A stretch of 64,000 nucleotides of DNA from the NCBI GenBank assembly GCA_012840075.1, contig DUMC01000133.1, forward strand, positions 2,792 to 66,791, given 5' to 3'. Under the pieces are notes generated by a model. The model was not told the origin of the DNA and made no database searches. It saw only the letters and a list, made by a program, of their open reading frames with translations. Of this stretch, positions 1 through 64,000 are shown in pieces. The position numbers and the translations under genes are program-made. This DNA is from Clostridiaceae bacterium. Its GTDB lineage: Bacteria; Bacillota; Clostridia; Acetivibrionales; DUMC01. Position 1 is the stretch's first letter. Every line of letters starts with the position of its first letter.

Positions 1-2235
1 AGCTTTAATAACGGATTCGCTTCTTATATTTTGGTTATTGTTTTTATTATTGCTTTTATTATCATTTAAAACAAATTCGTCTTTTCCGCTGCTATCCATA
101 TTATTATTGTTATCCACATTTTTATCTGCCTGAACAAAAGCATATCTTTTAATAAAATTATTGCATTGGTAAAAATCAATCGTCCATCTTCTATGTTCTT
201 TTTGTATCAGGTACTTAAACCCATCATAACATTCTATCTGATAGACATTGTCGCTTACCCTGTTAAATTTAGAAACTAAAGGCTTATTCCTCTCTTCTAC
301 CTCTTCCATTAAATTCACAAAATCAGTTGATTTTTCATTTCTCTCTATAACAAGAACCGGAAATAGCTCGGGTATTCGAGTGGGGGGACCATATGCTTTC
401 CCTTTAAAGAAACTCGTATTTTTACAACCTATGGAATAAATATTTAAAGATGCTTCCTTAACTCTGAATTCCAAATGACAATCGTTATCAGTCGAAAAAC
501 CGTAAATTTCCTTGATAAAAGAATAATTTTCACCTTCAAAATTTGCAGGTTCCAATTTGCTTTCATTATTGTTAATTATTAAATCCCCAAAACTATGGAG
601 AGCATAATGATACTTATGCTTTTCTTCAGATTCTACACCGGCACAGTCAAAAAGAAGTCCATTAGCAAACAATATAATCGTCCTCTTCATATCAACTCCC
701 GGAGCTATTTCTTTTACTTGTGCGGATACAATAGATACTTCAGGTTTTTCTTCAAATATTATACATTCTCCGTCTACAGGAAGCTGTGTATACCCGTCTA
801 CCCCGATAGTATTATGTGCTATGGTTGAACGATACCACTTTAAATGGTCAAGATAATAATTTCCCGTACCCCAGTCAGACAGCCAACGGCGCCCGTTAAT
901 GAAAAGATTTAAATTTAACCTGTCGGGATGTCCGTGCCCTCCACCGTAATTTCCATAATCCAGGCTTACATATACTCCTTTATCATTTCTTCTTAATACT
1001 GCAAGCCCCGTCCCTTTCATATTGACACTGTAAGTAACCGGCAGTCCTTCCTCATCTCCAAGCTCAGGAGTTGCATTTAAAAAACCTCTCCAATCCAACC
1101 TATTTCTTCTGGAAACTTCGGAAGGGAATATATCTATAACACCTGCGGCATTTTGCTTTTCAGCATTACCATGTTCTTTATATGAATATACAATTTTTAA
1201 TATCTTTGCATACATAGGATCAAGATACCTGCTATAAGCAAGTTCATATAAATTAGCATACCATCTCTGAGCTATATGGCTGGCATACCTGGAATCTTTC
1301 CTTGACGGAAAGGTTAAATCAGGTTGCAGAGATAATAAAGGAGCATCAAACATCATTTTTATAGTATGTCCGTTGAAATCTTTAGAATACATGTCTATAT
1401 CATTATGTCTACACATTTCGGCAATATTTACAATTGAGGTAAGTGTTGCAAAATGATAGTTATCTCCCTCATACCATAAGCCGTCTTCCAGAACTGATTT
1501 TTCCATATGGACTTCAAAACCATGAGGCCCGTAAAGGGCATAATCAATAAGCTTAGGCTCTTCCAGCAAAAAGCCTACAGCTAATATTCCAGCATTATTA
1601 AATGCTTGTCTGTTGTTCATTTTTTCGTCATAATCAAGTATGATATCAACAGAAGGTCTAAACAAGTAATTCATAATTACCCTGTGATCATCTGCGGTAA
1701 AACAACTACTTCTCCTAACCATGTCATATGCTTCGGCTAAATACATTATCCAAATAGATTCCATGTAAGTTGATTGAAATGTTTTTGTAGGACCTAACTC
1801 ATTATCATTATTTGGATAATCATCATAATACTTAGCATAATCCAGTAGCATTTTTCTTATAGCATTTGCATATGCTTCATTTCCGTCTATTAAGTAAACG
1901 ATTCCAACCAGGACACTCATTTGGGATAGCCAGCAATGATATCTTAAAATCCAGGATCTTTTATATGGTTTATCTTTATAGTTCATCCCACATACAGGAC
2001 AGCAATAAGCATCCGGACGATATGGGTCAAATACCAGTTCAGTATTATCACGAGGACAGGTTTCAAAAAATACGTACCCACTTTCTTTGGGAACGTTAAA
2101 TCCTTTTCTTAAGAATGTATCTACAGTATTTTTTATATTAATGTAAGCTTCTGCATACCAATCATATTTTTGCAAATATTTTTTTATTTGTTCAATTTCC
2201 TTAATGCTTGTAAATAGATGCGGCTCAAAATTCAC
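1..2235 (-). CDS. heparinase II/III-like polysaccharide lyase family protein, partial (C-terminus lies beyond the left edge)
   Basis: Absent from the ORF track because no stop lies inside the window. My reverse-strand translation is open for 745 codons from GTG 2235-2233 to base 1. A GAGGGGA SD sits 5 nt upstream of the GTG, with an in-frame TGA just upstream. Sequence: VNFEPHLFTSIKEIEQIKKYL...CPRDNTELVFDPYRPDAYCCPVCG...YGNYGGGHGHPDRLNLNLFINGRRWLSDWGTGNYY...YRSTIAHNTIGVDG. The GHGHPD and AHNT segments are typical of the heparinase II/III C-terminal domain. Confidence 0.7.
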   Translation of the reverse strand, partial: MNFEPHLFTSIKEIEQIKKYLQKYDWYAEAYINIKNTVDTFLRKGFNVPKESGYVFFETCPRDNTELVFDPYRPDAYCCPVCGMNYKDKPYKRSWILRYHCWLSQMSVLVGIVYLIDGNEAYANAIRKMLLDYAKYYDDYPNNDNELGPTKTFQSTYMESIWIMYLAEAYDMVRRSSCFTADDHRVIMNYLFRPSVDIILDYDEKMNNRQAFNNAGILAVGFLLEEPKLIDYALYGPHGFEVHMEKSVLEDGLWYEGDNYHFATLTSIVNIAEMCRHNDIDMYSKDFNGHTIKMMFDAPLLSLQPDLTFPSRKDSRYASHIAQRWYANLYELAYSRYLDPMYAKILKIVYSYKEHGNAEKQNAAGVIDIFPSEVSRRNRLDWRGFLNATPELGDEEGLPVTYSVNMKGTGLAVLRRNDKGVYVSLDYGNYGGGHGHPDRLNLNLFINGRRWLSDWGTGNYYLDHLKWYRSTIAHNTIGVDGYTQLPVDGECIIFEEKPEVSIVSAQVKEIAPGVDMKRTIILFANGLLFDCAGVESEEKHKYHYALHSFGDLIINNNESKLEPANFEGENYSFIKEIYGFSTDNDCHLEFRVKEASLNIYSIGCKNTSFFKGKAYGPPTRIPELFPVLVIERNEKSTDFVNLMEEVEERNKPLVSKFNRVSDNVYQIECYDGFKYLIQKEHRRWTIDFYQCNNFIKRYAFVQADKNVDNNNNMDSSGKDEFVLNDNKSNNKNNNQNIRSESVIKA

Positions 2236-2599
2236 AACATCCCCTCATTTCCTTAAATTAATTTTACATTTAATTTTACTTAAATTAATTTATTTAAATT
2301 TAAGTTATTACCTTATTATCATATAAGCTAATTTTACTAACTGCTCAATGCAAATCAACCAGTATAATATGTTTTTTTGCATGATTTATTTGACAAGTAT
2401 AGTTATATAAAAATAAAATACTTTTTCGGCATCTTATCCAATTAGACGGAACTTATTATAAGGTTAAATAGTAAATATGCAAAAAAAACATGGAATATAT
2501 CATATTTTTCATGTTAAGTTATTCAAAATAACGTGTTATTATTTCAAGTGTGAAGTTATTGTGTTTGAACGTAAAAAGATACATAGGGGCGAATCTATT

Positions 2600-3547
2600 A
2601 TGAATATTAAAAATGCAACTGCTATTAGCAACCCTAAGAAAGTTAAAAAGAAAAAACTATTCACCAAAAACAACATAATATTATACATTATGTTTCTTCC
2701 TGTTCTGATTTCATATATCATTTTCCATATAGTTCCTATGCCTGGAATTTATTTAGCATTTGCAGATTTCAGAGTTATGGGATTTAAGGATATATGGGTC
2801 GGCTTAGACAACTTTAAATATATTTTTAATCTCAGCAATTTTTGGGATTCATTTTGGAATACATGGGTATTTGTATTATATAATTATATTTTTGCTTTCC
2901 CGGCACCAATTCTTTTGGCATTATTATTAAATGAATTAAAGGGTAAGTATTTTAAAAAGACTATTCAAACTATCAGTTGTCTGCCTCACTTTTTGTCATG
3001 GGTAGTAATTGCTTCTATATGGATTTCTATTTTGTCGCCAAGCACAGGCTATGTTAATTTTGTTATTAAGGCACTCGGGGGAGAGCCTATTTACTTTCTT
3101 TCAAAAGCAGATCTGTTCCCTGCTTTGCTTACTTTTATCAGAATTTGGAAAGATGTAGGCTATAATGCTATTGTATACTTAGCAGCATTATCTTCAATAG
3201 ATCAAGAGCTATACGAAGCTGCCCATATTGACGGAGCAGGACGTTTTAAGCAGACTATCTATGTTACTTTGCCAGGGATTAAATCAACAATTTTAGTTTT
3301 ATTCGTATTATCATTTTCAGGAATTCTAAACTTATTTGATCCCGTTTATGTATTTCAGAATCCTATGATAGCATCTACAGCAGAAACACTTGATACTTAT
3401 ATATACAAACAAGGTGTTGTTCAAGCCAGATATTCCATGGCCACTGCCGTTGGATTATTTAAATCTGTAATTTCATTTGTTTTCGTTATTTTGACAAATG
3501 TGCTCAGTAAGTATTTTACAGAAGACAGAGAAACTATTCTCTGGTAA
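2600..3547 (+). CDS. sugar ABC transporter permease (LplB/MalF-like)
   Basis: ORF 2477-3547. I prefer ATG 2600 (AGGGG SD about 10 nt upstream) because the 41 upstream codons look like AT-rich leader. Multi-TM permease with EAA-type loop LYEAAHIDGAGRFKQTIYVTLPGIK. Confidence 0.88.
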   Translation: MNIKNATAISNPKKVKKKKLFTKNNIILYIMFLPVLISYIIFHIVPMPGIYLAFADFRVMGFKDIWVGLDNFKYIFNLSNFWDSFWNTWVFVLYNYIFAFPAPILLALLLNELKGKYFKKTIQTISCLPHFLSWVVIASIWISILSPSTGYVNFVIKALGGEPIYFLSKADLFPALLTFIRIWKDVGYNAIVYLAALSSIDQELYEAAHIDGAGRFKQTIYVTLPGIKSTILVLFVLSFSGILNLFDPVYVFQNPMIASTAETLDTYIYKQGVVQARYSMATAVGLFKSVISFVFVILTNVLSKYFTEDRETILW

Positions 3548-3566
3548 GAATGAAGGGGATGATTTT

Positions 3567-4448
3567 ATGAAGAGATCCAGAGGCGAAAAAATATTTAATG
3601 TTTTTAATATAATTTTGATGGCGATTTTCTTAGTAGTTTTATGCGTACCAGTACTTATTATATTGAGAAAATCTTTTGATATTAGCAATCAGGGCATTAT
3701 GAATCTGTCACTCTTACCAGGTGAATTCTCATTGGTATATTACAAAGTTGTATTAAATGATAAAGGTATATACAGACCGTTTCTTAATTCAGCATACATT
3801 ACAATTGTAGGAACTGCTTTATCAGTGCTTATAAATTCAATGGGTGCTTATTCATTATCAAAAAAAGATCTCCCCGGTAACAGGTACTTCATGTATATGA
3901 TTATATTCTGCATGATGTTCAGCGGCGGACTTGTACCTTCATACTTACTAATTAAAAATCTTGGATTGATTAATAGTCTTTGGTCATTAATTCTACCGGG
4001 TGCTGCAAGCGGAATGAATATAATACTACTTCGAAACTATTATAATTCTATACCACCAAGCTTAACTGAATCAGCTAAAATAGACGGTGCTGAAGAATAT
4101 ACAATATTCTTTAAGATCATCTTCCCTCTATCTGCACCAATAGTCTCAACAATCGCACTTTTTTCAGGAATTGCATATTGGAACACGTTTTTTAGTGCCA
4201 TATTGTATATTAATGATCCTAAAAAATACCCATTTACCGTTAAGTTGCAGGAAATGATTATAAAACAGCAAGCTATGCAAGAACAGTTAGAAAGATATGG
4301 TGGTGCTGCCAACCTAAGCAATAATTTGGATGATCAAGGAGTTTATTCTGCAATAATTGTAATATCAACAATTCCGATAATATTAGTTTATCCTTTGTTA
4401 CAAAAGCATTTTACAAAAGGAATTATGCTAGGATCTATAAAAGGCTAG
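3567..4448 (+). CDS. sugar ABC transporter permease (LplC/MalG-like)
   Basis: ORF 3498-4448; preferred ATG 3567 follows a GAAGGGGA SD. Multi-TM permease with EAA loop LTESAKIDGAEEYTIFFKIIFPL. Confidence 0.88.
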   Translation: MKRSRGEKIFNVFNIILMAIFLVVLCVPVLIILRKSFDISNQGIMNLSLLPGEFSLVYYKVVLNDKGIYRPFLNSAYITIVGTALSVLINSMGAYSLSKKDLPGNRYFMYMIIFCMMFSGGLVPSYLLIKNLGLINSLWSLILPGAASGMNIILLRNYYNSIPPSLTESAKIDGAEEYTIFFKIIFPLSAPIVSTIALFSGIAYWNTFFSAILYINDPKKYPFTVKLQEMIIKQQAMQEQLERYGGAANLSNNLDDQGVYSAIIVISTIPIILVYPLLQKHFTKGIMLGSIKG

Positions 4449-4602
4449 CTGATTTATGATATAATGCTTTAATATGCGTATAAAACCTCAAGTATAGAAA
4501 ATCATGTATGGTAGGAAAGGGTTTTGAGTAAGTTCTTTTAAGATCCTAACACCTGCACAAGGTGTAGTATATAATAAACAAAATTTTAAGGAGGGTCATA
4601 TA

Positions 4603-6249
4603 ATGAGTAAATCAAAAATCAAAATTTATTGCTTTATCCTATGTCTTACAATGATTGTAAGTCTTGCTGTCGGTTGCGTACAAAGCAAAAATGACGGAAC
4701 AACCAATACTCAGCAAACAACTAATAATCAGGAAAAAACTACCCAATCGGAAAATTCAACACCGGCTCAAACCGGTCCACAAAGACCTGAGGTTTTAGAA
4801 GTTACAAGAACCTTATACTTTGGCGATGCTACTGATAATCCCGAGCTAAAAGAAGAATTTATGGTTGAATTTGAAAAGAGAACAGGTCAGAAACTTAAAG
4901 TTAATGCAATTCCAAGAAATGGTTACATGGAAAAGGTTAATTTGATGATATCTTCCGGTGAATTAAAGGGTCTTGTATCCGTATTCACCCCTGCAGATGT
5001 TCTAAAAGCAATTGAAGACGGTACTGCAGAGCCACTTGATGATTACTTAAAAGACAATGCTAATTGGAATAAGTTCTCTCAGGATTACAGGGATTCGTTA
5101 AAGTTCCAAGGTCACATTTATGGTATCAATGCAGGTTATTCCGGTAACTACTTTACAAGAGCTATTAGGAAAGACTGGCTTGATAACCTTGGATTAGATG
5201 TTCCTGAAACTGTAGATGATCTCTTTGAAGTAGCGAAAGCCTTCACAGAAAATGATCCTGACCAAAACGGACAAAATGACACAGGAGGTCTTACAGCTGC
5301 AGGTACATGGAATCTTGGCGATATATTCCAAGCCTTTGATGCAAGACTCGACAATACCAGTTCCGGTTCAATCACTTGGGATCCAAAAGAAGGCGCATGG
5401 ATAGATAGTATGCTAAAACCGGGAATGATTGATGCTTTAAAATATCTGAAAAGACTTTATGATAATAAATATCTTGATAATGAATTTTTAACAAATTCAG
5501 GGAACAACATGAGAGAAAAAATTTACACCGGTAAATATGGCAGTACTTTCTACTGGGCTATGTTCGGCTATACTACCTGCAGAAATGAAATGGCTAAAAC
5601 TTTCCCTGAAGCTGAATTTGTTGAAGTTCCTGCATTAAAAGGAACAAGAACTGAACAGCTCAATCACAGAGTATTAAACGGTATTGTTTATATATTAGTT
5701 AAAGGTACAAAACAGCCTAAAGAAACTGTTAATGCATTTGTAGACCTTATATTGTGTGACAAAGATGCTCACTTTATGAGCCGCTATGGTATTGAGAATA
5801 AAACATACAAATGGGAAGGCAATACTCTCGTAATATTAAACAACCCTGAAACCGGCAAGCCTTATGATGTTCCAGGTTTAACCGGTGAAATGCCTGAATT
5901 TGGACAAGACAAATATCCAGTTATTTACGATGGGACTCCGCAAGAAAGAGAACGTTCCCTTAATGATATAAATATTAAGAATGAAATGACTGAAAAGGCA
6001 TTTAAGGAAGGTTTGTTATTCGATGTTCCTTCAGCAGCATACGATTCTCCTATATCAGCCACATTTACTAACACAAGTGTAGACTACTACAAGTTATATG
6101 AAGAAGTAATTGCTTCTGTTGTCACAGGAAAAGCAACTCCTGAAGAAGCAGTAAGGACATATAGAGAAAAGATGAAAGCTCTTGGAGCAGACAAGATCCT
6201 TGAAGAAGCAAATGCTGCTATAGGTAAAAAATCTGTTATGCAGTATTAA
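4603..6249 (+). CDS. extracellular solute-binding lipoprotein of a polysaccharide/oligosaccharide ABC transporter (LplA-like)
   Basis: 548 aa after an AAGGAGGG SD. Lipoprotein signal peptide with lipobox LAVG-C and a Thr/Gln/Asn-rich linker. Large family-1 solute-binding protein, positioned directly after two permease genes. Confidence 0.85.
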   Translation: MSKSKIKIYCFILCLTMIVSLAVGCVQSKNDGTTNTQQTTNNQEKTTQSENSTPAQTGPQRPEVLEVTRTLYFGDATDNPELKEEFMVEFEKRTGQKLKVNAIPRNGYMEKVNLMISSGELKGLVSVFTPADVLKAIEDGTAEPLDDYLKDNANWNKFSQDYRDSLKFQGHIYGINAGYSGNYFTRAIRKDWLDNLGLDVPETVDDLFEVAKAFTENDPDQNGQNDTGGLTAAGTWNLGDIFQAFDARLDNTSSGSITWDPKEGAWIDSMLKPGMIDALKYLKRLYDNKYLDNEFLTNSGNNMREKIYTGKYGSTFYWAMFGYTTCRNEMAKTFPEAEFVEVPALKGTRTEQLNHRVLNGIVYILVKGTKQPKETVNAFVDLILCDKDAHFMSRYGIENKTYKWEGNTLVILNNPETGKPYDVPGLTGEMPEFGQDKYPVIYDGTPQERERSLNDINIKNEMTEKAFKEGLLFDVPSAAYDSPISATFTNTSVDYYKLYEEVIASVVTGKATPEEAVRTYREKMKALGADKILEEANAAIGKKSVMQY

Positions 6250-6322
6250 TAAATATTAATTACTGTGTAAATCCGATTGATTAAATCCGATTGATAATGT
6301 AAAGCCTGATTGGTATTGTAAA

Positions 6323-6370
6323 TAAAGGAAGGAGAGAAATCCGTGTATATCTCCTTCCTTTATTTTTTTT
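6323..6370 (+). terminator. intrinsic terminator after the binding-protein gene
   Basis: 12-bp stem taaaggaaggag / ctccttccttta (6323-6334 with 6351-6362), followed by a run of 8 T. Confidence 0.75.
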
Positions 6371-6575
6371 GCTTATTTCCCCTTTTGGTTTTATTTGATT
6401 TCTGCTTAAATAATGGTATAATATAAATGCAACAACATACATGATAAAACAATATACATGAAAATATGTATAAACAAAATATGCTTTTATGTATAAAAAA
6501 TATTATGTATAAATAAGTAAGATGGAGATTAATTTTTTTCATTTTATATCGTTTTATATCAAGGATGTAAAGCAA

Positions 6576-8420
6576 ATGGTTTTAACAAAAATAATTAGCG
6601 CAGTGAAGTCTAAACTTAAAGTTCATAGTTTAAAAACAAAACTTATATTTGCTATATTTCTGCTTTTTGCATTTTATATAGTAGTAATAATATCAAACAA
6701 CCTTATTATGTCGCTTTTGTTAAAAGAAAAAATAAATCATTCTATAATTAATAATATAAATCAGACTAATGTATATTTATCTTTTATGTTTACGAAAGCA
6801 AAAGAATTGTCTATAGATTTGTCGGTAAGTTTTTTTGAAAATGAAAATACTAAAAAGCTTTTTAACAGTTTACCGAAAGAAAACATAGATTCATATGATC
6901 AGTATAAAGCTATTAATGACATTTATACAAATATAATATACAGAGTAAGGAATAATAGCGAAATTGACTCCATTTATATTTATAGCGAAACTGCAAAACA
7001 ATTAATAACTTCACAAGCAGGTATTTTTTCTTATAACAGCATCAAAGATTATGCATGGATTCAATCAGCACTGAGTTATGATGATAATGACAAAAAAGCA
7101 TTTAACTGGCTTGGTTATTGCTATGATAGGGACCTTTACAACCTTCATTCCAAAAAACATTTGCTATCACTTATTTCAAGAGCTGATATTATAAACAGAA
7201 ATTTAAAATCTCCGGTTTATATAGGTATAAATTATGACGAAAAATATATTTATGAAATTATAAATAATATAAAGCTTACTCCTAATACCCTGGTGTATCT
7301 TATTGATGAAAATAAACGTATAATTTCTGCTGAAGACAAAAGTATAATTGGCACTATAATAGATAATGCGAATGATCTGGATCTGAGCAACAGTAATGAA
7401 CTTATAACATCCAGAGTCAAAATTGAAAATGCCGGCAGCTATCAAAGATTATACCAGAAAAACCCTGTTACCGGTTGGGCAATTCTTATGTTTATACCGG
7501 AAAAAGAACTTTTACTCGAACAAAAGATAATCTGGATTACGGTAATTACTACACTTGTTTTAGTTTCTTTTATACTTGTGCATATTGCATCAAGGATAGT
7601 TAGCCGTTATGTTGAAAAGCCTGTTACTAAGCTGATTAGGTACATGAGTATGGCAGAAAAAGGCGACTTCAGTAACCAAATAACCGAACAAACTCAGGAT
7701 GAATTTGATTCGCTATATAGAAGCTATAATGAAATGATTAGTAGAATCAAGACATTAATAAAGGAACTTTATAAAGAAAAACTCTTGAAGCGAGAAGCGG
7801 AATTGAAGCATTTGCAAAAACAGATAAATCCTCATTTTCTATATAATACTCTAGATACTATTAATTGGATTGCAAAATCTCATAATGCCCATGATATATC
7901 CCAAATTGTTATAGCACTATCAAATTTATATAGATCAATTTTTAATAAAGGCAAAGATTACGTGGAGATTACCCATACATTACAAAGTATTGAAAATTAT
8001 TTATATATTCAGAAATTCAGATATGGTAATTCTTTCTCTTATAATATTAGTATGGATGAAAGACTTAAAGGCTATATAATATTAAATCTGCTTATCCAAC
8101 CGGTAGTTGAAAATGCACTTGTTCACGGAATTGCAAGAAAAAATGGAGTCGGAACCATATGTATAACTGCCAGCCTTGACGATAATATTATTCGTTTCAC
8201 GATTAAAGATGATGGTGCCGGTATGAGTGAAGAACAACTTAAGCTTTTGCTGGCAAACATAAATTCACAGCATATTACATCTGATTCAGGTCTTAAAAAT
8301 GTTAATAATAGGATAAAACTTTTTTACGGAGAAAAGTATGGCTTATCCATCAAAAGCGAGCTTGGTAAGGGCACTTGCGTAGAAATATGCTTACCGGCAT
8401 TTGAGTATTTGCAGTGCTGA
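6576..8420 (+). CDS. sensor histidine kinase, YesM-like (HAMP + His_kinase + HATPase_c)
   Basis: ORF 6522-8420; ATG 6576 is preferred (AAGGA SD). Two TM segments flank a ~270-aa extracytoplasmic domain. Motif LQKQINPHFLYNTLDTINW is PF06580-type; ATPase motifs are IKDDGAGM and GLKNVNNRIKLFYG. Confidence 0.85.
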   Translation: MVLTKIISAVKSKLKVHSLKTKLIFAIFLLFAFYIVVIISNNLIMSLLLKEKINHSIINNINQTNVYLSFMFTKAKELSIDLSVSFFENENTKKLFNSLPKENIDSYDQYKAINDIYTNIIYRVRNNSEIDSIYIYSETAKQLITSQAGIFSYNSIKDYAWIQSALSYDDNDKKAFNWLGYCYDRDLYNLHSKKHLLSLISRADIINRNLKSPVYIGINYDEKYIYEIINNIKLTPNTLVYLIDENKRIISAEDKSIIGTIIDNANDLDLSNSNELITSRVKIENAGSYQRLYQKNPVTGWAILMFIPEKELLLEQKIIWITVITTLVLVSFILVHIASRIVSRYVEKPVTKLIRYMSMAEKGDFSNQITEQTQDEFDSLYRSYNEMISRIKTLIKELYKEKLLKREAELKHLQKQINPHFLYNTLDTINWIAKSHNAHDISQIVIALSNLYRSIFNKGKDYVEITHTLQSIENYLYIQKFRYGNSFSYNISMDERLKGYIILNLLIQPVVENALVHGIARKNGVGTICITASLDDNIIRFTIKDDGAGMSEEQLKLLLANINSQHITSDSGLKNVNNRIKLFYGEKYGLSIKSELGKGTCVEICLPAFEYLQC

Positions 8421-8472
8421 GGAATACAGCAGTTCTGAGGACATAGAAATACTCAAAATCAATCGACCAGTA

Positions 8473-10092
8473 TCAATCAGCCAGCTCTCTATATTCCGTA
8501 GGTGTAACCCCGAAAACTTTTTTAAATACTTTTGTAAAATGGTTAACATCTTTATATTTGAGCATATCAGCAATTTCATAAATCTTATAGTTACTGTTTT
8601 TCAATAATTTCTTTGCTTCATTCATCTTAACTGTAGTTACATACTCTATAAAAGTTTCATTCATCTCCTGTTTAAAAACCCTACTCAGATAGTTTGGACT
8701 AATATATAACGCATCAGCAGTTTTTGTTAGTGAGATATCATTATAAATATTTCTGCTGATATACTCTATTGCTTTCTTTATTAAAAAGCTATTATTACTG
8801 TTTTGTCTATTTTGCAGCTCACAGATAACCCTTTCAAACAACCGATTGAGATATTCCTCAAATTGGTTTATTGTCTGAAGATTTTTAAGATCATCAAATA
8901 TTTCATTTCCATGATTGAAAAAATCTTCTATTCTTATATTAAGGGCAAATAGTATTCTAGTTATGAAAAAAGATAATAGAAATATTAAATGTTCAGATTC
9001 TTCTATATTAGCACGTAATGTTTCTTCCAGAGCAACAATTATTTTATGGGTTATTTGCCATACCTTCTCCCTATCGAATATTTTTAATGAATAGATTAAA
9101 TCATTTTCCATTTTATTTATAGTGTCTTCGAAAATATTTCCAATTAGTAAATTTTTTTCATTTGTATCAATATTTTCAATATCGATTATTACATTATTTC
9201 CTAAAAGGATTTTATATTCAAGCGCATTTAATGCTTCCCTAAACGCAAGTGAAATTCCCTTTATACCTTCGTGTATTTTTCCTAATCCTATGGTTAACAT
9301 TAAACCTATTGACTTGTTTACATGATCTTTCAATTCGGTACATTTTTTTACTAATAATTTACGGTTTATTTCATTTCCTTGTATTAAAACACCTATATTA
9401 TTATCTATATTGAAGGAATAATATTTAAACATACATTGAAACATGTTTTTTAAACTATTTTCTACTGCAAGTTTTAGCATGCTTTTGTCGTATTCACTTA
9501 TTTCACCATCATTTTTATAGTTTTGTAACTCAAGCACCAAGGCAGCATATTGAGGCATGTCCAATTCTATTCCGAGGAATTTAGCTTTATCCTTAATTAT
9601 ATTTTCATCCGATAACTTTCCGGAAGCAATTTGATTAAGAAATATGTCCCTCAATATCGGAATATTATCTTTCAGTTGTTTTTTTAAATTCTCATCGGAC
9701 CTTATCTTATTAAATTGATCTTCAATAATATTTTTTGCCTCAAGTATTTTTGAAAATAATTTTTTATCATCTATTGGTTTTAATATGTAACTGAAAGCAT
9801 TAAGTTCAATAGCTTTTTGAGCATATTCAAACTCATCGTATCCGCTAATTAGGATTACTTTTATGTTTGAATATTTTTCTCTTATTACTTCAAGCACTTC
9901 AAGCCCATCTATATCCATCAATTTTATGTCAAGAATAACAATTTCAGGGGTATATTTTTCTATGAGTTCCAAAGCTTCATAACCGCTTGAAGCGGTTCCG
10001 CATACTTTGAGCCCATACTCATCCCATTTGAAAGTATTTTTTATTCCTTCTCTTATAGTATATTCATCATCAACGATTAAAACATTTATCAT
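8473..10092 (-). CDS. two-component response regulator, CheY receiver + AraC-type HTH (YesN-like)
   Basis: Receiver motifs VLIVDDE and ILDIKLMDIDG. C-terminal AraC HTH: ISPNYLSRVFKQEMNETFIEYV...FKKVFGVTPTEYR. The start lies 11 nt after the stop of the upstream URO-D gene, with a GAGGTG SD overlapping that stop. Confidence 0.9.
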   Translation of the reverse strand: MINVLIVDDEYTIREGIKNTFKWDEYGLKVCGTASSGYEALELIEKYTPEIVILDIKLMDIDGLEVLEVIREKYSNIKVILISGYDEFEYAQKAIELNAFSYILKPIDDKKLFSKILEAKNIIEDQFNKIRSDENLKKQLKDNIPILRDIFLNQIASGKLSDENIIKDKAKFLGIELDMPQYAALVLELQNYKNDGEISEYDKSMLKLAVENSLKNMFQCMFKYYSFNIDNNIGVLIQGNEINRKLLVKKCTELKDHVNKSIGLMLTIGLGKIHEGIKGISLAFREALNALEYKILLGNNVIIDIENIDTNEKNLLIGNIFEDTINKMENDLIYSLKIFDREKVWQITHKIIVALEETLRANIEESEHLIFLLSFFITRILFALNIRIEDFFNHGNEIFDDLKNLQTINQFEEYLNRLFERVICELQNRQNSNNSFLIKKAIEYISRNIYNDISLTKTADALYISPNYLSRVFKQEMNETFIEYVTTVKMNEAKKLLKNSNYKIYEIADMLKYKDVNHFTKVFKKVFGVTPTEYRELAD

Positions 10093-10103
10093 TGCTAAAC
10101 ACC

Positions 10104-11114
10104 TCAGAATTTATTCCATTCATCGAAAACTGCCTCAATATTTTCTCTGGAATCATTTTTCCCCCATTCACACTGTGCTATAACACCGGTTCTTTTTCCT
10201 TTTATTAAGGAATTAGCAACACGTTTTACAGCATTTCTTACATCTTCCTCCGTACCAAAAGGTAATATATGCTGCCTGTCTATTTCACCCCAAAATGTTA
10301 TCTTCCCGGAATACAGCTTACCTAGCTTTTCTATGTCCATGCAGAATAGTTGCGAATTTACAGCATCTACACCTATTTCAATAAGATCAGGATAAATAAG
10401 CTCAATGTTTCCGTCAGAATGAAAAAATACGTACTTGCCTTTTTCATGTAATATGTCACAGTATTCCTTATAAAGAGGTTTAAAAATATCTCGCCATTGT
10501 TCAGGAGATATTAATAAGGTCTTCTGTGTGCCCCAATCGTCCATAAATGACACAGCATCTACATCCGTATTTGCCCACATCAAAAGCTCTTTTATATAAA
10601 AATCATGAATCATATCTCTAAGTTTGTACACTTCTTTTGTTCCGTAAGCCAGATCTATGAACAGTTTTTCTGTTCCTCTAAGAAATTGCATTCTTTCAAA
10701 AGGTCTTATTCCTGTTCCGGCAAGCATAAATTTATCAGACTTGGCACAGCATTCATTTACTTGCGAAAGATCTGCTTCTTCAATTATTTCCCATGGGAGC
10801 TCATAATTATCAAGATTTGTCCAATCATCGAGAGGAGGTTCTTTTACTTCCCCTACCACGCCTGGTTCTGCAACATACCACACACAACCCCAACTGTCCA
10901 CGTAATGACCTACTTCATTAGGATTTCCTCTTTCTCGTTTGCCAACTCCATATCTATAGCTGGGACCTGCGATATCCAAAGGAAATTTCTTGAGCACCTC
11001 TTCAAGTTCTTCTTTTCGATATTTTGGTACATATGGTAAGCACCATAAATCCCTTGGAATTCTGTCAACCTCTTCTTGACGCAAAGTGCGTATTACTCTT
11101 TCCCTTGAATTCAT
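10104..11114 (-). CDS. uroporphyrinogen decarboxylase (URO-D/MtaA) family protein, paralog 1
   Basis: 336 aa after an AAGGAGGAG SD. N-terminus MNSRERVIRTLRQEEVDRIPRD and the central segment FFHSDGNIELIYPDLIEIGVDAVN are typical of the URO-D TIM-barrel family. The HxC zinc motif of MtaA-type enzymes reads HSD here. Confidence 0.7.
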   Translation of the reverse strand: MNSRERVIRTLRQEEVDRIPRDLWCLPYVPKYRKEELEEVLKKFPLDIAGPSYRYGVGKRERGNPNEVGHYVDSWGCVWYVAEPGVVGEVKEPPLDDWTNLDNYELPWEIIEEADLSQVNECCAKSDKFMLAGTGIRPFERMQFLRGTEKLFIDLAYGTKEVYKLRDMIHDFYIKELLMWANTDVDAVSFMDDWGTQKTLLISPEQWRDIFKPLYKEYCDILHEKGKYVFFHSDGNIELIYPDLIEIGVDAVNSQLFCMDIEKLGKLYSGKITFWGEIDRQHILPFGTEEDVRNAVKRVANSLIKGKRTGVIAQCEWGKNDSRENIEAVFDEWNKF

Positions 11115-11140
11115 TTGTAAAACTCCTCCTTTTCTTTTTA

Positions 11141-11449
11141 GACAAGGGTAGACAAGGGGACGGTTCTCTTGTCTTGAGACAGGGGGACGGTTCTCTTGTC
11201 TGAAGTTGGGAAACTATCTCCCCTCTAAGAAAATGTGAACAGTTCTCTTATCTAAAATGGAGGAATTGCCTCCCTTCGACCTGGTGTCGATTTTCTTATC
11301 TGAGATAGAGAAACCATCTCCCTACCTACCCAGACAGAAGAACCGTTCCTTTGAATGACTTTTGTATGATAGACAGAAGAACCGTCCCCCTGTCTCAGAA
11401 GAACCGTCCCCCTGTCTCATCTCCCCCTGTCTCATCCCCCTGTCTCACC
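11141..11449. repeat. intergenic inverted-repeat cluster (REP/MITE-like) built from the ~26-nt unit GAGACAGGGGGACGGTTCTCTTGTCT
   Basis: Forward units lie at 11151-11174 and 11176-11201. Reverse-complement units lie at 11371-11396 and 11397-11418, with truncated cccctgtctca copies to 11446. Unit 11176-11201 matches the reverse complement of 11371-11396 at 24 of 26 positions. Degenerate copies fill the middle. Confidence 0.85.
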
Positions 11450-12526
11450 TTAATACGTTCCCAATTCTAAGCCTTTTTCAATAAAATATTTATAAGTTTC
11501 ATAATTAACTGTGTTTGGGATTGAATGGTCACTATGAAGGGCATAGCCGTAATTGCCCATCACAATTGGTATTTTTGACTCTAATTCTTTTCTTACCAGT
11601 TCTTTGTCGTTTGTATACAAAACTCTAACATCAATTCCTCCCATAAATGAAAGCCTGTCGCCATATTCTTTATACAACTTGATTAAATCCATTCCGGCTT
11701 TTACTTCAATTACCTGCAAGCAATCCATACCTGCTTCCAGCAATCCGGGTATTAAAGGCTCTATAAAACCGCATGAATGTACAATTACAGGCAAGTTATG
11801 GGAATGTGCAAAATCAAAAGTCTTTTTATGTCCTGGTTGTATTATTTCCTTATACATTGCAGGTGATATAAACGGTTTTCCCTTGAAGCCCATGTCTTCG
11901 TAATACCATATGCCATCCGGATAACCTTCCTGTGCAAATAGTATTTCCTGCAAGCTTATTGTCAAATTAGTATATGTTTCCACCATGTCTTTTATCCAAT
12001 CAGGATCAAGGGCCATGCCAATTAACATATATTCATGTCCGCAAACAGGATGCATCAATTCAAATATGTTTACTCCCGACCATACAAAAAACCGGTTATT
12101 TTCAGCCGCATGTTGCTTTGCTTTCCTGTATCCTTCAAAGTTTATTCTCCTCGGATCCGGTTTTAATTTCGGTTTTATATGCTCTTCCCATGCTTCACGG
12201 TCTTTAACCAGAAAATCCACATGTTCAGGTGTAGAATCGTGAAGTTTATGTCTTCGGAGTAAAGCTCCGTTTCCATCTCTCGTTAAAATAGTTTCTTCCG
12301 TTTCTTCGACCACTTCGGGAACAAAATCGATATCCGCTACCATTTTAAAAGCCCAGAATTCTTCCATATCAAAGCCGAAATGATCGGCAAAACTTTCATT
12401 TTCTTTAATAAATCCATCTTCGGTCCATTTTTTATGGGTATCTCTCCAAAAATGTTCATAAAGCCCTATTCTATCCACAGGTTTTCTTTTCAAAATATTT
12501 GTCATACGTTCAATACCGGTCATCAT
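11450..12526 (-). CDS. uroporphyrinogen decarboxylase (URO-D/MtaA) family protein, paralog 2
   Basis: 358 aa after a GAGGGGAG SD. MMTGIERMTNILKRKPVDRIG...VIVHSCGFIEPLIPGLLEAGMDCLQVIE. It retains an H-x-C motif like the Zn-dependent MtaA/MtbA-type methyltransferases. Confidence 0.7.
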   Translation of the reverse strand: MMTGIERMTNILKRKPVDRIGLYEHFWRDTHKKWTEDGFIKENESFADHFGFDMEEFWAFKMVADIDFVPEVVEETEETILTRDGNGALLRRHKLHDSTPEHVDFLVKDREAWEEHIKPKLKPDPRRINFEGYRKAKQHAAENNRFFVWSGVNIFELMHPVCGHEYMLIGMALDPDWIKDMVETYTNLTISLQEILFAQEGYPDGIWYYEDMGFKGKPFISPAMYKEIIQPGHKKTFDFAHSHNLPVIVHSCGFIEPLIPGLLEAGMDCLQVIEVKAGMDLIKLYKEYGDRLSFMGGIDVRVLYTNDKELVRKELESKIPIVMGNYGYALHSDHSIPNTVNYETYKYFIEKGLELGTY

Positions 12527-12682
12527 GTTTATATTCTCCCCTCATTACAATAACAGTTTAAAGCACACCACATCTATTATACTACTACAACTTATATTCT
12601 TCTATAAATTTTTTAATTTTAATAATTTTTATTTGAAATAAGTCAATCCTAAAGCAATATTTATTCATAATTACCTTCACAT

Positions 12683-13636
12683 TTATTTATAAATACCTTC
12701 CGATTTCCATATTTCCAGCATAAGTTCATATCTTTCCAAGGGCATTCCAGTATATATGCAATTTGAAGTTGAAAAAATATACCCTCCGCCCGGCATGCCA
12801 TGCTTTAATGCATATCTTACGGATTCAATAACTTGTTCTTCGGTTCCGGTCTGCAAAAGACCGCAATTAACATTTCCAATAAGACATACTTTGTCCCCAA
12901 CCAGTTTTTTTACTTCTGCAATATCAACCCCTGCCTGAGGGTCCAATGAATGAAGTGCATGGGGATTTGCTTCTACTAACTGATCAAGTATAGGCATTAT
13001 ATTTCCATCGGTGTGCTTTATAGTGTAAAAACCCATATCTCTATATCCTTTGATCAATTTTGCCAAATAAGGAGTTACAAACTCTGAAAACATTGAAGGA
13101 CTTAAAAAAGGTCCCTTATTCAAACAATAATCCGCACACAAGGCAAATCCGTCAAGTCCTCCGTGTTTTTGTATTTTTTCTGCCCTGTCAAGAGCTTCTT
13201 CTACTCTTCTGTTAGCTTCTTCTTTTAGTTTTTCCGGCTCGTCGGCAATCCTATAGCTGAATTCCTGCATATGTTCACCGTCGGGTATTGAAAAAGTTGC
13301 ATCCCCGTGCATCATCAGAAAATATTTGTCTCCGGTTTTTTCTCTTACAAGATCAATCATTCTTAATATCTCATCCAATCTTGACGGGTTAAAGTGAAGA
13401 AAAATAGCACTATGATCATATTTCTCTGCCGTTGCTATGTAAATATCAGCCATATCATTTCTATGTAATTCTCTTTCTTTTTCACTCATTTGATCCCACT
13501 GGCTGTAATAGCGATGCAACGGATGTACTTTGTTAAAAGCTTCCATTGTAAGATAAAAAACAAGTTCAAAATGAGGTACAAGGCCCGTTATTGGTTTTCT
13601 TTCCAAAGCAGCAATAAATCTTTCCCTAGGTTTCAT
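12683..13636 (-). CDS. uroporphyrinogen decarboxylase (URO-D/MtaA) family protein, paralog 3
   Basis: ORF 12683-13696; ATG 13636 is preferred (GGGAG SD 8 nt upstream; product starts MKPRERFIAALERKPI, as in family members). The central motif reads IKHTDGNIMPILDQLVE. Confidence 0.7.
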   Translation of the reverse strand: MKPRERFIAALERKPITGLVPHFELVFYLTMEAFNKVHPLHRYYSQWDQMSEKERELHRNDMADIYIATAEKYDHSAIFLHFNPSRLDEILRMIDLVREKTGDKYFLMMHGDATFSIPDGEHMQEFSYRIADEPEKLKEEANRRVEEALDRAEKIQKHGGLDGFALCADYCLNKGPFLSPSMFSEFVTPYLAKLIKGYRDMGFYTIKHTDGNIMPILDQLVEANPHALHSLDPQAGVDIAEVKKLVGDKVCLIGNVNCGLLQTGTEEQVIESVRYALKHGMPGGGYIFSTSNCIYTGMPLERYELMLEIWKSEGIYK

Positions 13637-13692
13637 GTTATCAACTCCCACTGAAATCAAAGTAAAGTAGAGGTAATTTGTAATTTTGTTTT

Positions 13693-16161
13693 TCACGCCA
13701 AAATAATTTCTTTTACTTCTATTTCACCGTCTACAACTTCAATAAATGGCTTTCCATCTTTAACTCCCGCAGTACCAAATCCCGTATTGGTTGAAATAAA
13801 ACTTCTGAAATCCCCTTTAATGTTTGGTTTGATGTACAATACTTTATCAACAGCATCATATCTTATGCCGGTAAACCCCTGTAACAATGCATAAGAAGCC
13901 AATGCCCTTGCATACCAATGGCCACATTCATATTCATTAAACGGATTTCTATAGGTACCATCGTATCTTTGCCTGCATGTTCTTACAATATCCAATCCCT
14001 CATTTACATATCCCATGCTGATTAAATGGGAAGCTACCTGATATTCTATTCCTGTCCACACTTCATCGCTATAAACAAAAGGTATTGACGGCTTTTCACC
14101 TCTAGGCCATGTACAAAGCAGGAGTCCCCCTTCTTTTCCTATGGCATAACCCGGTCTTTGTGGATTGGAGTGATCAGTCAAATCTTTTTTTAGATTATAT
14201 TTATACACACTGAGCAGATGTTTTCTTACTTTATCGCTGTCGACTATTTCACCCAACCCACAAACCATTGCCATCCATGCACCTATTATTCCATCCGAAA
14301 GACAACCGCTTCCATATTGGTATTTTGGTCCTTCCTTCATGAACAGCTCTCTGTTTTCATCATTCATTTCATCAATATTAATTTTTGTTTTTAAATCGCT
14401 CCATTGAATTTTTTGTATAAAGTATTCTCCGTTAAATAATGACTCTTCTAGGAATTTTCTTCCCTTTTCATATAATTCGTCATATAGAGTGTGGTAATCT
14501 CCGAGAAACTTAGCCATCAATGATGCTGCTTTCAAAGCACCCAAATAAATTGAACAACACATTCCGTCCGGACCCCAAAATTCTATATCATATGTGTTAT
14601 GATGAGGTTCTTTTAAGATACCTTCTCTATCCGGGTCCCATGTCTCGATACAATAATTTATACTGGATTTCACTTTAGGCCATATTTCTCTAAGCCAGTT
14701 ATTGTCCCCGCTAATGCGCCAATCCCTATACACTTTCATGATTCCACCCAATTGCCCATCAGCCGCTGCATAAAAATCGTGACCAGACGGACGTATGGGC
14801 AATGAAGCCCTAAACTGCTGGTGTCCTCTTTCATCTTGGGATTCATTGAATTCAGTCTGTCTTAAACTTCTTTCAAGTTCAGGAAACAAATGGCATAAAG
14901 CCTGAGCATAGTTCCAAACATGAGTGCATGTTCCCGTACAGCATCCCGATGTATCATAGCATCCTTCCCAGCACCATAATCTACCGTCTGTTTGTCTTAA
15001 AACGGTAGGTGATTTTAATATCACAAGGTTTGCTGTAACAGCTTCTATTATTTCTTCGGGTAATGTTGTATCATAAAAACACTTGGTAAATCGTAAAGTT
15101 TTATTATAAAGTTTCTCATAGTTTTGAGACCAATATTGTGCTACTTCGATAATACTTGAAAACTTTGCCGAATACCATGGCTTGTATGTTTCTTTTCTAT
15201 TTTCTTTTTCATTTACGTTGCATTCACAATTGCAACAGCATCCAGTACCGACACCTGAATTGTTCACATCTCCTTCAAACTCTTTTCCATACCTTAAGTC
15301 AGAATTTGGTACGTACCAGGACAACATAAGCTTTATAGTTTTTTCTTCCCGAGGTTTTAATGCAAAGGGCACATATATGCTTGCACCGGGACTGGGCATT
15401 TGTCCTTCAGGATAACTTCCTTCAATCACTATTCCCTTTTCAATATTATTCCACAACATTGTCAAGGTATCAAACCATCTTCCCCTGAACCATGAACAAT
15501 TAACTTTTACATCAGGATCATTCACGATTGCACAAAAAGCTCCCTCTTCCCATGGTTTATCCTGAACCGATGGTTGTTCAAGAATAAATCCTCTGTCAAG
15601 TTTTACAACCCTTTCATTACCTGCACCGGTTTTCATGAAGTTGCTAGCATTGAAAGAATATATGCATTCTAGCTCTTCGTTTGATTCATTTTTAAAATTA
15701 AATTCCAATCCTGCTACAGGTAAACTTGAGTTAAACGTATCGTTCGGAATAAAAGGGCTCCATCCTGTGATTTTAACACTCAACGGCACCTTTTCATCAT
15801 TTAGATAAACTATTCCAAAGGGGAAAATAGCTCTAAAAGAGTTGTGTCTAAATCTGGATAGTCCGTAATTTTTTCCGGATAAACCATTACCCATGTCTTT
15901 CCCTAGCCCGAATATTTTATACATAGGAACCGGTCCCTCAAGAACCTTTGCAATATTTTTGCCCTTTTTAACTTTAATACAAATAGCGGAAAAAACATTA
16001 GGCTCATTATGCACATCAGGTTTGTTTCTTATAGAGAAATGTGACAATGCACCTGTTCCCTCAAGGCATATCATTCCTGCACCAATGCCGCCCATGGGAT
16101 ATGCTATAAATCCGGTTTTTTCTTTGGGATATTCCTTGACGTTTTTTATACTTTCTATCAT
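13693..16161 (-). CDS. glycoside hydrolase family 116 (GBA2-type beta-glucosidase-like)
   Basis: 822 aa after a GGAAGGAGAG SD. N-terminal GBA2-type domain (YPMGGIGAGMICLEGTGALSHFSIRNKPD) and C-terminal (alpha/alpha)6 catalytic region (DERGHQQFR...PHHNTYDIEFWGPDGMCCSIYLGAL...NPFNEYECGHWYARALASY). Confidence 0.85.
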   Translation of the reverse strand: MIESIKNVKEYPKEKTGFIAYPMGGIGAGMICLEGTGALSHFSIRNKPDVHNEPNVFSAICIKVKKGKNIAKVLEGPVPMYKIFGLGKDMGNGLSGKNYGLSRFRHNSFRAIFPFGIVYLNDEKVPLSVKITGWSPFIPNDTFNSSLPVAGLEFNFKNESNEELECIYSFNASNFMKTGAGNERVVKLDRGFILEQPSVQDKPWEEGAFCAIVNDPDVKVNCSWFRGRWFDTLTMLWNNIEKGIVIEGSYPEGQMPSPGASIYVPFALKPREEKTIKLMLSWYVPNSDLRYGKEFEGDVNNSGVGTGCCCNCECNVNEKENRKETYKPWYSAKFSSIIEVAQYWSQNYEKLYNKTLRFTKCFYDTTLPEEIIEAVTANLVILKSPTVLRQTDGRLWCWEGCYDTSGCCTGTCTHVWNYAQALCHLFPELERSLRQTEFNESQDERGHQQFRASLPIRPSGHDFYAAADGQLGGIMKVYRDWRISGDNNWLREIWPKVKSSINYCIETWDPDREGILKEPHHNTYDIEFWGPDGMCCSIYLGALKAASLMAKFLGDYHTLYDELYEKGRKFLEESLFNGEYFIQKIQWSDLKTKINIDEMNDENRELFMKEGPKYQYGSGCLSDGIIGAWMAMVCGLGEIVDSDKVRKHLLSVYKYNLKKDLTDHSNPQRPGYAIGKEGGLLLCTWPRGEKPSIPFVYSDEVWTGIEYQVASHLISMGYVNEGLDIVRTCRQRYDGTYRNPFNEYECGHWYARALASYALLQGFTGIRYDAVDKVLYIKPNIKGDFRSFISTNTGFGTAGVKDGKPFIEVVDGEIEVKEIILA

Positions 16162-16232
16162 TTATTTCTCTCCTTCCTCAGTATGCTTCAATTTTTTATT
16201 CAAGGTGAGTAAAATAGTAAAATAGTTATATA

Positions 16233-16321
16233 AACTCTCGAGTACAATTATAAGCATTAAGTACTCTTGAGTACAATTTATCAGCATTAAAGCATTCTTG
16301 AATATAATTTATTATCTTTAA
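16233..16321. promoter_or_regulatory. three tandem ~30-bp direct repeats upstream of the GH116 operon (candidate activator sites)
   Basis: aactctcgagtacaattataagcattaa / gtactcttgagtacaatttatcagcattaa / agcattcttgaatataatttattatctttaa. They lie 70-160 bp upstream of the GH116 start codon. Confidence 0.45.
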
Positions 16322-16567
16322 TCACTGGGGAAGACAATGCCGGTTTTAATCTACACATAATCATTATAGCCATAAAAAAATTATAACACTTTTACCATTA
16401 AATGCAATATGATTATATTTGAAATGATAAAATGTTATAGATTGTTTATGTCAATTTCTATGTGTTATAATTATTTTATGTTTATGAAAAGCAGGTAATA
16501 ATTTAAGTGAAAATATAACCGAAAAAACTATTAGTACTATGAAATGTAAACCATATAAACGAGGTTA

Positions 16568-17989
16568 ATGATGAATATGAAATTATTATGGCATGAATTG
16601 AGATTGATAATAACTATACTAATTGGAAAAATTTTAATAGTCTTATGTAGATTTGCTAAACTGGGAGGTACATCTTTTCCCGGAAAGGTCGCAGAAAAAT
16701 TATGCCCCGGTATACTTAGAGAACTATCTTCAGGACTCAAATTAATAATGGTTACAGGAACTAACGGTAAAACTACTACAACCAGGATTATAGAAAAAAT
16801 TCTTCAGGAAAATAAAATACAATATATAACAAATAAATCAGGTGCCAACCTTGTTAACGGGGTTATAACAGCCTTTATTGAAGCTGTCGATTTTTTGGGA
16901 AAAACTGATGCAAGCATTGCTCTTATTGAGATAGATGAAGCTGCGTTTTCAAAAATATGCAACTTAATAGTACCTCATGTGCTGATCGTAACTAATTTTT
17001 TCAGGGATCAGCTTGACAGATATGGAGAATTGTATGGTACCCTGAAATTAGTTAAAAAAACGGCAGCTTTATTTGAAAATATCAAGTTGGTCCTGAATGC
17101 TGATGATTCGCTTTGCGCTTCAATAGGTAAAGATCTGAAAAATGAAGTTACATATTATGGCATAGATAAAGATGTAAAGCATTCCACATCTTCAAATAAT
17201 GAAGCCTATGATTCTAAAGACGCAGTCTTTTGTTTATACTGTCAAAGCAAATATGAATATGATTATCACACCTATGGACATCTTGGAGGCTTTAGATGCC
17301 CAAATTGTGGCTATGCACGACCTTCAGCGGATATCTCCTGCACTGAAATTGATGAAATGAAAGATACTCATACGGATATTAAAATGCGCGTTTCAAATCA
17401 AGTTATCAAGGCAAGAGTCAATCTTCCAGGTTTGTATAACATATATAATGCTTTAGCTGCTACAGCCTGCAGTGAAGTCCTTGGGTTGCCCATACAGAAT
17501 ACAGTGAAAGCCATTGGTTCATTCGAATCAGGCTTTGGAAGGATGGAAACTATTCCGGCAGATGGCAAATTCCTAAAGTTGATACTTGTTAAAAATCCAA
17601 CCGGCTTTGATCAAGTCTTAAGTTACTTTATTGAACAAAACGATAGCAATATGCAGATTGCTTTTATAATAAATGACAATGCTGCAGATGGAAGGGATAT
17701 TTCATGGCTTTGGGACGTTGAATTTGAGAAACTTTTGAACATTAGCCATAAAGAACCGGAATTTTATGTTTCAGGCTTGAGAGCTGAAGATATGGCAGTA
17801 AGGCTTAAGTACGCAGGTATTGATACAAATAAGATAACTATTATTAAAGACTATGAAGAGCTTGTTAATAAGGGCTTATTAAGAACCCAACAAAGTAAAA
17901 GCTTTTACATATTGCCTACTTATACCGCCATGCTGGAATTAAGAAAGCTTCTGAAAGTAAAATATAATCTTCATGATTTTTGGGAATGA
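16568..17989 (+). CDS. murT: lipid II isoglutaminyl synthase, Mur-ligase-like subunit MurT
   Basis: Mur ligase P-loop VTGTNGKTTTTRI. Characteristic Cys4 ribbon CLYCQSKYEYDYHTYGHLGGFRCPNCG. C-terminal DUF1727-like region. Followed by gatD. The start could be 16568 or 16571. Confidence 0.85.
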   Translation: MMNMKLLWHELRLIITILIGKILIVLCRFAKLGGTSFPGKVAEKLCPGILRELSSGLKLIMVTGTNGKTTTTRIIEKILQENKIQYITNKSGANLVNGVITAFIEAVDFLGKTDASIALIEIDEAAFSKICNLIVPHVLIVTNFFRDQLDRYGELYGTLKLVKKTAALFENIKLVLNADDSLCASIGKDLKNEVTYYGIDKDVKHSTSSNNEAYDSKDAVFCLYCQSKYEYDYHTYGHLGGFRCPNCGYARPSADISCTEIDEMKDTHTDIKMRVSNQVIKARVNLPGLYNIYNALAATACSEVLGLPIQNTVKAIGSFESGFGRMETIPADGKFLKLILVKNPTGFDQVLSYFIEQNDSNMQIAFIINDNAADGRDISWLWDVEFEKLLNISHKEPEFYVSGLRAEDMAVRLKYAGIDTNKITIIKDYEELVNKGLLRTQQSKSFYILPTYTAMLELRKLLKVKYNLHDFWE

Positions 17990-18083
17990 TTATTGGAATG
18001 ATTACAAGAATAAATATGGAAATGATTATTGGAATGAAGCTTAAATATTTTCACTAAACATTTTCATGAAAGGTGTAATGTTA

Positions 18084-18863
18084 ATGTATACAATTGAAAT
18101 ATGCCACTTGTATCCTGAAATATTAAACTTATACGGAGATAAAGGAAATATCACGGCATTGAAAAAACGGTGCGAATGGCGTGGTATTGATGTAAAAATT
18201 CATAACATTTCATTGGAGGATGATTTTAATCCCGATAATTATGATATTATTTTCATCGGCGGTGGACAGGATTATGAGCAGGAAATTGTAAAAGATGACC
18301 TTTTGCATAAAAAAGGTGCTGCAATTAAAGAAGCTATTGAAGGTAATAAAGTTTTTCTTGCAATTTGCGGAGGATACCAATTACTCGGAAAATACTATAA
18401 AACCAAAGAAGGTAAAGAATTAGAATTTCTTGGAGCTCTTGATTTTTGGACAAACGGCGATGAAAAAAGAATGATTGGTAATGTAATTATAGAATGTGAT
18501 TTTTTAAAAAGCGAGTCATTTGACGGAAAAATAGTCGGTTTTGAAAACCATTCGGGGAAAACATACCTGGGAAAAGACATAACCCCTTTGGGAAAAGTTA
18601 TTATCGGCTACGGAAATAACGGTGAGGACGGATATGAAGGAGCTGTTTATAAAAATGTCTATTGTTCATATCTGCATGGAAGTCTACTCCCTAAAAATCC
18701 CGCATTTACTGATTTTCTGCTGGAAAAAGCACTTAATAACAAATACAAGGATTTCGGAACACTTCCAAATCTCGATGATTCCTTCGAAATGGCGGCTCGT
18801 AATTCTGTAATCAACAGACTGATCACTTCAAATAAAATAAATAAACTCCGAAAAATTTTTTAA
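18084..18863 (+). CDS. gatD: lipid II isoglutaminyl synthase, glutaminase subunit GatD (CobB/CobQ-type GATase)
   Basis: ORF 18066-18863; ATG 18084 is preferred (AAAGGTG SD 8 nt upstream). Catalytic Cys in LAICGGYQLLG and His in CSYLHGSLLPKNP. Confidence 0.8.
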   Translation: MYTIEICHLYPEILNLYGDKGNITALKKRCEWRGIDVKIHNISLEDDFNPDNYDIIFIGGGQDYEQEIVKDDLLHKKGAAIKEAIEGNKVFLAICGGYQLLGKYYKTKEGKELEFLGALDFWTNGDEKRMIGNVIIECDFLKSESFDGKIVGFENHSGKTYLGKDITPLGKVIIGYGNNGEDGYEGAVYKNVYCSYLHGSLLPKNPAFTDFLLEKALNNKYKDFGTLPNLDDSFEMAARNSVINRLITSNKINKLRKIF

Positions 18864-18971
18864 ATAATTTTTAGAAATTTTTATATAGACAATTACAAAT
18901 GTTCATGCTATACTTAACTGAAAATTTGCAAGAGGCCGGTTGCTTGAAATCTTGTGGAAAGGAGTATATAA

Positions 18972-20051
18972 ATGGGCTTTTTAGTATTAGAAGACGGAAC
19001 TGTTTTTGAAGGACACATTTTTGGTGAAAATCAAAAAGTTATAGGAGAAGTAGTTTTTAACACAGGAATGACCGGTTACCAGGAAATCATGACTGATCCT
19101 TCATATTATGGTCAGATTGTTGTAATGACTTTCCCTTTAATAGGGAATTACGGAATAAACGAAAAAGATATAGAATCTGCCAGACCTGCAGTCAGAGCCT
19201 TAGTTGTACAAGAAGCATGCAGTACCCCCAGCCACTGGATGTCTCGGGAAACAATCGGAGAATATCTTACCAGGTACAATATAACAGCAATTGAAGGCAT
19301 TGATACAAGGGTATTAACAAGGAAAATCAGGGATAAAGGGACCATGAAAGGCATGATTACTCCCGAAAAACCTACCTCAGAAGATATGCTCCTGTTAAAG
19401 GAGTTTTTTTTATATCGCCCGGTCGATCACGTTACCACAAAACAGGCTTATACAATACCCGGCAACGGTTATCATATAGCTGTAGTGGATTTCGGCGTCA
19501 AACAAAACATACTGCGCTCCCTGAGCAAGAGGGGATGTAAGATGACCGTTTTTCCGTCGACCACAAAGGCTGAAGATATTTTAAAATATGAACCTGACGG
19601 CATACTTTTGACAAACGGCCCGGGAGATCCTAGGGACAACACTGAAGCCATTGAAACTATTAAGGTTCTAATAAACCATAAGCCTATTTTCGGTATCTGC
19701 CTTGGACACCAACTTCTGGCTCTTGCATCAGGAGCCGACACAGAGAAAATGAAATTCGGACATAGGGGCTGTAATCATCCCGTTAAGTCTTTGGAATCAG
19801 GCAGAACATATATAACTTCCCAAAATCACGGCTATACTGTTACGGAAAGCTCTGTTGATACAAGAAAGATGAAAGTTACCTTTAGAAACATCAATGATGG
19901 AACCATTGAAGGATTAAGTTATGTGGAACGTCCTGCTTTCAGCGTCCAATTTCATCCGGAAGCCAGCCCCGGACCAGGAGACACCGGTTTTCTCTTTGAT
20001 GAATTTTTGGTTATGATAAACGAATATAAACATTTACAGGCATTGTATTAA
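18972..20051 (+). CDS. carA: carbamoyl-phosphate synthase small (glutaminase) subunit
   Basis: 359 aa after a GGAAAGGAG SD. FNTGMTGYQEIMTDPSYYGQIVVMTFPLIGNYG; catalytic GICLGHQLLA; FSVQFHPEASPGP. Confidence 0.93.
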   Translation: MGFLVLEDGTVFEGHIFGENQKVIGEVVFNTGMTGYQEIMTDPSYYGQIVVMTFPLIGNYGINEKDIESARPAVRALVVQEACSTPSHWMSRETIGEYLTRYNITAIEGIDTRVLTRKIRDKGTMKGMITPEKPTSEDMLLLKEFFLYRPVDHVTTKQAYTIPGNGYHIAVVDFGVKQNILRSLSKRGCKMTVFPSTTKAEDILKYEPDGILLTNGPGDPRDNTEAIETIKVLINHKPIFGICLGHQLLALASGADTEKMKFGHRGCNHPVKSLESGRTYITSQNHGYTVTESSVDTRKMKVTFRNINDGTIEGLSYVERPAFSVQFHPEASPGPGDTGFLFDEFLVMINEYKHLQALY

Positions 20052-20135
20052 GTATTTTCCGGGCATCATATTAAATTGTTTTGCAAGTTTTAAAATTTAA
20101 TCCTGCATTTTTTAGAAAAATTTTTAAAAAAACTA

Positions 20136-20164
20136 TTGAATATAAGAAAATTATATGATATACT
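20136..20164 (+). promoter_or_regulatory. sigma-A type promoter of the glutamate synthase operon (predicted)
   Basis: TTGAAT (20136-20141), 17-nt spacer, TATACT (20159-20164) preceded by TGa (extended -10). Confidence 0.5.
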
Positions 20165-20230
20165 TTTTTTGACAGATTAATAATAAAATTATAATAGAGC
20201 TTATGCACAAAAATTAAATATAGCATATTT

Positions 20231-20313
20231 AGTATATGCAACGGCGTATATACTGGAAATAATAGGCGTACTCAAAGGAGAGTAACATACTTTCCCTTGT
20301 GTACGCCTTTTTT
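20231..20313 (+). promoter_or_regulatory. ANTAR-type dual hexaloop hairpins overlapping an intrinsic terminator (antitermination leader)
   Basis: P1 is agtatatgc-AACGGC-gtatatact (20231-20254). P2 is tactc-AAAGGA-gagta (20269-20284). Both hexaloops have A1 and G4. The terminator is ggcgtac...gtacgcc (20265-20307) plus TTTTTT; its 5' arm is consumed by P2. Confidence 0.6.
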
Positions 20314-20387
20314 GTTATATACAACTTTAATATTAAATTGCAAGTTCGAATGTATAAAAATTCATATTATCAAATTTTAAACATTGA

Positions 20388-20460
20388 AAGTTTAAAGTTT
20401 AAGTAAAGTAAACTAAAGAAGAGTAAAGTTAAGCAAAGTTAAGTTTAAGCGTAAGTAAAG
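20388..20460 (+). promoter_or_regulatory. phased (A/G)AG triplet array in the glutamate synthase leader
   Basis: 13 NAG triplets (12 AAG, 1 GAG) separated by 2-4 nt, apart from one 7-nt interval that contains the AAC pentamer. Nine pentamers are in perfect register at 20401-20445: aagta aagta aacta aagaa gagta aagtt aagca aagtt aagtt. The repeat is certain; its function is unknown. Confidence 0.5.
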
Positions 20461-20618
20461 GCTTAATTATAAGTAAGTATTTTTGGGTATATCGGAGAAC
20501 TTTAGGTACATCAGAAGTTTTGAACATAAGTTTTAAATATAAGCAGAAAACATGCGTACAAAACAGTTTAATTAGAATTTTAAACATTTTTATTCGGATT
20601 TAAGGGGGTTGCATTTAA

Positions 20619-21947
20619 ATGTTAACACGAAAAAGTGAAATGTTATTACATGAAGGTGAAATTAGAATTCCATCCGGGTGTGCAATATCCGGAATTATAA
20701 ATAAGAAAGGTAAATCTTTTTCCGGTGAAGATATTATAAAATCAATTTCCTTGATGCATGAACGCTCTAACGGTCTTGGCGGAGGCTTTGCCGCATATGG
20801 TATTTACCCTGAATATAAGGACTTATATGCCTTTCATATATTTTACGACGATTTCAATGCAAAAAATATTACAGAACAATTTTTAAATGAGTTTTTCCAT
20901 ATTAAAGCATGTGATAAACTTCCTACAAGAAAAGTACCAGGCATTGCCGATGCTCCGATTATCTGGAGATATTTTGCAAAACCAAAAGAAGGCAAAATTA
21001 TGGATCTCCAGCTTAACGAAGATGATTACGTCATGTGGTGTGTCATGAAAATTAATTCGGAAATAAAAGGTGCTTTTATAATATCAAGCGGGAAAAACAT
21101 GGGAGTGTTTAAAGCAGTTGGCTATCCCGAAGATGTGGCTGAATTTTATATGTTGGACAAATATAAAGGGTACTGCTGGACTGCCCATGGAAGGTTCCCT
21201 ACAAATACACCCGGCTGGTGGGGTGGTGCACACCCTTTCAACTTACTTGACTGGACAATTGTCCATAACGGAGAGATATCTTCATATGATACAAACAGGA
21301 AGTATATAGAAATGTTTGGATATAAATGTACCCTTCAGACCGATACTGAAGCGATAACATATATATTTGACCTTCTGGTAAGACGTCATGGACTTCCAGT
21401 TGATATTGTCGTCTCAGTTATTGCTTCTCCTTTCTGGTATCAGATAGAAAGAATGGATTACAGGTTAAGAGCATTGATGAAAGCCATCAGAATTGTATAT
21501 GGAAGTCTTTTGGTAAATGGTCCTTTCTCTATCATACTTGGGTTTAAAGACGGTTTTGTAGCTTTAAATGATAGGCTAAAGCTTCGCTCCTTAGTAGCGG
21601 CGAAAAAAGGTGATTTTGTATATGTGGCAAGTGAAGAATCCGCAATAAAAATTATATGTAGCCAACCTGACACAACATGGTATCCAAAAGGCGGAGAACC
21701 TGTTATTGCCGTTTTGGATAATTCCGACTTGATCGGACAAAAGGCTTGGCTGTTCAAAAATATTATTGATATGTCCATTAATAAAGATATATTCGATAAT
21801 GACGGTATATACGGAAATATAAAAGTGACCGGCAAAATAGCTGTGAACGGTGGTATATCTAAAGATTTTAATAAAGAATTTAATAAAGATTTAGATAATG
21901 ATATGCCGGAAGATATAGAACTGCTGGCGGAGGTCGAATCGCTATGA
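20619..21947 (+). CDS. split (archaeal-type) glutamate synthase, class II glutamine amidotransferase domain protein
   Basis: 442 aa after an AAGGGGG SD. Ntn-type catalytic Cys in IPSGCAISGI. HGRFPTNTPGWWGGAHPF...IVHNGEISSYDTNR. Overlaps the next gene by 4 nt (ATGA). Confidence 0.8.
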   Translation: MLTRKSEMLLHEGEIRIPSGCAISGIINKKGKSFSGEDIIKSISLMHERSNGLGGGFAAYGIYPEYKDLYAFHIFYDDFNAKNITEQFLNEFFHIKACDKLPTRKVPGIADAPIIWRYFAKPKEGKIMDLQLNEDDYVMWCVMKINSEIKGAFIISSGKNMGVFKAVGYPEDVAEFYMLDKYKGYCWTAHGRFPTNTPGWWGGAHPFNLLDWTIVHNGEISSYDTNRKYIEMFGYKCTLQTDTEAITYIFDLLVRRHGLPVDIVVSVIASPFWYQIERMDYRLRALMKAIRIVYGSLLVNGPFSIILGFKDGFVALNDRLKLRSLVAAKKGDFVYVASEESAIKIICSQPDTTWYPKGGEPVIAVLDNSDLIGQKAWLFKNIIDMSINKDIFDNDGIYGNIKVTGKIAVNGGISKDFNKEFNKDLDNDMPEDIELLAEVESL

Positions 21948-23446
21948 GTGCCGCCTATCTCACACCGGAATATATAATTGAAAGGAATAAAGAGCGCTGT
22001 ACAAATTGCCAGATATGCGTAAAGCAATGTTCCTTCGGAGCTCATTCTTTCCTCAAGGAAGAAAAAATTGTTGTGTCCGATGATGCAAAGTGCGTAAATT
22101 GTCACAGATGCATAGTTTATTGCCCTAAAAGGGCGTTGGTTATTAAAAAGAATCCCTTGGAATTTAGAGAAAATGCAAATTGGACTGATAAAGCCATCAA
22201 AGAAATATATAAGCAAGCAGAAACAGGAGGAATACTGCTTTGCGGTATGGGGAACGATAGACCGTATCCTATTTACTGGGACCACATTTTGATAAACGCA
22301 AGCCAGGTTACAAATCCATCAATAGATCCATTGCGTGAACCTATGGAGTTGAAAACATTCCTGGGCAGAAAACCTGATAAGTTAAAAATACAAAACGGAA
22401 AACTTATGGAAGATCTTCCTCCCCAACTGGAACTAGAAATGCCTGTTATGTTCTCCGCCATGTCTTTTGGTTCCATAAGCTACAATGCATGTGAAGCACT
22501 GGCTATGGCAGCTACTCAATTAGGGATTATGTATAACACAGGAGAAGGCGGATTTCATAAAAATTTAAGAAAATATGGTAAAAACACGATTGTTCAGGTA
22601 GCTTCAGGACGGTTCGGGGTAGATATCGATTACCTATTAGCCGGTGCAGCTATTGAAATTAAAATCGGCCAGGGAGCAAAGCCAGGCATAGGAGGTCATT
22701 TACCGGGTGAAAAAGTGGGACCCGAAGTTTCAGCAACCAGAATGATACCTTTAGGCACTGATGCCCTCTCCCCTGCTCCACATCACGACATTTATTCAAT
22801 AGAAGATTTAAGACAACTTATATACTCTTTAAAGGAAGCAACAGACTATCAAAAACCTGTATTGGTAAAAATAGCAGCTGTGCATAATATAGCGGCAATT
22901 TGTTCGGGAATAGCAAGAGCCGGTGCTGATATCATAGTAATTGACGGTTTCAGGGGAGGTACAGGTGCTGCACCTTTAAGAATACGTGATAATGTAGGTA
23001 TTCCTGTGGAATTTGCTCTTGCCGCCGTAGACTCAAGGTTAAGAAGCGAAGGCATCAGGAATCAGATTTCACTTGTGTGCGGAGGTAGCATTCGTAATAG
23101 TGCGGATATCATTAAAGCTATTGCACTTGGAGCGGATGCTGTATATATCGGCTCTTCAGCCCTAATAGCAATGGGGTGCCACATGTGTCAGATGTGTTAT
23201 ACGGGAAAATGCAACTGGGGAATTGCCACACAAAACCCGGATCTGGCCAAGAGACTAAATCCAAAGGTTGCATCAACCAAACTTGTGAATCTCTTGACTG
23301 CATGGGCAAATGAAATGAAAGAGATGCTGGGCGGAATGGGAATTAATGCCATTGAAAGCTTAAGGGGTAACAGGCTTATGTTAAGAGGCATCGGTTTAAA
23401 TGACAGAGAGTTAAATATACTCGGAATAAAAGCTGCAGGTGAATAA
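21944..23446 (+). CDS. split glutamate synthase, FMN/2-oxoglutarate domain with N-terminal 2x[4Fe-4S] ferredoxin
   Basis: CTNCQICVKQC and CVNCHRCIVYCP clusters. IKIGQGAKPGIGGHLPGEKV and GFRGGTGAAP are typical of the GltB central domain. Confidence 0.88.
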   Translation: MSAAYLTPEYIIERNKERCTNCQICVKQCSFGAHSFLKEEKIVVSDDAKCVNCHRCIVYCPKRALVIKKNPLEFRENANWTDKAIKEIYKQAETGGILLCGMGNDRPYPIYWDHILINASQVTNPSIDPLREPMELKTFLGRKPDKLKIQNGKLMEDLPPQLELEMPVMFSAMSFGSISYNACEALAMAATQLGIMYNTGEGGFHKNLRKYGKNTIVQVASGRFGVDIDYLLAGAAIEIKIGQGAKPGIGGHLPGEKVGPEVSATRMIPLGTDALSPAPHHDIYSIEDLRQLIYSLKEATDYQKPVLVKIAAVHNIAAICSGIARAGADIIVIDGFRGGTGAAPLRIRDNVGIPVEFALAAVDSRLRSEGIRNQISLVCGGSIRNSADIIKAIALGADAVYIGSSALIAMGCHMCQMCYTGKCNWGIATQNPDLAKRLNPKVASTKLVNLLTAWANEMKEMLGGMGINAIESLRGNRLMLRGIGLNDRELNILGIKAAGE

Positions 23447-23504
23447 GTTAACTAATAGTCGCAGATGAAAATAATTAAAATAGCCAAAAAGGAGTGCTTA
23501 TTAA

Positions 23505-24242
23505 GTGAGAATACTGGATGCTTTAAATGTCCATTATAGAGATTTAAATAAAATCGTAAAAGAATTAATAAATTCAGGTGAATCAGAGATTATCCTTAAA
23601 AATGTCCACGGCCAAAGATATATAGGAGCAGGAGCCAAAGGTAATCACAAATTAATAATAGAAGGTATTCCGGGAAACGATATGGCAGCTTACATGGACG
23701 GCCTTACAATAAGCATAAAAGGAAATGCCCAAGATGCCGTGGGAAATACCATGAACAGCGGGAGAATAATAGTATATGGTAATGCAGGTGACATTGTAGG
23801 TTATGCAATGAGAGGCGGAGAGATTTTCATACTTGGAGATGTGGGCTATAGAGTAGGAATTCACATGAAAGAATATGAAGATAAAAAACCTGTAATAGTA
23901 ATTGGCGGAAAAGCAGGCGATTTTTTGGGCGAATATATGGCAGGGGGTATTATAATAATCCTCGGGCTTAATACTTCTGATGCTGAAGACAGCATAGGAA
24001 ACTTCTGCGGAATCGGAATGCACGGAGGCACAATATATGTCCGTAAACATGTTAATATAAACAAGCTTGGAAAAGAAGTTATTGCTGTTGAAGCATCCAT
24101 GGAAGATATTTGTATAATTGCAGGTTATGTCAAAAAGTTTTCCCATTTTTTTAATATAGATTTTCATTCAGTCATGAAAGAGAAATTTATAAAGTTATAT
24201 GCTCATGATTCAAGGCCATATGGCAAGTTGTATGCTTATTAA
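23505..24242 (+). CDS. split glutamate synthase, GXGXG-motif (alpha-subunit C-terminal) domain protein
   Basis: GTG start after an AAAGGAG SD. Beta-helix repeats: GIPGNDMAAYMDG, GNAGDIVGYAMRGGEIFILGDVGYRVG, GKAGDFLGEYMAGGIIIILG. Confidence 0.85.
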   Translation: MRILDALNVHYRDLNKIVKELINSGESEIILKNVHGQRYIGAGAKGNHKLIIEGIPGNDMAAYMDGLTISIKGNAQDAVGNTMNSGRIIVYGNAGDIVGYAMRGGEIFILGDVGYRVGIHMKEYEDKKPVIVIGGKAGDFLGEYMAGGIIIILGLNTSDAEDSIGNFCGIGMHGGTIYVRKHVNINKLGKEVIAVEASMEDICIIAGYVKKFSHFFNIDFHSVMKEKFIKLYAHDSRPYGKLYAY

Positions 24243-24317
24243 CGTTTAATAAACACTAATGAATATGTTCAAATGATCAGCAATAAAAATTCTTAATTAT
24301 TACTTCTGATATGTAGA

Positions 24318-27300
24318 TTGGAGGGTAGTTTTATTAAAATAGAAACTTGCATAAAAAAAGTTCTGGTCATTGGTTCAGGTCCTATAGTAATAGGCCAGGC
24401 TGCCGAATTTGATTATGCCGGAACTCAGGCTTGCAAAGCATTAAAAGAAGAAGGTATCGAAGTAGTACTTGTTAACAGCAATCCGGCAACAATCATGACA
24501 GATACTCTTCTTGCAAATAGAGTATATATAGAGCCTTTAACGCTAGATACAATTAAAGAAATTATTATAAAAGAAAAACCTGACAGCCTACTTCCTACCC
24601 TCGGCGGGCAAACCGGGTTGAACCTTGCAGTGGAACTGGCTGAAAGCGGATTTTTATACGAGCAAAATGTAAAACTGTTGGGTACCACAGTAGAGTCAAT
24701 AAAAAAAGCTGAGGACAGGGATCTATTTAAGAAGATGATGCAGGATATCGGCGAACCTGTCATTGAAAGTGCAATTTCTCATAATGTGGAAAGCGCTTTG
24801 AAATTTGCTTCCCAGGTTGGATATCCTGTAATAGTCCGCCCTGCTTACACTCTGGGAGGAACCGGAGGTGGAATAGCCGATAATCCTGAAGAATTAAAAG
24901 TAATTGTATCAAATGGTTTGCAAGCAAGCAGAGTTCATCAGGTTTTAGTTGAAAAATCCCTGGAAGGATACAAGGAAATTGAATACGAAGTCGTACGGGA
25001 TCGCAAAGGTAATTGTATAATAGTATGCAACATGGAGAACATCGACCCGGTAGGGATTCATACGGGCGACAGTATTGTAGTTGCTCCCTCACTTACTCTA
25101 CGGGACCGGGAATACCAGATGTTAAGAAGTGCTTCTATAAAGATAATCAATGAACTTAAGATTGAGGGTGGTTGCAATATCCAATTTGCCCTCGATCCAA
25201 ATAGCATGAAATATTATGTGATTGAAGTAAATCCTAGAGTAAGCCGTTCAAGCGCTTTAGCATCAAAGGCCACCGGATATCCCATAGCAAGAGTTGCAAG
25301 CAAAATAGCCCTTGGATATTGCCTGGATGAAATATCCAATAACGTAACCGGTAAAACATCTGCTTGCTTTGAACCGGCACTTGACTATGTAGTAATTAAA
25401 ATACCAAGATGGCCATTTGACAAATTCGTAAAAGCTGACATAACTTTAGGGACAAAAATGAAGGCAACCGGCGAAGTCATGGCTATCGGATCAAACTTCG
25501 AAAGTGCCTTATTAAAAGCAGTACGCTCTCTTGAATTAGGTATCGACAGTCTCGAATTAAAGAGTTTAAAAAGTCTGACTACCTACGAAATCATAGAAAA
25601 ACTCGGTAATAAAACTCATGAACGCCTCTTTATAATAGCTGAAGCTTTAAGAAGGGGTATATCTATAGAAGAAATAAATAGGAAGACATTAATTGACCCT
25701 TACTTTCTGAATAAAATTTTGAACATTGTAAAACACGAAGAGCTTTTAAAAACTTTGACATTTGATCAGCTGGATAAAGATATCTTGTATAAATGCAAAA
25801 AACTAGGGTTTACCGATAATGCAATTGCCGGCTTTCTCTGCAGTGGTACCGAAGATTTGAAAGAAAAAGATATTTGCGAAAAAAGAAAATCATTGGGCAT
25901 AATACCGGTTTATAAAATCGTAGATACGTGTGCTGCAGAATTTGAAGCTGTAAGCCCCTATTACTATTCGGCTTATGGCTTGGAAAACGAAGTTCAGCCG
26001 GGCAACGGCAGGAAAAAAATCGTTGTAATCGGATCCGGTCCCATAAGAATCGGTCAAGGTATAGAATTTGACTATTGCTCTGTTCACAGTATATTCACTC
26101 TAAAAAAGTTGGGTTATGAAGCGGTAATAATTAATAACAATCCGGAAACAGTAAGCACTGATTTCGATATTTCCGATAGACTGTATTTTGAACCTCTTAC
26201 TCCTGAGGACGTAATAAATGTGTTGGATTTGGAAAAACCTGACGGAGTAATTGTTCAATTCGGCGGTCAGAGTGCAATAAAGCTTGCAAAACCAATTCAT
26301 GAAGCAGGATTTAAAATAATAGGTACACAATCCGAGTTTATTGATAAAGCCGAAGATAGAAAAGAATTTGATGCAATAGTTGAATCTCTTGGGCTTTCCA
26401 GACCTGCCGGGCATTCGGTATTTACGGTTGATGAAGCAGTTGAGGTTGCTGGAAAATTAGGCTATCCCGTACTTGTAAGACCTTCCTACGTACTTGGCGG
26501 ACAGGGCATGGAAATTGCTTATAATTCAGATGATATATTTGAATTTTTGGAAATAATAAACAGGGTAAAGCAGGAACATCCAATCCTTGTTGACAAATAT
26601 CTTACGGGCAGAGAAATAGAAATAGATGCAATAAGCGATGGTGAAGATATCCTTATACCGGGTATTATGGAACATATAGAGAGAGCAGGTATTCATTCCG
26701 GTGACAGTATATCGGTCTATCCGTCTTGCACTATTTCCGATAACCTGATTAAACAGATTGAACATTATACAAAAAAGCTTGTTTCTGCATTAAAGGTAAG
26801 CGGAATGATTAATATTCAATTTGTAGAATATCAAGGAGAATTATATGTAATTGAAGTAAATCCACGTTCCAGCCGCACTGTGCCATATATAAGTAAAGTA
26901 ACGGGTGTGCCTATGATAGAATTAGCTACGAAGGTTATGTTGGGCGAAAAAGTCAGAGATCTTGGATACGGAACAGGTTTATATCCGGTAAAAAACATTT
27001 TTGCCGTAAAAGTTCCTGTATTCTCTTTTGAAAAATTACCCATGGTTGAAACATGTCTCGGACCCGAGATGAAATCCACAGGTGAAGTTTTAGGCATTGG
27101 AAAAACCTTGCCGGAAGCTCTCTATAAAGGTTTAATAGCTGCAGGATTTAAGTTGAATAAATTGAGTAACGTTTTAATTACAGTAGCAGATAAAGATAAG
27201 CAGGAAGCTATTCCGATAGCCAAAGAATTAAAAGATATGGGATTTAAGATATTTGCAACGGAAGGTACGGCAAGGGTGCTTAACCAAAACGGTATTAGCT

Positions 27301-27557
27301 GCGAATGCATCAACAAATTAAGCCAGCCCGGTTATAACATCAAAGATGCAATATTTCAAGGGAAAATCAATATTATTATAAATACGCCTACCAAAGGCAG
27401 AGTCCCGCAAAGGGATGGATTTAAAATCCGCAGGATGGCTGCGGAACATTCAGTACCATGTTTTACGTCCCTTGACACTGCAAAAGCTTTTTGCAAATGT
27501 TACCGACTTTATCTGGAAGGAAAACTGCCTGCGGTAACTGCAATAAATGATATTTAA
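24318..27557 (+). CDS. carB: carbamoyl-phosphate synthase large subunit
   Basis: 1079 aa. [24 protein letters not shown], duplicated ATP-grasp halves, MGS-like C-terminal domain. The start codon is uncertain (see finding). Confidence 0.93.
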
Positions 27558-27584
27558 CTATTTAATGGAGGTTGAATTCTAGCC

Positions 27585-28394
27585 ATGAATAAAGATATTT
27601 CTTATAAAGAACTAGCCAATAAACTTGAAAATTGGATTTATAATAAGGTAAGAAAGGCAGGTGTAAAAGGATGTGTTGTAGGTATCAGCGGTGGTGTTGA
27701 CTCAGCGGTTGTAGCAGCTCTTTGTAAGAGAGCTTTTCCTGAATCAACCCTTGGAATTCATATGCCATGTTACAGTTCGATCCAGGATCAACAAGATGCT
27801 CAATTAATAGCAAACACTTTAAATATTAAATTTAAAATTGTACCTCTTGATAAAGTTTTTGATCAAATGAAAGAGCTTCTTCAGAATGAAAGCTATATTA
27901 ATACTTCTTTAAACAGTAATAACACTAGCGGTAATAATGCTTCTCTTGGTTCTGACGGTGATCTTACTTTAAAACTTGCACTGAACAATATAAAACCGAG
28001 ATTAAGAATGATTACACTTTACTACTACGCTCAAATTAATCGATATCTTGTTGTTGGAACAGGAAACAAAAGTGAACTTGAAATTGGATACTTTACAAAA
28101 TATGGCGACGGAGGCTGTGATATTCTCCCTATAGGTAACCTTTTAAAATCGCATGTATGGGAACTTGCAAAAGAACTGGGAATTCCTGAAGTTATTATAA
28201 ACAAGGCACCGAGTGCAGGATTATGGCCCGGTCAGACAGATGAAGGAGAAATGGGTTTTACTTACAAAGACTTGGATAATGTGCTTTCGGGTGGCAAAGT
28301 CAGTACGGAAATCACCTATGCAATAAACCGATTGAGAAATATAAATTCTCATAAGACGAAAACTCCGGCAATACCGAAAATTAAATTGAAGTAA
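27585..28394 (+). CDS. nadE: NH3-dependent NAD+ synthetase
   Basis: 269 aa after a GGAGG SD. PP-loop GISGGVDSAVVAALC. Contains a ~25-aa Asn/Ser-rich insertion (NTSLNSNNTSGNNASLGSDG). Confidence 0.85.
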   Translation: MNKDISYKELANKLENWIYNKVRKAGVKGCVVGISGGVDSAVVAALCKRAFPESTLGIHMPCYSSIQDQQDAQLIANTLNIKFKIVPLDKVFDQMKELLQNESYINTSLNSNNTSGNNASLGSDGDLTLKLALNNIKPRLRMITLYYYAQINRYLVVGTGNKSELEIGYFTKYGDGGCDILPIGNLLKSHVWELAKELGIPEVIINKAPSAGLWPGQTDEGEMGFTYKDLDNVLSGGKVSTEITYAINRLRNINSHKTKTPAIPKIKLK

Positions 28395-28478
28395 AGTAAA
28401 TATCTATATAAAAAGTAAAGGTAATAAATATTTTTGGGACAGCAAAATATAATATTTTTATAAATTTTTATCAAGTTA

Positions 28479-28507
28479 TTGATATTTTGGAATAAATATG
28501 ATATTAT
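28479..28507 (+). promoter_or_regulatory. sigma-A type promoter of glnN (predicted)
   Basis: TTGATA (28479-28484), 17-nt spacer, TATTAT (28502-28507). Confidence 0.5.
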
Positions 28508-28555
28508 AAAAACTAAATTATAACTCGAAACAATTTAAAATTGAATAAACATTCA

Positions 28556-28653
28556 AGAAACAATGGCGTTTCTGTATAATTGCAAGTGCAAGTAATATTG
28601 ATAAATGAAAACAAAGGCGTTTTCAAAACTTGTGTTTTGAAAACGTCTTTTTT
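28556..28653 (+). promoter_or_regulatory. ANTAR-type dual hexaloop hairpins overlapping an intrinsic terminator (antitermination leader)
   Basis: P1 is agaaac-AATGGC-gtttct (28556-28573). P2 is gaaaac-AAAGGC-gttttc (28607-28624). The terminator is gttttcaaaac-ttgt-gttttgaaaac (28619-28644) plus gtcTTTTTT; P2 and the terminator share 28619-28624. Confidence 0.65.
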
Positions 28654-28710
28654 GTTTGTATAGTTTTGGATATTTAAATTATTTTCATTCTTATGAAAGG
28701 GGATATGAAT

Positions 28711-30894
28711 ATGTCAAAATTAATTAATAATAGTGAATTAAATAATAATGAATTAAATAAAGTAGTTGAGTTTCCTATAAACAATAAAAACACCATCAAC
28801 AAGTTTTTTGGAAATAATTCCTTTAATGATGCAGTCATGAGAGAAAGACTGCCCAAAAATATTTACAAGGCTCTCAGAAAAACTATAGATGAAGGTGCTC
28901 CCTTAGAACCGGAGATTGCAGAAGTTGTTGCAAATGCCATGAAAGACTGGGCTATAGAAAAAGGTGCTACACATTTTGCACATTGGTTTCAGCCAATGAC
29001 AGGTGTAACAGCAGAAAAACACGAATCATTCATTTCACCAACACATGAAGGCAAAGTAATAATGGAATTCTCAGGCAAGGAACTAATAAAAGGAGAACCT
29101 GATGCTTCATCTTTCCCCTCAGGAGGTCTTAGGGCAACATTTGAAGCAAGAGGATATACAGCTTGGGATTGTACCTCCCCGGCCTTTTTAAAAGAAGATA
29201 ATGCCGGAGTAACTTTATGCATTCCGACAGTTTTCTGTTCTTACAACGGAGAAGCTTTAGATGAAAAAACACCCCTTCTAAGATCAATGGAAGCCCTTTC
29301 AAAGCAAGCAGTCAGAATCTTAAGGCTATTTGGCAATACAAAGGTAAAACGTATATTTGCCACAGTTGGTCCTGAGCAGGAATACTTCCTTATAGATAAG
29401 GAATTGTTCAAAAAGAGGAAGGATTTAATGTATACAGGAAGAACCTTGTTCGGTGCAAAACCTCCAAAAGGACAGGAACTTGAAGATCATTATTTTAGAA
29501 GCATAAACGAAAGAGTATCTGCATTTATGAGAGAACTGAACATCGAACTCTGGAAATTAGGAGTTTCTGCAAAAACTCAACACAATGAAGTAGCTCCGTC
29601 TCAATATGAACTGGCTACAATATTTACAACGGCTAATATTGCAAATGACCATAACCAGATTATAATGGAATATTTGAAGAAAGTTGCAGATCGTCATGGC
29701 TTGGTATGCCTTCTGCATGAAAAACCTTTTTCATATATAAATGGTTCAGGAAAACATAACAATTGGTCTATAGCCACTGACGACGGTCAAAACCTTCTTG
29801 ATCCGGGATCTACTCCAAATGAAAATGCCCAGTTCCTTATTTTCTTATGTGCATTTATTAAAGCAGTGGATGAGTATCCGGAACTTCTTAGAGTTTCCGT
29901 AGCCAACCCTGGAAATGATCATAGGTTAGGTGCCAATGAAGCTCCGCCGGCAATTATTTCCCTCTACCTTGGTGAGCAGCTAACTAACATTCTGGAACAA
30001 CTAAAAAACGGCTCTACTGCTAAATGTACGAACGGACATTGCTACTTGGAAATTGGAGTTTCAACATTACCTCCTCTACCTAAAGATTCTACAGACCGCA
30101 ACAGAACCTCTCCTATTGCCTTCACAGGCAACAAATTTGAATTCAGAATGGTACCTTCATCAGGAACAATAGCAACTCCTAATACCGTATTAAATACGAT
30201 CATGGCTGAATCACTGGAGCAAATCGCCAATAGACTTGAAAAAGCAGAAGACTTCAGTTCTGAAGTGAAAAAAATTATTAAAGAAATTGTAGAAAAACAT
30301 ATGAGAATAGTGTTTAATGGCAATAACTACTCTGAAGAATGGGTTGAAGAAGCAAAAAGAAGAGGATTGCCGAATATAGAAGCGATGGTTTATGCAATTC
30401 CTCACATTATAGCTGAAAAATCAAAAAAGCTTTTTGAAAAGCATGGAGTATTTAGCGAATCCGAACTTAAAGCCAGATATGAAATACTGCTTGAAAGATA
30501 CATCAAGCAAATTGATATTGAAGCGGCAACCATGCTGAATATGGCCAAGACACAAATATTGCCCGCTAGTATCAAGTATTCCGAAAAATTGTCAGATGCA
30601 ATAAATAAAATTAAATCCGTAAGTTTGGAACTGGATTGCTCAAGTATAGAAAACATACTCAACAAGGTAGTGTATAATGTAAGAAAACTAGTGGACAGCA
30701 TTGATAAATTAGAAGCTCTCATGAACGAATCATCTGCATTGCATAATGACAAATACAAGCACGCTTGTTTTTCAAGAGAAAAAATATTCGCTGCCATGAA
30801 CGAGCTGAGAAAATATGCAGATACTCTTGAAACTCTAGTAGATAAGGACTTGTGGCCTTTCCCAACTTACGGAGAGCTCTTATACAGCATATAG
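28711..30894 (+). CDS. glnN: glutamine synthetase, type III
   Basis: ORF 28693-30894; ATG 28711 is preferred (AGGGG SD 8 nt upstream). The ~727-aa length and motifs ([41 protein letters not shown]) match GlnN-type GS. Confidence 0.88.
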
Positions 30895-31029
30895 AATAAG
30901 GCATTTAATATAATAAGTTTATTTCAGCATTTGACCGCAATATACATTACAATATACAGCCCAATATACGGCAAATTTGCGTAATACACAAACTATAAAT
31001 TAAAACGTCGCATACTAAAATGCTGCTTT

Positions 31030-31068
31030 ATAACAAATGCTGCTTTTGTATAAAGCAGCATTTGTTAT
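31030..31068. terminator. hairpin between convergent glnN and ANTAR genes (candidate bidirectional terminator)
   Basis: 17-bp perfect stem ataacaaatgctgcttt / aaagcagcatttgttat with a 5-nt loop. T-rich tract on the + side. Confidence 0.7.
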
Positions 31069-31073
31069 ATATT

Positions 31074-31652
31074 TTATTCTATCTCATTAGCTAAGATTAT
31101 GGCTTTTGCTATTTCTTTTAATGGAATTCCTTTATCCATGCTTTGCTTTTGCAATTTTCGGTGAGCCTCATTCTCAGTAATTCCATACTTTTTCATCAAA
31201 ATACCCTTGGCTTTTTCAACAATTTTCCTTTCTTCCAATTTTTCTTTAAGCGCACGAATTTCCTCCTTTAGTTTAATAGTTTTTTGATAATTAACAATTG
31301 AAAGCTGGACAGTTTGAAGCAGCGCTGATTTAGTTATCGGCCTTTGTAAGAAAACAATATCTATAGAATTATTACTATTAAGCCAAATATCCCCTTCACC
31401 AACGGCTCTTACTATTATTACGGGACCGATATCATTTTGTTGAACCACTTCTGCAATCTCCATTCCACTCATGCCTTGCAAGTTGCTGTCCATGATGATA
31501 AGATTAGGACGCAATGTGAGAATGCGTCTTATTGCCGATGTTCCATTTGTGGCTTGATCTACAACATCAAACCCGTTCGATATTAAAAAATACTTTACTT
31601 TTTTAAGCTCCTCTACATCATTTAGTGCTATAAAAATCTTGACATCAAACAT
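31074..31652 (-). CDS. ANTAR-domain RNA-binding antiterminator with N-terminal receiver-like domain
   Basis: 192 aa after an AAGGGAG SD. Receiver-like N-domain (LIIMDSNLQGMSG), coiled linker, C-terminal ANTAR helix bundle (ERKIVEKAKGILMKKYGITENEAHRKLQKQSMDKGIPLKEIAKAII). Confidence 0.88.
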   Translation of the reverse strand: MFDVKIFIALNDVEELKKVKYFLISNGFDVVDQATNGTSAIRRILTLRPNLIIMDSNLQGMSGMEIAEVVQQNDIGPVIIVRAVGEGDIWLNSNNSIDIVFLQRPITKSALLQTVQLSIVNYQKTIKLKEEIRALKEKLEERKIVEKAKGILMKKYGITENEAHRKLQKQSMDKGIPLKEIAKAIILANEIE

Positions 31653-31869
31653 CCATAAGCTCCCTTGCTCATCTTGGAGAATCCGAACTATTATGAAGAT
31701 TAAACCACTTTACTTGTTTACTTAGTTGCGTTACATTAATTTTAATATTATGATATTAATTATTATATCATAGCGGAAAATCATAGCAAAGATTCATTAA
31801 TACAAAGATACATTTAAAAATTATGAAGTAATATATTCATAATGCTGTAATATTAAGGAGAGGTTATAA

Positions 31870-32670
31870 ATGATAATTGACATACACACTCATTGTTTTC
31901 CGGATGAGCTGGCAGCAAGAACAATTCCATTTTTAGCTCAGAAAGCAAACATTCCTGCTTACCTGAACGGTACCATAAAAGGATTGAAGGAATCCATGAG
32001 CAAAGCAGGAATTGATATAAGTGTGCTCCAGCCTATAGCCACAAAGCCTCAACAAACAATCGGAGTGAATCGCTGGGCAATTAATGTGCAAGATGAAGAT
32101 ATAATAACTTTCGGCACCATTCATCCTGACTTTCCTGATTGGAAAAACGAAATAAAGATGCTGAAAGAAGCGGGAATTAAAGGTATTAAGTTCCATCCTG
32201 AGTATCAGAATTTTTTTGTAGATGATGAAAAACTTTTTCCTGTTTACGAAACTTTGTTTGAGGAAAACTTTATTATTATTTTTCATGCAGGTGTAGATCT
32301 GGGATTTCAAGAGCCATATCATTGTACCCCTGCCAGATTGAGAAAAGTTATCGATACATTTCCAGGCAGTGTAGTAATTGCTGCTCACATGGGAGGATAC
32401 AGATATTGGAATGATGTTGAAAAATATTTAGTAGGAAGAAATATATATTTTGATACTTCATTTTCCTTTAATGATTTGGGACCTTCAGGCATGGAAACCC
32501 TCATAAAATCACACGGTCATGACAGGATATTTTTTGGTTCAGATTCCCCATGGGCTGACCAATTAAGAGAAGTTTCACGTATAAAGTCCTTAAATTTAAG
32601 TATTGAAGAAATAAACGCAATTTTAGGAGGAAATGCCGCAAGGTTATTAAAATTAAGGTGTTCAGGATAA
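31870..32670 (+). CDS. metal-dependent TIM-barrel amidohydrolase family protein
   Basis: 266 aa after an AAGGAGAGG SD. MIIDIHTHCFPDE...IAAHMGG...FGSDSPW is the amidohydrolase-2-like signature. Confidence 0.7.
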   Translation: MIIDIHTHCFPDELAARTIPFLAQKANIPAYLNGTIKGLKESMSKAGIDISVLQPIATKPQQTIGVNRWAINVQDEDIITFGTIHPDFPDWKNEIKMLKEAGIKGIKFHPEYQNFFVDDEKLFPVYETLFEENFIIIFHAGVDLGFQEPYHCTPARLRKVIDTFPGSVVIAAHMGGYRYWNDVEKYLVGRNIYFDTSFSFNDLGPSGMETLIKSHGHDRIFFGSDSPWADQLREVSRIKSLNLSIEEINAILGGNAARLLKLRCSG

Positions 32671-32717
32671 TAAACAACAAAATTTTAAAATTAAAGAATT
32701 ATTGTATTATAAAACAA

Positions 32718-32743
32718 AAGAAGGAACTTTAAAGTTCCTTCTT
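32718..32743. terminator. palindromic hairpin; terminator for the minus-strand trp/tRNA-His transcript and possibly the amidohydrolase gene
   Basis: aagaaggaacttt / aaagttccttctt. On the minus strand it is followed by TTTTGTTTT. Confidence 0.65.
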
Positions 32744-32769
32744 CAATATATTTAATTGGATTTTTCACC

Positions 32770-32927
<158 letters not shown>

Positions 32928-32929
32928 TA

Positions 32930-32958
32930 ATTTTAAGCTACATTTATAGTTTTGTCAA
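32930..32958 (-). promoter_or_regulatory. predicted sigma-A promoter in front of tRNA-His
   Basis: Minus strand: TTGACA (32958-32953), 17-nt spacer, TAAAAT (32935-32930). It lies 9 nt after the trpA stop. Confidence 0.45.
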
Positions 32959-32966
32959 GAGAAATT

Positions 32967-33770
32967 TTAAGATTCATCCAAAGCTTTTCTTAATGAAGCC
33001 ACAAATTCTCCTACATTCTTAACAGCTTCTTCAATGGTAGTGCTCTCACCTATTCTCCTTACAATTGCACTTCCGATAATTAACCCATCACTGTATCCTT
33101 TTAACATTTTTACATGTTCAGGTGTGGATATACCAAACCCTATAGCTTTCGGTATGCTTGTAGAATCATTAATAACGGAAAAAAATTCATTAAAATCCGT
33201 GCTAAATTTTTCTCGTTCTCCTGTTACTCCCAGTGATGAAACACAATATAAAAAACCCCTTGCTCTTTTTGCTATTCTTTTAATCCTTTCACCGGATGTA
33301 GGAGAAACTAATGTAATAACATCAATTATATCTTCGTATTTTGTTGAAACATCCTCTATTTCACTTAATTCCTCAAAAGGAAGGTCCGGAATAATTAATC
33401 CGTCTATACCACATTCCATGCACTCTTCGAAAAATTTTTCTATTCCATACTGTAGAATGCAGTTATAGTAAAGTAAGTATATTAAAGGTACTTTTACTTT
33501 ATTTCTTATTTCTCTAACCATATTCATTATATCTTTTATCTTTATATCATTCATAAGGGCTCGTTTGTTAGCTTCCTGTATGACTGGTCCTTCTGCAATC
33601 GGATCGGAATAAGGGATTCCAAGTTCTATTATATCGGCACCTCCGCGTTCAAGTTCCTCAACAATTTGAATAGTACCGTTTATTGTGGGATCTCCTGCTG
33701 TCACAAATGCAATCAAAGCTTTTTTATTCATTCTTTTTAATTCCCGGAATTTTTCACTGATTCTACTCAT
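32967..33770 (-). CDS. trpA: tryptophan synthase alpha chain
   Basis: 267 aa. FVTAGDP...ADIIELGIPYSDPIAEGPVIQ...GFGISTPEHV. The start overlaps the trpB stop (TAATG). Confidence 0.93.
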   Translation of the reverse strand: MSRISEKFRELKRMNKKALIAFVTAGDPTINGTIQIVEELERGGADIIELGIPYSDPIAEGPVIQEANKRALMNDIKIKDIMNMVREIRNKVKVPLIYLLYYNCILQYGIEKFFEECMECGIDGLIIPDLPFEELSEIEDVSTKYEDIIDVITLVSPTSGERIKRIAKRARGFLYCVSSLGVTGEREKFSTDFNEFFSVINDSTSIPKAIGFGISTPEHVKMLKGYSDGLIIGSAIVRRIGESTTIEEAVKNVGEFVASLRKALDES

Positions 33771-35050
33771 TACAAATCCACCCCCATATACTTCGCAACG
33801 GAGTAAACATCCTTATCTCCTCTGCCTGAAAGATTTATGATTATTGTTTTTTCTTTAGAAAGTTTAGGTGCCAGCTTCATTGCATAGGCTACGGCATGAG
33901 CACTTTCTATCGCAGGTAGTATTCCTTCTATTCGTGAAAGATATTTAAATGCCTCTACTGCTTCATCATCCGTAACGGCAACATACTCCACCCTTCCTAT
34001 CTCGTGCAGATATGCATGTTCAGGACCTATTCCGGGATAATCGAGTCCGGCGGAAATAGAATAAACCGGCATTATCTGTCCGTCGGAATCCTGCAAAAAG
34101 TATGATTTCATTCCATGCAATACCCCTATACTGCCCTTTGAAATAGCAGCAGCATGTTCATTAGTATCCAGACCTTTGCCTGCTGCTTCAACTCCTACCA
34201 TATTAACGTCTTTATCTTCAAGAAACGGGTGAAAAAGCCCTATTGCATTGCTTCCCCCACCCACGCAAGCTATTAGATAATCGGGATATCTGCCTTCCTT
34301 TTCAATTATTTGTTCTTTTACTTCTTTTCCAATAACACTCTGAAAGTCACGGACAATAGTAGGATAAGGATGTGGTCCGACTACTGAGCCTATTACGTAA
34401 AAAGTGTCATTTGCTCTTGACGACCATTCTCTTAAAGCCTCATTAGTTGCATCTTTCAAAGTTCCGGTCCCCGATTTTACTTCTCTGACATCTGCACCTA
34501 AGAGTTTCATCCTGAATACATTTAGGGATTGCCTTTTCATATCCTCTGCCCCCATAAAAACCTCGCACTCCATGTCAAAGAGCGCAGCTGCCGTGGCTGT
34601 GGCAACACCGTGTTGACCTGCACCTGTTTCGGCAATAACTCTTTTCTTACCCATTCTTTTTGCAAGTAATACCTGCCCTAATACATTATTTATTTTATGT
34701 GAACCTGTATGATTTAAATCTTCACGTTTCAAATAGATTTTTGCTCCTCCCAAATCTTTGGTCATTCTTTTAGCGTAATATAACAATGAAGGTCTATTTG
34801 CATATTCATTAAGGTAGAATATAAATTCCTTATTGAAATCCTCATCATCTTTATACTTCAAATATGCGTTTTCCAGCTCAATTAAGGCATTCATAAGAGT
34901 TTCCGGAGCAAACCTTCCTCCGAATTTTCCAAACCTTCCATGCCCGTAACCTTTATTTTCCATTTTATTATCTCTGCTTTTATTTCTGATATCATCCCTA
35001 TTATTATCTCTTCTAATTACATCCTCCATTTCCTTCAAATGACCGACCAT
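33770..35050 (-). CDS. trpB: tryptophan synthase beta chain (with ~29-aa charged N-terminal extension if ATG 35050 is used)
   Basis: [18 protein letters not shown] lysine in [17 protein letters not shown]. An AAGAAGG SD precedes ATG 35050; the alternative ATG 34963 has only a weak SD. Confidence 0.92.
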
Positions 35051-35219
35051 ACCACATACCTTCTTTCCGTTTATTTTCTTTCAACTTTAAATGTTTAAAA
35101 ATCCCTTTTAAATTGATTTGATTTCGTTTTAGGTATATTTAACTTATGTGAAGAAATATTTGTTAAGTGCACCCTTTAGTTTTCGTTTTGAAAATAAAAC
35201 TAATAATTCAAACATAACC

Positions 35220-35873
35220 CTATTTTAAGCATTTTATGCTATTGATAAATGCCTTTATTTTTTCCCTATCCTTAAAACCGTTAGTTTCTACCCCGCTGCT
35301 TACATCAACTACCATAGGATCAGCTTGTTTTATGGCTTCTATTATATTTTCGCTATTAAGCCCCCCCGCCAGGATTATTTTTCCGAATTTTCGTGCTTGG
35401 CGCGCTATATTCCAATCAAATGACTTACCGGTACCGCCGTAACTGCCCTCTACAAAAGTATCCAGCAGAATTCCGTCTATATCTTTAAATTCAAAACTTT
35501 CCAACTCTTTTAAGGACTCCGTGTTTTTAATTTTAAAACTCTTCCAAATTTCCAAATTTAAGCTTCTTTTTTGTACAAGATTTTTGAGATCTCTTATATA
35601 GTCATTTGTTTCATCCCCGTGAAGCTGGATACAGTCAAGAGAACAAAATTCCGCTATGTTAATTACTTCCTCCGGCTGTTCATTAACAAACACTCCAACT
35701 TTTTTGATTTTTGGATCCAGTATGCATCCTAGCTCTCTAGCAAACTCCTTTGCAACCTGTCTTCTGCTCTTTGAGAATACAAAACCGACATAGTCAGGGA
35801 AAAACTCATTAGCATAGCAAATATCCTCGTACCTCCTTAAACCGCAGATTTTTATTAAAGGCATTTTTTTCAT
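35220..35873 (-). CDS. trpF: phosphoribosylanthranilate isomerase
   Basis: IKICGL...DYVGFVF...IQLHGDE...ILAGGL. The start may be ATG 35864 instead, judged by SD spacing. Confidence 0.88.
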   Translation of the reverse strand: MKKMPLIKICGLRRYEDICYANEFFPDYVGFVFSKSRRQVAKEFARELGCILDPKIKKVGVFVNEQPEEVINIAEFCSLDCIQLHGDETNDYIRDLKNLVQKRSLNLEIWKSFKIKNTESLKELESFEFKDIDGILLDTFVEGSYGGTGKSFDWNIARQARKFGKIILAGGLNSENIIEAIKQADPMVVDVSSGVETNGFKDREKIKAFINSIKCLK

Positions 35874-35962
35874 TCCCTTCAGTAAATAACTTCAGCAAAT
35901 AATATTTAACCGTCTACAATAACTAAATAAAAAATAATTTACCTTTTACGACAACCAAAGAA

Positions 35963-36772
35963 TTAAACACATGCAAAACGTAATTCATTTACCTTATCCT
36001 TTATGGAGGATGCTCTCATAAAAGTTTCTCCAATAAGGACTGCGTTAACACCAAGGGATTTTAAGTACTTAATATCCTCAGGTGTTTTAATCCCGCTTTC
36101 GCTAACAACTGCCCTATCATGCGGAATATAGTTAATTAGCTTTTCAGTATTTCGGATATCAACTTCAAATGTCTTTAAATTCCTATTGTTAATACCAATT
36201 ATTCTTGCACCTGATTCCAGCACCCTTTCAAGTTCTTCCCTGTCATGTACTTCAACCAGGCATTGCATTCCAAGTATTTCTGCAACTATTTGAAATTTTT
36301 TTAATTCCTCGTCTGACAGAATAGAAGCTATCAACAATACTGCATCCGCGCCAAGGCATCTGGATTGATAAACTTGCCATACATCTATAATAAAGTCTTT
36401 TCTTAATATCGGCAGTGCGCATGACTGCCTTATTTTCACCAGGTGCTCGTCATCACCTTTAAAATAATCCCGTTCAGTTAAAACAGATATTGCCTGTACT
36501 TTTGCTTGTTGATATTCCTTAGCTATTTCCAAGGGATCGAAATCTTCTTTTATTATTCCTTTAGAAGGTGAAGCTTTTTTAACTTCAGCTATTATTGAGA
36601 TATTTGAAGTGCTGTTGTCACTTCCTGAGTTAATCTTTATGGAATTATAAAAATCTATAGGTTTATGAAGACCCGGTCTTTTTATTTGTTGTTTCCAACC
36701 TTCTATCGATATTCTTGCCATTTCATTTTTTAATCGCTTTTTCTTCTTCTCCAGAATATTTTCCAAAATCAT
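35963..36772 (-). CDS. trpC: indole-3-glycerol phosphate synthase
   Basis: ORF 35963-36784 (TTG). ATG 36772 is preferred (TGGAGG SD 5 nt upstream). IIAEVKKASPSKG...ILRKDFI...IGINNRNL. Confidence 0.9.
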   Translation of the reverse strand: MILENILEKKKKRLKNEMARISIEGWKQQIKRPGLHKPIDFYNSIKINSGSDNSTSNISIIAEVKKASPSKGIIKEDFDPLEIAKEYQQAKVQAISVLTERDYFKGDDEHLVKIRQSCALPILRKDFIIDVWQVYQSRCLGADAVLLIASILSDEELKKFQIVAEILGMQCLVEVHDREELERVLESGARIIGINNRNLKTFEVDIRNTEKLINYIPHDRAVVSESGIKTPEDIKYLKSLGVNAVLIGETFMRASSIKDKVNELRFACV

Positions 36773-36801
36773 ATTTACCTCCAAATTGAATGATTGTTCA
36801 C

Positions 36802-37818
36802 TTATTGAAAAGAATTTGAGTATTCTTTTAATTCTTCTAATTTTTTAAGTGCCATTCCTGAATCTATTATCTCTTCGGCGATTTTTATTCCTTCGCTAAT
36901 TGAATTTGCTACCTTTCCTACGTAAAGAGAAGCTGCGGCATTTAACAAAACTATCTCCCTTTTAGCTCCTTTTTCTCCCTGAAGAACAGAAATGATTATA
37001 CGAGAGTTTTCTTCTGCGCTACCTCCAACCAGATCTTTTTTCGAAGCAGGTTTAAATCCGTAATCCTGTGGATCTAATTCATACGTTTCAATATTCCCGC
37101 ATTTAATTTCAGTAATCTTGGTTTTGGTTGTAGTAGTTATTTCATCCATCCCGTCCATTCCATGAACAACGAGGGCTCTTTCAACTCCCAAATTCATTAA
37201 TACTTTTGCTACTATTTCAGTAAGATGCTCGGCAAAAACCCCAAGTACCTGTCCTTTTGCATTTGCAGGATTCGTCAATGGTCCCAGTATATTGAAAATT
37301 GTTCTTATTCCAAGCTCTTTTCTAACATTTGCCGCATATTTCATTGATTTGTGAAAAACAGGTGCAAAAAGAAATCCTATACCTACGTTTTCGATGCAAC
37401 TTTTTACTTGATCAGGAGTTAGATTTATATTTATACCGAGATTCTCCAAAACATCAGCACTCCCACATTTGCTTGAGACCGAACGATTACCGTGTTTTGC
37501 AATTGGAACTCCTGCCGCTGATGCAATAAAAGCCGCCGCCGTTGAAATATTGAAGGTATTGGTACCGTCTCCCCCCGTACCGCATGTGTCGATATAATAA
37601 CTTACTGAAGGATTTATTGCTTCTGCTTTTTGTCTCATGACTTTTGCACAGCCGGTGATTTCTTCTATAGTTTCACCTTTTATTCTAAGCGCTGTGATGA
37701 AGCTTCCTATTTGAGAATCAGTGGCTTCGCCGCTCATTATGCAATTGAGGGCACCTGCAGCTTCCTGCTCAGTTAAACTTTTCCTGTCAGCTAATTTTGA
37801 TATTGCAAATCTAATCAT
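36802..37818 (-). CDS. trpD: anthranilate phosphoribosyltransferase
   Basis: ORF 36802-37863. ATG 37818 is preferred (AGGAGA SD 6 nt upstream; no SD before 37863). DTCGTGGDGTNTFNISTAAA...KHGNRSVSS. Confidence 0.9.
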   Translation of the reverse strand: MIRFAISKLADRKSLTEQEAAGALNCIMSGEATDSQIGSFITALRIKGETIEEITGCAKVMRQKAEAINPSVSYYIDTCGTGGDGTNTFNISTAAAFIASAAGVPIAKHGNRSVSSKCGSADVLENLGININLTPDQVKSCIENVGIGFLFAPVFHKSMKYAANVRKELGIRTIFNILGPLTNPANAKGQVLGVFAEHLTEIVAKVLMNLGVERALVVHGMDGMDEITTTTKTKITEIKCGNIETYELDPQDYGFKPASKKDLVGGSAEENSRIIISVLQGEKGAKREIVLLNAAASLYVGKVANSISEGIKIAEEIIDSGMALKKLEELKEYSNSFQ

Positions 37819-37963
37819 AATAACTCTCCTCTCTTCTAATCTCTTTTCATAATCTCTTCTCATCTAAGCTATAAAATTTAGGTGATATATAAGAGGGTAT
37901 AAAAATTTCTCAAAAAAGCTCTTCATCAGGTGTAATGTTTAAACCCAATGCGAAATTTGCAAC

Positions 37964-38563
37964 TCAACATTTGATATTTAAAAAATTTCTTATAATTTGC
38001 TTCCCGTCCGGCGTTAATATAGACTCCGGATGAAACTGAACTCCGAATACAGGGTACTCGACATGCTTTAATCCCATTACTTCCCCGTCCCTGGTAGTGG
38101 CTGTTATTTTCAAATTCATAGGAACGGTTTCTTTTTTTACTATCAGTGAATGGTATCTTCCGGCTGTTATTTTCTCCGGCAACTCTTTGAATAATTCACA
38201 CTCTACATCTACATTTATGATAGACGCTTTACCATGCATTAATTTTTTCGCATGAACTACTTCCGCTCCGTATGCCTCACCTATTGCTTGATGCCCCAGG
38301 CATATTCCAAGTAAAGGGATTCTTCCTCCTAACCTTTTTATTAACTCAACACATATCCCTGCATCCTTTGGAAACCCCGGTCCTGGTGAAAGTATGATAT
38401 GTGAAGGTTTTCTCTCCACAATTTCTTCAATCGTTATTTCATCATTTCTGTAGACTTCAATATCTGTTCTTATTTCTCCAACATATTGAAACAGATTGTA
38501 TGTGAATGAATCATAATTATCTATAATTATAATTTTACCGGTATAAATATTTTTTTCTATCAT
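37964..38563 (-). CDS. trpG: anthranilate synthase component II (glutamine amidotransferase)
   Basis: IIIIDNYDSFTYNL, catalytic GICLGHQAIG, GVQFHPES. ATGA overlap with trpE. Confidence 0.92.
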   Translation of the reverse strand: MIEKNIYTGKIIIIDNYDSFTYNLFQYVGEIRTDIEVYRNDEITIEEIVERKPSHIILSPGPGFPKDAGICVELIKRLGGRIPLLGICLGHQAIGEAYGAEVVHAKKLMHGKASIINVDVECELFKELPEKITAGRYHSLIVKKETVPMNLKITATTRDGEVMGLKHVEYPVFGVQFHPESILTPDGKQIIRNFLNIKC

Positions 38564-40047
38564 CTGATTTTCTTCACCTCTTCCAAAGCTTTTAATAAAG
38601 CTCTGCCTTTATTTATACACTCTTCATATTCCAACTCAAGTTTCGAATCCGCAACTATCCCAGCTCCTACTTGGATATAAGCTTTTCCGTCCTTAAAAAT
38701 AATCGTTCTGATAATAATACAACTGTCAAGGTTTCCGTTAAAGCTTAAATATCCAATTGCTCCCCCGTACGGACCTCTTTTCACATTTTCAAGTTCATCG
38801 ATAATCTCCATGGCTCGTATTTTTGGTGCTCCTGACAATGTTCCCGCCGGCATTACCGACATTAGGGCATCAAAGGGCGTTTTGTCCTCTCTTAATTCTC
38901 CTTGGATATTTGTAACCATATGCATCACGTGTGAATATTTTTCTATGTGCATTAAATTTTGAACTTTTACGGTGCCAAATTTAGAAACTTTTCCAATATC
39001 GTTTCTTCCGAGATCCACCAACATAACATGTTCAGCAATTTCTTTTTCATCTGAAAGCAAATCCTTTTCATTTGCTTCATCTTCCTCTTTGGTCTCTCCA
39101 CGCTTTCTAGTACCGGCTATGGGACGTGTTTCAACTATTCCGTTTTCAACCCTAACCAGCATTTCCGGAGAAGAGCCTGCTATTGTATAATCTTTAAATT
39201 TAAGATAGTACATATACGGTGACGGATTTATCGTTCGTATGGCCCTGTAAACATTAAAGGATGTCTGTGACGTTTTTACGCAAAATCTTTGAGATAAAAC
39301 AACCTGAAATATATCGCCGTTTTTAATATACTCCTTTGCCTTTTTTACCATATTGCAATATTCTTCTTTAGTGACATTGCTTGTGAACTCAGGACTGGAA
39401 TCTTCTTTTGCTGTTTGATATCCCTGCTTTAAATCGTTAAGTTTCCACCTGCTGTCGATTATGTCTTTGTAGATTTTTTTGATCCTGTCAATAACTGTAT
39501 AATAGTTTCTTTCAATGTTTTCATTTACTTGTAGATTTACAATGATATGGATTTTCTGTTTCAAATGGTCAAAGGCTAAAACTTCATCAACAAACATAAA
39601 ATGGCATTCAGGCAATTTCAAATCATCTTCCGGAACATTAGGCAAACGTTCATAATATCGTACAATATCATATCCAAAAAAGCCAACGGCACCACCGTTA
39701 AACCTCGGAAGGTTGGGAAGATTAACACCTCTGTATTTTTCCATGAGTTTTTCTATGATTCCTACAGGATTTTCCTTTTCTATAATTTTACATCCATCCT
39801 TGTCAATGATTTCCGTTGTATTGTTATAACTTTTTACTATGAGGAACGGGTTTTTACCTATAAAAGAATATCTTGCCCACTTTTCTCCACCTTCCACGCT
39901 TTCAAGCAAAAAGCAATACTCGTCATTTTTAAATCTTTTAAATAAACTAATAGGTGTTTCCATATCAGCATATACTTCCATTGATATAGGTATTACATTA
40001 TAGGATTTAGACAAACGCTTAACCTCATCTAAATTAGGATAAAACAC
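38560..40047 (-). CDS. trpE: anthranilate synthase component I
   Basis: 495 aa; GTG start 7 nt after an AAAGGAGGA SD. GDIFQVVLSQRF...NPSPYMYYL...GTLSGAPKIRAMEII...GPYGGAIGY. Confidence 0.92.
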   Translation of the reverse strand: MFYPNLDEVKRLSKSYNVIPISMEVYADMETPISLFKRFKNDEYCFLLESVEGGEKWARYSFIGKNPFLIVKSYNNTTEIIDKDGCKIIEKENPVGIIEKLMEKYRGVNLPNLPRFNGGAVGFFGYDIVRYYERLPNVPEDDLKLPECHFMFVDEVLAFDHLKQKIHIIVNLQVNENIERNYYTVIDRIKKIYKDIIDSRWKLNDLKQGYQTAKEDSSPEFTSNVTKEEYCNMVKKAKEYIKNGDIFQVVLSQRFCVKTSQTSFNVYRAIRTINPSPYMYYLKFKDYTIAGSSPEMLVRVENGIVETRPIAGTRKRGETKEEDEANEKDLLSDEKEIAEHVMLVDLGRNDIGKVSKFGTVKVQNLMHIEKYSHVMHMVTNIQGELREDKTPFDALMSVMPAGTLSGAPKIRAMEIIDELENVKRGPYGGAIGYLSFNGNLDSCIIIRTIIFKDGKAYIQVGAGIVADSKLELEYEECINKGRALLKALEEVKKIR

Positions 40048-40054
40048 TATGAAA

Positions 40055-40076
40055 TCCTCCTTTTCTCAAAGGAAGA
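40055..40076 (-). promoter_or_regulatory. Shine-Dalgarno-sequestering hairpin of trpE
   Basis: mRNA UCUUCCUUU-GAGA-AAAGGAGGA: a 9-bp stem (one G-U) that buries the trpE SD. Confidence 0.55.
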
Positions 40077-40153
40077 CACGAGACAAGACTTCTCTGCCAG
40101 ATTACTCTATCTTATTGATCTACCAGATTTGATATATTTGATTTGATTTGACC

Positions 40154-40201
40154 CTGACCTCATCTCATCTCGCCTCTTCTCTTCTCATCTCGTCTCTTCT
40201 T
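40154..40201 (-). promoter_or_regulatory. TRAP-type (N)AG triplet array in the trp leader
   Basis: mRNA AAG-aa-GAG-ac-GAG-au-GAG-aa-GAG-aa-GAG-gc-GAG-au-GAG-au-GAG-gu-CAG. Eight GAG plus flanking AAG and CAG, every spacer exactly 2 nt. Confidence 0.6.
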
Positions 40202-40373
40202 TTTTATTTTATAAATTTGCTTAATTTAATTAAATCAAATCTTATTAACCTATTCTAAACTCTTCATTTTAAACCAACATCAATAATTTTCTTTTTTAAC
40301 AAAACAATCTCTTTTGATTTATCAATATTTATTTTTATTATATTTATATTATATTAAAGGTATGTTGATGAGT

Positions 40374-40402
40374 ATTATAGCACACCGATTAAATGAGTGC
40401 AA
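40374..40402 (-). promoter_or_regulatory. predicted strong sigma-A promoter directed toward the trp operon
   Basis: Minus strand: TTGCAC (40402-40397), 17-nt spacer, TGC-TATAAT (extended -10, TATAAT at 40379-40374). Confidence 0.5.
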
Positions 40403-41036
40403 TATCAAATTTTATTTTTTTATTAAAATTTTATTTCCCCTCAATTGAAAAAGTAAATTCCACGCTAAAGGCACTTGATTTTGTAAATTGGCAAAAAATA
40501 TATACAAATAACTTGGTATTTGTATATGTTAAACTGAATCATATTATTCTTTATACACTGAACCTGTTCTCTCCTTGCCGCCTAGAACCGTTCTTCCTTC
40601 TATCTTTGCTAACTAGTCTCTATTATAGTGCAATCTCATACAAAGGCACAAAAATACAAATTAAATTATATGATAGTACAATTTCTATTATGGTACAGTC
40701 TCTCACAAAATAATTGATTCCACTGTAGTTTCCCATGCCTGAGCTTATTCTCATTGAGTTTCAACTAGCTGAGTTACAAAAGATTAAGCTTCTCTTGAAT
40801 AATTGGAAATCTTCCTTGCTGATGCTTTTTAAACTATCTGCCAGTTTTTTAAGCTCATCTTATGTCCTCTATTCCTCTAATTCCAATAGAAATAGCTATT
40901 GTAGATTCAACTTTTTATCCAAGTTAACTTATGTCAGAATGATATAAACCTAATGATGTCGCATATTAGCTCTTACTCCAGAGAGAAATTATGCGACAAA
41001 ACGCCATCAAAAACAGACCACATTTATGACAACGTG

Positions 41037-42599
41037 CTATAACGTATTTATTACATCAATGAGATATTTTCTTGCCAGTTGAGGATCTGCTTTACCTTTT
41101 GTCTCTTTCATCAACTGTCCCATAAGAAAGCTAAAAGACTTTTCTTTGCCGTTTTTATAGTCAGCTACTGATTTGGGATTTTGCTCTACAACTTTTTTAA
41201 CTATTTCAAGCAAATAGCTTTCATCAGTTATTATTTCCAAACATTCTTCTTTAACTATGATTTCCGGGTCTTTTCCGCTATCAAACATTTTTTCAAATAC
41301 CTTTTTGCCGGTGTTGGCATTTATAACACCTTTGTCTATCATCGTTACCAGCTTTGCAAGATACTTGGGAGAAAATGTAACATCGGATATTTCAATATTT
41401 CTGTCTTTTAAAATCCTTAGCAAATCACCCATTATCCAATTGCTTATAGCTTTTACATTAACTGTCGTTGCAACTTCAGCTATATTGTTTTCATATTTGC
41501 CTGTTTTTGATTCTCCTCTTCCTTCAGTTTTTCTATCCGCGGTTCTTGACTTCTCCCCTATTGCTTCCTCAAAAAAGTCTGAAAGCTCCCTGGAAGATGT
41601 TAATATATCTGCATCATATTCCGGCAGGTTATATTTTTTCATATATTTCTTTTTTCTGGCTTCAGGAAGTTCAGGTACGGAGCTTTTTACTCTTTCCATC
41701 CATACTTCATTGAAGATAACGGGAGGAAGATCCGGTTCCGGGAAATATCTGTAATCGTGTTCTTCTTCTTTACTTCTCATGGAATAGCTTACACCTTTTT
41801 CATCATCCCATCTCCTCGTTTCCTGGATTATTTCCCTTCCGTTTTCAACTTCCATAATTTGACGCATTATTTCAGCCTCAATTGCCCTTGAAATTGATTT
41901 AAATGAATTAAGGTTTTTGGTTTCCGTTCTTGTACCAAGATTTTTGGAGCCCTTAGGTCTTATTGAAATATTGACGTCAGCACGCAAGGAACCTTCTTGC
42001 ATTTTGCAATCCGATACATCTATAAATTGAAGGATGGACTTTAATTTTTCAAGAAAAATTATAGTTTCTTCCGCCGAGCTTAAATCAGGTTCAGTTACAA
42101 TTTCTATTAAAGGAACACCTGCCCTGTTGTAATCTGCTATGGTACGGTGTGTTAATTCATCATGAACAAGCTTTCCAGCATCTTCTTCTATGTGAATTCT
42201 CGTTATTCTGATTTTCTTTCTCCTGCCTTGAACATCGATTTCCACGTAACCTTCCCTGCATATGGGAAGATCATACTGGGATATCTGATAACCCTTAGGC
42301 AGGTCAGGATAGAAATAATTTTTTCTATCTTGTTTCGTAAAATTCAGTATTTTACAGTTCGTAGCATAACCTGCCTTCATTCCGTACTCAACAACTTTTT
42401 TATTCAAAACCGGCAATGTCCCCGGCATACCCATGCAAATGGGACAACAATGTGTATTCGGGCTGCCTCCGAATTCCGTAGTACACGAACAGAAAATCTT
42501 TGTTTTGGTAGATAGTTCCGCATGCACTTCCAGACCTATTGCAACCTCATATTTTTCGCGAAGGTAATCTAATTTTGCTTTGTCCAAATTAACACTCAT
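41037..42599 (-). CDS. gatB: Asp/Glu-tRNA amidotransferase subunit B
   Basis: 520 aa. [17 protein letters not shown]...[14 protein letters not shown]; C-terminal GatB/YqeY domain. Carries a ~40-aa charged insertion before the tail domain. Confidence 0.92.
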
Positions 42600-44101
42600 T
42601 CCAATACCACCTTTTCAAATAAAAAAGCCGCTTTTAGTATTGTTTTTTCATCAAAATGCTTACCGATTAGCTGCAAGCCGATAGGTAGATTGTTCCTGTC
42701 TTTCCCGCAAGGTATTGATATTGCCGGCAAGCCCACAATATTTACCGGTACTGTAAATATATCTCCCATGTACATTTTTATAGGGTCATCCGTTTTTTCA
42801 CCTATTTTAAACGCAGTATCAGGTGTTACGGGACCCATTATTACATTATATTTTTCAAAAGCTTTATTAAAGTCACGGCTTATCAAAGTTCTCGCTTTGA
42901 GAGCCTTCTTATAATAAGCATCATAATAACCGGAACTGAGTACGTAGGTACCAAGCAATATCCTCCTTTTAACTTCTATTCCAAATCCTTCACTTCTCGT
43001 CGTTTTGTAAAAATCCATTAAATCTTCAAATTTTTCGGCTCTGTACCCGAATTTTATACCGTCGTATCTCGCTAGATTGGAGCTTGCTTCGGCAAAAGCG
43101 ATAATATAGTACGTTGGTATAACATATTCCATTATAGGAAGGGAAAATTCTTCGCATTCTGCACCAAGGCTCTCGAATATTTTTGCTGCTTTCAGTATAG
43201 CCTTCCTTACATCTTCATCAACACCGTCATCTATAAATTCCCTGGGGATACCAATCTTAATACCTTTAAGGATACCGCTTTTAATGCATTCATTTTCACA
43301 ACAGTATCTATTGTATAAATTATTTAGTTCTTCAGCATAGTCAGGATGTTTAAAATCACTCGATGTTGCATCGAATTCATCTTTGCCGGCTATTGCGTTA
43401 AACACTATGGCACAATCCAATACATCTTTAGTTATCGGACCTATTTGATCAAAAGAAGAAGCATATGCTACTAATCCGAATCTGGATACTGCTCCGTAAG
43501 TAGGTTTTAATCCTACTACGCCACAGTAAGATGCAGGTTGCCTGATGGAACCTCCGGTATCCGACCCCAAGGCATATACAGCTTCTCCGGCTGCCACTGC
43601 CGCTGCCGATCCACCGCTTGATCCTCCCGGAACTCTTTCAGGATCCACAGGGTTCTTTGTTATCTTAAAATATGAACTTTCAGTGGAACTTCCCATTGCA
43701 AACTCGTCCATATTTAGTTTTCCCAATAACACTGCACCGTTTTGGTATAACTTTTCAACAACCGTTGCATTATACGGCGGCACGAAATTACTAAGCATCC
43801 TGGATGCACACGTAGTCGGTATTCCCATTGTACAAATATTATCTTTCAAAGCCATAGGAATTCCCGCCAAAAGAGAATTAAACTCTCCCCTATCAATTCC
43901 TTTTTGTACTTCTTCAGCTCTTTTTAAAGCTTCTTCTTCTGTTATGGTAATATATGCTCCGATTTTGGAATCCTTTTCTTTGATCCTATTTAAGAAGTAT
44001 TTTGTAAGCTCATAAACTCCTATTTCTTTCAGCTTTATCATTCTGCTCAATTCATGTATAGTATATTGATATAATTCCACTGTTTTCACTCCATTCTCCA
44101 T
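42596..44101 (-). CDS. gatA: Asp/Glu-tRNA amidotransferase subunit A (amidase)
   Basis: Amidase signature [32 protein letters not shown]. 4-nt overlap with gatB. Confidence 0.93.
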
Positions 44102-44184
44102 CTCGGGGTCAGGCTTAAATTAATGAATTATTAAATTAGAAATATTCTTAGTCATGCTTTAAATCATCCGGGGCTATGTATAAT

Positions 44185-44478
44185 CTATTGTTCGAAGGTC
44201 AACCCCGGGACGATTACGTATTCTTCATTTCTTTCAGGTACGCATGCCAATAACCTGTCCCTGTCATATGATTCCCTAACCTCATCTTCCCTCAATACAT
44301 TGCTGCTCAGATTAAGGTATTCCATAGGCTCGATTTGAGAAGTATCAAGTTCACTTAGCTTATCCATGTATCGCAATATTTTATCTATATCATTTGTTAT
44401 CCGTTCAACATCTTTTTCATCGATTTTCACTCTTGCAAGATCCGATAATTTTAATATTATCTCCTTTGAAATTTTCAA
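44185..44478 (-). CDS. gatC: Asp/Glu-tRNA amidotransferase subunit C
   Basis: 97 aa; TTG start after a GGAGAAGGTGG SD. LARVKIDEKDVERITNDIDKILRYMDKLSELD. Confidence 0.85.
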   Translation of the reverse strand: MKISKEIILKLSDLARVKIDEKDVERITNDIDKILRYMDKLSELDTSQIEPMEYLNLSSNVLREDEVRESYDRDRLLACVPERNEEYVIVPGLTFEQ

Positions 44479-44707
44479 CCTGAACCACCTTCTCCCGTTA
44501 TTTCTTTTTTATTATCTTAACCATCTATTATTGGTTGTTTTTACAATTATTTATTTTTACTATTATTTTTACTATTATCTTTATACTATTTTACTTTAAT
44601 TTTAATATTGCATACCATTAAATTGCTAAACCACCATTTTATGGTTGTTTACCAAAAACTTGAATATTCTTATGTAATTCCACAAAATAAAATATAAAGA
44701 TTTACTT

Positions 44708-46198
44708 TTATGTCATTTCGATATTATTCTCTGTCTCCTGGATATTATTATTTGTTATTTCAATAGGATATCTGCCGTCAAAACATCCCGTGCACAGACC
44801 ACATCGAACACCTACAGGTGTTTTTAAAAGACCTTCAATGCTGAGATAACCTAGACTGTCAGCTTCAATCATCCGTCTTATATCTTCGGTAGGAGATGTT
44901 GATGCTACAAGTTGATTCCTAGAAGGAGTATCAATTCCAAAATGGCATGGATACTTTACAGGCGGTGAACTTATTCTCACATGCACTTCTTTTGCACCGG
45001 CACTCTTAAGCATACGAACAATTCTTCTTGTTGTAGTTCCCCTGACAATGGAATCATCAATCATTATTATTCTCTTTCCTTCAATTTCACTTCTTAAAGG
45101 ATTAAATTTAACTCTTACACTGCTGTCACGTTGTTTCTGGTTAGGTTGAATAAAAGTCCTTCCTACATAAGTGTTTTTAAATAACCCATTTCCGTAAGGT
45201 ATCCCTGATTCCATGGAATACCCTATTGCCGGAATTACTCCCGAATCAGGAACACCGATAACCAAATCTGCTTCAACAGGATGTTCTATTGCTAATCGCC
45301 TTCCTGCTTCTATTCTTGCATTGTATACACTAGAACCGTCGATTATACTATCAGGTCGTGCAAAATATACATACTCAAAAACGCATAACTTAGTATCTAC
45401 CATTTGGCCGCAATTAAATGATTTAATTCCTTCCTGCCCTATAATAATTATCTCACCCGGTTCAATATCTCTTAAAAACTATGCATTAACAGCATCCAAT
45501 GCACAAGATTCTGAAGCAAGAACATATGTTTCTTCCTCAATTTTTCCAAGGCACAAAGGTCTTATTCCATAAGGGTCCCTAACTCCTACCAAATACCCGG
45601 AAATCAGCATAACAAGTGCATAAGAACCTTTTATGTCATGCATTAATCTTATGAGGCTTTCGTGAATTTCCAAGCCGGATGAATAATATCTAAAAAGCAA
45701 TTTAAGTATTACTTCCGTATCAATAGTTGTTTGGAATATATCTCCCTTTTCCTCTAAAATTCTTCTCAATTTTACCGTATTTACAAGATTTCCATTATGT
45801 GCAAGGGCAATTTGTCCTGCCGAATAACTCATGACAAGGGGCTGTGCATTTTCTCTTAAGCTTGCACCGGTTGTCGAATAACGCACATGCCCGATTGCCA
45901 TACGACCTTTAAGGCATCGCAGGACATCTTCCCCAAAGACTTCAGGTACCAGTCCCATATCTTTGTGATAAACGATTTGACTATCAGTACCTACGGCAAT
46001 CCCGCAGCTTTCCTGTCCCCTGTGTTGAAGCGCGTAGAGACCAAAATAAGCTGTCCTGCCTATTTCGTTATTATCTCCGCGCCTGTTGTAAATACCGAAT
46101 ATACCGCATTCTTCCCTGAACTTATCAAATGCTTCACCAAACATCCCGTAATTCAAATTTTCATTATACAGGTCTAAATTAAACACACTTACTCCCAC
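44708..46198 (-). pseudogene. purF: amidophosphoribosyltransferase interrupted by a single in-frame TAG
   Basis: ORFs 45479-46198 (Ntn glutaminase half, CGIFGIY) and 44708-45403 (PRTase half, IIMIDDSIVRGTT, Fe-S Cys CGLCTGC) are in the same frame. The 25 codons between them read FLRDIEPGEIIIIGQEGIKSFNCGQ, which is normal PurF sequence. The only defect is TAG at 45481-45479. The N-terminal start is ambiguous (46198 GTG to 46144 ATG). Confidence 0.8.
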
Positions 46199-47739
46199 TC
46201 TATTGTTGCAGGTGGCTTGGTGGTTATGTCATATACCACCCTGTTTACACCTCTCACTTCATTTACAATTCTGCTCGACACCCGTGCAAGCACATCATAT
46301 GGTATTCTTGCCCAATCTGCAGTCATAAAATCAGTAGTAGTTACTGCCCTTAAGGCAATGGTATAATCATAAGTTCTTTCATCACCCATGACACCTACGC
46401 TTTTCATACCAGTGAGTATCGCAAAATACTGATTTATTTCTCCGCTAAGTCCTGCTTTTCTTATTTCCTGCGTGAAGATATAATCCGCATCCCTTAGTAT
46501 ATCCAGTTTTTCCTTTGTTACTTCACCAATTACCCTGACTGCAAGTCCCGGTCCGGGGAAAGGTTGACGGCTCACTATTTCATCAGGCAGTCCTAATTCC
46601 TTTCCTACCATTCTTACTTCATCTTTAAACAAATCCCTTAAAGGTTCTATAATTTCCTTAAAAGAGATATTCTTCGGGAGTCCTCCAACATTATGATGGC
46701 TCTTAATAACAGCCGAATTTCCTAATCCGCTTTCTATTACGTCAGGATAAATTGTTCCCTGCACAAGGTAATCAACTTGCCCAATCTTATTTGCTTCCTC
46801 TTCAAAGACCCTAATAAACTCTTCACCTATAATACGTCTCTTTTTCTCCGGATCGGTAACACCTTTTAATTTATTTAAAAACCTCTCCTGTGCATTTACC
46901 CTGATTAGGTTAATATTAAATTGTTTCTTAAATACCTCTTCAACTTGGTCACCTTCATATTTTCTAAGAAGACCGTGATCCACGAATATACATGTTAACT
47001 GATTACCTACGGCTTTTTGTACCAACACTGCAGCCACAGAGGAATCAACACCACCGGACAAGGCACACAACAGGGACTTGTTCCCTACCCTTTCTTTTAT
47101 ATTTGTTATTGACTGCTGTATAAAAGAAGACATTTCCCATTCCCCTGTGCAGCCGCATACTTCATACAAGAAGTTTTCAAGGATCTTTTTCCCTTCCAGA
47201 GTATGAGTCACTTCAGGATGGAACTGAAGACCATATAGTTTCTTTTCGGGATATTCCATTGCTGCAACCGGGCAATTTTCGGTTTTTGCAACATTGCGGA
47301 AGCCTTCCGGTAAATTATTTACATAATAGGTATGGCTCATCCAACAAGTTGTTTGTTGACTTATACCTTTAAAAAGCTTGCTGTTTTCTTCTGAATTCAG
47401 ATACAAGTTAACCTGCCCGTATTCCCTCTCTTCGCTTTTAGCAACAGAACCTCCAAGAATTGCTGCCATAAGCTGCATACCATAACAAATTCCAAGGATG
47501 GGAATGCCAAGATTGAATATTTCCTTATCACAAACCGGTGCATTCTCTTCAAGAACAGATGCAGGTCCTCCCGTAAAAATTATTCCTTTTGGATTCTTTT
47601 CCTTTATTACATTAAGAGATACATTATATGGCAAAACTTCGCAGAATACTCTCGCTTCTCTTACTCTTCTTGCAATCAGTTGATTATACTGGCCTCCGAA
47701 ATCCAACACAATTACAAATTCCTTATTCAAGAATACCAC
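46189..47739 (-). CDS. guaA: GMP synthase (glutamine-hydrolysing)
   Basis: 516 aa. [27 protein letters not shown]-loop [10 protein letters not shown]; C-terminal ...PPATIEWE. Confidence 0.94.
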
Positions 47740-48091
47740 CCTTTTCTATTTATCCAACTTTGTCTATATGATTTCCAAAAAACATGCAATAATTACTATA
47801 ACTTATGAACAAATCAATTTTCAAAATTTACGAGTAAATTAAGTACATTTATATATTCCATGTATTACCAAATAAATGGAATTCATCCTTTTTTTGTTTT
47901 ATTATTATAGTTTAATTATAATAAAATGTATCAATAAGTAAAGTTATATCTAATTATATTGAGTATAAATATAAGTTATATATTTTAAAATTGAATTTTG
48001 AAAATTTACTGTTTATAAACAAACATTTTATAGTATAATACCAATATAAAATTTAATTATAATTATTATGCTTTTCATAAGGGGAAGCTAT

Positions 48092-48973
48092 ATGGATATT
48101 AACCTTGAGTTATATAAAGTATTTTATTATGTAGCCAAAACCGGGAGTATCTCCAAAGCTTCGGAAGAATTATTTATATCCCAGCCTGCCGTAAGCCAGG
48201 CTATCCGAAACCTTGAAGCTAAACTTGGCGGGAAATTGTTCTTAAGAACTCCGAAGGGAACAATGCTAACCCCGGAAGGTCAGGTGCTCTTCAATTATAT
48301 AGAACCTGCCTACAACATGATTATGGTAGCTGAAAATAAATTCAGCGAAGCAATCAATCTTGGTACCGGTGAAATCCGCATAGGTGCCAGCGATATGACT
48401 TTGAAATTTTTCCTATTACCTTATTTGGAAAAATTCCACAAATTGTATCCAAAGGTAAGAATCAAGGTTACAAATGGACCTACTCCGGAAACTATCAATT
48501 TCTTAAAAACCGGAGCCATAGATTTTGGAGTTGTAAGCCTTCCTCTTTCCGATGACAGTGGTTTAGAGGCCATTAATGTGATGGAAATTCAAGATTGTTT
48601 CATAGCAAACAATAAATTTGCCAATCTCTACGGAAGAAAAATCCATCTTAAAGAACTAGCCGAATATCCTATCATTATGCTTGAAAAAAATACAAGTACG
48701 AGAAAATACATAGATAATTACCTCTCATTCTATAATGTAAAGATAATTCCTGAGATAGAGCTTGCTACCAGTGACCTTCTCGTACAGTTTGCAAGAAGAG
48801 GTTTGGGTATTTCCTGTGTTGTTAGAAATTTTGCCGAAGAAGATATTGAAAACGGTAATCTTTTTGAAGTGGATTTGATTGAAAAAATTCCACCACGGCA
48901 AATATGCATAATTAAGCTTAAAAATACTCCCTTATCCGCTGCTGCCGTTAAATTTTTCGAATTGTTGGAATAA
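48092..48973 (+). CDS. LysR-family transcriptional regulator
   Basis: ORF 48068-48973; ATG 48092 is preferred (AAGGGGA SD). wHTH YKVFYYVAKTGSISKASEELFISQPAVSQAIRNLE plus a LysR substrate-binding domain. Confidence 0.85.
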   Translation: MDINLELYKVFYYVAKTGSISKASEELFISQPAVSQAIRNLEAKLGGKLFLRTPKGTMLTPEGQVLFNYIEPAYNMIMVAENKFSEAINLGTGEIRIGASDMTLKFFLLPYLEKFHKLYPKVRIKVTNGPTPETINFLKTGAIDFGVVSLPLSDDSGLEAINVMEIQDCFIANNKFANLYGRKIHLKELAEYPIIMLEKNTSTRKYIDNYLSFYNVKIIPEIELATSDLLVQFARRGLGISCVVRNFAEEDIENGNLFEVDLIEKIPPRQICIIKLKNTPLSAAAVKFFELLE

Positions 48974-49179
48974 AATCATTCCCTGCTGCACTACCACTAC
49001 CACAGAAAAATTCAATATCTATGCAAGACCTATAGTCATAATTTACACTTATACAAAAGTTAATAATTATTAATTTTTCAAATACTCCTGATTGGAATAC
49101 AATATAGTTGTAATAATGATAACAATGAAAAACTGTCCTAAATAATATCGAAGATTTTCCAAAAAGGAGCTGTAAAGTT

Positions 49180-50454
49180 ATGGTTAAAGCCATAGTAGGT
49201 GCAAACTGGGGCGATGAAGGTAAGGGTAAAATGACTGATCTGCTGGCAGCGGAATCAGATTTTGTAATCAGATACCAAGGAGGAAGTAATGCAGGTCATA
49301 CCATAATAAATAATTACGGAAAATTTGCATTGCATTTACTGCCTTCAGGTGTTTTTTACGAGCATGTTACGAATATTCTTGGACCTGGTGTTGCGGTAAA
49401 TATCAAGACTCTTGTTTTAGAACTTGAAAACTTAAAACAAAAAAATGTTCCTCTTCCAAAACTTCTAGTATCCGAACGCGCACAAATTGTTATGCCCTGG
49501 CATGTTTTGTTCGACAAACTGGAAGAAGAGCGTTTAGGCGGAAAAAGCTTTGGATCCACCAAATCAGGAATAGCCCCCTTTTATTCCGATAAATACTACA
49601 AAGTAGGCATTCAGGTATGCGATCTCTTTTATCCCGAAATTTTGAAAGAAAAGATCGCTTCTATTTGTGAATTAAAAAATATATTATTAAAGCATTTATA
49701 TCACGCTGAGTTTTTAAATCCTAACGAAATATATGACGAGATTTCACGATATTCTGAAATAATTGAACCAATGGTTGCCGACACTACATCTTTAATTGCC
49801 AATGCGATAAAAGAAAATAAAAATATTCTTCTGGAAGGCCAATTGGGTGCCCTAAAAGATCCTGATCACGGCATATATCCTTTTACAACATCTTCCTCTC
49901 CTTTAGCCGGTTTTGCTGCAGTTGGCGCAGGAATTCCTCCGCATGAGATTAAAAATATTATCGCCGTTACGAAAGCCTATTCCAGTTGTGTAGGAGCAGG
50001 ACCATTTGTTTCTGAAATCTTCGGAGAAGAGGCTTCCACACTTCGTGAAAGGGGCGGAGATGCAGGAGAATACGGAGCTACAACCGGCCGTCCCCGAAGG
50101 ATGGGTTGGTTTGACGCTGTTGCAACACGTTACGGTTGTACAGTTCAGGGAGCGACGGAAGTTGCACTGACACTGTTGGATGTGCTTGGTTACCTGGATG
50201 AAATTCCCGTATGCATAGCATACGAAATTGAAGGTCAAATTACCGATACTTTTCCTGTCACTCATGAACTTTACAAGGCTAAGCCTGTATACAAGTATTT
50301 ACCGGGCTGGAAATGCGATATATCAAAAATTAGAAAATATGAGGATTTACCTCAAGCTGCTAAAGATTATGTATCTTTTATTGAAGATGCCGTAGGTGTA
50401 CCGATAAAATATATTTCTAACGGACCCAGACGTGATAATATAATTTTTAAATAA
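49180..50454 (+). CDS. purA: adenylosuccinate synthetase
   Basis: 424 aa after an AAAGGAG SD. GANWGDEGKGKMTDLL...GGSNAGHT...TTGRPRRMGWFD. Confidence 0.94.
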   Translation: MVKAIVGANWGDEGKGKMTDLLAAESDFVIRYQGGSNAGHTIINNYGKFALHLLPSGVFYEHVTNILGPGVAVNIKTLVLELENLKQKNVPLPKLLVSERAQIVMPWHVLFDKLEEERLGGKSFGSTKSGIAPFYSDKYYKVGIQVCDLFYPEILKEKIASICELKNILLKHLYHAEFLNPNEIYDEISRYSEIIEPMVADTTSLIANAIKENKNILLEGQLGALKDPDHGIYPFTTSSSPLAGFAAVGAGIPPHEIKNIIAVTKAYSSCVGAGPFVSEIFGEEASTLRERGGDAGEYGATTGRPRRMGWFDAVATRYGCTVQGATEVALTLLDVLGYLDEIPVCIAYEIEGQITDTFPVTHELYKAKPVYKYLPGWKCDISKIRKYEDLPQAAKDYVSFIEDAVGVPIKYISNGPRRDNIIFK

Positions 50455-50629
50455 ACTAGTTTCCTAAAATTACTTTCAAGTATGAAAATAACATGAAAAA
50501 TAATCCGAAAAATATCCAAATATATCCGTCAAATATATTACTGAGTTCTGCAAGAGTATGTAGACCTCAAATATTTAAAACAACATAAAAATAAAATAAA
50601 AATATTAAAAATTAATAAAGGATGATTTT

Positions 50630-51252
50630 ATGATTGGGGTTATTGATTATAAAGCAGGTAATGCTCCAAGTGTCCTAAATGCATTGCAAAAACTTAATAT
50701 ACCATCTTCACTGGTATCCACTCCTTACGAAATTGAAAAATCAGATGGTATTATCCTTCCCGGAGTAGGTTCAGCCCAAGCTACAATGGATTCTTTGAAA
50801 GAACTGAACATTCTTGATGTGTTGGAAGACAAGATCATGAAAAGGAACACGCCTTTTCTTGGAATATGTATTGGGCTTCAGGTTCTGTTTGAATACAGTG
50901 AAGAAGGTAATGCAAAATGCCTTGGTTGGTTTTCCGGACATGTTAAAAAGTTTAATAACCAAAAAGTGCGTGTTCCTCAAATAGGCTGGAATGAAGTAAG
51001 ATTTTTCAGAGAACATCAAATATTGGCCTCAATTGATTCCAGCGAGTATTTTTATTTTGTAAATTCTTATTAGTAGTCCCGGTTGATGAAAACATAATAC
51101 TGGCAAAAACTGTATATGACGTGGATTTTTGTTCCATGATAGCATACAAGAATATATTTGCTACTCAGTTTCATGTTGAAAAGAGCGGTGAAGCAGGTTT
51201 AACATTGCTTAGGAACTTTTCAAACTTAGCTTTGTATAGTTTTGGTTTTTGA
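50630..51252 (+). pseudogene. hisH: imidazole glycerol phosphate synthase glutaminase subunit-like, frameshifted
   Basis: Frame 0 (50630-51070) ends ...YFYFVNSY, then TAG TAG. The -1 frame from 51070 continues LVVPVDENIILAKTVYDVDFCSMIAYKNIFATQFHVEKSGEAGLTLLRNF to TGA 51250-51252. That segment is the missing HisH C-terminus, including the catalytic His-Glu (FHVEKS). Confidence 0.8.
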
Positions 51253-51269
51253 CCAAAAAGGAGGTTAAT

Positions 51270-52079
51270 ATGCTCACAAAAAGGCTTATAGCTTGTTTTG
51301 ATGTTATAAACGGAATGGTAACAAAAGCACACAAATTTCAAAACAACGTAGACATCGCTCCTGCTGAAGAAATAGCAAGCAGGATTTACGAAGACCAAAT
51401 TGATGAAATAATATTTTATGATATTACTGCTAGTTTTGAAAAAAGAAAAATAGATATTGAAACTATAAAAAAAGTGGCAAAGCATGTATTTGTGCCTTTT
51501 ACCGTCGGCGGAGGGATCAGGAATCTTACTGACATGTATGAAGTCCTTAAAGCAGGTGCCGAGAAAATAAGCATAGACTCCATGGCTGTAAGAAATCCTG
51601 ATATTATACGTCAAGGTGCCTTAGCTTTCGGAAGGCAGTGTATTGTTTTAAGCATGCAGGTAAAGAAAGTAGAGAAAACTCCCAGCATACCAAGCGGGTA
51701 TGAAATTGCGATTGACGGTGCCAGGATTTTCATGGGCATGGATGCTGTTGAATGGGCAAAAAAAGGTGAAATGCTGGGTGCCGGTGAAATATGTGTTAAC
51801 AGCATTGACAGGGACGGTACCCACAGCGGCTATGATCTCGAAATTATATCTCTTATTTCCAAAGCAGTAAATATTCCTGTGATAGCTTCAGGAGGAGCGG
51901 GAAAACCGGAACATTTGATTGACGTATTTACTAAAACAGGTACTTCCGCTGCCATTATCAGTTCAATGCTGTATTCTCCTAGAATGGAGTGGAATTATAA
52001 AGTAAAAGAATTAAAAGATATACTTGCAAGTCACGGAATTCCGGTTCGCCCTTACAAAGAACCCCATGAAGGAATGTAA
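51270..52079 (+). CDS. hisF: imidazole glycerol phosphate synthase cyclase subunit-like protein
   Basis: ORF 51249-52079 (TTG); ATG 51270 is preferred (AAGGAGG SD 5 nt upstream). RLIACFDV...FTVGGGIR...NSIDRDGTHSGYD...IASGGAG. Confidence 0.85.
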   Translation: MLTKRLIACFDVINGMVTKAHKFQNNVDIAPAEEIASRIYEDQIDEIIFYDITASFEKRKIDIETIKKVAKHVFVPFTVGGGIRNLTDMYEVLKAGAEKISIDSMAVRNPDIIRQGALAFGRQCIVLSMQVKKVEKTPSIPSGYEIAIDGARIFMGMDAVEWAKKGEMLGAGEICVNSIDRDGTHSGYDLEIISLISKAVNIPVIASGGAGKPEHLIDVFTKTGTSAAIISSMLYSPRMEWNYKVKELKDILASHGIPVRPYKEPHEGM

Positions 52080-52123
52080 AGTTTTAGCACATTCTTTCAA
52101 AATTTTGGCATATTCTTTTTTGT

Positions 52124-54118
52124 TCAATCCTCAGTCATGAGGTCAATATCCATGTCATCAAAATTGATGTCGCTTGGCATTACCCAACCGCCTCTCGGAG
52201 ACAAGCTTATTGTTCCTACCTTAGGCCCGTCCGGCAAACAGGAGCGTTTGAACTGCTGGGTGTAAAACCTTTTGTAAAAGATTTTTAGCCACTTTTTTAT
52301 TTCATCAGTCGTATATTTATCTTTAAAAGCTTGTTTAGCCAAAAATACCGTTTTCTTCGGTGTAACACCATATCTGACTATATGGTATAAAAAGAAATCA
52401 TGTAACTCATATGGCCCAACTATATCTTCAGTCTTCTGCTTGATTTTTCCTTTTTCATCAGGTGGTAGAAGTTCAGGAGTTATTGGGGTTTCAACTATTT
52501 TATAAAGTATTTCTCTTATACTTTTATCTACAATATTATCCGCAGCCCATAACAACAATGATCTTATAAGCGTTTTGGGAAGCCCTGCATTAACAGCATA
52601 CATTGACATGTGATCTCCGTTATAAGTACACCAACCAAGTGCCAGCTCTGATAGATCTCCTGTGCCTATTACCAATCCTCCTTCTTTATTTGCAATATCC
52701 ATCAGAATTTGAGTGCGCTCTCTTGCTTGCACGTTTTCATAAGTTTTGTCAAGAATTGACGCATCATGGCCTATATCTTTAAAATGTTGCAAACATGCTT
52801 GCTTAATATCTATCTTCCTTAAACTTGCACCAAAGGCTTCTATTAACTGTAATGCACTGTTGAGAGTAATATCCGTTGTGCCGAAACCCGGCATAGTTAC
52901 GGCTATAATATCTTTTTTTGGCAACTCCAATTTTTCAAAAGCTCTTACTGTAACCAAAAATGCAAGGGTTGAATCCAAACCGCCTGAAATTCCTATTACG
53001 GCTCGTTTTGAACCTGTACGCATCATCCTTATGGCAAGTCCCAATGCTTGAATATCAAGTATTTCTGAATATCTTTCATCCTTTACTTCTTTATCTGCAG
53101 GTATAAACGGATAAGGATCTATGTGCCTTTCTAAAACTATTTTTTCAGGTCTTTTAGGTTTAGGTAAGTCATAAATATTTTTCGGTAAGTTTGTATTACA
53201 GACTTGTACCGGGAAATCAATATACTTATATGAGCTTTCCTGATTAAAACCTTGATAAAGAAAGCAAACATTCCTGTTTTTTTCAGATTTTATTTTATCA
53301 ATGTCCACATCAGCATATATTATTTGACTTTCCAATTCAAATCTTTTATTTTCCCGAAGAATTGTTCCATTCTCCGCTATTACCGCATATCCACCGAACA
53401 CTCCGTCAGTTGTAGTCTCATAAACCCCACAAGATGTATATGCATATATTGCATTGCATTTATTTGACTGAAGTCTCACTAATTCTTTCCTATATTCATG
53501 GAAACCTGTTTCCTCCATAACTGCTGACAGATTAAATATTACATGAGCTCCTGCTATTGAATGATATGCACTGGGTGGTATTACCATTTGAAGATCACTA
53601 CCTACTTCAATAGAAAAAGATATTACATTATCGTTCATTTGAGCGTTAAAAACCAAATTTTTCCCAAAGGGAAACTCATAACCTAAAAGATTCATATCCG
53701 TATGGCCGGCTATTGAATTACCCGAAGAAAACCATCTGCCTTCGTTATATCCTTTATTGTTAACAATACAACTTTTAGGGACGATACCGATTATTTTCCC
53801 GTTGTGTATTACAGCCCCGCAGTTGAACAGTTTATTTCTAAAACGAAGTGGTAACCCGACAATAACGATTATTTCAAGTCCTGATGTAAATCTCACAATT
53901 CTTTCCAAATTCTTATATGCTTCCAGGATTAATAAGTCCTGAAAAAAAAGATCACCACAGGAATAGGATGTTAATGAAAGCTCAGGAAATACAATGAATT
54001 CCGCCCCTCTTTCTACTGCCCTATATATAGATTCAATTATTTTATCAGCATTATACCTGCAATCTGAGATTTTTATTTCGGGAATTGCACATGCAATTCT
54101 TGCGAATCCGTAATACAT
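52124..54118 (-). CDS. nadE: glutamine-dependent NAD+ synthetase (CN-hydrolase + NAD synthetase domains)
   Basis: 664 aa after a GGAAGGAGA SD. N-terminal nitrilase-like domain (FIVFPELSLTSYSCGDLF) and C-terminal PP-loop domain (IGISGGLDSTLAFLV). Confidence 0.88.
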   Translation of the reverse strand: MYYGFARIACAIPEIKISDCRYNADKIIESIYRAVERGAEFIVFPELSLTSYSCGDLFFQDLLILEAYKNLERIVRFTSGLEIIVIVGLPLRFRNKLFNCGAVIHNGKIIGIVPKSCIVNNKGYNEGRWFSSGNSIAGHTDMNLLGYEFPFGKNLVFNAQMNDNVISFSIEVGSDLQMVIPPSAYHSIAGAHVIFNLSAVMEETGFHEYRKELVRLQSNKCNAIYAYTSCGVYETTTDGVFGGYAVIAENGTILRENKRFELESQIIYADVDIDKIKSEKNRNVCFLYQGFNQESSYKYIDFPVQVCNTNLPKNIYDLPKPKRPEKIVLERHIDPYPFIPADKEVKDERYSEILDIQALGLAIRMMRTGSKRAVIGISGGLDSTLAFLVTVRAFEKLELPKKDIIAVTMPGFGTTDITLNSALQLIEAFGASLRKIDIKQACLQHFKDIGHDASILDKTYENVQARERTQILMDIANKEGGLVIGTGDLSELALGWCTYNGDHMSMYAVNAGLPKTLIRSLLLWAADNIVDKSIREILYKIVETPITPELLPPDEKGKIKQKTEDIVGPYELHDFFLYHIVRYGVTPKKTVFLAKQAFKDKYTTDEIKKWLKIFYKRFYTQQFKRSCLPDGPKVGTISLSPRGGWVMPSDINFDDMDIDLMTED

Positions 54119-54331
54119 ATGATTCTCCTTCCTTTTCTAATCATGTTCCAATTATGCTTCATCTATACAAATTTCGGGCAATTCAATTTCGTAGTATACG
54201 TATTAATGCATGTATTTATGCAGTTATGATTTTTTAATTCTTCAGTTATTAACAAACCTATATCTTAGTAACATTTCTCGGTCAATAAATGAATTATACA
54301 AATAAACAAACCTTACCTCGTTTTATCCGAT

Positions 54332-55327
54332 TTATCGTTTTATTCCCAGGTGTTCGTAGGCGCGCTGTGTTGCAACCCTACCCCTTGGTGTTTTATTTAA
54401 AAAACCCAATTGAAGTAGGTATGGTTCGTATACATCCTCTATCGTGCCTGCATCTTCATTTATTGATGATGCAATTGTTTCAAGACCCACCGGTCCTCCG
54501 TCAAATTTTTCAATGATACACAGGAGTATTTCCCTATCTATTGCATCAAGACCAAGGTTGTCTATTTCCATTGCGTCCAATGCTGTCTTTGCTATTTGTT
54601 TATCTATATAACCGTTGCCTTTTACCTGGGCAAAATCTCTTACCCTTTTTAGTAAACGATTTGTTATTCTAGGAGTCCCTCTTGACCGCAGTGCAATTTC
54701 AAAGGCTGCTTCATCATCAATTCCGATTTTAAGTATGGAAGCGGATCTTTTTACTATTAGCATTAATTCATCAGGAGTATACATATCTAACCTGTTAATC
54801 ACACCGAACCTATCCCTTAAAGGAGAAGTCAAAAGTCCTATACGGGTGGTCGCTCCAATGAGGGTAAATTTCGGTAATTCAAGCCTTATTGAACGTGCAC
54901 TTGGTCCTTTTCCTATGATAATATCCAAAGCGTAATCTTCCATGGCAGGATATAATATTTCTTCAACACTTCTGCTCAACCTATGTATTTCATCAATAAA
55001 AAGCACATCGTAATTTCCAAGATTTGTAAGTATAGCTGCTAAATCCCCTGGCCTTTCTATTGCAGGTCCGGACGTAATTCTTATGTTTACACCCAACTCT
55101 GAAGCAATTATACTTGCTAAAGTAGTTTTTCCCACACCGGGAGGGCCATATAGCAACACATGGTCAAGTGCTTCTTTTCTCTGTTTTGATGCTTCTATAA
55201 AAACAGCCAAATTTTCCTTTACTTTTGTTTGACCAATATATTCCTTCAGCGTCCTCGGCCTGAGACTTACTTCATCGATGTCACAACTAAGAACTTCAGC
55301 AGCCACAAGCCTTTCTTCTTTACTCAT
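54332..55327 (-). CDS. ruvB: Holliday junction branch migration helicase RuvB
   Basis: [12 protein letters not shown]...[14 protein letters not shown]...DEIHRL. Confidence 0.95.
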
Positions 55328-55373
55328 AAAAAAACCTTCCCTTCCCCATAACTTCTTTTAGTTTTGCATTTCA

Positions 55374-55979
55374 TCAAATAAGTTTCTTCAGCGAATTCTT
55401 TATAATATCTTCAAGATCCAGTTCCTCCGAATAAACGGCAGATACAGCTCTGCTTGCTTCTAAAGCAGTGTATCCTAAAACCATTAAAGCTGCAATAGCT
55501 TCCGAAGCTTTTGTATCTTTTTTATCCATATCAATGGTTTCACTAGCCTCCGAATACGAGATTACATCTTTTTGCTCCTTCTTAATCTTATCTTTTAACT
55601 CCAAGATTATCCTTTGTGCCGTTTTCTTTCCTACTCCGGGCACTTTGGATAACGTTTTTACATCATCAGTTATAATAGCAAGGCTGAATTTTGACGGACT
55701 TAGATTTGATATTATGGAAAGTGCAACTTTTGGTCCTATTCCCGACACTTTTAGTAAAAGCTCGAGCATTTTTAATTCCTCAACGGTTGCAAAACCGAAT
55801 AGACTTAAGTTATCTTCCCTAACTTGTAAATATGTATAAATTTTAACTTCGCTTCCTATTTCTTTTAATGATTGAATTGTAGACAAAGAGGTAAGAATTT
55901 TGAATCCTATTCCGTTAACATCAACTATAACATGATCAATATCTTTGTGCTCTAATTTACCTTTTATATAGCTTAACAT
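55374..55979 (-). CDS. ruvA: Holliday junction DNA-binding protein RuvA
   Basis: MLSYIKGKLEHKDIDHVIVDVNGIGFKI...VSGIGPKVALSI...VPGVGKKTAQRIILELKDK. Confidence 0.93.
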   Translation of the reverse strand: MLSYIKGKLEHKDIDHVIVDVNGIGFKILTSLSTIQSLKEIGSEVKIYTYLQVREDNLSLFGFATVEELKMLELLLKVSGIGPKVALSIISNLSPSKFSLAIITDDVKTLSKVPGVGKKTAQRIILELKDKIKKEQKDVISYSEASETIDMDKKDTKASEAIAALMVLGYTALEASRAVSAVYSEELDLEDIIKNSLKKLI

Positions 55980-56013
55980 CTTTATCTCCTGTTTATTTAA
56001 AATTTTATTTTAG

Positions 56014-56517
56014 TTATTTATTCAGAATACCATTTAATCTGTATGAATGAGCATGGCATATGGCAACAGCTAATGCATCCGCTACGTCATCAGGTTTGGG
56101 AATTTCATCCAAATTTAATATTATCTTTACCATCTGCTGTACTTGGCTTTTTTCTGCTCTTCCGTAACCTACGATAGCTTGTTTTACTTGCAAAGGCGTA
56201 TATTCATAAATATCAACTCTGCAATCTGCTGCTGCAACTATGGCAGCTCCTCTTCCCTGAGCCGCATTTATAGCGGTCTTAATATTCTTGTTGAAAAAAA
56301 GCTCTTCTATTGCAAAAGCATCCGGTTTGTAAATTTTAATTAATTCCTTTATTTTGTTATTCAAAGCACGCAATCTTTCAGGAAATGAATCATTAGCTTC
56401 CGTTAATATAGCTCCATATTCTTCAACAGTAAACCGGTTACCTTCATATCTAATTATACCATACCCGGTAATTGCAAATCCCGGGTCTATACCCATTATA
56501 ATCAAAAATATATTCAC
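56014..56517 (-). CDS. ruvC: crossover junction endodeoxyribonuclease RuvC
   Basis: [13 protein letters not shown]...AIEELFF...[13 protein letters not shown]. The start codon is uncertain: GTG 56517 overlaps the SD, so TTG 56505 or ATG 56496 are alternatives. Confidence 0.88.
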
Positions 56518-56523
56518 TCCTTA

Positions 56524-56552
56524 TTGCATATTTATACATTTTGATGTATAAT
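56524..56552 (+). promoter_or_regulatory. predicted sigma-A promoter of argGH
   Basis: TTGCAT (56524-56529), 17-nt spacer, TATAAT (56547-56552). Confidence 0.45.
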
Positions 56553-56572
56553 CATAAATATTCTAATTAAAT

Positions 56573-56618
56573 AAAGCTTTGGCCTTAAAAATCCAGCGGC
56601 CAAGTTTAATTTTTTTTT
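56573..56618 (+). terminator. terminator-like hairpin plus T9 run inside the argG leader
   Basis: The imperfect stem aaagctttggcc...ggccaagttt is followed by aaTTTTTTTTT (T run 56610-56618). Confidence 0.4.
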
Positions 56619-56706
56619 GTAAAGATAATAATGCTTGGTGTAATATATGCTAGAATAATTGTAACATAAAAAATTAAATTGTAAATAACATAGGAGGTCC
56701 TGATAT

Positions 56707-57930
56707 ATGAGTCAGAAAGAAAAAGTTGTTTTAGCCTATTCGGGAGGTTTGGATACTTCAATAATCATACCATGGCTAAAGGAAAATTTTAATTACGAAG
56801 TTATTGCAATGGTTGCAGATGTAGGACAGGGAGAAGAATTAAAGCCTCTCAAGGAAAAAGCACTTAAAACAGGTGCCAGCAAAGTATATATTGAGGATGT
56901 CAGGGAAGAGTTTATAACGGAGTATATTTATCCTACTTTAAAAGCAGGAGCAATCTATGAAGGCAAATACCTGTTAGGTACGTCTTTTGCAAGACCTATT
57001 ATCGCAAAAAGACTTGTTGAAGTAGCAAAAAAAGAAGGTGCTACTGCTGTTGCCCACGGTGCAACAGGAAAAGGAAATGATCAGGTAAGGTTTGAACTCA
57101 CGGTTAAAGCTTTGGCTCCTCATTTAAAAATTATAGCCCCGTGGAGGATATGGAATATAAGGTCAAGAGAAGATGCGATTGATTATGCTCAAGCAAGAGG
57201 TATTCCCATTCCTGTAACAAAAGAGAATAATTACAGCATGGACAGAAATTTGTGGCATTTAAGCCATGAGGGATCTGACCTTGAAGACCCGTGGAACGAA
57301 CCACAATATGATAAAATACTACAATTGATTGTACCGCCGGAAAAAGCTCCTGACGAGCCAACGTATGTTGAGATAGATTTCGAAAAAGGTATTCCGGTTA
57401 GAGTCAATGGTGTTGAATACTCACCAATTGAATTGATTGAAGTTTTGAATAAAATTGGCGGAGAAAACGGTATAGGCATTATTGATATGGTAGAAAACAG
57501 GTTGGTTGGCATGAAATCAAGAGGTGTATATGAAACACCTGGTGGAACTATATTGTACGCAGCTCACAGGGAACTTGAACTTTTATGCCTTGACAGAGAT
57601 ACACTTCATTTCAAGGATATCGTTGCTCAAAGATTTGCCGAACTTGTATATTACGGACAGTGGTTCTCTCCTCTAAGAGAAGCTCTATCAGCATTTGTTG
57701 ACAAAACCCAGGAAACGGTAACGGGAACTGTAAGGATGAAACTATATAAAGGTAACTTAATGCCTGCAGGAGCTAAATCTCCGTACTCATTATACAGTAC
57801 AGAATTGTCTACTTTTGGAAGGGATGAAGTCTATAACCAGAAAGATGCAGAAGGATTTATTAACTTGTTCGGATTGCCTATAAAAGTAAATGCATTGATG
57901 AAGCAAAGAACCGGCAAAATCGATTCTTAA
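56707..57930 (+). CDS. argG: argininosuccinate synthase
   Basis: 407 aa after a [20 protein letters not shown]...[15 protein letters not shown]. Confidence 0.95.
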
Positions 57931-58057
57931 GTAAAAAGTTGGCAAACTTATATTAAATAATAACATTAAAGCTTGGCTTGGTTTAAATAAAAATCGGATT
58001 TTATCGGAGGCTATTAAAAGAGGTTAATAAAATAAAAAAATAACGGATGTGACTTAA

Positions 58058-59455
58058 ATGAAATTATGGGGCGGAAGATTCACAAAAGAAACTGATAAGG
58101 CAGTAAATGATTTTAATTCTTCTATAAGATTTGACAGCAGGATGTACAAACAAGATATTTTGGGAAGTATTGCGCATGTTAATATGCTGGGAAAATGCAA
58201 TATTATCCCCCTTGATGAAGCTATGCTCATTAAGAAAACTTTATATGAGATACTCAATGACATTGAAAGCGGCGTAGTATCATTAAACCCTGAAGCTGAA
58301 GATATCCATACAAATATAGAGCAAATTCTAATTTCAAGGATCGGAGATATAGGCAAAAAGCTTCATACGGGCAGAAGCAGGAATGATCAGGTGGCTCTTG
58401 ATATTCGCATGTATATTAAAGATGAGATTATAAATTTAAGTGAAATGCTAATAAACATGGAAAAAACCCTTATAGACTTGGCTTTAGAACATCTTGATAC
58501 TATATTGCCGGGTTATACTCATCTTCAAAGAGCTCAACCGATATCTCTTGCCCATCATTTTATGGCATATTTTCAGATGTTCAGAAGGGACATAGAAAGG
58601 CTTAAAGATTGTTATAAAAGAACCAATGTAATGCCCTTGGGCTCGGGAGCATTAGCAGGAACTACTTATCCTCTTGACAGATACATGGTTGCAAAAGAAC
58701 TGGATTTCGAGACAATATCCGAAAACAGTTTGGATGCAGTCAGTGACAGAGATTTTGCAATAGAGCTGTTAAGTTGTCTTTCTATAATAATGATGCACCT
58801 CAGCAGGTTTTCTGAAGAGTTAATATTATGGTCTTCTCATGAGTTTGGTTTTATTGAGATGGATGATGCTTACAGCACAGGCAGCAGTATAATGCCTCAG
58901 AAGAAAAACCCTGATGTTGCAGAACTGGTAAGAGGTAAGACCGGAAGAGTCTATGGTGACCTCATCACCCTTCTTACTGTTATGAAATCACTGCCGCTTG
59001 CATACAATAAGGATATGCAGGAAGACAAAGAAGCCATATTTGATGCAATTGACACTGTCAAGTTGTGCCTGCCTGTATTCACAAATATGATAAAAACAAT
59101 GAAAGTCAACAAAGAAGCTATGTATAAAGCAGCCCAAGGTGGTTTTACAAATGCAACTGACGTTGCTGATTATTTGGTAAAAAAAGGTTTACCTTTCAGG
59201 GATGCTCATGAAATAACAGGAAAGATAGTTCTGTATGCCATTGATAATAACAAACCAATAAATGAATTAACGCTTGAAGAATTGAGGAATTTTTCTCCTT
59301 TAATTGAAGAAGATATTTTCGAAGAAATCTGTTTGGAAAAATGTGTTTCCAGCAGAAATATACCTGGAGGACCTGCTAGAGAAAGTGTGTTGGAAGCTAT
59401 AAAAAGTGCAGAAAAATTTCTGGATGATATTTCGAATGATAATAGAAACCGTTAA
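58058..59455 (+). CDS. argH: argininosuccinate lyase
   Basis: 465 aa. MKLWGGRF...[10 protein letters not shown]...[12 protein letters not shown]. Confidence 0.95.
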
Positions 59456-59496
59456 GCCGGCTGATTTTTATCTTTTCCAGCCGGCTTCTATTTTTA
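59454..59496 (+). terminator. intrinsic terminator after argH
   Basis: 10-bp stem aagccggctg / cagccggctt followed by cTATTTTT. Confidence 0.8.
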
Positions 59497-59604
59497 GATT
59501 TATTATTTTGATTTCCCATCTTACGCTGATTATTTAACCTTATGTAGCTTTCTTTTATCTATCTTTATCTTTCATAGCTCTCATTGACCTTACATAGCTT
59601 TCTT

Positions 59605-59817
59605 TCATCTCACACTACTTTCTAAATTAAACCTTATCATTATCCTTTCAGAACTTAAATTAACTTGTACAAAAGATGTTTTTATCCCTTTCTTCTCTAA
59701 ATTTCTTATTAAGTCTTCCTTAATTTTGTCCGTCTGCCTTTTATTTTTTATGGCAGCGATTAAATTACTTTTATTTTTTAGAGCATTAAAAAATTCCAAA
59801 TATGTGGGCGATAGCAT
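59605..59817 (-). CDS. hypothetical small protein (70 aa)
   Basis: A GGGAGGAG SD lies 10 nt upstream. Lys-rich; I recognise no family. Confidence 0.45.
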   Translation of the reverse strand: MLSPTYLEFFNALKNKSNLIAAIKNKRQTDKIKEDLIRNLEKKGIKTSFVQVNLSSERIMIRFNLESSVR

Positions 59818-60117
59818 AATCTATCTACTCCTCCCGTCAAACAAAAGATTATAAAGAATAAATATTGAAAAATTGAAGTTCATAAAATTAAAATGAGTGT
59901 TTCCAAAAAGAAATTTATAAAATTTGTAAGCTATGAGTAACACTTATAAAAATATTTTACATCATTTCCCATACTTATGTAAGTATTTCCTTTCCCGTCT
60001 TGTACTCTTTTTTTCCTGCCTTGTACTCTTTTTTTATAAGTGTTTTAAAACCAAAGCATTAATAATATTATTATAATAAGTGAAAATAAGCAGAATCTGT
60101 AAAAAGGGGAGTTTTTA

Positions 60118-60315
60118 GTGGAAAATATGTCCTATCAAATTTTATGCCCACACTGTCATAAATCTTTATTAATAAAAAATAAAGAAAGATACAGTTATGA
60201 TCCTATAATTTATGTTGATGAAATAACATATTATTGCCCTCAATGCAGTTATGAAAAGAAGGTTGAAGTACTAGGTGAAATTAAAACATTAAAATATAAT
60301 AAAAATTTAATATGA
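60118..60315 (+). CDS. hypothetical zinc-ribbon protein (65 aa)
   Basis: GTG start 6 nt after an AAGGGGAG SD. Two CxxC pairs (CPHC...CPQC) about 36 residues apart. Followed by a strong terminator. Confidence 0.5.
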   Translation: MENMSYQILCPHCHKSLLIKNKERYSYDPIIYVDEITYYCPQCSYEKKVEVLGEIKTLKYNKNLI

Positions 60316-60415
60316 CAATACGATATAAATAAAATATAAAATTATATTTTATTAAATAATATACAATAAGCACATCTTAATACACATCACAATAATACAA
60401 AGATAAAATAACATG

Positions 60416-60446
60416 GAAAAAACCCGGTGGTTAGCCGGGTTTTTTC
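60416..60446. terminator. bidirectional intrinsic terminator
   Basis: The hairpin acccgg-tggttag-ccgggt is flanked by AAAAAA on the left and TTTTT on the right. It lies between convergent small genes. Confidence 0.8.
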
Positions 60447-60506
60447 ATGTTATTCTATTAATTTTGCAGCAATTCTGTAAATTGCAACTCTTCCTTGGTA
60501 TATTTG

Positions 60507-60818
60507 CTAACTTTGTTTGACTCTTTTATCTAATGCTTTACCCAGGCTATACCACGAATCTCTTATTTTAAATCTCATTTCTTCGTCAAGGGTTCTCTCA
60601 ATTACATCATTAAGTTTTCTTCTCATTTCGTAATATTCAGATAAATTAAATTCCGGTTTTGCAAGTAATTCATCCATTTCTGTAATCCAATTTACAATAT
60701 GCTCTTTGCTTAAAAAATCATTTTCAACTTTCTTTTTTAAATGTGTAATGACAAGTTTAACGGCTTTTCTTTTTACATCGATATCCGTTAATGTTTTTTT
60801 CGTTTTACTCTTTGCCAT
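60507..60818 (-). CDS. hypothetical protein (103 aa, helical, Lys/Glu-rich)
   Basis: An AAGGAGTG SD lies upstream. No recognisable family. Confidence 0.5.
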   Translation of the reverse strand: MAKSKTKKTLTDIDVKRKAVKLVITHLKKKVENDFLSKEHIVNWITEMDELLAKPEFNLSEYYEMRRKLNDVIERTLDEEMRFKIRDSWYSLGKALDKRVKQS

Positions 60819-61113
60819 ATATTTTCACTCCTTAATGAATGTTATTCCATCAGCTAATAATAAAAATATTATTATACTTATTTAAATCTGATAGTTTTTC
60901 AATTTTGTTTCGTGAAATAATCAAATGCAGTATCTTAACTCGTTAATGTAATGTAATTCGGAATATTCCTAATGACTAACAATAATAATTATAAATTTCT
61001 CCAATATAATTATATACCAATATAAAAAATAATGCAAATAATTAAGCAATATTCACCAAATTTATTGATTGTTTTCAAATTTATTTATCGCTCTTAAGTT
61101 TATTAACCAGTTT

Positions 61114-62352
61114 TTAATATGTCACCAATTTCTTATTTCCCAATTTCTCCATATCGATTAAATCAATTTTAGCTTTCGGAATAGTTATCTTGTTTGCATT
61201 GCCGTCACTTATATATTGTTCTCCTCTTGAAAGATTTTCTAGCCACCAATATAAATCAAATCTTTCAGGATTAATTCCGGGACTTCTCACTCTGTTAATT
61301 GACGATGCATTAAATTCCCTGCTTATGGCAGGAGGTGAAGGATTCCAGCCTACTTCAACGATAGCAAGGTTTTCATATTCAACTCCTTCATACTCTCCCC
61401 TTTTGACATGTTCCATAAGAGTTCCGGACGGAGCCCCATAGGGTAGTGAAAAAGCAAACATCTTGTATCCCGGAACTAATTCATACATCACTTTTTGATT
61501 ATTGCCAATTTCTCTTTGAATTATATCAGCACTTTTAACTTCACTCAAATTTATATGGCTATAAGTATGATTTCCTATTTCAAAACCTAAATCAATTAAA
61601 TATTTTAATCTTTCAGCAACGCTTCCTTTGCCGTTAAAAACATTGGTACCTAAATTTACAAAAAACATTCCCTTTGCCCCAAAATCAGGATATTTCTTGT
61701 TAAATTCCAACAAAATCCCAACTGCTGATTTTTTATTTACTTTAAGCTCTCCGTTTTCTTCTATCAAGTTAAACTGTCCCGATGTACCGTCATCAAATGT
61801 AAATACCATTGGAATACAACCTGCAGGTACCGATATATTGTTATCAAGAAAATCTTTAAAACTAATTAGCCGGTACCCTTTTTCATACAAAACATGCAAA
61901 AGCTCCTCAAAAGCTTTAAATGTCATGGTATATTCGCCTTTATCATATTTTGTCGGAGTAAAACTTTCAACAAAATTATGGAACATAACTATCATTATCT
62001 TACCGGATTCATTAGGTTTTACTTTCTCCAAATCTATCTCATGAACAGAATCATATTCTGATTTATGTCCTTTTTCCTGTTCTGTTTCTTCCTTGCTCCC
62101 TTCCTCTTTATCCTGTCCATTCATTATTTCCTCATTAGTTATTTCATTTTGTTCATTATTTTTATTATTATCTTCTTCATCATTTCTCTCTTTAATTGTT
62201 AAGTCATTCTCGTAAATTGCATTTTCCGTTTGATTTTGTTCATAATCATTTCTGTTTTCATTACTCTTTTTTTCTTCATTCCTTCTACAGCCTGACAAAG
62301 TTAGTGAAAATACAATTAAAATCACAAAAAAAATCCTAATTACCTTCTTCAT
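61114..62352 (-). CDS. polysaccharide deacetylase (NodB/CE4) family lipoprotein
   Basis: ORF 61114-62391; ATG 62352 gives the signal peptide MKKVIRIFFVILIVFSLTLSG-C. Glu/Asn-rich linker. NodB motifs FTFDDG and GNHTYSH. Confidence 0.8.
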   Translation of the reverse strand: MKKVIRIFFVILIVFSLTLSGCRRNEEKKSNENRNDYEQNQTENAIYENDLTIKERNDEEDNNKNNEQNEITNEEIMNGQDKEEGSKEETEQEKGHKSEYDSVHEIDLEKVKPNESGKIMIVMFHNFVESFTPTKYDKGEYTMTFKAFEELLHVLYEKGYRLISFKDFLDNNISVPAGCIPMVFTFDDGTSGQFNLIEENGELKVNKKSAVGILLEFNKKYPDFGAKGMFFVNLGTNVFNGKGSVAERLKYLIDLGFEIGNHTYSHINLSEVKSADIIQREIGNNQKVMYELVPGYKMFAFSLPYGAPSGTLMEHVKRGEYEGVEYENLAIVEVGWNPSPPAISREFNASSINRVRSPGINPERFDLYWWLENLSRGEQYISDGNANKITIPKAKIDLIDMEKLGNKKLVTY

Positions 62353-62704
62353 AATTTTTATGCACCCTCTGTTAACTATATTTTTTAGCATTTTATTATT
62401 TTACTCTAAAATTATATTTTATATATAAAAATTATTTTATATATTATAATACGGAATAATATTGCGAAAACTGTTATTTAATTACGAATTGAAAATATTA
62501 TATCATAGTTTTAAGAATAAAATTAAATATTTATTTTCTCAAGAATAAAATTAAATATTATTTTCTTCATATAAAATAACAGCATCTTTTTACTGCAACT
62601 AGGAAATATAATAGTTATCCTGACTTGCTTATGGTATAATTTAATAAAGTAAGAACCTAACCATTATTTTACAATGAGGATTTATCAAGGAGTGATCATA
62701 TAAT

Positions 62705-63235
62705 ATGTTGAGCAATAACAAAAGGCTGGCAGAAAATAAACTCATGCTTTTATACATTATTAATAAATTGGATATGCCTATAAGCAACCTGCAATTGACC
62801 AAATTAATAATGGAGAATAATTTGATGAACTATTTTTATTCTCAACAATTTTTGAATGAATTGTGCGACGACAAGCTCCTTTCCTCTCAAGTGATTGATA
62901 ATAAGACTTTTTATTCCATTACCGATGCAGGCAAAAAAACTCTGGCTTATCTGTCAGATCTTATTTTACCCGTTGATAAAGAAAGGATTGACAATGTAAT
63001 TAACTCCTCTAAAAAGAAAATAAGGAATGAAACCCGCATAACTGCAGATTTTATTCCCGAAAGCGAAAATAAGTACATAGTTAGATGCTGTGTTCACGAG
63101 GATAATTTTACGTTAATAGAGCTTACGCTTGCAGTTGGATCACGAAATGACGCTAAAATCATATGTGATAATTGGAAAACCAATGCCCAAAATATATATC
63201 CTGAGATAATAAAACTACTTATAAGCAAGAGATAA
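62705..63235 (+). CDS. DUF4364-like protein (putative winged-helix regulator)
   Basis: 176 aa after an AAGGAGTG SD. The N-terminus AENKLMLLYIINKLDMPISNLQLTKLIMEN resembles the PadR-like fold of DUF4364 proteins. The assignment is from memory only. Confidence 0.45.
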   Translation: MLSNNKRLAENKLMLLYIINKLDMPISNLQLTKLIMENNLMNYFYSQQFLNELCDDKLLSSQVIDNKTFYSITDAGKKTLAYLSDLILPVDKERIDNVINSSKKKIRNETRITADFIPESENKYIVRCCVHEDNFTLIELTLAVGSRNDAKIICDNWKTNAQNIYPEIIKLLISKR

Positions 63236-63340
63236 GGCATTAAATATAATAATACTGCATCTTCATTCACGCATGTGTTATCACATACTTCATATTGCAT
63301 TTATTTTGTTACATTCAAGATATTATGGTAGAGGTTTTTA

Positions 63341-63631
63341 TCACGGTAAGACTATGTTTTTATTTTTCTTGGACTCCCTGTATAAAACAAAACGGTTACC
63401 AATTATTTGTACAATTTCTGCTCCTGTTTTTTGGGCGATATATTCACATGATGTTTTAACGTCGATTTCTGAATTTTTTAGAACCGTTGCTTTTACAAGC
63501 TCCCTGGCTTCCAAAGCTTCATCAAATTGAGCTATTACGTTTTCGTCAATACCACCCTTCCCGATCTGAAAAATAGGCTGAATAGAATTGGCAATTTTTC
63601 TTAAGTAACTCCTTTGCTTTCCCGTTATCAT
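63341..63631 (-). CDS. yhbY: YhbY family (CRM-domain) RNA-binding protein
   Basis: MITGKQRSYLRKIANSIQPIFQIGKGGIDENVIAQFDEALEARELVK is the classic GKGG CRM signature. Confidence 0.85.
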   Translation of the reverse strand: MITGKQRSYLRKIANSIQPIFQIGKGGIDENVIAQFDEALEARELVKATVLKNSEIDVKTSCEYIAQKTGAEIVQIIGNRFVLYRESKKNKNIVLP

Positions 63632-63655
63632 TAAATAATTTTTGTTCCTCCTTAA

Positions 63656-63844
63656 TTAGACTTCAATTTCTTTTCTGTTTTTTCTTCTGTGGGTTTCATA
63701 ATTCGGAAGACCTTTTTTCCAACCGCTTCTTGTTTTTTCGATTACGGTGTTTTTAATTTCTTCGTTCATGATAAAATCATTTTTTGCAGGGCAAAAATAG
63801 GCAATATTGCCACTTTTGCAATTACCACAATCAAAACATTCCAT
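63656..63844 (-). CDS. hypothetical small Cys-rich protein (62 aa)
   Basis: N-terminal CFDCGNCKSGNIAYFC cluster and a basic C-terminus. Lies 24 nt upstream of yhbY on the same strand. Confidence 0.4.
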   Translation of the reverse strand: MECFDCGNCKSGNIAYFCPAKNDFIMNEEIKNTVIEKTRSGWKKGLPNYETHRRKNRKEIEV

Positions 63845-64000
63845 AAGATAAAAAATTGTTCCCTCCGTTCGAATTTCTATACTTTTATATTTTATACAAT
63901 TTATTTCAGCTAATACAATTTTACCACATCTTATATTTTTGTCTAGAGGGATTTTTTATTCACTCTATATAATCAAATTCAAAATCATACATTCTAACCG

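Follow-up and report, generated by a model that had tools for sequence, protein, structure and literature searches.

Why do three genes of the URO-D family lie among glycan-utilisation genes in a Clostridiaceae genome, and what might their products do there? The locus was analysed within a 64-kb window, by which we mean the whole stretch of DNA studied. The minus-strand gene content and order given in a preliminary description (GH116–UROD3–UROD2–UROD1–response regulator) were confirmed by open reading frames (ORFs) and Pfam domains, and Pfam likewise bore out the neighbouring LplABC-type importer and heparinase II/III-like gene. The features are:

1..2238, minus strand: heparinase II/III-like (alginate-lyase fold) ORF, with its 3' end beyond the window edge (Pfam Hepar_II_III_C 7e-16, Hepar_II_III_N 2.5e-10, Alginate_lyase 1e-5)
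2477..6249, plus strand: LplABC-type oligosaccharide ABC importer, whole block
2477-3547 and 3498-4448, plus strand: the two importer permeases (Pfam BPD_transp_1 twice)
4603-6249, plus strand: importer binding protein, DUF3502-type (Pfam SBP_bac_1 and DUF3502)
6522..8420, plus strand: YesM-like sensor histidine kinase with dCache, HAMP, His_kinase and HATPase_c (Pfam)
8473..10092, minus strand: YesN-like response regulator with receiver, GGDEF_2 and AraC HTH (Pfam and sequence)
10104..11114, minus strand: UROD1, 336 aa, HSD motif (PF01208, 3e-17)
11140..11432, no strand assigned: MITE-like repeat element, ~297 bp (repeats, fold, comparison with relatives)
11450..12526, minus strand: UROD2, 358 aa, HSC motif (PF01208, 2e-14)
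12683..13636, minus strand: UROD3, 317 aa from the ATG at 13636, HTD motif (PF01208, 8e-22)
13693..16161, minus strand: GH116 family glycoside hydrolase, 822 aa (Pfam Glyco_hydr_116N 3.3e-42, GH116 catalytic domain 1.4e-62)

A mosaic locus around the URO-D trio

The UROD3 reading frame extends without a stop to a GTG at 13696 (12683-13696, minus strand). Translation probably begins at the ATG at 13636, preceded by a GGGAG site; the UROD3 orthologues listed are all 316–355 aa long and begin with the Met of this ATG. UROD3 then starts 56 bp after the GH116 stop, and the two genes therefore do not overlap. The gaps from GH116 through UROD3, UROD2 and UROD1 to the regulator measure 56, 156, 335 and 11 bp, the last placing the regulator start just past the UROD1 stop; the sensor kinase gene is convergent with the regulator gene.

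The 335-bp gap contains a stable inserted hairpin, the MITE-like element. Its termini are 62-nt imperfect inverted repeats composed of 22–27-nt subrepeats, its RNA fold reaches −150.6 kcal/mol (z = −8.7), and searches of the window and of 184 loci gave no second copy. Two relatives (L095, L100) carry 12 bp in place of 309 bp of the window. The element was inserted into the trio, parting UROD2 from UROD1.

Comparison with close relatives dissolves most of the surrounding gene set. UROD3–UROD2–UROD1 are contiguous in L095 and L100, as are UROD3–UROD2 in L093, all without GH116, the regulator or the importer, and no regulator-like DNA was found after UROD1 in L095 or L100. GH116 is present in L096–L099 (87–90% identity) and missing from L093, L095 and L100; relatives at 87–92% identity lack it. 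The difference is a 2.7-kb indel adjoining MurT. Among orthologous loci, GH116 occurs in none of the 80 for UROD3 and in one of the 80 for UROD2. Both GH116, upstream of the trio, and the downstream block of regulator, kinase, ABC importer and lyase are lineage-specific acquisitions; the conserved unit is the trio itself. Of the operon described earlier, the gene order thus stands, whereas a single operon is not demonstrated given the gaps and the mosaic structure in relatives; nor did the relatives bear out GH116, the regulator and the importer as conserved partners.

That these three are not conserved partners favours a reading in which the trio encodes corrinoid-dependent methyltransferases for non-sugar substrates, namely methanol (e.g. 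from pectin), lignin-derived methoxylated aromatics, or sulfur, selenium or nitrogen compounds carrying methyl groups, with the glycan genes adjoining by chance of genome mosaicism. We hold this to be possible but distinctly the weaker case, for reasons that emerge from the neighbourhoods below.

Three ancient clades on a common fold

All three proteins score above the PF01208 cut-off and share only ~27% mutual identity. Each belongs to its own clade, and the three clades keep 65–88% identity across more than 10 phyla: UROD1 orthologues are 65–82% identical, UROD2 orthologues in 80 metagenome loci 66–85%, and the UROD3 clade comprises at least 581 GTDB species, the best 80 of which, from more than 10 phyla, show 71–88%. 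UROD1, UROD2 and UROD3 are ancient paralogues in separate, widespread, unusually conserved and uncharacterised UroD/MtaA clades.

Alignment confirmed that HSC (UROD2), HSD (UROD1) and HTD (UROD3) occupy one position, that of the MtaA zinc motif, where H250-S-C252 of UROD2 exactly matches H-I-C of MtaA (PDB 4ay7). The differences had been taken as functional divergence; they are real, but stem from ancient, separately conserved clades and not from recent divergence of paralogues. Invariant among orthologues are H208-T-D210 and C293 in UROD3, H331-S-D-H334 in UROD2, and H232/D234 and E316 in UROD1, in which S233 and C315 are nearly invariant. UROD1 and UROD3 carry Asp where MtaA has its zinc-binding Cys, and the third MtaA zinc ligand differs in the trio, not being kept as Cys in UROD2; both observations sit uneasily with an MtaA-like site.

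Structure comparison with HemE and MtaA, as suggested earlier, placed the AF2 models of UROD2 and UROD3 on the TIM-barrel URO-D fold (TM 0.71–0.75). UROD3 (pLDDT 87.6) found MtaA 4ay7 as its best Foldseek match (TM 0.75, 16% identity), and UROD2 (pLDDT 92.9) reached TM ~0.71 to both HemE and MtaA.

Membership in PF01208 and weak matches to MtaA and HemE models might suggest that the trio are ordinary HemE, methylcobamide:coenzyme M methyltransferases of the classical MtaA/MtbA kind, or proteins of the type 1 mlp clusters already published. The best NCBIfam models are indeed MtaA/CmuA, but against the curated MtaA, MtbA and HemE models the trio scores 26–61 bits where cut-offs are 235–600 (TIGR01464, HemE: 30 versus 303). 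Identity is 13–17% to MtaA/MtbA/MtsA and 10–18% to HemE, with which the trio has fold and Pfam family in common and no more, its conserved His/Asp/Cys set being foreign to HemE logic. CdmB and MtaA, both corrinoid methyltransferases, are the only significant PDB matches by sequence, the others being marginal or absent, and identity to any characterised corrinoid methyltransferase stays below 20%, which tells against a corrinoid role. According to the preliminary description, genes for haem synthesis, a corrinoid protein and an activase are all missing from the window. Pfam on 40 of the window's long ORFs agreed, detecting neither haem genes nor a RACE activase or corrinoid protein; B12-binding and MtaB queries found no match by tblastn, and the 64 kb hold neither a pterin-type methyltransferase nor a cobalamin riboswitch. 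Type 1 mlp clusters, by contrast, are never without a corrinoid protein and a RACE activase, are restricted to obligate anaerobes, and encode Mlps ~30% identical to MtbA with proposed methyl-sulfur or methyl-selenium substrates (Kountz & Balskus, bioRxiv 2023; PMC10418091); the trio clades are much farther from MtaA, lack both partners locally and span many phyla. All three proteins are far from HemE, MtaA/MtbA and published Mlp proteins, and sub-cut-off scores, marginal PDB matches and the missing partners effectively refute these identities.

Corrinoid and sugar genes beside the orthologues

Neighbourhoods were compared in 80 GTDB loci with UROD3 orthologues (71–88% identity; corrinoid genes counted within 10 kb) and 80 metagenome loci with UROD2 orthologues (66–85% identity). 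Genes in the fetched loci were called with a simple purpose-made ORF caller, and neighbour-family counts are raw tallies over each set, without genome-wide background frequencies.

In 11 of the 80 UROD3 loci, a gene for an MtaC-like B12-binding protein is found within 10 kb; in ~8 of the 11 (at least five lineages) it immediately adjoins UROD3, with gaps of 0–80 bp in L024, L031, L050 and L068. Pfam confirmed the domains. The gene most often found immediately beside UROD2 is B12-binding_2/B12-binding (8/80 loci, seven lineages), followed by another URO-D. UROD1 copies (61–64% identity) stand beside UROD2 and a corrinoid protein in L166 and L172. In one locus (L045), seven URO-D genes, among them a UROD3 orthologue (75%), are accompanied by genes for a corrinoid protein and for a RACo activase, and L032 encodes a fusion of corrinoid and URO-D domains. 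MtaB precedes UROD2 after a B12-binding gene in L002, adjoins UROD2 in L165 and, as an MtaB-like gene, lies near UROD3 in L077 besides a corrinoid protein. In ~85–90% of orthologous loci, as in the window, no corrinoid gene is found nearby (within 10 kb for the orthologues), which tells against corrinoid dependence.

Sugar genes recur as well. In L180, a Firmicutes MAG, one strand carries SBP–permease–permease–UROD1 (70%)–URO-D–GH38–isomerase–kinase, with 22 bp between the last permease and the URO-D genes. GH38 lies near UROD3 in ~10/80 loci (nine lineages) versus 1/80 for UROD2, and apiosidase-like genes near UROD2 in 8/80 versus 0/80 for UROD3, so that the two enrichments act as reciprocal controls. 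A similar importer is directly upstream of UROD2 in L123, a GFO oxidoreductase follows UROD1 in L010, and further sugar contexts occur in L001, L005 and L007. The co-occurrence with GH116, LplABC and heparinase-like genes anticipated earlier accordingly failed for GH116 and the importer, whereas URO-D genes do recur with sugar genes elsewhere. Corrinoid-bearing and GH38-bearing loci hardly overlap, a further difficulty for a joint corrinoid and sugar role.

These neighbourhoods bear on the non-sugar reading in both directions. The MtaB genes, an MTTB gene in L180, corrinoid-bearing loci without sugar genes and the great variety around UROD3 (179 Pfam families in 89 neighbours) support it, as do the methoxy-aromatics, haloalkanes and thiols that are the substrates of characterised UroD methyltransferases (PMC13222342, PMC10418091). 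Against it stand the embedding in L180, the reciprocal enrichments, the recurrence of LacI, GntR and ROK sugar regulators and GFO oxidoreductases beside URO-D genes, and hosts that are mostly saccharolytic heterotrophs and not methylotrophs or acetogens.

Alternatively, and in our view rather unlikely, the trio could be corrinoid-independent, metal-dependent TIM-barrel enzymes of sugar catabolism on the URO-D scaffold (decarboxylation of uronic or keto acids, isomerisation, elimination), with corrinoid neighbours in a minority of lineages only. Most loci, including the window, lack a corrinoid gene; GFO/IDH/MocA oxidoreductases, MR_MLE dehydratase, AP_endonuc_2, cupin, lyxose isomerase and glycosidases recur; two of the three proteins have His-x-Asp instead of the MtaA His-x-Cys; and the superfamily includes the cofactor-free decarboxylase HemE. 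The clades also occur in phyla that include aerobes (among hosts, Armatimonadota, Caldilineaceae and Verrucomicrobiota), and corrinoid methyltransferase systems are rare in aerobes, which also counts against our preferred reading. However, the corrinoid protein is the commonest immediate neighbour of UROD2 and among the commonest of UROD3 at 66–88% identity, a level at which function is usually conserved; one corrinoid cluster includes the RACo activase, L032 shows the domain fusion, and the HemE likeness is one of fold. The carboxyl removal proposed earlier found no support.

A possible route to sugar demethylation

We put at about even the chance that the trio are corrinoid-protein-dependent methyltransferases of uncharacterised UroD clades, with the corrinoid partner encoded elsewhere, and that their most likely substrates are O-methyl sugars from imported oligosaccharides, because cytoplasmic exo-glycosidases and sugar importers accompany the orthologues elsewhere. 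Fold, clade structure, conservation, neighbourhood counts and the mosaic make-up of the locus are shown directly; for the window proteins we infer corrinoid dependence, metal binding and, above all, substrate. Methyl removal from sugars, as first suggested, thus gains from the corrinoid neighbours of UROD2 and UROD3, the RACo, L180 and the GH38 context, while O-methyl sugars are plausible, if unproven. We know of no corrinoid demethylase for O-methyl sugars, so the assignment is without precedent.

In such a scheme, the TIM-barrel enzyme would dock a small MtaC-type B12 carrier protein, whose Co(I) would accept the methyl group of a substrate, most likely a methyl-ether sugar freed from imported oligosaccharides, the leaving oxygen or sulfur being activated by a metal on the conserved His-x-Cys/Asp plus Cys/His residues. 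A second UroD paralogue or an unlinked enzyme might then transfer the methyl group of CH3-Co(III) to tetrahydrofolate or another acceptor, and corrinoid protein and activase would be encoded elsewhere in the genome.

Parts of this scheme have known counterparts. With MtaA, the trio has in common the fold, the His-x-Cys position of UROD2 and the pairing of orthologues with MtaC-like proteins, MtaC being the partner of MtaA-type enzymes, but its hosts are bacteria without coenzyme M. The MT I enzymes of the superfamily comprise the O-demethylases MtvB, OdmB, VdmB and MtoB and the chloromethane enzyme CdmB (PDB 9rui; PMC13222342). CdmB is the only significant PDB sequence match of UROD3 (1.4e-5), a weak similarity in the C-terminal half only. 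MT I genes typically come paired with one for a corrinoid protein, and the three-component scheme of these systems (MT I, corrinoid protein, MT II, activase) appears in the related clusters L045, L052, L054 and L077. Unlike the trio, MT I enzymes are ~430 aa long with extra insertions; their hosts are acetogens and archaea, and their substrates aromatic methyl ethers or haloalkanes. The trio has saccharolytic contexts and far more conserved and widespread clades. Type 1 mlp clusters resemble the trio in grouping several anciently diverged UroD paralogues of unknown function and in variable synteny, suggesting horizontal spread.

A functional analogue is a cytochrome P450 of marine Bacteroidetes, which demethylates 6-O-methyl-D-galactose and is encoded among glycan-utilisation genes (PMC6292453). 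The proposed role of the trio is likewise to remove sugar methyl ethers, letting glycan catabolism proceed. The P450 has an unrelated fold and oxidises the methyl group to formaldehyde in an O2-dependent reaction for which oxygen is essential; a corrinoid route, in contrast, could work without oxygen.

The URO-D locus and its synteny in close relatives

The minus-strand gene order of the preliminary description (GH116, UROD3, UROD2, UROD1, response regulator) was confirmed by the ORF list together with Pfam and NCBIfam scans, which place the following genes at the locus.

Genes of the URO-D locus in the window, with the source of each assignment.
1-2238, minus strand: heparinase II/III-like ORF, running off the window edge (Pfam)
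plus strand: two ABC permeases, a DUF3502-type binding protein and a YesM-like sensor kinase (Pfam/NCBIfam)
8473-10092, minus strand: response regulator with receiver and AraC-HTH domains (Pfam/NCBIfam)
10104-11114, minus strand: UROD1, PF01208 (Pfam)
11450-12526, minus strand: UROD2, PF01208 (Pfam)
12683-13696 as ORF, start probably the ATG at 13636, minus strand: UROD3, PF01208 (Pfam)
13693-16161, minus strand: GH116 (ORF list and Pfam/NCBIfam scans)

The true start of UROD3 is almost certainly the ATG at 13636, from which every orthologue starts and which follows a GGGAG site, so that GH116 and UROD3 would be spaced by 56 bp and would not overlap. Promoter and terminator consensus scans of the URO-D locus gave no clear picture, and Rfam reported a single tRNA in the whole window and, near the URO-D genes, neither a cobalamin riboswitch nor any other RNA element. 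The two-component pair is split over the strands, an arrangement unusual for YesMN-type pairs: the AraC-type regulator gene (8473-10092), 11 bp behind UROD1, is convergent with the kinase gene (6522-8420), which follows the ABC importer genes.

The window comes from a low-GC, Clostridia-like genome whose closest named relatives are “Clostridiaceae bacterium” MAGs from digesters. Elsewhere the window carries housekeeping genes, with a striking wealth of genes for glutamine amidotransferases and nitrogen assimilation (Pfam), whose density is unusual over about 40 kb (16568-59455): MurT and GatD, CarA, CarB, NadE, a type III glutamine synthetase, an ANTAR response regulator, a glutamate synthase split into GATase_2, Glu_synthase and GXGXG on separate ORFs, trpEGDCFBA, GatB/GatA, a GATase_7 protein, GuaA, HisF, a glutamine-dependent NAD synthetase, ArgG and ArgH.

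Neighbourhoods of orthologues in loci fetched from other genomes and metagenomes (L-numbers) were surveyed, for UROD3 with a tblastn panel on 80 GTDB loci and for UROD2 on 80 loci (66-85% identity) from another scan, run on metagenome contigs. Genes in these loci were called with a simple custom ORF caller, and neighbours were counted by tblastn thresholds; the lineage counts given with them, crudely split at 85% identity, are the sole phylogeny correction. The closest relatives compare with the window as follows.

Synteny of the closest relatives with the window.
L096: UROD3 94% identical; MurT/GatD, then GH116-UROD3-UROD2, same as the window
L093/L094: UROD3 91% and UROD2 92% identical; MurT/GatD, then UROD3-UROD2, then unrelated genes
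L095/L100: 87/85/82% identical to the window URODs; UROD3-UROD2-UROD1 tightly packed

GH116, which was proposed to form a glycan operon with the three URO-D genes, adjoins UROD3 only in L096-L099 (UROD3 94% identical) and not in L093, L095 or L100. L093/L094 are without GH116 (a 2.7-kb indel), UROD1 and the regulator, and L095/L100 have neither GH116 upstream nor regulator-like DNA downstream of the trio. The co-occurrence expected of such an operon did not appear in the neighbourhood surveys either, with GH116 in 0/80 UROD3 loci and 1/80 UROD2 loci (L124, 6 kb off). Close-relative synteny and both 80-locus surveys rule out a conserved GH116/URO-D operon.

The alignment gap between UROD2 and UROD1 is 12 bp in L095/L100 versus 309 bp in the window, a difference accounted for by a MITE-like element of about 297 bp (11140-11432) whose site is empty in L095/L100. 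The element has imperfect terminal inverted repeats of 62 nt, themselves composed of 22-27-nt subrepeats with the core GAGACAGGGGGACGGTTCT, its RNA folds at -150.6 kcal/mol (z = -8.7), and no further copies were found in the window or the 184 fetched loci. A mobile-element-like hairpin today parts UROD2 from UROD1 and the regulator. Judged by this gap comparison and the synteny of the relatives, the locus is a mosaic: the trio is the module that is kept together, and both GH116 and the regulator/kinase/importer/lyase block are its lineage-specific neighbours.

Family placement, conservation and the putative metal site

All three URODs belong to the UroD superfamily by profile, as their PF01208 scores (63.1, 53.9 and 78.1 bits) clear the cut-off of 23.9. 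The AF2 models of UROD3 (pLDDT 87.6) and UROD2 (pLDDT 92.9) are both confident, and their top Foldseek matches are MtaA (4ay7) and HemE structures (TM 0.69-0.77, identity 10-18%). Structure prediction, which had been suggested as a check and was run on these two proteins, hence returned a URO-D barrel that resembles MtaA and HemE structures alike; both are predicted to have the URO-D type (beta/alpha)8 fold.

The HemE model TIGR01464 matches UROD3 alone, at 30.1 bits against a cut-off of 302.95, and neither UROD1 nor UROD2; no haem or tetrapyrrole genes were found, either in the window's annotated ORFs or in those related loci that were inspected. The MtaA/MtbA models (TIGR01463, NF004889, NF040654 and NF041608) score the URODs at 26-61 bits, far below cut-offs of 235-600. 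Sequence searches of the PDB matched UROD3 to CdmB, a chloromethane:corrinoid methyltransferase (1.4e-5 to 2.6e-5), and to MtaA 4ay7 (4.7e-5), matched UROD2 to MtaA 4ay7 only marginally (E 0.028-0.37), and gave no match for UROD1. HemE or classical MtaA identity is ruled out by the curated cut-offs and these searches. Among characterised proteins, MtaA/MtbA and the UroD-type MT I enzymes (substrate:corrinoid methyltransferases) MtvB, OdmB, VdmB, MtoB and CdmB are the nearest relatives. The nearest counterpart in concept is the type 1 mlp cluster described by Kountz & Balskus, which likewise groups several old UroD paralogues and whose function is not established; there, Mlp2 and Mlp3 are about 30% identical to MtaA/MtbA, and a corrinoid protein and RACE, a reductive activase, lie in the cluster (PMC10418091), whereas the URODs, set apart from it by that published description, show marginal MtaA similarity and have neither partner in the window. 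We regard classical HemE, MtaA or Mlp identity as exceedingly improbable. The three URODs appear to lie outside every characterised subfamily, though the two modelled ones keep the URO-D fold, and differ from known UroD systems in failing the sequence criteria, in an H-x-D variant, in very wide spread and in their glycosidase contexts.

The clades are large, with 5339, 7671 and 7041 homologues per UROD at E<=1e-3; the best 120 for each are 65-100% identical, and those few with source names span many phyla. A GTDB scan with one genome per species found a UROD3 relative in at least 581 species. In the best 80 of these, the proteins are 71-88% identical to the window protein (median pairwise identity 73%), and the hosts belong to Clostridia, Armatimonadota, Chloroflexota, Verrucomicrobiota, Planctomycetota, Lentisphaerota, Kiritimatiellota, Sumerlaeota, Calescamantes, Omnitrophota and others. 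Clustered at 50%, the UROD3 orthogroup shrinks to a very small number of clusters (177 representatives at E<=1e-30). High conservation combined with scattered contexts points to strong constraint plus horizontal spread, and by these searches the three clades are among the most conserved and most widespread uncharacterised members of the UroD superfamily.

Aligned pairwise, the three URODs are 26-27% identical over the central and C-terminal barrel, and HSC of UROD2, HSD of UROD1 and HTD of UROD3 share one column. In the UROD2 orthologue profile, H250-S-C252 aligns exactly on H-I-C of M. mazei MtaA (4ay7), a motif that provides two of the zinc ligands there.

Conserved residues of the three orthogroups.
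UROD3: H208-T-D210 and S-T-S-N-C293, invariant or near-invariant
UROD2: H250-S-C252 and H331-S-D-H334, invariant or near-invariant
UROD1: H232, D234 and E316 invariant, S233 and C315 nearly invariant

Compared with the MtaA zinc site (His-x-Cys plus a distal Cys), UROD2 has H331-S-D-H334 at the distal position; the corresponding sets are H-S-D with C315 in UROD1 and H-T-D with C293 in UROD3. The motif difference first noticed among the paralogues therefore stands and falls in the same column; drift among recent copies does not account for it, since residues invariant within each orthogroup make the differences fixed traits of three old lineages. The conserved His-x-Cys/Asp and Cys/His residues could form a Lewis-acid metal site that activates the leaving oxygen. 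Zinc serves as Lewis acid in some O-demethylases and in MtaB, but not in CdmB (PMC13222342).

Corrinoid proteins beside UROD2 and UROD3 orthologues

Genes for corrinoid carriers are rare in genomes. An MtaC-like B12-binding gene lies within 10 kb of the UROD3 orthologue in 11/80 loci; it adjoins the orthologue downstream in L024, L031, L050, L061 and L068 and upstream in L049 and L054, and Pfam confirms the B12-binding domain. Directly downstream of the UROD3 orthologue in L032, an ORF of 538 aa (11245-12861) joins an N-terminal B12-binding domain to a C-terminal URO-D domain, like CmuA-type fusions but in reversed domain order. In four loci (L045, L052, L054 and L077) several URO-D genes cluster with a corrinoid protein, joined in L077 by an MtaB-like gene. 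The L045 cluster (1028-12584) comprises one MtaC-like corrinoid protein, seven URO-D genes including a UROD3 orthologue of 75% identity, and a RACo/RamA reductive activase (6715-8256; Fer2, Raco_middle and RACo_C_ter); the co-location of corrinoid protein and activase looked for in three-component corrinoid O-demethylase/methyltransferase systems (MT I, corrinoid protein, MT II, RACE activase) is present in L045 and not found in the window.

Among immediate UROD2 neighbours, B12-binding_2/B12-binding is the commonest family (8/80 loci), followed by URO-D (7); in the 8 loci the B12-binding gene starts roughly 30-150 bp past the end of the UROD2 match. L002 has the order B12-binding, MtaB, UROD2 orthologue. 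With lineages split at 85% identity, the corrinoid-adjacent cases represent at least five lineages for UROD3 and seven for UROD2. Evidence is thinnest for UROD1, copies of which (61-64% identity) adjoin UROD2 and a corrinoid protein in L166 and L172. Apart from AraC regulators, nothing consistent was found among the other genes of corrinoid-containing loci. A conserved family of about 350-370 aa with no Pfam match also recurs inside or beside URO-D clusters, in L002 (6951-8012, directly after the UROD2 orthologue), L054 (10951-12060 and 15173-16267), L049 and L028, and may be another unrecognised component of URO-D systems.

Because rare carrier genes repeatedly adjoin close orthologues, there is strong evidence from gene neighbourhoods that UROD2- and UROD3-type enzymes work on a corrinoid protein. 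An enzyme gene standing alone with a corrinoid-protein gene is typical of MT I enzymes such as MtaB/MtaC, and by analogy the pairing of UROD2 and UROD3 fits an MT I role. All characterised non-HemE members of the UroD superfamily act on a corrinoid protein (PMC13222342, PMC10418091). The most economical reading is that the three URODs are corrinoid-protein-dependent methyltransferases of three uncharacterised UroD clades.

An MtaC-type corrinoid protein, the cognate partner of MtaA/MtbA, recurs beside UROD2 and UROD3 orthologues elsewhere and is missing from the window itself: Pfam on annotated ORFs and tblastn found no B12-binding protein, MtaB, RACE activase or haem gene in the 64 kb, bearing out what had been read from the sequence alone. 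If the enzymes are corrinoid-dependent, the trio would have been kept as a module, with corrinoid protein and activase encoded elsewhere in the source genome. A B12-independent, sugar-modifying activity, against which the carriers adjoining UROD2 and UROD3 orthologues speak, we consider unlikely. Loci with corrinoid proteins hardly overlap with loci carrying the glycosidase GH38.

Glycosidase and importer contexts, and what they may mean

Sugar genes form the second recurrent context. In L180, from a Firmicutes MAG and the clearest case, two sugar-ABC-importer modules are each followed by URO-D genes (607-18454). The second reads, on one strand, SBP, permease, permease, UROD1 orthologue (70%), a second URO-D gene, GH38, and then a fucose-isomerase-like protein and an FGGY kinase, with a 22-bp gap after the last permease; upstream lies the other SBP-permease-permease-URO-D module, and at the upstream edge of the locus an MTTB-family gene. 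The MTTB family is one of corrinoid-dependent methyltransferases.

Enrichment was contrasted solely between the two surveys, UROD2 and UROD3 loci serving as reciprocal controls. GH38 alpha-mannosidase genes lie beside or near UROD3 orthologues in about 10/80 loci (nine lineages, at least six phyla) and near UROD2 orthologues in only 1/80. Conversely, apiosidase-like genes (PF13204/Collagen_bind_2) lie near UROD2 orthologues in 8/80 loci (three lineages), and also in Mahella, and near UROD3 orthologues in 0/80. Regulators of the LacI, GntR and ROK types, GFO/IDH/MocA oxidoreductases, an MR_MLE dehydratase, lyxose isomerase, GH31 and LplABC-like importers also recur as neighbours; further glycosidase or importer contexts occur in L001, L005, L007, L010 and L123. 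These neighbourhoods indicate that the URO-D clades are recurrently co-located with glycosidases and sugar importers. The proposed glycan context is in this sense real, and more diffuse than first proposed.

A conserved partner of UROD3 among the two genes on either side was rejected: in the first 23 loci these neighbours comprised 179 Pfam families among 89 genes. The +/-2 neighbour list is topped by ClpC-type ATPases (6-7 loci, five lineages). ClpC/ClpB-type AAA+ genes, at times two in tandem, adjoin UROD3 orthologues in 7/80 loci, upstream in L016, L017 and L021 and also in L042, L048, L084 and L090; we take this adjacency to UROD3 as lineage synteny, not a functional link.

Plant, algal, fungal and bacterial glycans commonly contain O-methylated sugars, which block ordinary sugar catabolism. 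From the recurrent glycosidase and importer contexts we infer that these sugars are the most attractive substrate, one without precedent; full-text searches found no literature that links URO-D genes with glycan loci, with methylated sugars, or with GH116 or GH38, the relevant finds being limited to the Mlp preprint, the CdmB paper and the P450 that demethylates a sugar. Non-sugar compounds might instead donate the methyl group to a corrinoid protein, the glycan genes being incidental neighbours; we consider this possible though doubtful. That the three clades form a novel oxygen-independent corrinoid system taking methyl ethers off sugars, spread horizontally across more than ten phyla, is put forward tentatively, as a possibility we would not yet bet on. 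On such sugar demethylation, candidate substrates would be 2-O-methyl-fucose and 2-O-methyl-xylose from rhamnogalacturonan II, algal, fungal or invertebrate O-methyl-mannose, and the 4-O-methyl-glucuronate of xylan, and the genes would have been transferred horizontally through saccharolytic bacteria.

To our knowledge, sugars are demethylated only by a P450 of marine bacteria that depends on oxygen, and we know of no route by which methyl-ether sugars are used in anoxic digesters, guts and sediments. If the sugar substrate is right, the gap filled would be the anoxic demethylation of sugars, accounting for methylated-sugar catabolism where P450-type demethylases cannot work. The neighbourhoods tie these clades both to corrinoid carriers and to sugar importers and cytoplasmic glycosidases; should the link hold, corrinoid methyltransferases would gain a new substrate class, and in many uncultured saccharolytic lineages glycan degradation would be tied to one-carbon metabolism and to the demand for B12. 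Even with another substrate, thousands of genes now called “uroporphyrinogen decarboxylase family protein” would be better annotated.
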